A stretch of 64,000 nucleotides of DNA, from NCBI GenBank assembly GCA_964019425.1, contig OZ025801.1, positions 372,001-436,000 of the forward strand, in the 5' to 3' direction. The notes beneath the pieces are model-generated. The model was given only the letters and a program-made list of their open reading frames with translations, searched no databases and was not told the origin of the DNA. Shown piece by piece: positions 1 to 64,000 of this stretch. A program made the translations under genes and the position numbers. Source of the stretch: Flectonema sp. DT1601 (Eukaryota). Positions within the stretch are counted from its first letter, which is position 1; each line of letters starts with the position of its first letter.

Positions 1-2911
1 CAAATTTGCCGATAGAAATAAAAAAAGAAAAAGAAAGCCATTCAGATGAACTTGCTATTTCATTGATTGCAGAGAAAACATAACATAATAAATAACAGAA
101 AAAAATTTTTTTTCCCCCCTGACTTCGTCGGTGCAAAAAAACAAAAATAAGCATCAATACACGTGCCATACCTCTGGAGAAGCAGACGAGAAAAAGAAGT
201 GCATTGAACGAATAAAAAAAGCAGTTATCCTTATGTCTGTGACGCAAAGTCACCTGCAGAGAACACATGATATTTATTTATTTACGAAACCTAGGAACCA
301 AAAGCCAGGAAAAGCTCAATAGGGATAACAGTTATATCGCTACCAGCGACCACAAGACTCTCACAGACGATAAGAGACGTAGAATAACCTGGAACAAATG
401 ACTACCTAAACCCACGCCCACGCGAGCACAGACAGTGTTAAAGACGGCTGATAACTCCAATTTTCGTTAAAAAGAGGGAGAACATGCCACATTAGATCAG
501 AAAATAAGAAATAAAGTGATAAAAAAAAACTTGAATGGAACTGAGATAAAAATAATAAAATTTAATAAAAAAAGTGGTTCTAGAAATCCAATCGAAATCA
601 GACTTGCGCTATTTCTTTTTTATTTTTTTTTCTGTTTATAAAACATAATCGGCATTAACGTGAACCAGAAGAGGATCAATCACGGAGATTGTGTTTATAG
701 CTTCGGCCGGAAGGAATGACTAAAATCAAATGGGAGAGTCTGTTTTGGATCATAACTGCCTGATTAATTGTTAAGTGGAGAAAAAAAAATATGTATTTTA
801 AACTTTTTTTTAAAAAAAAATACCTTCGAATTGTGATTGAAGCGGCCTACCCACCCGGAAGGTTGGAGTGGCTGCCTATCAATACTGAACAAACGGCGAA
901 CGGGCTCTCCATTTACTTAGTATCATTAATTTTAGAACAGAAAAGTGAGAATTAGGTAGCAAGTCCAACTATCCACTGAGTACGACGCACCAAAGAGAAC
1001 CAGCAGATCTCCAATACCGCGGTAGTAGTTTGAAGCCATTCCCTGAAAAGGATTATTTTGATAGTTTCAGCACTGGGTATACTAATTTGTAACCACAATG
1101 CATCAACCTTGATAGACTTATCAAAAAAAAAGAAATTGAGAAAATAAAAAACCACCATAGTCAGTAAGTACTATGATAATTAATTGAACAAAATAATTTA
1201 AAAAAAAAAAAAAAAAAAAAGAAAGAAAACAACTTATTTAGTGAAGATTCCATTAGAACCTGCAGCCACCTTCTATGAAATAATAAAAAGAAGGTTTTTA
1301 CCATCTGATTCCAAAGAAATCTATTGAATTGAGGTGAGAGGAAGAAACACAAAACACATTCTTGCAAACTATGTAATAAAGTTTTTTTTTTTTTTGTAAG
1401 TGGGAAAACCGGTCTGACCAATCAGCAGGTTAACTTCATATAAAAAAAGATGATTTTATCGTTTTTAAGACTTCGGATGGTACAAAAACAATGACCTAAA
1501 TTCTCACATGTTTCGGAACCTCCTTCCGCAGTCAAAATAACAAAACAACTTTTTTCGAATAAAATTTTGCTCTTGAAATCAAACGAATTCTCCCTTTTTT
1601 TATTTTCTTTCTTTCTTTCTTTTCCTTTTTCGCACAAGTATTTTTGAGATCAAAAAATATCAACAAACGTTAGAGTAGTCACACTGTGAGAAGAGACGAC
1701 TACCAAGACGCACCTCATTCATGAAACAGGAATGAAGTGCGTCTATCAATTAACGGAATCTACTGACGATCTCAGAAATTATTTTTTGAAAAATTATTAT
1801 TAATCGGGTCTCTTTATCGTTTGTCAACGTGAATGACGTATCCCAACAGAGCACACTCTTCGGGTTTTTTTCTTTCTTTTCTTTTTCTCTAAAATCAAGC
1901 AGATGAACACACAGCTGTGAGCTGGCGTGTACTTAACACAAAAACAGAATTATCAGAATGGTGTCTGACAGGGTAGTTTGAGAGTCCAAAAAGCGTGGTG
2001 CGAGTACCAGTTGATATTGAACCCGTCGTTTCGAGACAGAAGGATAAGTGGACAGTTACTCAACTCTCTCAGTGATTATACAAAAAGAATGATGTCACAG
2101 ATAACACAAAAAAAAAAAAAAAGAAATTATCCACAAAATAAAAACCAAACTACTGGTGAGGGATGGAGGTCTAGACAGACGTCCCTCTGACATATTTTTT
2201 GATCGAAATTTTCTTAATTTTGAAAAAAAAAAATTTCTCTGTAACTCAAAATAGTCATCTATGGTCCAGGAGTTGTACATGGTTTTTAGAAGTGAATGTC
2301 ATTCAAGAAAAGAAAAGAAAGAAAAAAGAATTGGCTTTAACTTCAACTATACAGAAAATAATGATATAACACTGTGATTTTTTGTTTGTGCACGAAACCG
2401 TGAACCGACTTAAACTGATAAAGCTAAAGGAGGTTTACGTGTGCTGCCAACATTCTTTTTCGTTCTTACAATACTTGTTAAATGCAAAAAAAAATTTTTT
2501 TTTTGCTCCCAGCCCTGGATGAATCTGAGACGTAATATCCGCCAGCTAGAAACTGACCGCAAGAATGATTAAAATGGAAAGATGTGAAAATTATAAAAAT
2601 AAAATAAATAAATTGAATCATGAAAAAAAAGAAATAATGTTCAGGATTGTCGTTTACGTAAAATTTAACGTAAAAAGAATAATAAATTGAAAAGGGGAAA
2701 AAAAAAATGTTTCCCTCCTAACTTACATAATAATTTCAACTAAGTGGACAATAAAGGAAGAGGATAAAAGAACTGAAACAACATGTTCCCCTCTCTCATC
2801 GTAAGCAATGGTGACATTTAAAAAAAAAAAAAAAGAAGAAGATCGAAATTTTTTCTTTCCTCTTCGTTTAATACCTTAATGTAAAGAACAGAAAATAATT
2901 TTTTATATCAA

Positions 2912-3162
2912 CCCATTAAGGACAGGGGACTACTACAGTGGTTATTTTGAAAGTCTTATTTTCGCTAAGGGAAAGCCCGGGTGTAACCGAGGCCGTTTCG
3001 CTACGAATCTCGGGTGGGATGGTGTCGTTCACTGCGAATTTTAACGGGCAGGCAATGGTTCACTTTGTCATATCACCTTTCTGAGTCACCCTACCCCTTT
3101 TCCTCATTGGTTCTTTTTTCAAAAAAAGTCAAAAATCCGGGTTTACACCCGTCCTTAATGGG
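2912..3162. mobile_element. piggyBac-type MITE (251 bp, non-autonomous)
   Basis: Perfect 12-bp TIR CCCATTAAGGAC (2912-2923 and revcomp 3151-3162). Flanks are TCAA (2908-2911) and TTAA (3163-3166), i.e. a TTAA target duplication with one substitution. An internal inverted motif GGGTGTAA(A)CC lies near 2979 and 3140-3150. No ORF. Confidence 0.7.
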
Positions 3163-3617
3163 TTAAAAAAAATACTCAATACAGGGTGAGAAGAGATCGC
3201 GTTCTACGGTATCAACGCGGTGAAAGATTAGCAGAAAACCAGACCAGCTAATGAAAAGACACGCGGCTAGCGGTACCTGCGGTAGAAAAAGGGGTGACAT
3301 TTTGCCAACGTAAAACAATACACTCCACGCCAGTACAGAGATACTGAGGCAGAGTGCAAAAGGGGGTAATTTGATACTGCATTTTTAAGCTCAAAGGAAC
3401 AACAATTTCTTTTTTGGGAGGTCTTTAAAAGTTGTGATACGCACCTCTGTGTAACAACTACCAGGTCGTGTGTAATGTAAAAACATTATAAAGTAAACAC
3501 CCCCGAGATGGATCTTACAATTGTGTTTCTCTTCTTGTTACCACAAACCTGCTAATTATCAAACAGAAATACTAAAACATCACTTTTACAGACGATTGTC
3601 ATTCACAGTCTTCCATT

Positions 3618-6062
3618 TTAGATAAGTTCAGAAGAAACGAACCTTATCGTGTTAATTTTTGAATCCTTCGCTTTCGTTATTTTTTTAACTAAATCCTCGA
3701 ATTCTGAGTTCCCCGAAGCTCGCTCAAGAGCTTCATGGTATAACTCAGCTAAGTATAGTTCCATTATCTCATTGTAAGCTTTTGTAGGATGTTTTGCTTC
3801 ACTTTCTAATTGATACATCCATTCTTCAGCTGCGACTTTCTTCTCACCTAAAACAGAATAAATTATCAGTGAATTACTCCTCTTGTATTTAGGATACCAC
3901 AACTGGTCTTCTATTCTCGTATGAAACTCCGTAGCAATATCTCGTTCAGCTATTGGACAACAAACAAGATTCGTGTTTAGGATTCGATTGACCCTTTCGA
4001 GTGCATTGGCTACTGAAAAAACACATCCAATGACGCTAAACTTTTTAAGACCTTCGCATCCAATATTTCCACACTTTGCTGTACCTGTTGCAGTCGATGC
4101 TGATATTTTAAATGGAGCTGATGAGATGATTGCTTTACAAGTTATGACTGATTGAACAGAATGATTTCCACAAGTTCTTGGTCCATTGAACATCATCGTG
4201 AAACGATCACCACTAAACCCATCAGCGATACCACCATTAGATGTACATTGGTCTAAAGACCTTGTTAGGTATTCTCTATGATCGTTGATGTTGTTAGCCT
4301 CTGAAGAGAATCCAATTACATTCGTTATCGCTATTGATACCCGACGTTGCTTTACTACGTATGATATTCTGATATTAGAGACGTCGCCTCCAAGATTGGA
4401 CGTATTTGATGTAGCGGATGATCGTGAATTTGATAAAGCTGATCTTTTAGTAATCGTATCAGAGTATTTTTCTGTACCATCTTCACTTTGAGACTCAACT
4501 AAGACTGACTGAGGTATGAAGTTTCTGTACTCTTTTAGATTACTAATCATTTGAATAAATGATATTTGCATCTCTCCAACTTCTGTCAAGCTAGATAATG
4601 GACGGTTTTCATTCACGTCTTCAAGTCTCATTATGGCGACACTTGCCATCTCTCTTTTTAATGCTAAAATCGGACTGGTGACAGCTGATATAGCGAAGAA
4701 TGCAATGAGTAATAACATCGAGCCAGTTGACGTGATTATTAAGATAATTACAAGTCGAGAGTGTTCTCTGTCGTTGGATACTTGTTTTGAGCTGGTTGTT
4801 ATCACGTTTCTTGTTGTGTTTGCTGTTCTTTCAACGTCTCCAAGAATGTAGTTTTTGTCGAGTGCTGTAATGACATACCAGTCTACCTCACGACCGTTAT
4901 TAAAAGAGTTTACCGATACAAAGAAAATCTCATGTCCATCTCCAGTATCAATGCTGATTTCAAAAGTTCCCTTACCAACTTTTGATTCATATTTTCCAAT
5001 GAATTGATTTTCAATATAATTAGCTGTCTCTCTTATTATTCTATCACTCGCTTCGGTTGCTGGTATCGTCGTCACATTCGTTCTTTCAGCTCTCTCTCCA
5101 GATTTCCCGTGTGAGGCAGCCGTCATATGTAATCCAACAGGAATATTTAACCAATTATTCTCCTTAACTAAACAATAGACTCTACCTTTGCCTGGAATAT
5201 TTAATCCACGTAGTGCTTGTGAAACTTGCCTGATGTCGCTAGCAACGTACGCAACACCCATGTATTCATTCTTTGAATTGTAGTAAGTTCCCAATCCGAG
5301 AACAACGATGTAGGGGACTAGGGGAACAGGTACTGAAAATATAATATTTTCAATTCCCCGTGGGATGGATATACCAAAATTTTGAATCGCATGAGCAACA
5401 CGAATCTTTGGATCACCGTAACAAGGTTTCATTGGGACTCCAGGATTGTGTTTCCATTCTACGCAAGGAGCGTATTGGGGAGTTGAAGTTACAAAGTCTC
5501 CTGTGAATTCTTCAACTGTTCCCCAAGCAGTTCTGTTTTCAATTGGAGTACCAGTTGGGTAGTATTTACTACCATTGCTCATAATCAAAGCATCATGCGC
5601 TAGAATACCACCACCGAAATCTTCATCCGACTGGAATAACATTAGTAGAGCAGTGTCTTTGTTAGACACTCCGATTGCAGCTACTCCGCTTTTGCGATGC
5701 GCTGCGTAGACGTTGCGAACGATGGATCGTTTGCTCCACAAGTAGTCCCAACTCTCAAGGTCTTCATCAGATCCAGCAAGCATCTCAGTTAGTAGGATTT
5801 CAGTTATTGATTGCTGTGTTGCGAAATGTTCACTAAGAACGTTATTCAGATTTCCGTATAATAACTGTAAGTAGTCGTTTGTTTTATTCCACATTGCGCC
5901 ACTTGTAAAATCAAAACACTGATCAACTGACGAATCTCTATTCTTTTCAGTCTTTGAAATCGCGCCTTCGGCCGAAATAGCAGCCAGAGTAGAACAGATC
6001 ACAGCAGTCACCGCAATGCATCCAAACACCAGCAAATTGCTCGCCAACTTAATGGGAAACAT
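3618..6062 (-). CDS. Receptor-type class III adenylate/guanylate cyclase-like membrane protein (TM, Cache-like ectodomain, TM, HAMP-like, cyclase), 814 aa
   Basis: N-terminal hydrophobic helix, extracellular region with GVAYVASDI and DWYVITALD Cache-like motifs, second TM (LVIILIIT...FFAISAV), HAMP-like segment (EVGEMQISF..M), cyclase-like motifs IAITNVIGF, GFSGDRF and CGNIG. Pyrimidine-tract AG at 6079-6080 just upstream of the ATG. Confidence 0.75.
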   Translation of the reverse strand: MFPIKLASNLLVFGCIAVTAVICSTLAAISAEGAISKTEKNRDSSVDQCFDFTSGAMWNKTNDYLQLLYGNLNNVLSEHFATQQSITEILLTEMLAGSDEDLESWDYLWSKRSIVRNVYAAHRKSGVAAIGVSNKDTALLMLFQSDEDFGGGILAHDALIMSNGSKYYPTGTPIENRTAWGTVEEFTGDFVTSTPQYAPCVEWKHNPGVPMKPCYGDPKIRVAHAIQNFGISIPRGIENIIFSVPVPLVPYIVVLGLGTYYNSKNEYMGVAYVASDIRQVSQALRGLNIPGKGRVYCLVKENNWLNIPVGLHMTAASHGKSGERAERTNVTTIPATEASDRIIRETANYIENQFIGKYESKVGKGTFEISIDTGDGHEIFFVSVNSFNNGREVDWYVITALDKNYILGDVERTANTTRNVITTSSKQVSNDREHSRLVIILIITSTGSMLLLIAFFAISAVTSPILALKREMASVAIMRLEDVNENRPLSSLTEVGEMQISFIQMISNLKEYRNFIPQSVLVESQSEDGTEKYSDTITKRSALSNSRSSATSNTSNLGGDVSNIRISYVVKQRRVSIAITNVIGFSSEANNINDHREYLTRSLDQCTSNGGIADGFSGDRFTMMFNGPRTCGNHSVQSVITCKAIISSAPFKISASTATGTAKCGNIGCEGLKKFSVIGCVFSVANALERVNRILNTNLVCCPIAERDIATEFHTRIEDQLWYPKYKRSNSLIIYSVLGEKKVAAEEWMYQLESEAKHPTKAYNEIMELYLAELYHEALERASGNSEFEDLVKKITKAKDSKINTIRFVSSELI

Positions 6063-6106
6063 GATACTGGTTTATAAACTGAAGGGAGAGGATATGATAA
6101 TAGTTG

Positions 6107-6455
6107 TTCTATTCACAGTATAGTATCATTAATTTTAGAACAGAAAAGTGAGAATAAGAAAAGTAGAGATTAATAAAAGAAAAGTATTCATTTCTGCAGT
6201 TTCCTAACATCAAAGGGTAATAGAATATGTAGTTTCAGGAGCCTTAATCTTATACTACTCGTCCCTTTTTAGGCCTTCATCAGTAAGTTCTAAGGGACTT
6301 CATTCTATGTTGAAGTTGCTATCTTTCAAAGATAAAAATCCATCATTCTATTCACAGCTAGTATCATTAATTTTAGAACAGAAAAGTGAGAATAAGAAAA
6401 GTAGAGATCAATAAAAGAAAAGTATTCATTTCTGCAGTTTCCTATTCACAGCTAG
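6107..6455. repeat. Local duplication of about 100 bp (6107-6206 and 6346-6444), with a 35-bp core repeated at 918-952
   Basis: TAGTATCATTAATTTTAGAACAGAAAAGTGAGAAT occurs at 918, 6121 and 6359. The two 6-kb copies stay near-identical through ...TTTCTGCAGTTTCCTA. Confidence 0.9.
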
Positions 6456-6778
6456 GTAGTTGATCAGTAAGTATCTTCAAATATTATTATAAACCTGTCT
6501 TGATGAATGATGATTCACATTTTTAATTAAAATTACTAAAAAATATGAACGTAAAATTCTAACAAAGCGCCTTGAGACGCTCTCCAATAAAATACTAAAC
6601 TGAAGTCAACGAAGACAATTCAAAAAAGAAAAAAAACACACAAAACACACAGAGATAATAAATAGTCTATTGTCACCTTTTTTTGGTTGATGAGATTCGT
6701 CAAAAAAGGTGTTGTGGAAAGAACAAAATAAAAAATGATAATAATAAACAAAAGATACAGCTAAATGGATGTTTAAAA

Positions 6779-9700
6779 CTAAAAACCAAAAGCCGGCGGT
6801 TGAGAAGGTGTACTTCCATGATGAATGGCACGTCGAAGTTCGTCTTGGGCAGAATGCAACTGATGAAGGGAAGAATCAAGTTTATCAAGTTGTTCATGAA
6901 TGGTGTCGAGTGAAGATGCTGTTGACTGAACGTTGTGTTTAACTCCATCAACGTTTTCGTAAACCTCAGCGAGTGATGTTTGAATCCTCTGTCGGGTTTT
7001 TAATAATCGACTAACAGCTTCCTTTCTCATAATACGAGCAGGGAATTCTTCACAAGAAAAAGCCGATTCCATCGCCTCTATGAATTCTTCTCCCTTATGA
7101 AGAAACCTTCTCCGAATTTTTCGAAAAACCTTCCCTAGCAACACCATCACCGGATTTCCAGTACCTCGGGGTTTTGGAACCCTTGTTAGCTGGTACTGAT
7201 AATGATCAATTATCTGCCAACTCCATCGTTCAACAGATTTTGTTAAATTCTCTTCGTAGATGTTTCCAACGACGGCGATGAAGACGTTTATCAAAACCAA
7301 ATTTGCTAAAAATAAAGTCAACATAAACAACAACGGTCCTACCAACCAAGATTCTTGAAAGGCATTGAAATCCCACTGACCGAATACAATTTGAGTAAAA
7401 CTGACGAGAGTAGATTTAAAACTCTTAAACTGATCTGATGTAGTTCCAAGTAGAAGGTGTAATCCTAACATCAAAGCGATACTGATGACCATAAAAACTA
7501 CAAAGAAAATGAGTACTTTGCTATCTCCGATGGTGGCTGTGATGGCGTTAGCGACAGAACCAAGTTTCGGTAAGATCATAATATACTTTAATAACTTTAC
7601 AAAATACAAAACTAAAACTAATGCCCACAACTCTCTCTCAGCTACAGTTAGCGCAGCAACTTCCCAAAGATCAAAGAAAGTGTCTTTGTTTGTTATGATT
7701 TCCTCTGCATCTAATGCGACGGTTGCGCTAATGTAACTTCCTCGAGTACCAACAACTAACCAGAACATTAAAACACTGAGAAGGTCAACAAGATTCCAGT
7801 CTCTCCAGAAGTATCTCGCTAAACCAATCCAGATGTATGAAAGGACATTAAAAACTTTTTTCGAAATCGATAACGACAGCGATTGTCCCTCATGTTTATT
7901 TTCCTTCTCCTTTGCGATTCGCTGCTGTCGAGTTAGTTTTCGTTGGGTTCGTTCTTGAAGCCATTCCATGTCTTTAGATTCTTTTTTTAATCTCTTATCA
8001 TCGTCTTTCCAACTCTGATTAACATGAAGCCAAGACTCCCACACATCACAAGCCTCATCATACGTCAGTATCAAGACACTTAAAAGTAAACAAATCTCAA
8101 GAAAGAAAACCATACTATCAAAGAGTGTGTGACACGATAATTGTTTTGACGTCGCTCCAACAACGCAAGATTCTAATTTAATGTGAGTAAGTCTCATACT
8201 TGAATGACAACCACCGTAGTTTGTAATCTCAAATAGTATTCTTGTGTTTAAGAATCTGTGAGCACTTGGATTATAAATATTAAATTCTACGAATAAAGCT
8301 CTGGTCTGTAAGTCAATCCAACGTTCAGTCTGAAGGTCTCTAAACATAGTACTGGTGATATTCATTACGGGAGTATCAATAACGTATCCCGTGTTTGGGT
8401 AGTTTATATCCATCTGTGACGCCCATCCATAAAGAGATGGGTCAGCTTTACCTGATACGAATGTTGATTTTTGATAAGTACCTCCAGAAAGTTCATTTTC
8501 GCTAGTCCATGATCCATAACACTCTCTGTAGTATGGTTCAATCCACGATGGTCTTGAACATGATCCAGCTTTCACTCGTAGCTGACGTAACCTAACTGAT
8601 CCTACTACTGTGAGGGTTCCAATTTGATCATCTTTAATTTTATCAAATAAATCAGTAAATGGACCTGCCAACCAATCATGTAACTCCTCAGTATCTCCAA
8701 CTGTTATTAGAGTTCTTGAAAACGGACTGTCTGAAAAATGAACTTCTTCATCTCTAATCGCGTCACGGAATCCTTGTATTAAGAAATAAGCGTCTTCGTG
8801 AAATAAATTAGTTTTATTGTGAGCAACCATGCAGAGGACCGCAAGGAATAAAAAATAAAAAGTAGCCTCCCATAAGAATATCTTCGTTGCCTGTAATGCT
8901 AATTTTCGTTGAATTCGAGGGTCCTTATTAAGAAGCGTTATCTGATCTCTGAGAATGTTGTGATCCCGTTCCCATTCTCTCGATAAGTTTTCTTTATAAA
9001 AACCCTTTTCTTGAAATGAATGGTGAAGTAGTAGTGCGATACTACAATCATGAGCGTCGACCGATCCCGACACCCTTTTATTCCTCCAATATGGTTTTGC
9101 TCCTGCTTCCATAAGAGGCTTAATACAAATTGGATGACAGAGTGAAGCAGCAACATGAAGAGGAGTGTTTCCCTCAGTATCTAAACTGTGAATATCATTC
9201 TTTTGAACATGAGGATTATTTATAAGAATATTCAAACATTCAATCGACCCTGCATAACAACTATAATGCATCGCAGCTCTTTCTAATATTTCAGTCCTTG
9301 CTGATGCGCTTGCGGGATGTTCGTTGACGGCTCTTTCTAGGAGTCTTTTTTGATCTCTTGCTGCAGCCCAATGAATTAAATTTAAACCACCGTCAACTTC
9401 TTCCCATGATATCTTTCCTAGAATGGGTTCATCGTTTATTATGTTTATACTTTTAAATTCCCGTCGATGTTGGAGTTGGATATCACCGAATTCAGAAGGC
9501 AACGACACTTTAGGAAACAGTTCCACAGCATCACCCCAACGCATAATACTCGACACGCAATACGGAGCGAACTTCAATGCGATTAGAAGTGTTGTCGCAG
9601 AGTAGTCAGAATGAACCATACTATTAACACCCATTCTATCCCATGTTCTTGATAGGATCAGACGCTCAGTACAACCTGATGAGGTCGCGAAGTATGAATG

Positions 9701-12700
9701 TTCTGGTTCATCAATAACAGGAGGGACATCTATATATTGTTTACATCCTCTCGGTGGGGGGTTACCAGATACTGAGATACTTCTCTCCATGAATGAACAG
9801 GCGATTAGTTGTTTCGCAACTCTGACATGTCGAAACACACGAATTCCTAACTTTGCGATATCCGGTTCGAGATCCTGCGCAGTATCTAAATAAGTAGTAA
9901 GTCTATCTGATCTGTGGAATAAAGTAACGTCTGACATTCCAGATACAAGAAATGAAGGATGTCGTATTGATAATTGATCATGTCGTAGCTGTGACACTGC
10001 CGTGTTGAATGCTCCAAAACTGGCTTCAGCTGGACTAGGCATTGGAGATGCCGGTGACATAGGAGATGGAATACCTGCTGAAGCAGCATATGGAACCGCT
10101 CGCGTAAAAAAACCAGCAGCAGTAGCACCAGTTCTTATGTGATACGGTTGTTTATTACGAGGTGCGGCAATCGCTTGACCAGAACTTCCAACGACATCCC
10201 AACGACCTCCAAATGCGACGTTATCATCATAGTCAGTGACTCCAATGTAAATAAGTGATGCGTGAATAGGAAGTAATCCTTCTTTGTCTCGTTCTTTGCA
10301 TCCCCAAATATCAACATAGTGATCTAACTCTAGTCGTTCTGTTTCATAGCAAAGCGATCTTTTTAATAAACCTCCTTGAGCTTTTTGTTGTCCAATCATA
10401 CACTCAACTACTTCATCGAGTCCGAAGTGGATTGCAAGTCTGAGAGGTGTGATGTCGTCGCATTTCTTCTTTGGTATGTCAAGAAAATAACAAGGATCTC
10501 TGCTGTTTAAATAATTTATTGTCTTCCTCAACACGTTTAGAGTGTCCTGATAAAGAGAAGTCTTCAATCGGTTTTCTGCTTCTTCTTTAATTTTAAAAAG
10601 AGGACTCGTTTTAATTGTCGCTCTCCTCAACATCATTGCAGCGCTGGTGTAATCAGCAACAGCGACATCATCGCCTTGTCCAGCTTCGCAATCTCGTTTA
10701 CGTTCGTGTAGTAGTTTAATTAGATATTGTAAAGGATATTTGCGTAATGAATCTGAAACAATAAATTTAACATTCTCAAGTGTGAAATAGTGAAGCGGAG
10801 TTAATCCACTTTGTGCTAATTCCGACAGCTGTCTATTTCCAGGTGATGCTGACGGGGATAATCGAGTAGCCCTTCTAGTAGACGTGTTCCTTGGTTGAGA
10901 ACCTTCATCAGGTGTGCTGTAGAGTTCAGGTGAGAAGGTTGCAGCAGCTAAGAAGATTTCACCGACATGTCGATTATCAGAACCAAAATCAATAGTTTTA
11001 CAAGAAAGTCCTCTGAGAAGTTTCATCTGAACGAATTCTCTCGGAACTGTTGACTCTCCGTCATCAAGAAAGTTTAAATTCTGAAATCTAATAACCTGAA
11101 CAGCTGTGTGTCTTTTGACGTATTCTAATAGACCTTTTGCGGCATCAACATCGAACAGAGTACTACATCGTTGTTGGAATTGAGAAACATCAACCATGAT
11201 CCCTTTACCAAATGTTGAAAGGATATCTAGTGCTTCATTAGCAGTCTTTCTATCTTTCTTTAATGAAAGAACTTTCAAGATGTCTTTTCGATAACGCTGT
11301 TCGTGGAAATTTTCAATTGATATTGATCTGTCATCTAAAAGGGTCCTCAATGACACTTCAGCTCTGTGAACTCTCTTTTCTTCTTCGATGGCTAAGGTTT
11401 GTTTTCCGAGATCCTCATCCGACGCAAAGGTGTACGAATCAGTAGTTTCAGAATACACAAAATGATGCATAATCAAATCAATCTGTGTACACGTAACGAA
11501 GTTTAAATCCAACGTAAAGTTATTAGAACCAGTCACCAATGAAGCCAGAGGTCTGACCTCTTCTAAACCATCACCAAGAGAAGGAGAGACTGATATATCA
11601 CCGTATGTTCCAGATGTGTATTTTAGTATTGATAAGTTTGAAAGAGCAGAAACAGTTACACTCGTGTGCGTAATCCAATCTTCGAGAAGACTTTCTTCAG
11701 CAGGACTCAATACGACCCCTTGAATGTCTAAATGTGTTAGTAAGATAGAGTTGGGTTGAACTATTCTGCTCCATAAAGTGTTCATAAGGACTTCACTCAT
11801 TAGTAGTGTTGTTCCATGGCTTGGATAAGTAGTTTCATGACGTTCTTTAAATAAAGTAAACGTTTCTGGGATATGATCGGCACTCAAACAATAAAAATAA
11901 TGATCGAAAATATCACATCCCATTGGACGAGATTTCATTTCCAAAACACTACAACGCTGACGAGCTTCTGAATAGGTATGACTCAGCTCATGGTGATGAG
12001 CTGCAACCAACGGCATCCAAATTTTCTTACTCGATTTTCCTTTTCCGGATGTACCTTTTTGGTATTCAATGCAATCATTGTCGAGAATGTTTTTAACCCA
12101 AAGTTCAATATCGAGGTTTTCCATTTCGTCAATGTAGACAAATCCATATCGATCAATACTTCCACTTCGCATTGCCATGTTCTCATCTCCGTAATAACAA
12201 AACTGACCTCCATAACGTTTTGAAGGATTCATTCTCATGAGGAATGTACTTGACGATGATATGACTTGAAATCGGACATGAATACCACTTTGAGTTTGAA
12301 TAAAGTCAGCTTGGATTGTTGAATCTTCATTGTCGACGACGTAACTGTACATCGGATAACATAATTCTATCCATGAGAAGGGACAATCTCTTACGGATAC
12401 TTCTTGTAAGGCTTGACTCAGACCTAATAGAATCTGACATGATCGGAGTCGACCTGTTTTGTGGTATTAATATGAGTGGCGTGTTGAGGTAATTCATTCG
12501 AAGAAAAGAGAGAACAAGAAAAAATAATAATACCTGTCAACATCCCAGCATAATTGTAGTGTTGATGAAGTGGAATTGTAAGTACCTGATCAGAACTTTC
12601 ATTTCTAAGACCGTTTATCAACGAAGTAAATAAAACTCTAATTGAATCAAGTGAAAGAGGTGATTGACTTTGAGGAACAGCATCATAAGGAATAGAAATA

Positions 12701-15700
12701 CCCGCTTTCAGCATTGCGTTAATGACAGACATGTGAGGAGCAGAGTCGAGATATTTAGATGAAGCTGTAATTATAAATGCTTTACGAAAGACACTTGATG
12801 GATCACTATTAGAACTCGTCCCCTTAAGCCCAGGTACTATATGAAGAATCCACTCAACTACAGTAACACTTCCATGTGCTGCTGCTATCTCTAAGGCTGA
12901 CATGTTGTCATCATTCTGTTGAAGTATTATTGACATTTGATGATCAGCGCTCTCAATTTCTTGATCACCTCCGTAGGGTTTAAACTGTTGTTCAGCAACA
13001 GCTAAGACATCGTCGAGTACTGTTGTAGCATATTTATGATCTCCTTCCCATCTTGCGATTCCGTGAAGTACAGTTTCTCTCATGTGATTATCAGCCGAGA
13101 AAGGATCAGCACCCATTGATAATAAATAACCAATCACATCATCATACTTTTTATGAACTGCCAGGTGTAATGCCGTGTATGAAGACTTGTCAGGTTTCTC
13201 CAACAAAGTAGAGTCATATTCATGAATCTTTTTCACAAGTGAAAGCAAACCTGACGACACTGCCGCATGTAAAGGAGTCTCTTCAATCGCAATAACAGGA
13301 ACACCTTTTATGAATGATGATATGTCAGTTGTAGAACCTTTACTTGGGATGGTAATACAGTCACCGAATTGATATGTTAATTTATCACTTGAGTTAGAAG
13401 GATCTGATATAATGAGACCATGTTTTGATATAACGTGCCAAGTCTCAAAACCATAACCATCCATTCTGGTGATGTCAATATCGAAGTCGTGAGCGAATCC
13501 TAAAAGCTCCTCAACTGTTTGAAGATGTTTATTTGAGATGGCTTCCAGTAAAGCAGTTTTTCCAAGACCTGAATTCTGACGAGTTCCAAATAACTGCTGC
13601 ATATCGATGAGAGGGTCATCAGCATCTTCATCATCTGCTCTTATTAATTGTGATTGATAACCTTCTAATAACATTTCTACTATCTCAATGTGACCTTTCC
13701 TTGACGCAACATGTAAGGCATTTGAGTCACCAAAAGCTTCTTTCTCATCTTCCTCTAACCCTAAGGCATCTTCTGTAAGGTTATTCTCTGTTGGTATTAT
13801 CTGAATTTCCTTGTCGAGGAGATATTTTACTATTTCCGTGTTGTTAGTGTTTGCTGCTCGTAGAAGTGCGAGACCCCAATCAATAAACTGATAAGCTTTT
13901 TGATTAACTCTTCCACCAAATTCCCTAAGGATAGCAGCATGTCCATTCTCTGCAGCTGTTGCTAAGGCTGGGAGGTAAATCATTTCACTCCAACCGTAGA
14001 TGTATCCAGCTTGAGAACTAGATCCAGCCATTCCTGTTGATTGAGCGACGGAAGGTGTTTTAACAATTTTATTAGAAAGAACAGCTCGCAGAACATCAGC
14101 GTGATTAGCAGCAGCTGCTCTCATCAGAGGAGTACATCCTCTGTTGTCTTCAGAACAGAGTAAGTCAAACCATTCATTACCAGCTTTTGTTATTAAAGTT
14201 AACATAACACGTTTGAGACCAACTGTACTGGCGACATGTGCTGCTGTTTCTCCAGAAGAGTTTTTTGCTAAAATGTCGACACCGTTTTCAGAAAGTAAAT
14301 CAACGGTTTCTCCGATTCTCTCATCTAATTCAATAGCTTTAGGACCAGTTCTCTGTAACGCAAAATGAATTGGAGTATCTCCTGTTGAAGAAAGCATTAA
14401 GCTAAGTTCAGAAAATATTTCAAGTCTTCGTATGGTTCTGATGTCAAGTCTCTTAGCAGCGATGTGTAGAAGTGATGCTCCATCTATCCCTCTAACACAC
14501 ATCGCTTGTTCTTGGGCTGATTTAGTTGACAACAAATATTTAGTAACAGTCTTTCTCTGGTTGTTAACGGCAACCATTAGCGGTGTAGATCCTTGGCAAT
14601 CTACGACTAACGCTGCTTCAGGAGACTTTCTCATCATTGCTTCAACAACAGGAGCACATCCAACTTTAGCAGCTGCGTGTAATGGAGTGCTCAGTTTATA
14701 ATTCTGAACACCTGGATCAGCATCACCCAAGTCTAATAGAATGTTTACTGTTTCTAAATGAGAAGTTTTAGCTGCGGCATGCAGACACGTAGACCCAGCA
14801 GCAGCACCAGTGTCGAGACTGAGTCCTAATTTTAATATGTCTTGAATTACTGATTGAGAATGATTATTTCTCATAACTTCAAGGTGGTATCGAAGTCTTG
14901 CATTGTCTCCTTGCATACCTGCTAAGTAAAATGGAGTAGAAACTCTCTCACGCATTGCTTTTGTGAATGGTCGAGGAGCAGGTGCTAAACTAGAACTAGT
15001 TGCAACTGGAGTGACGTCAAGAATCTCTTCGTAGCCGTACACTTCAATAGTTGATACAAATAGAGAAGGAGTTGGATTTGAATCTCTTTCAGGACTGTTT
15101 AAAGAAATAGTTCTGCTGGTCGGAGGTTTTCCCAACTTTTTCCTCAACTCTTGTCTTGTCTTTGTAAGAGCCATACAGTATTGATTATCACATTCAACTT
15201 CAATTGTGTATTCAGAAGACGGAACAATTATTTTATCATCCGTATCTAATAACGCTAATTTCACTGTTTCACTTTGACCAACTAAAGCTCTGACTGCATC
15301 TCCAAGACGCTCTGTTCCAACAGCAGAAGAGGTGCTGTTTTTTTGCTTTTCCTCGATATAGTTCCATATGCTGGTGTATTCTTTACCTTTTAAAGTAAAT
15401 GGACCAGTCGTCTTTAGAGACAATGCTTTGATCTGACTGATGTCAATTGTATTTTGTAACTGATCATTTCTAATATACATTAGTATGTCACAGTAGGTGT
15501 CGTATTTTGGTTCTGCAAAGACACGTAAATTTGAAGTCTTTGTCTGCATTAGTGCTTTACGACTGGCTAAGCTGTGACCTAATAAGGCTCTGATTCCATC
15601 AACCATAATATCTGCATTGTGAATGTTGTCATGCATTTGTAAGTAAAATCTCATATTTTTATACATCTTTCCTCTGAGTTCAAAGGGAACTCCGTTAGAA

Positions 15701-18006
15701 GAACATGGAGAGAGTTCAAGTATCCCAGAGATGTCTTTTTGATTATCATTTCTGGTAGTTTTAGAAGTAATTCCTGAGGAGTCATTGATGACTATCGCTG
15801 CCGGTATCTTTAAAGTCATTACAATGCTGTCAGACATGACGGAATCTCCGTCCATTTCACCTCTTTGAATTCTCTCTTTAAGAATATGTCTGACTTGTTC
15901 AAGAGCTTTACAGTAGTCTCTGTTTTCATGACTGAGAGGGCTGCGACCTGTTTCTAAGAGGGCATTTGCAATTTTTGAATCTGTGTCTACATATTTAAGA
16001 ACGCCATCAACGTCTGATTTCTCACTAAACTGCTCAGGTGGTAATAGCATTTCAGGAAGTGGAATTCCTGTCTTTCGAGTTCGAACTCCCTCTAGAGCGA
16101 GGCAGTACTCAAGGTACTTCTCTTCGCCGTCGTTAAATTTTAATCGCTTTGATCCTGTAGCAACCAAGGAAGCAATTTTATCCTGGTCAGAATCAATGAA
16201 TCGATAAACAGCTTTTCGTAATGCCAACGGATCGTTTAAAAAGAATGAAATAATACTCTTGGGAGGATGGAGTTCAGGAGGGATTTCAATTCCAATCAAA
16301 TCAGATCGAATTGAGTGAAGAGCAACACAAAACGCTTCTGTTTCGTGATGGAGAAGACGTTTACCAGTTGAAACTAATACCATTTCCCTCATATGGTCTC
16401 CAATAATTAACCTTCTAACACTATCTTCCAACTCTAAGGGATCAAGCATACCGAGAATACTAATGTCCGGTAGTAATATTTGAGGAATTACTTGTGATAT
16501 CTCTTCTCTTATTATCATCAAAGCATTCGAGAAAGGGAAATATTCATGTCGTAGAACTGAATTCTTATCTGTTGATAACAACTGTAGCTTTGCAGCTACA
16601 GGATCTTTAGATTTTAAGAAACAATGTTCTCTAATGAGCTCGAGTAACGTAGTCATATCTTCAGAATCGTGAGGGATGTTATTTATATTATCCATTGAGT
16701 TTAGTTGAGCAAGTACTGCTTTAGGAATGTTACTAAGTCTGGAAGGAACATCTATCCTCGGTTTTAATTCCTCATTAAATTCTTTTCTAACTATTTCCAA
16801 AGCTGAACAGTACAGTGCAGCTCCCAATAATTGAGTTCCTGTTTGGGGATACCTGAGTGTTGCATCACCTGTTTCTAAGAGTACATCACGAAGCTCAGGA
16901 TGCTCTTCAAAATGAATTTTAATTTGACCAGACACAGACTCAGCAGTCATTTCTTTATGAAGGAGATCTGTAACACTTGCTGGGGGGACTCTTAATCCCT
17001 CTGGGAGGTCAACTCCTTTAACAGCTCTCCCTTTCCAATTTTTTAACTTCGTTCTCGTTGGTGATGAAGGAGCAGATTGTAATCCTACTTCACCATCATA
17101 AGCAGTAACAACAACAAGAGCTGAATATGCGTATGTTGGATTTACTATATGAACATGAGTAGCATTCTTCTTCTCATCTGTTTCTGTTCTAGTTTGTAAT
17201 AACAAACCAGAGTCACCATGTAGTGGTTCTGTTGTGGTGTTACGAGGATATTTTAGTACAAACTTTTTAGTAACGTCCATATTTTGAAAAGGTCTGATAG
17301 GACGATTTCCAACACTACAGAGGACAAACACTTCACCGATATCAGTTCCAGTCAGAACTAAGTTTGTTAATGCCATTGAAGTACAACTTGGAGGTGGAGC
17401 TACATAAATCTGAAGAACACTACCATCACCAGCATTACTCAAGGGTGTGATTGCCATCTTACCACGTGGTGTCTGTGGTGTTATCCCTCGAGGGGTTTTT
17501 GGTCCAAGAGCAGGTACTCCAGTTGCATTCATTTCTTGCTGTTGATATTGAAAAGGACCAGTACTGTGAGCACTATTCACAGATCCCCAAGTCAGCTCTC
17601 TACTCTGAGTTTGTTGTAATTGTTGAATTGGGTTCCTCTCATGACGTGGTGACTGCACAACTTTAAAAGGCCACAATGCGGTACTTCCAAATATCGAATG
17701 GTTTAAGTCGGGTAACTTTGCAGCCAGTGCTGGGACTGTTAAAGAACGTAGACCTGAAGGAACAGATTTACATTCATCAATACCAGCATCACGTTCTCTC
17801 TTTTGTCTCGAGTGATTTACTTGTGGTCCACTCTTAAACCTTTGAAGCATAAAGGATGGTGCCGTAATAGGCCCAGCCATGCTGGTCATCGATTGATGCG
17901 GTCCTAACGACGCGCTGTGACTCGCATTAACTCCTGGCCCATGTGACAGACTTTGAAAAGATCGCTCCCTTCTGAAACCCAATTTTGGGCTGCTTGGGAA
18001 TTCCAT
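6779..18006 (-). CDS. Giant polycystin-2/TRPP-like cation channel with ankyrin repeats and N-terminal NADAR-like repeats, 3,715 aa, 2 exons (18006-12534, 12453-6779)
   Basis: An 80-nt intron at 12454-12533 (GTATTA...CACAAAACAG) joins the 1860-aa and 1857-aa ORFs in frame (LTG|RLRSCQ...CYPMYS). The C-terminus has PKD-channel motifs VGSVRLRQLRV, WIDLQTRALFVEFNIYNP, YFWRDWNLVD, FGQWDF, LINVFIAVV and a coiled coil. Many ankyrin motifs (TPLHAAA, TALHLAV, GNTPLHVAA). Confidence 0.85.
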
Positions 18007-18575
18007 CGCATCTTATGTTATGGCCTGAGGAAAAAAGAAATTCGTTGAGACCTTTAGAAGTGATTTCGTAAATACCATAATCGTAATAAATATTATTACG
18101 GTACGTCAAGCGTACCGAGGGGTGTCTTTGCATCATTCCGTTGAAGGCTTTTTTCCTAACTGAAAAAAACACGAATCCGAAATGCGAATTATCAAAAGCT
18201 TTTACTTCTTTCTGTGAATACCGTGAGAGGTGCATCACTTTACTCACTCAAATGTTTCGAAGAAAGCAGGCAAATATTTTTTTGTCGCAATTTCTAATTT
18301 TTTTTTTTTTTTTTTTTTCCCCCATAAAAACGTGTTTTTGGGGACAACAAAAGATTGTAAATAGAACACAAAAAAACAGGAAACAAAACCCTCCAACAGG
18401 AAGGCATCCGCGAGAACGATGCTTACCAACGATCTGTGTTTCTGGGATAGTTGAAACAACATATCAGGTTAGAAGAAGTCAGACATTACAGCAATAGAAT
18501 ACAATACATATGAAGCTTCCTAACTACCCTAATAATTCCATTGATCTCCATTTCATATGATAAACGGATGATAAT

Positions 18576-21213
18576 TTATTTGTAACCATTTCTATTGAAG
18601 CAGGGGTACGATCTCCATATTCGATCTACTTCAGCAACGCTTACCTTATTCGATGCGTACATTGCTTTGAGATTGTTGAGATCATCTGCGAGCTCAGTCT
18701 GTTTGTTGTTAATTTAATAAAAAGGAGAAAAGATATACTGAGACCGGTTCCTCCAAATTCAAACCAATCTAAATTTGTGGTTAACTGTTCCTTTTTGTAC
18801 ATAAAATACAAATGCATAAACAACATGATGATGATTTAGGAGATAGTTCCAGATATAGTGATCACAGGTAATCTTAGTGTAGGCACCCCCGCAATTGACA
18901 CAAATACTTTACATTATAATAAATGTTTCACAGATTTCATAGTCTTAGCCTGTGCTTGCTTTAAGATTACCTTCTCCAAAAACCTGACTAACTCTTTTTT
19001 TGATACTTAATTAAAGATTATTGAGTGTGGTGAACACAGGGATTGAGAAATCTGATAAAGGGGAAATAGTCATTCGAAGGCAATGAATAGTTATTTTATC
19101 GCAGAGAAATTATCGGGGAATGAACATGTCTAGCTGCCACACTGACAATGGTTTTTAATAGGTGCCCAGGTTTGGTGGCATATTACCTAAATGGAATTTT
19201 GTCAAAGACGGATTAACAATTACTGTTGCATCCTCATCAGTACTGTGGACCGACATATTTCCCAAGTTGATTTTAGTCAGCTTTAGCAAATGGAAAATTT
19301 ACTATTTAATAAAAAACTATTGCGGGCGCCAACGCGTCAGGAACATAAAAGACATCGCAATAATACCTCTCTTGTGAAATCGTGTGTGCCCAGAAATGCA
19401 AATTCACTTTTTTTTAAATATTATAAACAAAAAAAATTAAGATAAATACCTTTTCTTCAATCTGAAGTTTCATTGAGGCGGCAGACCTCTCAAGCATTGA
19501 GAGGGCAGAGAGGACTCTACCTCGTTCTTGAAGCCATGAAATGAAACTTTGGTGATCATGATCAGATGTTAATTCCTCAGGAGCAGATGATAGTTGCATT
19601 CTAGTAAATAGTTTGTGAACATCACGTAAAGAGAAGAAACATTTAACTGCCGGGTCATCTATTGGAAGTCGCCTGCTAAATCGATTCTGAAGTCTTTCTA
19701 AAAGTGAAGCCAACCACCAAACTAATCCAACAGCAGGAACAGTCGCCATGATGTTCATATTCATTCGGTGAGTTCTTAAGATAGCAGCTACTTCTACAGC
19801 TTGTTCATCAATAGCAACTTTCGTCTTAATCACTTCAAGAATCAATGCTCTCCCTACCTCACCTCTAGCAGCGTTGAATAATGGATATTTGATCTGCTCT
19901 TCCAGAACGTTATTTACGGGTTTCCATGCTTCTGGATCATCAAATCCGTGTTTCTCAGCCGCATGAAGAGCTTCCTTATCATCAGGTGCTGTCGTTTTTA
20001 TAAAATCAATGAGCATATGTTGGAGAACGTTTCTCGAATCTTTGAGTGCGAGAAGGCTTTTTCCTTGACTTTTTCCCAAAGGAGTTGAAAGTTCGTTGTA
20101 TATATCCTTAAGGGGATCGATCACATGTGTTGCTAAGAATTCCAACCACGAAGCCGCAGTACTCTTTCCCCAGTTGGCGATTTGAGCCCATTTTCCAACA
20201 TAGTGAAGGTATCCACACAGCAATCCTGTCGCAACTCCTACACCAACTAGTTTAAGACACTGAACAGAATAATACCAATAGTACAAAGGCTTTGTTTGAG
20301 CAAGTAGACTATCTGAAAAGTCATTAGCAACATGAAGCTCATCAAGCATACTTTGAATTATATCATAATCAGTTCGTATTGGACCATTCTCAGGTGTTTG
20401 TATCTTTTTAATCATTGAGTGACACTCTCGAAGTACGTCTCCATCGATCACGGAACCATTTGTAGTAGTTGTGTTGGTACTCAACAGATCTGTGCAATTT
20501 CTTAAAAAAGTTCCCAAAAGTTTCGCATTAACTTCACCAACTCTACCAATTGCATCTCTAATTCCATCATTTTCTGATAAATCTAACAAATTGACTTCTG
20601 CTGCACAGCTGTGGACAAGTCCAGCTGCTACATCAAGAGCCTTCTCAATGATGTGCATAATCTTAACTCGTCTGTTGGCTTCGTGAGAGTTCATTAATAG
20701 CATCGGATGAAGGTCAACCCATTTCCAAAATATCACCTGCGCATATATCTTTTCTCTTACCGACAACAACACTCCGATTACTAAGTCGGAAAGTACTACT
20801 CTGGCTCTGCATAACAACACCAAAAGAGATTTTGACGTGGCTCTAACTCGTGGTAATGGCGATTGCCATACTGTTGGAAGCATCTTACCAAATGCTTTTC
20901 GTATGCTAGCAGATCTTGTAAAAACAAGTGAAGTAGTAGGTGACAGTGGCGTGTCAACTGATTCACAGTCGCTGTTAAAATTTCGAACATTTCGACGTTG
21001 GAGTCGTGCGAGTAATGTGTGCAATACTTCACTGACGTCTTTGGTTGTTCTGCTTCCTAACTTCTGAGTTAATATTTGTATTCGTCTTGCGCCTATAATC
21101 GCAACGTCATCTGAAAAACTTGCAGATGCATCCAACTCTTTTTCTATAGAATACGATAGAGTTTGCGGAGACCAAATATCTTCATCACTATTGTGGGCGG
21201 GTGTCAGAACCAT
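18576..21213 (-). CDS. NCA2/DGS1-family mitochondrial membrane protein, 628 aa, 2 exons (21213-19450, 18698-18576)
   Basis: Family-like motifs FLATHVIDPLKDIYNEL, LEEQIKYPLFNAARGEVGRALILEVIKTK and ILRTHRMNMNIMATVPA. A 751-nt intron at 18699-19449 (GTATTT...AACAACAAACAG) gives the C-terminus EEK|TELADDLNNL...VDRIWRSYPCF...K*. Confidence 0.8.
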
Positions 21214-21461
21214 GCGTTTTATAAATCAGACATCCCTGTGGTGGAATTAAAAATATGTGGAGTTAGTTGTCAGCTTGTTACAAGGCAACTGTTACATAGT
21301 AATTGTGTTTCCTATTTTAAATAAAAGCTAAACAAGACGAGGAGGTATCTCCATACTGAAATCCAACACATTATGACTGGCTTATGATGATAACACAGTA
21401 CGGGCAACTCGGGTTATGACCTCAACAAATACTATCAAGAGATCAGAGTACTTACTACTGC

Positions 21462-22153
21462 TTAGGCAACAACCTGCTGAAGGGCAGGGTTGGACATGAA
21501 TCCAAAGCTGACGGCACGTCCGGTCAACTTCTTGTAGGCAGCGGTGAAGGTGTCGATCTGTTTGTTGTTTTATAGATAAACAGTTGCATTACTGAAAGAA
21601 AATAGAAATAATAAAATGAAAGTTAGGTCACATCATTACTACTATTAAATATTCATACCTTGGAGTCGAGCTTGTTCTTGTCACGAGCATCAAGGTACAC
21701 CTTCAAGTGCTTTGATCCATCAACCAACTGTCTGATACGCTTACCACAGATGTCGTTAGGGTAGCAGATGTCGTCAAGGACGGCCTCCTGAACAGCCTTC
21801 ATGGTTCTGCTACGTGGGATTGGGCAGTGAGTAGTGGCACCAGTGGTCTGGATCTTTCTCTGGGCAACGAAGATGAACTGTCTCTGGAGCTTCTTCTCGA
21901 GGTCAGCAACCAACATCTTCTGAACCTTGTGAAGCTTTCTGATGAAACGAAGTGGGAAGAAGACAACGGCAGCGGTCTTGGTGGAGGTCACTTCGACAAC
22001 CTTCACGGAGTTGATGACGAATCCGGTGAGGGCAGACTTCACGTTCTTCGAGTTCTGCTCAGAGTCGTAGATGACCTGAGCAACCTTGGTCTCGAGCTCG
22101 GTGGCAGTCTTACGGTGAGACTTACGGATCTTGTTCATGGAAGGGGACGACAT
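21462..22153 (-). CDS. RPS7: 40S ribosomal protein S7 (eS7), copy 1, 196 aa, exons 22153-21659 and 21557-21462
   Basis: eS7 motifs (ADLEKK, FVAQRKI, PRSRTMKAV, GKRIR..VDGS, AYKKLTG). 101-nt intron at 21558-21658. Confidence 0.95.
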
Positions 22154-22401
22154 TTTGTGTGAAGTAAGTTTAACCCGAAAAAGTGGTTGGACCTGAGGGG
22201 ACAACGAAATAAAGAATAAAGCAAAATATTCAATCTAATCGTGGCTGCGACAACAAAGGATATTTTGAGAACTCGTAGCGGGGTGATGTGATTTTTCAAC
22301 ACTAACTTTGCTTTCTGGTACTTTTATGAACAAAACGTCCCTTTCAGCCGCCTGCTGCAGTTGCTTCTGTCTTCAAAATTGCGGTCCCTCATATAACATA
22401 T

Positions 22402-23134
22402 TTATGCAACAACCTGCTGAAGGGCAGGGTTGGACATGAATCCAAAGCTGACGGCACGTCCGGTCAACTTCTTGTAGGCAGCGGTGAAGGTGTCGATCTG
22501 TTTGTTGTTTGTTAGGGCTACTACATTCAACTTACAATTGGACAATCTAAGCTGAGAGACTAGGTGAGGCTTCCACTTCCTTAAAGCAGCACTTCTTAAA
22601 CTCAATAACAGAAATAAAAATTAATTATTCAATACAAACCTTGGAGTCGAGCTTGTTCTTGTCACGAGCATCAAGGTACACCTTCAAGTGCTTTGATCCA
22701 TCAACCAACTGTCTGATACGCTTACCACAGATGTCGTTAGGGTAGCAGATGTCGTCAAGGACGGCCTCCTGAACAGCCTTCATGGTTCTGCTACGTGGGA
22801 TTGGGCAGTGAGTGGTGGCACCAGTGGTCTGGATCTTTCTCTGGGCAACGAAGATGAACTGTCTCTGGAGCTTCTTCTCAAGGTCAGCAACCAACATCTT
22901 CTGAACCTTGTGAAGCTTTCTGATGAAACGAAGTGGGAAGAAGACAACGGCAGCGGTCTTGGTGGAGGTCACTTCGACAACCTTCACGGAGTTGATGACG
23001 AATCCGGTGAGGGCGGACTTCACGTTCTTCGAGTTCTGCTCAGAGTCGTAGATGACCTGAGCAACCTTGGTCTCGAGCTCGGTGGCAGTCTTACGGTGAG
23101 ACTTACGGATCTTGTTCATGGAAGGGGACGACAT
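22402..23134 (-). CDS. RPS7: 40S ribosomal protein S7, copy 2, exons 23134-22640 and 22497-22402
   Basis: Same protein as copy 1. 142-nt intron at 22498-22639 (GTTTGT...ACAAACAG). Confidence 0.95.
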
Positions 23135-23625
23135 TTTTATTTGTTAAATTGATAACTGTGTGAAACAAAACACATTTTATTCACAACAGAAGACATCATA
23201 AGCAGCACTAAATGCCAGCAAATCCTTAACAACTTCCGACAGCTTGTGATGGACGCTACTCCCAGACCTCCCCTACTCCAACATATCCTTCAGACTCTGT
23301 GATGCTACCAGATGGTCCCTTCGTGGAATGGGCAGCACCCGTGGAGGTAGTGCCGAAAGTATATTATTCAAGGATCACCTGCAGTAGAATAGAAGATTTC
23401 AACAAACTAACTAACGAACTAATACTCTTCTCGATCGATAAAAGGTTTGATACCGTCACGAGATACCGTCACGATGGGCTAATTCACGGAGAGAAAAAAA
23501 GAAGAGGAAAGCGAGCCTTTCCAAAAAAAATAAAAAAAGGAAAACATAAGCAACGGATGATTATAAGATACGTAAATAATAACAACACTTTTTATTCTTT
23601 CTCTCAACTTCCTTGTTGTCTATTC

Positions 23626-24288
23626 TTAGGCAACAACCTGCTGAAGGGCAGGGTTGGACATGAATCCAAAGCTGACGGCACGTCCGGTCAACTTCTTGTA
23701 GGCAGCGGTGAAGGTGTCGATCTGTTTGTTTATAAATATTAGTTTACTTAAGCCCTTGAAAGGAATAGAGTTTAAATTAACTTATTGACATACCTTGGAG
23801 TCGAGCTTGTTCTTGTCACGAGCATCAAGGTACACCTTCAAGTGCTTTGATCCATCAACCAACTGTCTGATACGCTTACCACAGATGTCGTTAGGGTAGC
23901 AGATGTCGTCAAGGACGGCCTCCTGAACAGCCTTCATGGTTCTGCTACGTGGGATTGGGCAGTGAGTGGTGGCACCAGTGGTCTGGATCTTTCTCTGGGC
24001 AACGAAGATGAACTGTCTCTGAAGTTTCTTCTCAAGGTCAGCAACCAACATCTTCTGAACCTTGTGAAGCTTTCTGATGAAACGAAGTGGGAAGAAGACA
24101 ACGGCAGCGGTCTTGGTGGAGGTCACTTCGACAACCTTCACGGAGTTGATGACGAATCCGGTGAGGGCAGACTTCACGTTCTTCGAGTTCTGCTCAGAGT
24201 CGTAGATGACCTGAGCAACCTTGGTCTCGAGCTCGGTGGCAGTCTTACGGTGAGACTTACGGATCTTGTTCATGGAAGGGGACGACAT
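23626..24288 (-). CDS. RPS7: 40S ribosomal protein S7, copy 3, exons 24288-23794 and 23721-23626
   Basis: Same protein. 72-nt intron at 23722-23793 (GTATGT...ACAAACAG). Confidence 0.95.
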
Positions 24289-24604
24289 TTTTATTTGTTA
24301 AATTGATAACTGTTTCGGAAACGAAAGATAACATCCCACACATTACCCTCAACAACAATCGGCAACGTTCCGATAAAAGCCTAACATGAGTGTTGCCAAG
24401 TCGATAGCCTGTGTCGAGAAGAAATATTTTCAAACTGGCCTAACCTGATTGATAACATGAAGAGATCACAATGCCCTCAGTTTTTTTTTTTTTTCTTGTT
24501 TTTTTTAAACTTTTTTTTTTTTTGAAAATTCACTATCTTTTGCTTCTTACAACAATGGATAAAAAGCAATCACTGAGCCTGAATTAAAAATGTCACGACA
24601 CCGC

Positions 24605-25296
24605 TTAGGCAACAACCTGCTGAAGGGCAGGGTTGGACATGAATCCAAAGCTGACGGCACGTCCGGTCAACTTCTTGTAGGCAGCGGTGAAGGTGTCGAT
24701 CTGTTTGTTGTTTTATAGATAAACAGTTGCATTACTGAAAGAAAATAGAAATAATAAAATGAAAGTTAGGTCACATCATTACTACTATTAAATATTCATA
24801 CCTTGGAGTCGAGCTTGTTCTTGTCACGAGCATCAAGGTACACCTTCAAGTGCTTTGATCCATCAACCAACTGTCTGATACGCTTACCACAGATGTCGTT
24901 AGGGTAGCAGATGTCGTCAAGGACGGCCTCCTGAACAGCCTTCATGGTTCTGCTACGTGGGATTGGGCAGTGAGTGGTGGCACCAGTGGTCTGGATCTTT
25001 CTCTGGGCAACGAAGATGAACTGTCTCTGGAGCTTCTTCTCAAGGTCAGCAACCAACATCTTCTGAACCTTGTGAAGCTTTCTGATGAAACGAAGTGGGA
25101 AGAAGACGACGGCAGCGGTCTTGGTGGAGGTCACTTCGACAACCTTCACGGAGTTGATGACGAATCCGGTGAGGGCGGACTTCACGTTCTTCGAGTTCTG
25201 CTCAGAGTCGTAGATGACCTGAGCAACCTTGGTCTCGAGCTCGGTGGCAGTCTTACGGTGAGACTTACGGATCTTGTTCATGGAAGGGGACGACAT
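24605..25296 (-). CDS. RPS7: 40S ribosomal protein S7, copy 4, exons 25296-24802 and 24700-24605
   Basis: Same protein. The 101-nt intron at 24701-24801 is identical to that of copy 1. Confidence 0.95.
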
Positions 25297-25441
25297 TTTT
25301 AAAAGACTACTGATGTCTGAATGGGGGAAAGAAGTCAATACAAAATAAACTTTTATTAATAACACACGCAATTAAGTATTTGTTAAATCCCTAACAATAA
25401 CCATATCTGAAAACAGTACCTCCGTAAGAATGCTCTCAAAA

Positions 25442-26041
25442 CTACAGCTCATCATTCTTATCAGAAGCGGGATTCTCAGAAAGGAGGGCTCTCGTTGAAT
25501 TAATGTAGTCAAATGCCTTCCAATTAATATCGATTGAGGTGTAAAGAGGTTTATCCTTAAAGAGCTGCATAACAAAGGGAGCGCTAGCTCCATACCTAAC
25601 TGTGAGAGTTCGATGTCGGTAAGTGTTAACGAGGGCAAAGTACGCTGAGCCACTCAATTCTAAAACTGCTTCCTTGAACGTATCAACTATGGAACCACTC
25701 TTATCAGAATGATCAATAAATGCGACATACCAGAGGTCGTCACCTCCTTGTGCTGCTGAGAAGTTTTTGCCTCCCAAATACATTACTTTGTCGGGTGTTA
25801 TTTTTGGTTTCTTCTTTTTTTTTTTTTTTGTCTTCTCGCCATCCCAGTCTGTTCTGAAGTATTCTTCTCCTTCTCCGCATTTTTTGTTTGCAAATCCTCC
25901 GCAGCTACGACGCTGTGTGCACCAACCGAATCCAACAGAGACGCATTCTTTACATGTTTGGTAGGATCTCAGATTGACTGATGGTTGCTGTGCTGATCCA
26001 ATTGTCACTAAAAACAATAATAATGTGACTGTCCGTTTCAT
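25442..26041 (-). CDS. ER-lumenal protein: signal peptide, Cys-rich PSI-like module, thioredoxin/PDI-like fold lacking CxxC, C-terminal NDEL, 199 aa
   Basis: Signal peptide MKRTVTLLLFLVTIGSA; CKECVSVGFGWCTQRRSC; PDI-like V.YL..KNF...WYVAF...FKEA..EL.G..FALVN; ends KNDEL*. Pyrimidine-tract AG at 26059-26060. Confidence 0.65.
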   Translation of the reverse strand: MKRTVTLLLFLVTIGSAQQPSVNLRSYQTCKECVSVGFGWCTQRRSCGGFANKKCGEGEEYFRTDWDGEKTKKKKKKKPKITPDKVMYLGGKNFSAAQGGDDLWYVAFIDHSDKSGSIVDTFKEAVLELSGSAYFALVNTYRHRTLTVRYGASAPFVMQLFKDKPLYTSIDINWKAFDYINSTRALLSENPASDKNDEL

Positions 26042-26465
26042 GTTTAGTTTTTTATTGTCTGTAAGGAAAATAAAAATTTTTGGGCAGCCACTACTCATCG
26101 CGCAGAGTTTCATTACATCCGACTTTATGCTGGTGTATTAGAACCATCGAAGACATATCTCTTGCTGTAGGAAACTGTTCAAAGAAAAAGTAAACAATAA
26201 CATGACCAAGAATAAAACAAACAAAATTTTTGACTAACCGACTAAAAAAATTTCAGGGTCCATTTTGAAAGCACCTCTAAAAAAAAAAAAAAAAAAAAGA
26301 AGAAGAAGAAAACAATAAAAAGCAGCAATTAACTGCTTCGCGCGCTGCGAAGAGGGAAAAACGGGTGAAACGTTTTTTTTTATTTTAATTTTCTTCCCCC
26401 ATGGGGAAAGCATTGCACAATGACTGTGCAGTGCGGTCAAAAGGAATTGACAACCAATGACAATA

Positions 26466-26505
<40 letters not shown>

Positions 26506-27112
26506 AAAACTGCAGACAATAGATACCATTTTCACAATATTTTTTTTTCTTTTTTTTTTCCAATGAAAAACAATTGTTAAAATTTGTTCTATTTTTTTTT
26601 TTTTCTTTTTTTCAGTCCTGCTGTTGCTCTCTTCTTTTTTTTTTCCTTTTTCTTCACTAACTTAACACCATTTCAGCAGGATTATATTTATCGGTTGTTA
26701 TTGTTTTTTGGTTAGGTTAAGTCAATAATTCTCACTCACTAAGAGAAGAATTTATTCCAACCAACTAGTGCTGTTGCATTGTGAGGAAGGAGCGCATCAG
26801 TGTGCAACAGCTTTGCAATTGCCCACTTGATTTGTTTTCCCTCCTCCTGTTCTTCTTTTATGTTCTCTCTCTCTCTCTCTCTTTTTTTTTTTTTTTTTTT
26901 TTTTTGATGCGCTCGTTCGTTTTTTTTTTTTGTTTTTTTTATAAATTCTTTTTTTTTTTTTTGTTATTCTTTTTTCCCCCCAATATCCTTTTCTGTATTA
27001 TTTTTTTTTTTTTTTTTTTTTCCCCCCCTAAGTTCTCCTCACGTTGCCGATATTTTTCCCATTTGGGAAACCAGCTTGTTGATATTGAGTTTTCCAACAG
27101 CGTGTCAATACA

Positions 27113-27660
27113 TTAAAAGTAAGGATACCAGTAAGGATGAGGAGCGTAGTATGGGTGTGGTGGTGGTCCAGGAGGAGGAAACCCCATCGCAGGATGGCCA
27201 TACGGAGATGGGTAAGGATAGCTCATCGGAGGTGGCATTGGAGGGCCCATCATTGGATGGCCCATCATGTGTGGTGGCATGTGAGGCGGCATAGGTGGGG
27301 GGACGTTGTTGATGGTACCATTTTGATGGTGAGGTCCATTAGCGTTTGGATTATTACTGGCAACCAACAGTTTTACTTCTATGGCGCGAGGTTTATTATC
27401 TTTATTTGGGTCTGATTCGATCCTGAATTCAACCTGTTTGTTTTATCTAAAGTTTTTTAATATTCTTATTGCGTCTACAAGAAGCCTTAATAATAACATA
27501 CGTCTTCACCTCCACCTGGCCTACTTCCACTTACTGCCTTGTGGTGAAGAAAAATCTCATCAGAACTGCCGTCTGGAACGACGAAACCGAAACCTTTCGT
27601 GTCGTACCACTTTACTATTTTTCCTTTCTGTCTCACACCGGAGTCTATAGTATTACGCAT
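27113..27660 (-). CDS. Cold-shock-domain protein with Pro/His/Tyr/Met-rich tail, 159 aa, exons 27660-27502 and 27433-27113
   Basis: Manual translation: MRNTIDSGVRQKGKIVKWYDTKGFGFVVPDGSSDEIFLHHKAV...GED|VEFRIESDPNKDNKPRAIEVKLL, containing RNP1 (KGFGF) and RNP2 (IFLH). 68-nt intron at 27434-27501. Exon 1 is absent from the ORF track. Confidence 0.9.
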
Positions 27661-28072
27661 ATTTGATTATAGAAGCCTTCCGATAAAACGGAAAGCAAGA
27701 TATACCTACCAAGTGATGTGATTGACAAACACGATAAACACAAGACACGATACATAAGAACCGTTACCCCTTCACAACATATTGGATTCTTCTGTATTCT
27801 TAAAAATAATAGTTTTCATTAAAAATATCACTTCGTCTTTAACAGAATACAATAAAAAGCGTTACTGTGAAAGGAGACACCGAGCAAAGGGAATGAACCC
27901 ACTGATGAAAAGCTAGAAACGAGTGAGGGATCGGAGAGGGGGGCGGTAACGCAAAGAAATTGAGCAGCTCGGTGCACCTCGACTCTCACACGATAATTTT
28001 TTTGAGAAACAAATAAAAAAAATTAAAAATAAAAACACTCACGACATAATAAGAATACCATCCTTTGTATCG

Positions 28073-29782
28073 TCAGCTTTCCTCACCAAATTCAAGTTTA
28101 CAACAGAACAATGTTTTGTAGATTCTCTGAACTTCTGTAAAAGTTGGTTTATGAGTTGTAAAAGGAACCCCAACGATTCTATTATCTGTTTTCTTTAGAG
28201 CGTATTGAGAAGAGTCGCGAACTAATGGAACTGCAACAGGATCATAAAAAGGTATTCTATTCATTGGTCCTGGAGCGTGAAGACAGATGGCAGCAGCTGC
28301 TGAGATTGGTGCTGCCCATGTGATGAGTTGTTCAATAATTAATTCTTTGTATCTGATTTCATGTCTTTTTCTCATCTGAGAACCAACTGTATCTGAACGA
28401 CCCTCATGGTTGGATTGTCTTCCTCCTTGTTTCTTACGAATAATATAACGACTGAAAGTTGTGTGAGACACGCATTCTCCTTTTGAGAAGATTCCTCCTG
28501 CGAATGAACCACCAACAGAAACCATAACGACAACACATCCTGAAATTATATTTTTAACAAATGAAATTGATGTTGATATTGGAACTGTGTCTTCTTCTTC
28601 TTCATCGTACCTCTCAACCTCATCTTCGCTGTCGTAATCATCCATGTCTAAGATATCATCATCACTCACATTGTCATTATCTTCGTTGATATTATTCGGA
28701 TCTTCGTGTTGTTCTGTTTTCTGTCCTTCAATAGATTTCATGTATTTCTTCTTTGCTTTGTGATCGGTCAGTAGCTCTACGGGTATCACAAAGTTGGGTT
28801 GAATTGATATTCCTTCTAATTTCAAAAGAGTTTTAAAAAGAGTTACAGAAACCCCATTACTTGTTAGAAGTACTGATGCCGTACCTTCGATTGCTTTTAT
28901 TGAGAATTCAACCTTCGGATCTGTTAGGTTGAGAGGAATGTCTTCGAATGCGATTTCTGTTTTATCAAATCTCTTACCCTTTGGAGGAGTTTTCTTCCTC
29001 CCAGGTGATTTAGGTGGTGACCTAGTCTTAGGTGGTGTTGGTGTTCGTCTTCCTTTAGTTGTTAAGATCGATGTTGAAAATACTTCATTCTCACTGGTTG
29101 TGATTTCTTTCCTTCCTCTTGCTTCTTTTCTAATTGCTGAACTTATTAATTTCTCAAAAGCATCCTCTAACTCTTCATTCCTAACTTCGATGTCTCGTTC
29201 CTTCTTTTTGACTGCTGCTTCACGGAGTTCCATCTGCTGAAGTTTTCTCTTTGCTTTTTTTTTCTCTCGGTTTCGAATTCTTTTTTCTGTGTCTTTGACA
29301 TCAGAACTGTGTTGTGAGAACATGATTGACGCATCTGTAATCCAATGTTGTTCTATTGGAAGTCTGTTTGGTAGGTCTGTTGATTCGAATAGAATGACCG
29401 ATCGAATGACTTCCTCCATCAAAATAGTTTCCGATAGTTGGATGTCAATAGCAGCTGCTACAGACATCCATTCTAATAGTTGCTTTTCTGTTTCTTGTAA
29501 GGAGTTGAGAAGATTTGTTTGTTTCTCTAAGAAAATCATGACTTTTTCAACCATCGCCGCGCCATACAATCTCGTGTCTGGTGGTGCTTCTGCTTTTGAT
29601 TTAAACTTCGCAGCCTTCGTTGCTATTCCTCCGGTTGTTAAGTTCTCAATCACACTTCTCAATTCGATGGAAGTTTTGTTTATTGTTTCTCTACCTGCTG
29701 TGATGATGATTGATGGGTCTAGTTTTCCATACTTCTCTGATAACTCGTCGAGTTCCTTTGATGTTCTACCAAATTCAGTCAT
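28073..29782 (-). CDS. Vms1/ANKZF1-like protein with a C-terminal VLRF1 release-factor-family domain and an N-terminal coiled coil; start uncertain
   Basis: GGSFAGGIF..GECVSHTTFSRYIIRKKQGGRQS...GSQMRK and D.RI..VPFTTHKPTFTEVQR. The first ATG after the pyrimidine-tract AG (29876-29877) is at 29782, but the frame stays open further upstream. Confidence 0.8.
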   Translation of the reverse strand: MTEFGRTSKELDELSEKYGKLDPSIIITAGRETINKTSIELRSVIENLTTGGIATKAAKFKSKAEAPPDTRLYGAAMVEKVMIFLEKQTNLLNSLQETEKQLLEWMSVAAAIDIQLSETILMEEVIRSVILFESTDLPNRLPIEQHWITDASIMFSQHSSDVKDTEKRIRNREKKKAKRKLQQMELREAAVKKKERDIEVRNEELEDAFEKLISSAIRKEARGRKEITTSENEVFSTSILTTKGRRTPTPPKTRSPPKSPGRKKTPPKGKRFDKTEIAFEDIPLNLTDPKVEFSIKAIEGTASVLLTSNGVSVTLFKTLLKLEGISIQPNFVIPVELLTDHKAKKKYMKSIEGQKTEQHEDPNNINEDNDNVSDDDILDMDDYDSEDEVERYDEEEEDTVPISTSISFVKNIISGCVVVMVSVGGSFAGGIFSKGECVSHTTFSRYIIRKKQGGRQSNHEGRSDTVGSQMRKRHEIRYKELIIEQLITWAAPISAAAAICLHAPGPMNRIPFYDPVAVPLVRDSSQYALKKTDNRIVGVPFTTHKPTFTEVQRIYKTLFCCKLEFGEES

Positions 29783-30157
29783 TTGATAAGCGTACTTAAA
29801 TAGGATACCGAGACTTCCAAATGCAACCGCTGGCTGCCACCAAGTTGAACCAAAAATTGCGATCGTTGTATGTGGCTGAAAAAAAAAAGGTATGTATGCG
29901 GAGAGCAATACACAACAATACTTAGAAAGAAACACCACTCAGGGCGCTCTTAGTTATTTTCTTCTTAAATGCCGAGGATAGGCGTGCGTACGTGGGCAAA
30001 GAAGCAGCACTTTCGTTTTCTTTTTTTCTCCCTGTCTTTTTTTTTTTTTTTTTTTTTTTTTTCCCCTCGTTTTATTCAACACACTTTCTTAAAAAAACTG
30101 GTGTATTTTTTATTAATTTTTTTTTTTTTAGAACAATAAATCTCCCAACAAGACGAA

Positions 30158-32329
30158 TCAAAATCGATTCCTGAGGAAGTCAATTTCAGCTTTAATATTA
30201 GCAACAGCCTGCTTGCCATATTTTTGTTGCATTTTGGTAGTGCAGTATGGACCTTCTGGATTCTCGAGAAAGGTTTGCATTGCCGTTGATCTCCCTTCAA
30301 TGAATTGAGGTACAGGAACATGTTGATACTCACGAGATATCTGTTCACTGTACTCAAAATATCTCGGTGTAGACCAACCAAGTACTCCAAGATCAATATC
30401 GAGGAATATAGCGAGGTCACCTGTTGCAGTCTTGCTGTGTTTCATGTGAGCCGCTGTTGACATGATCCAGTCAAATACCTGATTCGCATCCTCGTTTGAT
30501 ACGATGTCGGTGTTTTCAGAAGCAAATTTCATCCACATTTCGGCAGATAATTTTTCATTATCAGACTTTGTAGGATCATAAATAACATCATGGAAGAAGA
30601 TTGCGAACGAGACGAGGTCTGGACGAGTCATATCAGACTTTAGATCATCAAATAGTATGAACATCTGTTCAAGATGATCAAGACAGTGATAAGCTCTCTC
30701 TTCAGGTTTATTATAATAATCTCTGATAGTCCTCCACCAGAGAGCATTTCCTTTTGAGAGATCATTCCAACGGTTTGCGATACCACTGAGATCTGAAAGC
30801 TTTTTATCCATCCTCCCGGAATTTAGACCTTCCCAACAGTGGTTGACAACATCAACGAAGTCTTCATTTGTTAAGTGATTTGATAAGATGACATGACTTT
30901 TCTTAATCTTTTCTATCCCTGAGAGTTGGGCGTTAATCCGAAGGTTAGCATCCTCTTCTGACAGGTCAATCCCCTTTTCCTTCTTTTCCCTTTCGATCAA
31001 ACGAGTGCGTGCGATTGCTGTCGGAGCTACAATACACCAGACCTCGTCAACTAAGTCGTCAAAACCGGCTTCGATTAAAACCGCAGCCTCTATGAAGAGA
31101 ACCTTACTGGTAGATGAATCAATTAATAATTGTAAGTCTTTAGCGATAATCGGCCAAACAATTCCGTTTAATCTTTCCTTTTCTGATTCTGAAGAGAAGA
31201 ATATCGCTCCTAGCTTTCGTCTATCAATCTCTCCATCATCACCTAAGATAGATTCACCGTATTCTTTGACGACGAGATCTTTTCCTGCTGTACCTGGAGC
31301 GTAGGCATTGTGTCCAACTTTATCAGCGTAGATAACTTCAGCACCAAGAGTTTCAAGGTGTTTAGATGCGGTAGTTTTACCACAACCGATGCTACCAGTA
31401 AGACCTACAATGTATGGTTTTGATGATGTTTTCTTACACATTAGATAGTCTCCGTGGAGTAGACCTCCTGTAAGGGCTTGTCGGGCACCTGAAGATGATA
31501 GTTTTGAATTCTTATTTAATTCTTCTTTAATTGATCCAGTTGGAGATACTAGTCCAACGATAACGACATCAAGTGGAGGCATTCCTAACTCAGCTCGTTT
31601 AGCGTTGCAGGCATCACCTCCGGATTTAGTTTCTTCACTCACAGTAATACAATTAAATGAAGAGTCAGTAATTGAGGGTCCGTACCCGTCAATTAGTTCG
31701 CCTAATTCATACTTTACATCGTGTCTGACAGATCTTAAAAAAGATCTAACTTCACGTTCTCTCATTCCATATGGTTGTATTAATTCTTTAAGAGCTTTCT
31801 CTTTGAATAATGCATCACCAGCTATGCCACAAAATAATCTTCCTCCCTTCTCTACGGAGCATGCAGCAATAGATAGAAGAAGTTTTTGTCCAATGTGAAG
31901 TCTGTCAAATGTTCCACCCATGCATATGTTAGCGTATCTTTTCATTGGAGTAGTAGTATCGATCTTGCTTACAGGATCTGACTCTTCCGGAGGTGATAGT
32001 TTTTCCCAAAGAAGTCCAAGTTCACGAGCGACAGACTCTTCTCCAGGGTATCCCAGCAATGTTGATGTTTCCGGTACGTGTGAACAGTTCGAAGGAATTC
32101 CAGACAGAAGTACTCGGGTATCTAATTTCGGAGATGTAAAAAACGCTTTGTAATAAATTTCTCCCAACCTCTTCTGAAACGATTCCTGCCCCTCACCATC
32201 CTCCATAGACATCCCAACATACAGTCGATGTGTTGTTTCCCTTGCTGCGACGGTAACCTTTCCCAAATCATCTTCGTTGCGTATATTTACAAGAGCTACT
32301 CTGACCATTTTATTTGCGGTCTTTTTCAT
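30158..32329 (-). CDS. Bifunctional CoA synthase (PPAT + dephospho-CoA kinase) fused to a C-terminal HD-superfamily phosphohydrolase
   Basis: PPAT motifs GGTFDRLHIGQ, DGYGPS and VSEET..GG..N.KR; DPCK motifs GLTGSIGCGKTT, IDRRKLG and LNGIVWP; HD domain RAYH..DH, FFHDVIYDP...DNE..SA, FLDIDL.VLG and REY.HVP. Confidence 0.85.
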   Translation of the reverse strand: MKKTANKMVRVALVNIRNEDDLGKVTVAARETTHRLYVGMSMEDGEGQESFQKRLGEIYYKAFFTSPKLDTRVLLSGIPSNCSHVPETSTLLGYPGEESVARELGLLWEKLSPPEESDPVSKIDTTTPMKRYANICMGGTFDRLHIGQKLLLSIAACSVEKGGRLFCGIAGDALFKEKALKELIQPYGMREREVRSFLRSVRHDVKYELGELIDGYGPSITDSSFNCITVSEETKSGGDACNAKRAELGMPPLDVVIVGLVSPTGSIKEELNKNSKLSSSGARQALTGGLLHGDYLMCKKTSSKPYIVGLTGSIGCGKTTASKHLETLGAEVIYADKVGHNAYAPGTAGKDLVVKEYGESILGDDGEIDRRKLGAIFFSSESEKERLNGIVWPIIAKDLQLLIDSSTSKVLFIEAAVLIEAGFDDLVDEVWCIVAPTAIARTRLIEREKKEKGIDLSEEDANLRINAQLSGIEKIKKSHVILSNHLTNEDFVDVVNHCWEGLNSGRMDKKLSDLSGIANRWNDLSKGNALWWRTIRDYYNKPEERAYHCLDHLEQMFILFDDLKSDMTRPDLVSFAIFFHDVIYDPTKSDNEKLSAEMWMKFASENTDIVSNEDANQVFDWIMSTAAHMKHSKTATGDLAIFLDIDLGVLGWSTPRYFEYSEQISREYQHVPVPQFIEGRSTAMQTFLENPEGPYCTTKMQQKYGKQAVANIKAEIDFLRNRF

Positions 32330-32674
32330 CAGCTGTAAAATATATTTTGAACTTGAGTTCAATTCAACGAACTGAAAACTTCGGATGCATCAAAAGCTAA
32401 GGCCGTGCAATAAATGATATTTATGTATAAAATACTTTATCTAGGCATGGTCATTTCAGTTCCCAATCGAGCTGATTTCCTTCTCGGTATGAATCGACTC
32501 CGTACTATCAAACTAAATTAACTAAAGTTCTACAATGTGACTTACATTACAGTTAGCAACGATGTATTTTTTCGTGAAATGAGTGATAGCAAAAAGAAAA
32601 AAGAATTGCTTTTACAATAAACTTTTCATAAAACGAAGCCAAACCAGAAATAAATCAAAATATGAATCAAGAAA

Positions 32675-33335
32675 CTACTCCACAAGGAGAGGATCACAAT
32701 TCACGGGAAGCTCAACAGATTGAAGTTCATTGCGGCCTTGGAAGGAAATATTCCCCGACACTTGTTATACTTTCTAAGTCATTGAAGTCAAGTGAAATGA
32801 TTGATGAACAGTTTCGTAAGAACTCATCCTACCAAAGTAGCCACACTACCGAAATCATTATAGTCAAGCGAAGTAATTGACGAACAGTTTTCCAAGAACT
32901 TCCAACAGCAGTCGCACAACCAAGACCATCGAGGTAGTGAGCTATAAACCAGCCACGGTCTATAAACCGGTCACGGTCAGCTAAAGTGATAAATTCTGTA
33001 ACTGGTACTTACAGAGCACAAATATGCCGAAGCAGCACAGAATTGACTGATGAGTCAGTAAGAGAGGTGTGAGGAAGCGATTATCTTCTGGTGTAGGCAG
33101 TATTTATATGTACCATTTTGAGTGCTGTCTTTCAGGCTTGTTAGCACAGTGAGATGACGAGGTACCGTCATTGGTAGAAGTGCTGTCGGTTAAGAATGAA
33201 CTACCGATATCCGGAAGATCTGAGAACTCGATCGCCTTCACCGATTGGCAGTCGCACAAGAGGTTGTCCGCGATTGCTGTGACCTCAGAATCCGAACTGC
33301 GGAACGAAATCTGTTTGGCCACCCGAGGAAGCAAA
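32675..33335 (-). pseudogene. Decayed BspA/LRR_5-type leucine-rich-repeat gene
   Basis: Frameshifted minus-strand fragments read EVTAIADNLLCDCQSVKAIEFSDLP.IGSSFL, LDGLGCATAVG/FLENCSSITSLDYNDFGSVAT, DEFLRNCSSIISLDFNDLESITSVGEYFL and QGRNELQSVELP. Several stops and indels; imperfect tandem DNA repeat of about 77 bp at 32787-32930. Confidence 0.7.
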
Positions 33336-33428
33336 GAAGATCACCACCGAGTCTTATCGGCTCAAAACGGAAGAGAGCAGCTTTTGAAGTTAAGATCTCT
33401 GTGAGAGTTCCTTAAAGTAAAGAAGTGA

Positions 33429-34382
33429 CTACGCTGCGCAGTGTTTTTTAATGAAATTAGCAACCTTCGCAACGCCTTCAGCAGCCTCTGGGAATAATGG
33501 AGTAAAGATGGGATAGGAATGGCACATGTCGGGAACTACTTCAAGAGTCACATCAACGCCAGCAGCTGCAGCGTTGGCAGCGACTTTCTCAGCATCGCTG
33601 AGTAGGATTTCTGTGTCACCTACTAAGACGTACAGAGGAGGGAACTTTTCAAAACTTCCATTAGCTGGGGAGTACATTGGAAGGGAAGGATCATTGTCGG
33701 CTATTTTATTATTATTGATATCAACATTTCCAATAGCCATATCGATTACTATTCTAAGTAGGTCTCCATTATCACCTAACATTACATCATTCTCTGCATT
33801 AGTTATGTGACTATCACCAGATCCTGTGAGGTCTGCAAAAGGTGATATAGAAACAGCACACTTAGGAAGTGGAACTCCTTGATCCCGTAATGCCTGTAAT
33901 GCCAACAGACAAAGACCTCCTCCAGCAGAGTCTCCTGCAATTGATATTTTTGAAGGGTCAGTGTTTTCAATCATGTTTTTATACAAAGAAACTACATCTT
34001 CAGTGCAACATGGAAGTGGATATTCCGGAGCATGTCTATAATTAACACCCACTACTGGTATCTTAGTCATCTCACTTAACTTAGCACACATACTTGATGA
34101 CATTTGAGAGTTACCCATAATGTATGCTCCGCCAGGTAGATATATTATTTTATGTTTGCTTTCTGATAAATCTCCGTATGTGAATTGAACACAATTAACT
34201 CCACTCTTCAGCATTGGTTCAGCAGTTGTTGTTAATGGATTTATTAAATTTGGGACAAGTTCACACGCTCCTCTCATAAATTTAGTACTCGAAGCAGGCC
34301 TTGCAGGAAGATTTAATTTCTTTCCTGCTTTATTCGTAAGCCTGACAGCTCTACTAAAAGCTGCATACGGTGATGATACCAT
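33429..34382 (-). CDS. Alpha/beta hydrolase, hormone-sensitive-lipase family (Abhydrolase_3) esterase, 317 aa
   Basis: YLPGGAY (oxyanion HGG-like), NYRHAPEYP, nucleophile GDSAGG, SPFADL, E and H triad region (GDTEIL, MCHSY). Confidence 0.9.
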   Translation of the reverse strand: MVSSPYAAFSRAVRLTNKAGKKLNLPARPASSTKFMRGACELVPNLINPLTTTAEPMLKSGVNCVQFTYGDLSESKHKIIYLPGGAYIMGNSQMSSSMCAKLSEMTKIPVVGVNYRHAPEYPLPCCTEDVVSLYKNMIENTDPSKISIAGDSAGGGLCLLALQALRDQGVPLPKCAVSISPFADLTGSGDSHITNAENDVMLGDNGDLLRIVIDMAIGNVDINNNKIADNDPSLPMYSPANGSFEKFPPLYVLVGDTEILLSDAEKVAANAAAAGVDVTLEVVPDMCHSYPIFTPLFPEAAEGVAKVANFIKKHCAA

Positions 34383-34544
34383 TTCGTGCCTGGATTGTAA
34401 TTAATATTTCGTATAATTAGAAACGAAATCAACAAGAACATCAACAACTAAAACGATACAACAGAAATACTAAACAATAAAAAAAAGGGAATCTACGATA
34501 CTTGTCCTACAAGAGACAATAAAAAAAAGAAAATATCACAATCC

Positions 34545-36416
34545 TCAACACCCACTTATCCTTGGTGTGGATTTCTTTTTTGGAGTGTACGATCTCGCTC
34601 TAGTTTGACATTGGTGGTGACCAGGATGTAACCCGACGGGATATTTATCCCTTAAAGCACTCTTTGATTTCCCACCAAAAGGTGATGCTGGTGGAAGTGT
34701 TGAAGTTGGTGACTGTAGTCTTTCAGAACTACGAGGACTACCAGCAGTTGATAACTCATCCAGTTTGGAATAGACGTCATCTATTTTAATATTTGAAGCT
34801 GATTGGAATATTTTATTATTTCCTATTAAGACCATAAAACCATCACCAGCTCTACCTATGATACGACCTTCAGACCCATCGCTGTGAAGTCGGCAAGTGG
34901 CTCCAATCGGCCATGCGACTCTCACTGCTGGATGTTCTGCGACAGTCATCTCATCACCTTCTGTAAAATCTGATTTAGCAGTTGAGCTGGCAAATGAAAC
35001 ATTCTCAGCTGTAAGTTGCGGTGTCTGTGTCGGCGTCCTCATTCCCGATGATTGCCGAGTCCCTCCGATGGCACGACTTCGTTTTTCAGAAACTGTTTTT
35101 GAAATCGAAGGCCGCCGGCTGGGTTCTGTCTGCGGAGTACCGACAGAAGGCTGTCTACTACCAAGAGAAGGCTGCCTACTACCGACAGAAGGCTGCCTAC
35201 TACCAGTATTAATCACCTTTTGAATAACTGAAGGTGTTACACTATCATAAGAAGGAGTCACAGTTCTAGAACTCGGTAAGTCAGGAGGACTATTTGAATT
35301 CACACAACTACTACTACTCAATGACCGAACAGGAATAGGATTCGTCTCTCTTGGAACGTCACCCAATGCCATATTTATTAAACTATCAGTTGTCCAAACT
35401 ACTGTTGGACTGCTGCTCCTACTGTGAGATGATTTCAGTTCTGTCTGCACAGATATTTCCCGTGTTGGGCTCTGCTGTCTGTTTTGATAAAAATGTTCCT
35501 CCTGTCGTGGTCTACTATCATAGCCATATCGGATTGGAGAGTTATTGTTATTACTTGACTTGTGATGTTGTTGTTGTTGTTGATGATTGTTGTTGTAATT
35601 AATTTCTTTATTTTGAATTGCAGCCTGATTCTGATTCACTGGAGCACTTAAAGAAACGCTGCGAGAATAGGAACGATGACGATAATCAGGAGAGAAATCT
35701 CTATTTGGATAAGGACTGTGATATGATGGACTATTCGATCTAATGTGTTCACTAACACTACCACAGCTGTGCCACTGCTCTGGACTGTAAGAAACTGGTG
35801 GAGGAACTGGTGTTGGAGAGAGTGAGATTGGAGACTGTGATCCACTCATAACAGAAATATCAGCAACAGTCTCAATATCTCCTTCAATAGTTGTCGTAGC
35901 TGCATTAACACAAAGAGGATTACTCGTGTTTGTACCAATACTAAAACTTATCGTACCTGTATTTGTTCCTCTGTTATACTTTCTAAGTTCAGTTGTTTGT
36001 GTTGTTCGGCTAGTCGTTGGTCTAAAACTAGCTTTATGAACCTGTCTTAGTAGGTCTGCTCTTTCAGTCTCCCATTCAAACTCTCTAGCAGTAATATGGT
36101 CAAGTAGTTGTTGCTTTTCAATTGCATAGCTGGCATCTCGTTGGGTAGCCATTGCCGACGATCTGTGAAGCTCAGATTTAACATAATCGTATTGTGTTGT
36201 TACTCTTCGTAGTTCAACTGTGTAGTCTTTTAAGAGGTTTTGCATTTCTTTAATTTGATAGTCGCATTTCTCTTTTCCATTTAAAGCGACTACGTATTTA
36301 TCAGCAACAGCCTCAGCTAATCCTTCGATAGAGTGAAGCTGCTGTAGTTGAACTTGTCCTGCTCCGTCGTCTTGTTCGTGGCTCTTTCGCAGTAATTCAT
36401 CGTAGAGATCACTCAT
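34545..36416 (-). CDS. Hypothetical protein with N-terminal coiled coil and Ser/Pro-rich low-complexity region, about 623 aa
   Basis: Long ORF with no recognisable domain. ATG at 36416 (MSDLYDELL). Includes a 21-bp tandem repeat encoding GSRQPS[VL] three times (about 35140-35205). Confidence 0.65.
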   Translation of the reverse strand: MSDLYDELLRKSHEQDDGAGQVQLQQLHSIEGLAEAVADKYVVALNGKEKCDYQIKEMQNLLKDYTVELRRVTTQYDYVKSELHRSSAMATQRDASYAIEKQQLLDHITAREFEWETERADLLRQVHKASFRPTTSRTTQTTELRKYNRGTNTGTISFSIGTNTSNPLCVNAATTTIEGDIETVADISVMSGSQSPISLSPTPVPPPVSYSPEQWHSCGSVSEHIRSNSPSYHSPYPNRDFSPDYRHRSYSRSVSLSAPVNQNQAAIQNKEINYNNNHQQQQQHHKSSNNNNSPIRYGYDSRPRQEEHFYQNRQQSPTREISVQTELKSSHSRSSSPTVVWTTDSLINMALGDVPRETNPIPVRSLSSSSCVNSNSPPDLPSSRTVTPSYDSVTPSVIQKVINTGSRQPSVGSRQPSLGSRQPSVGTPQTEPSRRPSISKTVSEKRSRAIGGTRQSSGMRTPTQTPQLTAENVSFASSTAKSDFTEGDEMTVAEHPAVRVAWPIGATCRLHSDGSEGRIIGRAGDGFMVLIGNNKIFQSASNIKIDDVYSKLDELSTAGSPRSSERLQSPTSTLPPASPFGGKSKSALRDKYPVGLHPGHHQCQTRARSYTPKKKSTPRISGC

Positions 36417-36777
36417 GGAGACATTTTTTTTTTTTTTTTTTAAAAGTGTTTTCTGTATTAAGGTATTTCCAAAGTATGTGATAAGACATTTCACCCAAAA
36501 ATGCTAATACTTTGTTAGTACTGTACTGTTTCTTCTCCCACTTCGTTGTGCATATGTTTTTGCTGTAAAATAATTCATTGAGTTTTTTTAAAAAAAAAAG
36601 AGAAAAAAACTTAATATTTTTTTTGTTGTGCAATGTTAAGCACGATATAAAATCAAATGTTTGTTTTGATGACGAAAAGACCCAACTTGAGCCCTCATAA
36701 AATGATATTAACCGTGTGAAAGGTTTCGTTAATCTAATGTACTGGCTATTCAAAACAATAATACAGATCCGCCAGAT

Positions 36778-39203
36778 CTATATAGCTGGCAATTTCTGTA
36801 GAACGATACCGAAGTAGGCGTCACCTTCCGTCCTTGAGTGTTCTGGGAAGTCAGGTGATGAACTTAGATGACGAACAACTTGAAGAGTCGAATTTGTTTT
36901 TCCGGCCGTCGACTGAATCACTCGAAGTGCCATACTCCGACTTATATTTTTTGTATTGAGAAAGAAGAATATATGACCTCCGTATTTACATCTCTTCAAT
37001 GAGATTGAAAGAGCGTGTTGGTAGAAATTTATTCTTTTATCATTCGGTTTAGTACGAGTATCTTGTTTTTTAATAGTATGACTAGTGATGTCTGGCGGAT
37101 CACATATCACAACGTCATACCTCTCTTTTTCATCCAATGCCTGAACTCTCATTTCTTCGATTGTACAAATATCTGACCAGCTTTTTCCGATTGCTTTTGA
37201 TACGTTCTTTTCAATCATCTTACACATATCCATATCACTTTCTACGAATTTGACGCTTTTCGCTCCAGAGTTCAGTGCTGCCAGACCCATAGAACCAGTG
37301 TATGCGAATAAATCAAGGACAGCCTGTTATTATTGGTGTTCTTTTTAAAAACAAACAAAAAATAAATCTACAAATTAGAGTGCCTTCAGACAGGAGCTTG
37401 ATAAAAAGAATTGATACACGGCTACGGATGACGCCACCAGTAATGTTGGATGATCTAATTAGATGCGAGGAACGTACGGAGTTGGCAACCGTCGAGACCT
37501 CTACTACGGAATCAACTAGCACCTGAAGAAGGGGAACAACTTTACGTTTGCCTTGGACGCTGGAAGACATCAACGATCTACCTTCAGCATTTTCGGACCT
37601 CTTTGTCACTAAATGGAATGCTGCTACACTCGAAGCTCCTTCGTTGAGGAAAGTTGGACAGAAAGTACCAAGACTCAGAAAATAATAAATAAAGCTGAAA
37701 TAAAAGACTTGTTGCACTTTATTTTTCCCTCCTTAAAGGGGGTACAAGTGTAATAAAACAAAACAATGTCATACCTTTCCTTTAGATAAAGCTGCGATTA
37801 ATTGTCTCGCTGTTCGATGAGAAAAATAATGACCGGTGTGGGTAGATGTTACAAGTGAAGGTCTCCAGTAGGTTTCTACTCCGTTTTCAAGGAAGTAGCA
37901 AGACTCGACTCCACCTGAGACCCAATGGCCTGAGGGCTTCATGATGTTAAAAACCTCATCTGCCTCTGGAAATGTTGATGTAGCCTTACAGATAAACGGT
38001 CTATTCTGAGCATCTTGTACTAAAATATGTGAAATTTGCAACTGGTTTTCTAAGAATTCCTTAACAGCTGTAAAACACTCATTCTGAACATCGTCTGTGA
38101 TGATAACGGCAGCGGAACCGTACACGTCGCAAACAAGTCCAGGTATGTAGTCACCAAGTCCGTTAATTAGACGAAATCCTGTGTTTGTTCGCATGTTAAT
38201 AAGTGTTTGTCTTAGCTCGTAGGCTTGTTCAATCTTGTTGTGCCAATATTCCTTTGTTGGTGGTTCTCCAGTCCAGTTGATAACAGATAGTATGCTGCTG
38301 TTGAGATTGGTGTCGTCACTACCTCCCCAGTGAAGGAGTCCCCAACCTTTTCTGTTAGTGGCTCTATCATGGATTCTCCAAACCTCTCCAAAACCAGACA
38401 TGTGTCTGCTATCTCTGATTGATTCCTTTCGAATACCTCGAGTTGATATTTCTGACGTTGTTATAACTTGTGGTGTGTCATCATTCATGTTAATCCCTTC
38501 AAGGTACGTCATTTCTTTCTTACTCACATCCTGATCAATAAACCTCGCACGTGTCAGAGCAACTTGCTTTTTTGGATTCTGCAAATGCAAGCTCGTCTCC
38601 CACCAATTTGTTGCCATCAGTGACTGTGGTGGTATGAGTCTACTCTCTTTTGAGAAAGTTGGGAATCCTTCCAAAGTCTCACTGTTGGTGCGTTTTTATT
38701 ATTATTTTTCTTCTTGTTAGTATTTATGTAAAAAAAAAGGTAAAAACTAAATACAAATAACAATCATACAATATAAATGGAGTGCTGGACTTAGTCCTAA
38801 TATTTACTACTCTGCGATGCCCCATATCTCTGAAATCGACTCTCAGTGGGATGAGAACTGGAGTAGCAAAACTGTTTGATAAGAATTTCGTAGCGAATTC
38901 CTTCCGACGATTGGTAACTTTTTTTCCTGAAAACCAGTCTTTTGGTTCTTCCATTGATTCATCGATATACATTTCTCTGTCTGCTCTGTCTTCATATTCC
39001 TGTAATATAGATTTACCAGTTGGAATTCTTTTTAACAATTCTTTTGCCTTCGCCTTCTTCTGCGAACCAACAACTTTACCTTCTCGATCCCAAGCACCTG
39101 TTGTTTTTTTCGGATCTAGAAGTATATCTGATCGAGATGTTGCTGCTTTTACAGTCGATTTCCATCTCCTACACATTGATAAAGACCCATTATGGAGTCT
39201 CAT
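36778..39203 (-). CDS. RlmI-like SAM-dependent RNA methyltransferase homologue with a mitochondrial-type presequence, 628 aa, exons 39203-38770, 38681-37775, 37323-36778
   Basis: RlmI motifs FRLINGLGDYIPGLVCDVYG, F.ENG, TGHYF..R..R, VLDLFAYTGS and YDVVICDPP. Introns at 38682-38769 (88 nt) and 37324-37774 (451 nt) restore the frame. Confidence 0.8.
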
Positions 39204-39713
39204 TATTCTAATTAAAAATATACAAAAATATTAATAATACCACGGGATAACACAATACAGTTTTTTATGTAAGTATAAAAAAACACCTTGACCAGTTGAA
39301 ATCTTTTGTTTAATTGATCCTGTTGAAGAGAATTTTTCATATGACATGACGCACAATTTTTTTTTTTTTCGTGAATAGACTGTCTCTGTAGTGTGTATTA
39401 ACAGTGACAGTTTTTATTTTTCGTACATTTCGCCAACATGAGTTAGCAACCCCCCCACGAAAACAAATTTTTTGTTTTTTAAAACAACAAAATAACAAGA
39501 AAAACAGTAAAAGTGTCCAAAAAGGCAGGTAAAAATCTCTCTTTCCTTTAAAATAATAATAAAAGATAAAAAAAAAATAAAAATAATTTATTGTTAATGT
39601 TCGAAGGTGTAGGGGAGAGACAAAAGGTTCAAAATCGAGAAAAGCAACAAATGCTCGTATAATAACAACACCCGTACCTTTATTTCTATCCTGATTCAGA
39701 TCCTCCAAATTGT

Positions 39714-40433
39714 TTACAACTTACTAATTTGAGCAGTTATGGCCTTCAAAGTTCCGATGTTAGTATCACGAAGTTGTTCTTCGGTAACATTCGAATTTGA
39801 AAGATCACCAAACGAAAGACATGGAGCGAAGACTAAGTCATGGTGAGGGAGAGATTTCATTCTTGTCATCCAAGCAACTATTTTTGGATATTTCGTAAAG
39901 TCAAACAAGTTACACAACCAAAGCTGTCCTAGTTCTGTATAAGCTGTAAGGTCAGCAATAGTCAAAGTCTCACTGAGTAAGAATGAAGTGTCTTTCAGAT
40001 AAACACTTTCCATGGCATCACATGCACGCTTGACGAAGAATTTAGCCGGGTTACTACCGATGTTTAAATCCTTTCTAACAAACTTTGCGAATATTCCCGT
40101 GCTGGCTTCACGAAGAGTTCTGTGATACCAGTGGAGAATCTGGTTCAACTTCGCACGAACAACAAGATCTTTTGGATATAAACCATTCCACCCATTCTTG
40201 TCACACAAGTATTCCATCATAGCGTTCGACTCTGACAATACAAACCCATCATCTGATAAAGCTGGAACAGTCCCGCCAGGTACCTTCTGTAAGAATGATG
40301 CATTTCTACTTCCCTTTTTTCCACTACTTCCAGGTACAGTCAGCTCTATTTTGAATGGATGTCTTTGTAAAAGCAACAACCAAGCAACAGCTCTAAAAGG
40401 CTGTGAGATTGGAACTCCGTAAAGAGTTAACAT
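39714..40433 (-). CDS. Glutathione S-transferase, theta class, 239 aa
   Basis: SQPFRAV, PGGTVPAL.DDGFVLSESNA, LYPKDL..RA, LTIADL and YPKIVAW motifs. Confidence 0.9.
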   Translation of the reverse strand: MLTLYGVPISQPFRAVAWLLLLQRHPFKIELTVPGSSGKKGSRNASFLQKVPGGTVPALSDDGFVLSESNAMMEYLCDKNGWNGLYPKDLVVRAKLNQILHWYHRTLREASTGIFAKFVRKDLNIGSNPAKFFVKRACDAMESVYLKDTSFLLSETLTIADLTAYTELGQLWLCNLFDFTKYPKIVAWMTRMKSLPHHDLVFAPCLSFGDLSNSNVTEEQLRDTNIGTLKAITAQISKL

Positions 40434-40712
40434 TACTTTCGTTTATTGTAAGGCTGGAAAAACAAATGGAATTTCGTTGATTTTTTTTTTTTTTTTTTTT
40501 AAATTTATAAATAATTCGAATTCTGTTTTTTTTTTTTTTTTTTTTTTTTTCCAACATAACAAATATCCTTATACTAAATAAGAAAATTAAAAAAAAAAGG
40601 AAACAGAGAAAACTTTAAACTCCAGTAGAAGTCATCTGGTAAGTGTGTGTTGGAAGACTCAATAGAACAATACAATATGTTTCCTAACTAATTATCGAAA
40701 CAGTTGGAGAAA

Positions 40713-41290
40713 CTAACTGCTAACATCCCACTGACAGACAGGACAGTTGCGGGAGAGATCACCAGTAACCTGTTTTATTGATATTCATCTGTTAAAAATG
40801 TTACTATTAAGTACAAGTTACATACCCATGGGTCAATACAAACTGCGTGGAAGAGGTGTAGACAAGGAAGTCTTCTTGTCTGTTCTCCAGCTGCAAAATT
40901 CTCACGACAGATGGTACAGGGATCTCCAAGGGAAGGAATATCTGAAGCATTTACGATTCGAGTTAGAGTGAGCATGTCGAGTGTTTCTCGTGAGACTCCT
41001 TTTGGAATTCTTCCCATCACATTTTGTAATGCGAGGAGTTCTTCATAACCCATTGTATCAATATCAGGTTGAGAGCGTCCATAACCAGCCTGTTCCAGTC
41101 TAGATACACAACTCTCTTTATCACCGTGGACTTCAAGTTCCATATTCGCACACAGATCCCGAAGTCTAAATATCGACATCTCTCTCAGATCTCGTCTCTC
41201 ATCATCCTCATCATCATCACGTATATGATATGCTGTCCGTACTGGAAGGGCTGCAGTCAGTATAGGTGGGTCTCTGCCACCATGAAGCAT
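40713..41290 (-). CDS. SAP-domain plus RING-H2 E3 ubiquitin ligase, exons 41290-40826 and 40769-40713
   Basis: SAP-like LRDLC..MEL.VHGDK..CVSRL; D.M.YEELLAL; CTICRENF...RRLPCLHLFH..CIDPW|VTGDLSRNCPVC. The 56-nt intron at 40770-40825 supplies the last two RING cysteines. Confidence 0.85.
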
Positions 41291-41405
41291 TTGGGCCCCT
41301 GAGATAATAAAAAGTAAAGTTAAGAAAAAAGATTATAACGCAATCATAACAAAAAAAGACTGGTCTCGATAGTGTGTAAGTGAACAATACCCGGGAAAGT
41401 AATAC

Positions 41406-41454
41406 AGAAGAAGAAGAAGAAGAAGAAGAAGAAGAAGAAGAAGAAGAAGAAGAA
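41406..41454. repeat. (GAA)n microsatellite, about 16 units
   Basis: Perfect trinucleotide run, (TTC)n on the transcribed strand. Confidence 0.95.
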
Positions 41455-41528
41455 AAACCTTATCAACATCTTGGAAAAGATGAGAGTTCATTTTTCTTTT
41501 TATAACAAATAAATAACAAACATAAAAT

Positions 41529-44500
41529 CTAAACAACAGAAGATATCAGAGCCACAATTAACAATACTGAAGAACAGATGACTCGACTACAGCAATCTGC
41601 GGCATACGGCACAAATATATATTCATCAGGAACATGAGCTGCTTCAGGAGGAAGCACAAAAGGGATTGAAGTTGGCGGCGACGGAGTCCACCAAGGAGGT
41701 GACTTTGTGCTAGGTGGGGCTGTTGGTGATGGAGTCGCAATATGTGAGATCGTAATCTGTGAAGCATTCGCTCTTTGAAATATCGTCGGGTTTGAACTCC
41801 TTAACAGAGAACTACTCGCGCTCAGATCATTTACCAAAACTGATCTCACTCTATTCAACATCACCGACGGATCTGATTCTACTGAACTAGCAACATAAAA
41901 CACACCCACAGCCTCTACTGTCGATGACGTGTTGTTGTTTAACTGCTGAGACTCAACTAACCTTTCTGCCGTTTGGTTTGAAAAAGACCAACAAAGAGGA
42001 GTTCCTTTTGCTGACTGGAGATCGAAGACCTGTCCAGTTGGTACTTCACAGACGTATTGAAGATCACATTTTGCGATAATCTGTTTTTTATTTTATTTTT
42101 AAGAATCAAATTTGTATCCTTTTAAAAAAGGATTTTAAAAGAAAGACACACGAACCTGAATATCGGTTCTGAGTAACTGCAACATCGATTTTGAAAATTC
42201 TGATCCAGCGACACCAGAAACAAATTTAGTAAACTCTGATGGTGTGAAGGTACCTGTGTGAGGTGGTGTATAAATAAGAAATCACTTCGTTAAGATAAAC
42301 CAATAGAACAGAAACACATACCAAGACCCATCTCACCATTCAGAGGACTAGAAAGGCTGATAATGTCAACTACTTCTCCTGGAACATTAAAAGGAAGAGT
42401 TTCTACCATTTTGCTGGTGCAAAGTCCAAGAGTGTCGGTGATTCCACTGAAACACGCGAATGATAATATCATTTGACTACATCCACCACTGAATCCAATG
42501 TCGTTAAAGTGAGCGATTCCTTGACGAACATCAACTGAAAGTTGTGATATGATATCAAGAGAATCCTGTTGTTAGTTATTAGGTTTGTTTTATTATCTCT
42601 ACTGAAATTTTAATTAGTAATAACACGCTGTTCACATACCTCACTGTCATATTTTCCAACGAATGACGCAGCTCCCGTCATACATCTACTAGACATAGTA
42701 ATTCTTGATACGTTGTCAGGTATGATGATTCTTTCGTTCTCTGTTATGATTCCAATCCATATTTCAACGGTTGTGTTGGAAGTTGGAATATTGTTGAGAA
42801 CAGCAGGGGGGTGACACACCCAATTAGATGCCGTGTCAGACCTACAAGACGATGAATTACTAACAAACAACTCCCCAGCTGACTCTCCACTATAATAAAC
42901 ATGAAGATGATCTGGTGATAAAAAATCAATACTTCCAACAGAATTGTGATCGAGTGAATCTCCCAAGTCAGTTGTTGTAAATAAGAATTTTGAAACCTGA
43001 GGACGTCCTACATAAATAGCTGACAAGGATGATTTCATTCCGGGTAACACATTAAGTTCTAACTCCGAAGCTGATGTTTTACCATTGACCATCCAATCGA
43101 GGACGTTACAAGGTCTCATATCCTTTATTGATGTTGGAAGACATGAACCACCCTCAACACATGATTCATACAAACCAGGGAGTGATCTATGAACACCTGG
43201 AATGATATCCGCATCAATATTAAGACAAGGAATTTCTCCCGGGATTAATGAAACACGACATCCAACATCAAGAGTCACTCTCATATAGTCAACTATTTTA
43301 ATAAAAAGTTTAAACGAGTGACCAATCATCCATAATGGTGGGATGGGTGGAGGTCCACCGTGACTTTGTTCATCCCTTCTTGTTACTCTGACTGGGGGGT
43401 TTGAACCCAAAATCGCAAAAACTTCAACAAACTTCGCACTTCTTATAAAATATAATGGTCCGACAGAGAGAATTGAACCAAACTCTACCGACTCTCCTCT
43501 AGCGGTAGTGGCTACAGCTTCAATGTCGAAGTACCATGGTGATGGGTGTGTAGGATTGTATGGTTTTGATGATCTTGTGAAATAATTCGGATCCTGTAAA
43601 GAGAATGTCACAATCCCCTTAAATGATGTTTGTTGAAGAATAAATTCAGAAGTCAAATTCTGATTAGAATCGACTACAAATTGCTGAGCCGTTATTGTAA
43701 AAACCATGTGACTGTCACCAATAGCTCTCATTGATTGGGAGTTTAATACTTCAAGGCTAAGAGTTGTTTGTTGTCCAACAATCGCAGCAGGATCACCTTT
43801 GTTTGTCTGTCCGTTAATACCAGAAAAGTTTGAATTCTCATTGGAAAGTAATAGTTGAAAACCATCAGTTTTATCAACATCAACAATCATGACGGTACTC
43901 ATAATAGTCGGGTCTCCTTTACTTTGTGGTAATCCACTTATTACGTTTTGTGATAGAATGCATTCTCCAGGTGTTGTAAAATATCCTTTTAGGCTGACTT
44001 TATCGTTTGCAATGAGGGTTATGAGACAGGGTGGATTCTGAACAAAAGATTCGTAGTTTTCACAAATGAAACAACCAGAAGGTTTCATCTCTGAAGGGTC
44101 AACAATTAGTTTTGAACTCGAAGATGCATCCCAAGCGAGACCTCCGACGTTTGTGACTAAACCAGATTCATCATACGCTGAGAGATGGATTTCAACTAGA
44201 CGATCTGCTGCTACTCTCGTTGTTTGAGTATTCCTCAAACGTTGATGTGATGTCACAAAGAAGTTTTCACTTTCAGCATACTTCCACTGAGTCAGTAATC
44301 TCCTTGAAAATGAAACTGAAAACACCTGAGTAGAAACATTTCTTAAGACGCCTTCTGTTGGTGGAGATACCACTACCTGACATATACAAGTACCAGTAGT
44401 GTTCGACTTAAAGTTTGAAACCGTTACATTGAATGAATAAATACCAATTAGTTTATCTGACTTCATACCCACAGAGTATATTTTTGGTACGCAAGAATCA

Positions 44501-47500
44501 CATGTCGCAGACGCGGTGACCTCATCATCAGTTCCCAAATGTTGTGATGAAAGGTACCAAATTTTATCACCATTTTGTGTACTATTACTAAGCTCACCTA
44601 CGACATAAGCTCTGAATGTACAAGGAACTCCTTGAATTACTGGTGACTTACAACCTCTAAGTGTTGGGTCATCCACAGTCAAGTGACTTGCTGGAACCCA
44701 GTAATTGATAATAGGTCCTGTTTTTATTGTTTTCCGCTACTATTATTAAAAAACCCCTCAAAAACACAGACGTAATCACAAACCTGTGTTACTACCAATA
44801 ATCCTTGTTGGTAGGTCAGGAAAATTCGGAAGTCCAAATGCAACGTTGAATCCGACAACAGGTTTACCAATAAGAGTGACACCAACAGTTCCTAAGGGTA
44901 ACTCTTTTATAAATCTATTAGGAACAGGTATCCCATTATAAACAAACTGTCCTGAAATCAGAGAAGCTGACGCACCTCCTGAAGACACAAGCCCACCAAT
45001 AGCTGATAAATTAAAATTTATATGAGATTTTAAGAATATTTGTTCTCCGTACACAACTCTAGAACGAATGTGATACAAAGGTACAAATCCCGTGTATGTT
45101 GGACCTCCAACAAGGTATGACCTGTCACCTAATTCATCTGCTGTATAAATATCAAACAACCAACTGTGAGGTATGTTTTCAGTGTATTGACTACTCGAGT
45201 CAACTTCTGTGTATCTCGGAATTGCAATTACCTGCGTAGGATCGGTTGTTGATGAGAAGTAATGCGTAGCTGAACCTATTTGTAATGCACATCTGTTTGT
45301 TTTGTTTTTTTTGTTTTGTTTTTTTGCCGTTATTATAAGAAAATAACAACAACATACTTGTAACATGCTCGGGTTACTTCAAGTCGAACTGTCGCACTGC
45401 CTCCAGTTCCAGAAATGAAACCTTGTTTCTCAACAGCTGATGTGATAGTGAGTGTACCTCCAGCACCGTTACCAACACTTTCTCTGTTTAAAAATAAAAA
45501 TGGAATTTGTTGCATTGACGTTGCGTCTTCATTAGTATCCCACGATGGAATACCATACTGATCTACTCGTACAGCTGTGACAGAGAATGGTCGTCGTTTC
45601 CTTACCACATTGTGAACATGTGTTTGGGATAGTTTCCAAGTATACCCACAAGTCATGACTCGATATTTTAGTACCGAACCGATTGATGACATAATTGGTG
45701 ATCGTGAATCGTATTGTCTCAGTAGAAATGATGATTTCACTCCGTTTGAAATATCAAAACTAATTCTAACTGAACAGCTGCTACAAGGTTGAGTGAAATG
45801 AAACTTTGCAGTGTGCTCTGATAAATGTGATAACGAAAACACGACTGAAGGTGTGTTAGGGAGTTCAACGGAACAAGCAATTGCATCTTTCGTGGAAAGA
45901 AATCCTCCATTTCCATATCTCATGTGTTTGGAGTCGAGAATAGTATTTTGATTTGGTGACCATTCGCTGCTGATAGTAACTGTCATTCTGTTTGGTAATC
46001 CTCCGACTGGCATTGTCATCTCCCATCCTTGAGCAAATGAAGCAACTTCTTGAATTGATACAGAGAATTGATCTCCGACCTTAATAACATCCCCATCACT
46101 TGATGGTAGTTTCTGTTCTGTTACTACTACTTTATCAGCAATAGCCTTCCTTACTGAAAACGGTTTTGTTAATTTAGTTCTTTCAAACAACAAAGGGTAA
46201 TAGTCTTCTGATGATACAGATGGTAATTCTAAACAATTATCAACACCTCTATTGACGTAACATAGATCAATTCGTAAAACACATCTCTCACATGGAGAGG
46301 ATAGCGTTACCCAAGACACTGAAGAACCGTATTTTATTGGAGGGAGAACTACTTCATCAAAATTAGAAATGTTCCCGTGTCTGAATGAAGATAGCTCATT
46401 CTCAGATGATGGATGTAGTATAAATCTTTTTAACAAACCACCATCATTACATCCAGAAGTAGTATGTTTAGTTATCCGTAGACTCGATGATGGAAACGTC
46501 CACGCTCTGAATCCATTTACAGTTCTAACTGAGGCCTCAATTGGAAATGGGATACCCTGAACGACTCCATCAGTGTAGCTCCACCCAACAGCAGGTCTTG
46601 GTAAGTATATCTTATAGAAATCATTACTACTTTGAAATAATCTTTTACTCGGACACTCATTATCTGTTGTTATTTGATTACTCAAATGAAAATAACTATA
46701 CAACTGAGTTGGTTGACCCCACCAATATGTTTGTTCTGTTAGAGCTGCTGTTATCACCTGTTGTGATCGTAAGATGTTTGTCGCTCCTATTTCAATAGAG
46801 AGAGGTTTATTTTGATCTGTCACATCTCTACCATGAAATGAAATAACAGTCAGATACTCAACTGAGTGTAGTAAAGACATTTCTTGATCAAGAATTGTTA
46901 TGATGTTGTCTGATGGAACTCTGTTATGAATTCGAAGTGTTGAGTTGGCTAACACTCCGCCCTTCTTTAGAAAGACTTGTCCAGTAAATCTAACTTCATA
47001 CTGAACAGGAACGTCGTAACTGAAATACCTAAATCCTTCAACAGTATTTGGTTGTTCGTAGTATGTTAGCACTTCGAGATTCATTTCAGTTGGTGATGCT
47101 CCACAAGTACCACCAGAACCTCGATTCTTCTTACCACCAACAGGACTCTTAGTAATGACAACATGTCTGTCAGGTGGGTTATCAGTTACTATCCAAAGTC
47201 TTAAAGCTGTACATGTTTCTGTTACTATTTCCTTTTGTCCGACGTATGTCGTCATACAAACATCAAATGATGCTGCTCTCACTGGAGGATGAACACTTGT
47301 AGAGTATGAGATTATAATCGCTGAAGGTGCTGTTGACTCTCTAGAGAGAGAAAGGAATGCCTTGCCATATGTGTAGCTAAATTGACCAATTTTTAATTGA
47401 CTTTCCGTATTGAATTCAGAATCGAGTACTATCTCCGATGAGAAAGTAGAGCTGTCAGCCAATCGAAACCAAGTTGGTGAACTCCCATATGGTCTTGACG

Positions 47501-58600: not shown

Positions 58601-61600
58601 TCCATATTCTTCTCTCTGAAACCTTCAACTTCATAAGCAACATCAGCAGCGTAGTGTTTTATAATGAATGAAGTTTGGGAAATTCTTTTTTTCATAAAGA
58701 ATGCATGTGTTCCTTTACTGGCTTCTAATTTTTGAATAAACGCGAGATCAGTTCCTTTTCCGAGAGCACACTCTTCGTCTAGTAGAGCGAAGACACCCAT
58801 CTTTCCTGTTACTAGGTCAAGACATGGTTCGTTGTTTGGTCCTTCAACTTTTGTAACATCAATCCCCTCTTCTTCGCATTCTCGTAAGTCTTTTTCGAAG
58901 ATAAATTTGTTGTAGTGGTTTTGAAGTGTCTCGTTGGCGAGATTAATGCAAATCTGTTATTTATTTATTTATTTACCGTAATTATAAATATCATGGTGTA
59001 TAAAAAGTCTCCAAATCAGCAAAAAATGGCCAAATCCACCATCTTTATTATATCCAAAGTTTTTTTAGTACAATCATTCACAGAAAACACTTAGCAAAAT
59101 TCGGATTCCAGAAAAAAAAAAATTTTTTTTTTTGACCTTTTTCTTTTGACTTTGGTACTAAATTATCGACATTTTGAACTGGATAAAGTTCTACAGGCTG
59201 GTCTTGTGTACCAACCTGGTGGGGGATTGATAACTAATGTTGAAGTTGCTTCCAGATACATATCAGGATAACATATCTACAAATAACGTTGTTGGTAGCT
59301 GGTTGCACACCAGTCTTAATGATGTCAAAATTCCTAAAAGCAGCAAGTAGTAGTCTAGACGAGGCCAACTACAACTAAGGAGTTCCCTTCTCCAATCGTT
59401 GTAATACACCGAGGTATGACGTGCGGTATTAAGAAACATGAACTCATGTTCACAACTACAGACTTCAGGAGCTCGGGTGGATTTGCAGGATTGACAATAC
59501 CTGCTTTTATAAAACCAGCCATGATAGTATTTTTCGTAATACTATCAAGGGCTGTCACTATCCACCCAATTTGCGACTTCGTTTTTGTGAGCTCCTTCAT
59601 CCATTTTGACATGGGCTCGGATTCAGGAGCTCCCCTTGGACCCTTACTTTTCGCAGCGCGCTTTAAAGTTTCTATCAGCTTTTTGCTTTGATTTTTTCAA
59701 CTTTTCCTCCCGCTTGCGCATCTGCTCTGTCATCCACTCACCAAGAAAGCTTGATGCTTCTTTGAAGTTGGCCATGACAGTTAGATCCAGCGGCCGGAGA
59801 TGAGAAGTCCATCCGCCTTGCACCAGTATAACCGTGGTATTGGCTTCTTCAAATCGACGAAGGACTTCTTCAGTTATCTGCCCCCTAAACTGGGCATATA
59901 CTGCGAGGCCAGGGTGATCCAATTGGAGTGTTTTTTAGTTAGTTTAGATTCGATTGGAGCGTTTCTTAATAAAGTATGGGACTATTGCTCCAGAAACCTT
60001 GACCGAGCTGATAGGAGTTCTGCTTCAGGCGCTACTTTCGCAGTGGTTCCAAGACGGTATCCAACCCTTCCGTTCCAGGAACTTGTAGGTCCATGTTGCT
60101 TGTAGGTAACCGGAATCCACGCGTTCCGGCGTATCACCTGTGCTTGAAATCAGAGAAGAGAAGCAAACACAGAGCCACCATAGGCATAGGTCGGATATTC
60201 TCAATTAAATCGAGCACCCGCTTCCTCATCAGTGGTTAAGATGGTTGGTCTCCCAGATTTCACCTGCCCTTCTAGTGGTTCTCCCTTTGTCTTCCTCTTT
60301 TGTTCTTCAACCAAGAGCTTCATTGCCCTGCCTGCACTGTTGATCTCTTCTTATGGTCCGTGTTGAAGTATGCAATCGCCCTTGACACATTGGTGGCAGA
60401 GTTCACCATCTCACCAATGTTAAGCAACTCCCCCTTTGACCACTTCTCATAGCAGCGAGACTTTTGTGCTCCTTTACCCGCTCCTCTTTCTTTATCAAAC
60501 CCAGCTCCACCTTGCTTACCGACGTCTTCAGGGGTTCAAAAGGATCCCGTTTTTTCAAAAAATTCCGCATAGTGTGAAAAATTTCATCCCCAAAAACTAC
60601 TATTTTACAGTCAAAATGTGTACTTTCATACTTTTTTATAAAAATCCACCAAGTTTTTTTTCCGAGAATCCACCATCTTTTTTATATCCAAAGTTGTTAT
60701 ACTCCAAATTTTTTATACACCGTGATATTTATAATTACAGTATTTATTTATTTTTTTTTTCCTCGTTCAATCCTACAAAAAAAAAAAAAAAAAAAAAACA
60801 CATACCTGCTCAAAGGAATTATATTCAAAGTCTTCGAATCCGAAAATGTCCAACAGTCCGATCCAATTACCAACCCTGTCGGCACTGGTATCTGTTGTTT
60901 CATTAATTTTATTAACTAACCAAGTGAAAATACCATCGTATGTAACTTTAAGTAGAGCGTCACGTCCGTCTGATGCCGCAGGCTTGGTTAAGGTTGAAGT
61001 GATATTCTCACCATTAAGGTGTCGAGTAACCGTAAGTAACTCTTTATACATTACAGCTTTATCAACCATGAATGATGATATCGCTAGGTCTAGTTCTTTG
61101 TTTGATGAGGTTGCGACTTGGCTCGCATCGGCGCCAGAGGCTTCAAATGCAACGTTTCCAAAGTGCAACAGACCCGCAACTAATCTCCAAATTGCTGTTT
61201 GATCCCCAGCTGCAATCCCAACAGCATCCATAGCATTTAAACATTCTGCGTAGTCATCACCATCATCAACATCTTCAATGTCAAGACAGCCACCTGAATT
61301 CAGAGACCTGTAAGCGCTGGGTGCGCTTAACCCAAATGAAGAACTGTGTTTACCCTTTGCACATAAATAGAATGCGTGGTATACTCTTTCATTAGGTGAT
61401 GCAGTGATAATCCTGCTTTTTTCAAGAAGATATTTTGTGACTCCGTTACCTACAAGGAATCCTTGTTGATCAAATTTAACTTTTGAAAATTTTCCGAATC
61501 TGGAAGAGTTTGGGTTCCGAACAGTTTTCGCATTTCCGAAGGCTTCTAATATCGGAGAGGCGTTTATGATTTTTACACCTACTTGATGAGCGGCAGCTTT

Positions 61601-62161
61601 TTGTTCATCACCTCCCTTTAGACAGCTGACAGCACTTAAATATTTCATCACAATTTTAGCAGCTTCTGTTTTCCCTGCTCCAGACTCTCCACTTACTAAG
61701 ACGCATTGATTTTGTTGGTTATTTATCATTTCCCAGTAGGTGTCGTTTGCGACAGACCAAGAGTGTGGTAGATTTTTTTTAATCACACTGCCTTCTTCGA
61801 GGTATGAAGGCATTGCGGTTTCCATGTAGTGAGGTATTTTATAATTAAAAGGGTTCAGAGCTACTACAATCGCTCCTATCTTTGTGTACACAACGTCTTT
61901 GTAGTATCGCAGCTTTAAACATCGAAGTAGGGTGGCATCGTGTAAGATAGTTAGTAGAAGAAGGTCGTTTACGTCTTCGTCAAGTAAATCATCTCTTGCG
62001 ACAATACAATCATCATTCAGGATTCCAGTATGATTCTTGCCGTCATCCATGTTCTTGACAGAAATTTTTGAACTCATATCGGTGACGGTACCAACTGCCC
62101 AACTCTCAATAGCATCTTTTCGATTGTTATAAAAACAAAGACTTCCTACTTTTAATGCCAT
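55687..62161 (-). CDS. Myosin heavy chain (motor, 2 IQ motifs, coiled coil) with a C-terminal ADP-ribosyltransferase-like domain, 1,470 aa, exons 62161-60806, 58953-57776, 57712-57087, 57022-56894, 56810-55687
   Basis: GESGAGKTE, LEAFGNAKT.RN.NSSRFGKF, LLDIFGFE and NSFEQ|ICINLANE, PHWIRCIKPN; IQ motifs LQRVGRGWKGR and IQKTIRGVLCR. Four introns (58954-60805, 57713-57775, 57023-57086, 56811-56893) join three ORF-track ORFs in frame. Confidence 0.85.
58976..60740 (-). mobile_element. pogo/Tc2-type (Tc1-mariner superfamily) DNA transposon, 1,765 bp, decayed, inside myosin intron 1
   Basis: About 31-bp TIRs C[C/T]GTAATTATAAATATCA[T/C]GGTGTATAAAAA with 2 mismatches and TA on both flanks (58974-58975, 60741-60742). 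DDE_1-like remnants VILVQGGWTSHLRPLDLTVMANFKEA and ITKNTIMAGFIKAGI are broken by frameshifts. Confidence 0.9.
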
Positions 62162-62310
62162 CCTATATTGTTATTATTTTTTGGATGTATTTTTTTTTTC
62201 AACCTGGGGGAAAAAAAAAGAAATATAACTTCAAAAAATAAAGATTTTCAAACAGGAAAAAAAAAAAAAAAAAAAAAAAAGGGGTTAGGTTGACACAAGA
62301 ACAGATACTG

Positions 62311-64000
62311 TCATCTGTTTGCAATGATAGCGAAATTTCGGGGGGACAAGGCACCATCAAATATGGAATCGAGTCGGACATCACATCCCTTCTCAGAAAG
62401 CATAAGTGCTCTATCGATGACGAACGCGGATTCAATAAGTTGAGACATCCAATTTCGAAGTATTACGAGAGCAAGAAATGATGAGAAATCACTCTCCATG
62501 TACTGCTGTTCAATAGAAGCGGGAGTCTTATCACACGGAGGTTCCGATGGAGCAAATCCATACTTCTCAATAGAACTTATAAACTGTTCGAATGTTAAAT
62601 CGGATTTCATACGAGACATGTCTCTCAAGAATATCGGTGGAAGTGAATCAGATGTCTGAAATCTGTCTTCCTTCGACGAACTGTAACATGACGATAGAGT
62701 CGGCCAATACAACGGAAGCATTGCCCTGAAGAATAATAATCTTTTTGACGACAGAAATTTTGATAAATCATCGTCACTCAAACCCTCCACAACGGGTTGC
62801 GTTGCCAACATCAGAGATAGTTCTGTTACTGTTGATGGAAATTGTCGATTGGAAACATACTTACTGAGTGGAAACCCATTTTTCGTAAGAGAGTGCCAAC
62901 AACAACTGACCAACGTTAAGTTATTCGATTCTGACGCATGCCATAACTTCAGAGTTGTGGATCCTAAGTCTCCACAAGTGTGAAGACCAATCATCATAAC
63001 ATCTCGTAAGTTATCATTAATAGGATACACTGATGGATCGATTGTATTTACTTTATCAACATCAGTAGGTAACGGTAAGCACATACGAGACTTAGTAGCG
63101 TGTCGTAATATTTTATATCTGTCAGTACTGTCATCATAACCTAAAACTGTTACTAATTCAGTTCCCACATCATCGGTTGTTGTGTCGTCATCTGTTGGTT
63201 CCATCGCGGGTGTATCATCATCAGTCTCTTTTTTTTTTTTTTTAGATTTTTTGTGTTCGTTACAGATTGATTTTGGAAGTACTAATCGACAGCCTCGTTT
63301 GAATTGTTGTCCAGATATCCTAATCTCACTTCCCATGGGTTCATATTCACAAAAATATGATTTAATCCAATTCCACATTTCAGCTTCATTCAGAGACTCT
63401 GGAACTGTATTCCCAGGATGTGAATATGAAAGGTGTCCAAGAAGCATTGGAAGGTGTCCTTTAATGATTTTGTTACAAGTTGCGCATTTCATTTTTGACG
63501 ATATTTGTGGTACTTCAGCTTCTACAACAGAATTAGATTTGGGTAACTTTGACAGCAGATCACTCCAATTGAGATTTGGATCAACGTGACAGGTTAGAGA
63601 AAACATTGCTCCTCGGGGTTCATATAAAAAGGAATCACCATCATCGAATATTCTGCTGCATAAGATTCTATCAATCCGTTCGAATGAGCTGTCTCTGTGA
63701 TGGGGATTGCAATCAAGACCGATGACTTGTAAACCTTTGCATAGCGCTAGTGCTCTGCTTAGGTATCCTTTTCCTTCTCCGATGTTTATTATCGTTTTTA
63801 TATCATCGTTGTTCATGAGGGAATCTTTTATGTTTTTGTACATCATCGTCACTTCGTGTTTCTTTTTATCAGACATACCGCTGTCTATTATTCTTGTTAG
63901 GAATTTTTGTTGTTGGTGGCTGTCAGTTGTAGTCTCACTAACTTGATTGTTTTTCTGATCACGACTAAGTCTCAACGAATTACAATTCATTGCAAACTCA
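62311..64000 (-). CDS. METTL25/RRNAD1-like (Methyltransf_32) SAM-dependent methyltransferase, probably 5'-partial
   Basis: MS.KK.HEV, IINIGEGKGYLSRAL, IGLHTCGDLG, LVSCCWH, IDRAL.L.E and FDGALSPRN. The frame is open to the window edge. Confidence 0.85.
   Translation of the reverse strand, partial: EFAMNCNSLRLSRDQKNNQVSETTTDSHQQQKFLTRIIDSGMSDKKKHEVTMMYKNIKDSLMNNDDIKTIINIGEGKGYLSRALALCKGLQVIGLDCNPHHRDSSFERIDRILCSRIFDDGDSFLYEPRGAMFSLTCHVDPNLNWSDLLSKLPKSNSVVEAEVPQISSKMKCATCNKIIKGHLPMLLGHLSYSHPGNTVPESLNEAEMWNWIKSYFCEYEPMGSEIRISGQQFKRGCRLVLPKSICNEHKKSKKKKKETDDDTPAMEPTDDDTTTDDVGTELVTVLGYDDSTDRYKILRHATKSRMCLPLPTDVDKVNTIDPSVYPINDNLRDVMMIGLHTCGDLGSTTLKLWHASESNNLTLVSCCWHSLTKNGFPLSKYVSNRQFPSTVTELSLMLATQPVVEGLSDDDLSKFLSSKRLLFFRAMLPLYWPTLSSCYSSSKEDRFQTSDSLPPIFLRDMSRMKSDLTFEQFISSIEKYGFAPSEPPCDKTPASIEQQYMESDFSSFLALVILRNWMSQLIESAFVIDRALMLSEKGCDVRLDSIFDGALSPRNFAIIANR

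What the first reader, a model, noticed from the sequence alone, without database searches (positions are those of the whole stretch)
15140..16960. About seven degenerate NADAR-like repeats fused to an ankyrin-TRPP/polycystin channel: candidate ADP-ribose-sensing ion channel
Seen in sequence: a recurring unit L-[LV]-x-T-[GDK]...[YF]-C/S-x-A-L-x-x-[IVT]-R, namely FEEHPELRDVLLETGDATL..YCSALEIVRKE, LLSTDK..FSNALMIIREE, VLVSTGKRLL..FCVALHSIR, LVATGSKRL..YCLALEGVR, LLETGRSPL..YCKALEQVR, ALMQTK..YCDILMYIR and ALLDTDDKII..NQYCMALTKTRQE. The last two units also carry LS....PF.L.GK.Y....Y. Established knowledge: these match the NADAR/YbiA pattern (LSNF..PF...G..Y...EHY, KF.Q...L...LL.TG, G.N.LG..LM.VR). 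Some NADAR proteins remove ADP-ribose from guanosine, and TRPM2 is gated by ADP-ribose through accessory domains. The EHY glutamate and the WG motif are missing here, so the repeats are probably non-catalytic. Inference: an array of ligand-binding NADAR modules regulates a PKD2-like channel within one 3,715-aa chain. The fusion appears only after splicing the 80-nt intron, and I know of no such architecture.
Basis: partly seen in the sequence, partly recalled or inferred. Interest (0 to 1): 0.85.

Follow-up and report, generated by a model that had tools for sequence, protein, structure and literature searches.

The report
NADAR enzyme domain fused to channel
Marine diplonemid flagellates encode a giant polycystin-type ion channel with an ADP-ribose-handling (NADAR) enzyme domain in the same chain; related species have one near-intact copy that may sense ADP-ribose, while this species has seven worn-down copies that have lost the binding residues and likely act only as a scaffold.

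Summary
Confirmed: seven repeats at 16980-15127 (minus strand); each beats 500 shuffles in leave-one-out tests. They are NADAR-derived. Profile match to YbiA-type NADARs is 94%. An AlphaFold model of repeat 7 from a NADAR-free alignment (pLDDT 86.6) has three NADAR structures as its top three hits among 48,161 chains. The fusion is supported: a Flectonema neradi transcriptome protein (3,715 aa, 79% identical, same seven repeats) reads straight across the 80-nt intron. New: the Diplonema papillatum and Namystynia karyoxenos orthologs carry ONE near-intact NADAR at the same place. It keeps 6-7 of 8 ADP-ribose contact residues, but the catalytic glutamate is replaced by Phe. The window's two fullest repeats keep 0 of 8, and the other five lack most of the pocket. 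So this array most likely does not sense ADP-ribose; it is probably a scaffold grown from a dead enzyme. The ADP-ribose-sensor idea fits the single-domain orthologs, which would parallel TRPM2 with a different enzyme fold. Nothing functional was tested. My literature searches found no description; databases label these proteins only 'Polycystin-2' or 'N-glycosidase YbiA'.

The parts
12534..18006 (-). Exon 1: ATG at 18006; N-terminal region, NADAR-derived array, first ankyrin array
   Evidence: ORF and first Met; aligns to Flectonema P0124 from residue 1
12454..12533 (-). 80-nt GT-AG intron that joins the two ORFs in frame
   Evidence: Best of 52 in-frame GT-AG options against the transcript-derived ortholog, which reads AGMLTG-RLRSCQ across it; T-rich 5' part and A-rich ...ACAG end like the inferred myosin intron 60805-58954
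6779..12453 (-). Exon 2: unclassified middle region, second ankyrin group, PKD2-like channel, C-terminal tail
17083..17421 (-). N-terminal conserved region of about 110 aa, no family assigned; shared with D. papillatum
   Evidence: BLAST P0124 42-309 vs P0131 31-291, 28%, pairwise E 4e-20; no PDB sequence hit
16774..16980 (-). Repeat 1 (short; C-terminal NADAR core only; best single match to YbiA)
   Evidence: HH 88.5% alone
16489..16671 (-). Repeat 2 (short, most degenerate)
   Evidence: 12.4 bits leave-one-out
16294..16464 (-). Repeat 3 (short)
16066..16257 (-). Repeat 4 (short)
15871..16044 (-). Repeat 5 (short)
15448..15741 (-). Repeat 6 (long: hairpin, EHY-helix equivalent and core; lid and WG loop deleted)
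15127..15447 (-). Repeat 7 (long; lies where the intact NADAR of D. papillatum and Namystynia lies; predicted NADAR fold without the lid)
12840..14800 (-). First ankyrin-repeat array (approximate ends)
   Evidence: PF12796 E 3e-51, 6 stretches; the end is read from the sequence
9401..12451 (-). Middle region of about 1,000 aa with no family, conserved across diplonemids
   Evidence: 80% identical to Flectonema over spliced aa 1781-2845; no Pfam, PDB or confident Atlas match
9077..9376 (-). Second ankyrin group, just before the membrane domain
   Evidence: PF12796/PF00023 above cut-off
7250..8881 (-). PKD2-like channel: S1 at about 8881, polycystin (TOP) domain 8707-8174, PKD_channel 7837-7250; pore reads IVFGQWD
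   Evidence: PF20519 72.8 bits (cut-off 23.6), PF08016 63.8 (22.4); best PDB hits polycystin-2, E 5e-26; hydropathy
6818..7021 (-). Conserved C-terminal heptad-like segment, likely coiled coil for subunit assembly (inferred)
   Evidence: weak sub-threshold hits to helical families; conserved in 7 of 7 aligned proteins

Best explanation
The gene encodes, after removal of one 80-nt intron inferred from an ortholog's transcript, a 3,715-aa subunit of a diplonemid PKD2-like channel family whose likely ancestral form carries one NADAR domain ahead of its ankyrin repeats; in this species and Flectonema that domain was likely duplicated into seven eroded copies that probably no longer bind ADP-ribose and likely act as a structural or protein-docking spacer. 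Shown: the repeats, their NADAR homology, the fused chain in Flectonema, one Pfam-grade NADAR at the same position in two other diplonemids, and loss of the pocket residues here. Predicted: the NADAR fold of repeat 7. Inferred: cytosolic location of the first 3,015 aa (no hydrophobic segment), cation-channel function as a tetramer, and stepwise erosion (about 145 aa intact, about 100 aa in repeats 6-7, 60-70 aa in repeats 1-5). In the single-domain orthologs the domain keeps most ADP-ribose contacts but has Phe at the catalytic Glu. It most likely binds an ADP-ribose-type ligand with little or no turnover (my odds about 0.6) and may relay that through the ankyrin stack to the gate (about 0.3).
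For: Homology: HH 94%, E 1.3e-7, against 0.1% for reversed and at most 13.4% for 60 block-shuffled profiles. A profile of the 7 window repeats alone scores 93 of 99 bacterial NADARs at >=10 bits, against 0 of 99 reversed, 0 of 495 shuffled and 0 of 102 other window ORF pieces. Fold: model from 8 NADAR-free rows, pLDDT 86.6; top hits 2b3w Z 10.2 (rmsd 2.5, 105 aligned), 8bau Z 9.8 (2.3, 103), 8bat Z 6.2 (3.8, 100), next 4.5, of 48,161 chains; Foldseek rank 1 is also 2b3w. Fusion: Flectonema P0124, 3,715 aa, 78.7% identical, 7 of 7 repeats. Family: D. papillatum KAJ9444316.1 NADAR E 7e-25, Namystynia P0130 E 1e-26, both just upstream of the ankyrins; one BLAST segment runs from repeat 7 onto the D. 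papillatum NADAR and on into the ankyrins. Pocket: 0 of 8 sites in repeats 6 and 7; 6 of 8 and 7 of 8 in the orthologs; 95-99 of 99 per site in bacterial NADARs. An aromatic residue before the last helix is shared by both diplonemid NADARs and 7 of 7 repeats (5 Tyr, 2 Phe), where 83 of 99 bacterial ones have Leu and none Tyr.
Against: No binding or current was measured. Only repeat 7 has a confident model; the whole array failed (pLDDT 32.3), so folding and packing of repeats 1-6 are unknown and a new composite site is not excluded. The Foldseek hit is not significant by E-value (0.09), and the aligner warns that Z under about 13 can be a common arrangement for helical models. Pfam does not call NADAR in the window protein; 5 of 7 repeats alone give HH under 3%. 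The repeat profile does not prefer diplomemid-type over bacterial NADARs (19 of 98 scored bacterial ones reach the lower diplonemid score). The ancestral state rests on two full-length orthologs; 3 of the 5 hits start downstream of the site, and the tree is only midpoint-rooted. A scaffold role is a default: the repeats are no better conserved than their flanks (59-79% vs 72% for the N-terminus). The splice is inferred from an ortholog, not from this species' RNA.
Confidence: 0.62

Rival explanations
1. One reading: the seven repeats form a multivalent array that binds ADP-ribose or a related nucleotide and gates the channel.
For: True NADAR ancestry; same chain as the channel; 7 of 7 repeats kept in Flectonema; TRPM2 precedent (PMC11479946 abstract).
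Against: 0 of 8 tabulated contacts in the two fullest repeats; the lid carrying R79/W89 and the D..W loop are deleted; repeats 1-5 lack half the fold.
Confidence: 0.08
2. The array binds something new (a protein partner, nucleic acid or lipid) on the surface exposed by loss of the lid, and regulates or localises the channel actively.
For: A conserved Tyr/Phe-Cys/Ser pair and L..T motif in all repeats of both species; one 12-residue linker identical between species; repeat 7 is predicted to fold stably.
Against: No partner identified; overall conservation no higher than the flanks.
Confidence: 0.17
3. The repeats are relaxed, near-neutral remnants of a duplicated dead domain, tolerated in a long N-terminus.
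For: Identity to Flectonema (59-79%) is close to that of the low-complexity N-terminus (72%) and below the channel (87%).
Against: About 600 aa kept in frame and in number in two species; 20-30% divergence between repeats with invariant L, T, L, R core positions; confident fold for repeat 7.
Confidence: 0.08
4. In this species the two ORFs are expressed apart (the intron's AG used for spliced-leader trans-splicing, start at Met 39 of ORF2), so the repeat-ankyrin protein and the channel are separate.
For: Diplonemid mRNAs are cut from polycistronic precursors by trans-splicing (PMC10161547 passages); ORF2 has a Met 33 codons after the junction.
Against: The ortholog's transcript-derived protein is continuous and matches the spliced junction residue for residue; three species have full-length fused proteins; the short Flectonema isoform ends at aa 1627, not at the junction.
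Confidence: 0.05

Closest known systems
TRPM2 with its NUDT9-H domain (choanoflagellate chanzyme; vertebrate pseudo-enzyme form). Seen: abstract and section list of PMC11479946, listings of related papers
   Same: A TRP-superfamily channel carrying an ADP-ribose-processing enzyme fold in the same chain, with loss of catalysis in some lineages.
   Different: Different enzyme fold (NADAR, not Nudix), N-terminal rather than C-terminal, on a PKD2-like pore with two ankyrin arrays; here multiplied to seven pocket-less copies; no activity shown.
NADAR/YbiA family (E. coli YbiA 2b3w; Phytophthora NADAR-ADP-ribose 8bau; Geobacter 8bat). Seen: section 12 and passages of PMC11543638, passages of PMC11125620 and PMC9503650
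   Same: Sequence profile and predicted fold of the core.
   Different: Window repeats lack the lid, the D..WG loop and all 8 tabulated ligand or catalytic residues; the diplonemid single domains have Phe at E125. Those papers' passages describe mostly free-standing domains, with fusions to other enzymes or in viral polyproteins, none to a channel.
C. elegans SNA-3 (three NADAR domains, trans-splicing factor). Seen: passages of PMC9303266
   Same: Tandem NADAR domains in a eukaryotic protein, one with its key residues lost.
   Different: Full-size domains in a nuclear protein; no ankyrins or channel; two domains keep functional residues.
TRPP / polycystin-2 (PKD2, PKD2L1)
   Same: TOP domain and S1-S6 region match; best PDB hits are PKD2, E 5e-26.
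   Different: 3,000-aa N-terminus with NADAR and ankyrins (animal TRPPs have none; recalled); the pore has GQW where PKD2 has GDI, so the filter aspartate (role recalled) is missing.

Membership tests
NADAR superfamily (window repeats) | Pfam PF08719 above curated cut-off | tested here: not met
   No hit at E<=0.1 in ORF1 or in Flectonema P0124
NADAR superfamily (window repeats) | Remote sequence homology to the NADAR core | tested here: met
   HH 94%, controls <=13.4%; 93 of 99 NADARs vs 0 of 696 controls at >=10 bits
NADAR superfamily (window repeats) | NADAR alpha+beta fold | tested here: met
   For repeat 7 only, as a prediction: pLDDT 86.6, top 3 of 48,161 chains are NADARs. Repeats 1-6 not modelled
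NADAR superfamily (window repeats) | ADP-ribose contact and catalytic residues (E43, K50, R79, W89, R93, E125, D130, W133 of 8bau) | tested here: not met
   0 of 8 in repeats 6 and 7; repeats 1-5 lack the segments that bear most of them
NADAR superfamily (D. papillatum and Namystynia orthologs) | PF08719 above cut-off and ligand-contact residues | tested here: met
   88.6 and 94.2 bits vs cut-off 35.1; 6 of 8 and 7 of 8 sites
NADAR superfamily (D. papillatum and Namystynia orthologs) | Catalytic acid at the E125 position | tested here: not met
   Phe in 2 of 2; an Asp two residues later is shared by both and might substitute, as a shifted Asp does in DarT-associated NADARs
NADAR superfamily | N-glycosidase or de-ADP-ribosylation activity | not testable with these tools
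   needs an enzyme assay
TRPP / polycystin-2 channels | Polycystin (TOP) domain between S1 and S2, and PKD_channel domain | tested here: met
   PF20519 and PF08016 above cut-off; PKD2/PKD2L1 are the best PDB matches
TRPP / polycystin-2 channels | Six transmembrane helices with a pore loop | tested here: inconclusive
   Hydropathy finds 5 segments above threshold; the sixth (S3) aligns to PKD2 by sequence; no model made
TRPP / polycystin-2 channels | Acidic selectivity-filter residue (L-G-D in PKD2; role recalled) | tested here: not met
   F-G-Q in 7 of 7 diplonemid proteins aligned
TRPP / polycystin-2 channels | Phylogenetic placement inside TRPP | not tested
   The tree held only diplonemid rows
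TRPP / polycystin-2 channels | Cation conductance as a tetramer | not testable with these tools
   needs electrophysiology
TRPM2-type ADP-ribose-gated channels | NUDT9-H and MHR domains on a TRPM pore | tested here: not met
   No such Pfam family reported in the window's ORFs or orthologs; an analogy only

The most novel reading that the evidence does not exclude
Diplonemids invented a second, independent ADP-ribose-gated TRP channel by grafting a catalytically crippled NADAR domain onto an ankyrin-polycystin pore. In the Flectonema lineage that sensor was then copied and pared down into a new helical repeat family, a snapshot of a repeat protein being born from an enzyme.
Probability: 0.3. 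Interest if true: 0.88.

Novelty: new variant of a known kind. Interest (0 to 1): 0.68.

Why it matters
Eukaryotic NADAR domains have almost no known physiological role (PMC11125620, discussion passage). A NADAR with ligand contacts kept and the catalytic Glu lost, fused to a channel, makes 'NADAR as a reader' directly testable, and in D. papillatum, called the model species of the group in its genome paper's title. If it gates, ADP-ribose control of TRP channels arose twice from unrelated folds. The window's gene separately shows an enzyme domain turning into a seven-unit repeat with intermediate stages preserved in one chain. If neither has a function, it remains an undescribed diplonemid channel architecture.

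Tried and rejected
No whole genome is held, so paralogs with an intact NADAR in this species could not be sought; the six frames of the window hold no second copy. No RNA holder was listed for 10000-18100; this is no evidence either way. A word-based search among 3,256-5,000-aa proteins found nothing, because the Flectonema cluster is represented by a 1,627-aa isoform. The exhaustive search with aa 198-965 found 1 protein among 1.84 billion representatives; truncated representatives, as for D. papillatum, can hide relatives, so the range of the seven-repeat form is not settled. No relative in JGI metagenome contigs (0 of 86 candidate stretches) or GenBank phages. Single-sequence AlphaFold of the whole array failed. 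Sequence searches of the PDB with the array or the repeat profile gave only chance hits and missed the NADAR entries. NCBIfam gave only a sub-threshold GrgA hit, rejected. The Atlas gave NADAR and gp30.3 clusters at 0.80-0.82, below its reliability level, so a lead only; for the middle region nothing usable. A score test of whether the repeats come from the channel's own NADAR was inconclusive. A viral-contig scan with YbiA gave 1 locus, unused. Literature: NADAR+ankyrin+channel 27 papers, the 20 listed off-topic by title; Diplonema+TRP channel 0; SLOG+TRPM+NADAR 0; diplonemid+polycystin 17, the 16 listed being ecology or taxonomy; diplonemid+ADP-ribosyl 4, off-topic; none of the 15 listed held 'NADAR domain'. 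Two comparative-genomics papers that catalogue such fusions were not held, and the paper that defined NADAR (recalled) was not seen; bioRxiv supplements are closed. Earlier scan notes held nothing on this gene; the eight partial-word notes concern other genomes and were not used. No complex prediction was run, as no protein-protein binding is claimed.
Full report
Setting. Nearly all long ORFs of the window lie on the minus strand. The closest relative of the gene is from the diplonemid Flectonema neradi (86% identity over 1,348 channel-side columns, support 100/100), so the window is from a diplonemid. Unidirectional gene clusters and GT-AG introns are normal there (passages of PMC10161547 and PMC12621601).

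Observation. The seven units are present as quoted, at 16980-15127. Leave-one-out profiles recover each one: 12.4-36.2 bits against shuffle maxima of 4.4-7.6, 0 of 500 shuffles reaching the real score in 7 of 7 cases. Pairwise identity between repeats is 15-33%. Repeats 1-5 are 60-70 aa; repeats 6-7 are about 100 aa and add the LS...PF.L.GK.Y segment.

NADAR ancestry. Standard scans miss it: Pfam reports no NADAR, and a profile of 99 bacterial YbiA-like proteins gives only 10 bits. Four tests find it. (1) Profile-profile comparison gives 94%, E 1.3e-7 over 51 columns matching YbiA 98-159; reversed profiles give 0.1%, 60 block-shuffled ones at most 13.4%, and without the best repeat it is still 82.8%. 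(2) A profile made only from the seven window repeats scores 93 of 99 bacterial NADARs at 10 bits or more, and 0 of 99 reversed, 0 of 495 shuffled and 0 of 102 other ORF pieces. (3) AlphaFold2 of repeat 7, given only the seven repeats and the Flectonema copy, gives pLDDT 86.6. Its top three matches among 48,161 chains are NADARs: Z 10.2, 9.8 and 6.2, next 4.5. Foldseek ranks YbiA first but with E 0.09, and such Z values can be commonplace for helical models. (4) Orthology, below. The whole array could not be modelled (pLDDT 32.3).

Fusion. The only relative of aa 198-965 among 1.84 billion representatives is a Flectonema transcriptome protein. Its cluster holds a 3,715-aa form under two accessions. 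It is 78.7% identical to the spliced window product, also 3,715 aa. Of 52 in-frame GT-AG choices, 12533-12454 scores best, and the ortholog reads AGMLTG-RLRSCQ across the junction. It has 7 of 7 repeats. The splice in this species is therefore inferred, with strong support.

The family. Searching with the middle and channel region gave 5 long proteins among 4,811 candidates. Namystynia karyoxenos P0130 (4,200 aa) has one NADAR at 433-572 (94.2 bits, cut-off 35.1). The D. papillatum cluster contains KAJ9444316.1 (3,516 aa) with one NADAR at 368-497 (88.6 bits). Both lie directly before the first ankyrin array, and a single BLAST segment runs from Flectonema repeat 7 onto the D. papillatum NADAR and on into the ankyrins (most of its score comes from the ankyrins). 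The other 3 of 5 hits (D. ambulator, two unnamed) begin downstream of this site and say nothing about it. Namystynia belongs to a different family, Hemistasiidae, so one intact NADAR is the likely ancestral state and the seven-unit array a derived state. The tree is only midpoint-rooted and Namystynia is a long branch. Profile scores do not single out the diplonemid NADAR as the source (19 of 98 bacterial ones score as high), but position and a shared aromatic residue before the last helix do.

The pocket. Section 12 of PMC11543638 names the ADP-ribose contacts in 8bau. I mapped eight onto YbiA through; others it names lie in the lid and were not tabulated. Bacterial NADARs keep each in 95-99 of 99. 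Namystynia keeps 7 of 8 and D. papillatum 6 of 8; both have Phe at the catalytic E125, and D. papillatum also has Gln at K50. Repeats 6 and 7 keep 0 of 8, with the lid and the D..WG loop deleted. Repeats 1-5 also lack the hairpin and EHY helix. The repeats are 59-79% identical to Flectonema's, like the N-terminus (72%) and below the channel (87%).

The channel. Polycystin and PKD_channel domains pass cut-off, and PKD2 and PKD2L1 are the best solved relatives. No hydrophobic segment precedes aa 3016, so the NADAR region is inferred to be cytosolic. The pore reads FGQ in 7 of 7 diplonemid proteins where PKD2 has LGD, so selectivity may differ. About 1,000 aa between the ankyrin arrays have no assigned family. 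I call it PKD2-like; membership of TRPP was not tested by a tree.

Mechanism. Most likely (0.62): a PKD2-like channel whose ancestral NADAR is a ligand-binding, catalytically weakened module, expanded in this lineage into a pocket-less scaffold. For the single-domain orthologs I put binding of an ADP-ribose-type ligand at about 0.6 and gating by it at about 0.3; a shared Asp two residues after the Phe could still support slow catalysis. Rivals: a new ligand or partner for the array (0.17), ADP-ribose binding by the array (0.08), neutral remnant (0.08), separate expression (0.05). All functional steps are inferred.

Comparison and novelty. It would work like TRPM2, whose ADP-ribose hydrolase domain became a gating module (abstract of PMC11479946), but it is not a member: different enzyme fold, position and pore. 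SNA-3 shows tandem NADARs in a eukaryote, without a channel. My searches found no description of a NADAR-channel fusion. The main text of the D. papillatum genome paper has none of the terms NADAR, YbiA, polycystin or ion channel. Its supplement lists an orthogroup labelled 'N-glycosidase YbiA' with KEGG 'ankyrin' among diplonemid expansions; it may be this family, which I did not verify. Papers I could not read and closed supplements might mention the fusion. Verdict: real, a new variant of the enzyme-fused TRP channel theme; interest 0.68.

Noticed in passing
P0131 aa 368-497 (D. papillatum KAJ9444316.1); P0130 aa 433-572 (Namystynia): Single near-intact NADAR on the orthologous channel, with Phe in place of catalytic E125 in both; the better target for an ADP-ribose-sensor test.
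   Followed up: yes
window 9401-12451 (-): About 1,000-aa region between the ankyrin arrays, conserved across diplonemids, with no Pfam, PDB or confident Atlas match.
   Followed up: partly
window 42610-55310 (-): Six abutting ORFs with intron-like GT...ACAG junctions, probably one multi-exon gene of about 4,000 aa with a hydrophobic start and Thr/Ser-rich stretch; no Pfam family above cut-off in the five scanned.
   Followed up: no
window 55687-56829 (-): ORF with a sub-threshold ADP-ribosyltransferase hit (PF01129 21.0 bits vs cut-off 22.3), 38 kb from the channel gene; adjacency carries little meaning in polycistronic clusters.
   Followed up: no
window 21457-25301: Tandem array of about four near-identical ribosomal protein S7 copies, 93-99% identical at DNA level.
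   Followed up: no
window 57079-62170 (-): Myosin gene split by an inferred 1,852-nt GT-AG intron at 60805-58954 with the same T-rich then A-rich make-up as the 80-nt intron.
   Followed up: partly
window 28073-29938 and 30158-32389 (-): A VLRF1 release-factor-like protein, and a dephospho-CoA kinase in a 743-aa ORF with a weak HD hit.
   Followed up: no
window 6107-6206 and 6346-6444: A 100-bp direct repeat (97%) downstream of the channel gene, 35 bp of it recurring at 918-952.
   Followed up: no
PMC10161547 supplement file 5: Orthogroup OG0005516 ('N-glycosidase YbiA', KEGG ankyrin) has 3-6 members in four diplonemids and 1 each in two other euglenozoan columns; Polycystin-2 orthogroup OG0000093 has 28-60 per diplonemid.
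   Followed up: partly
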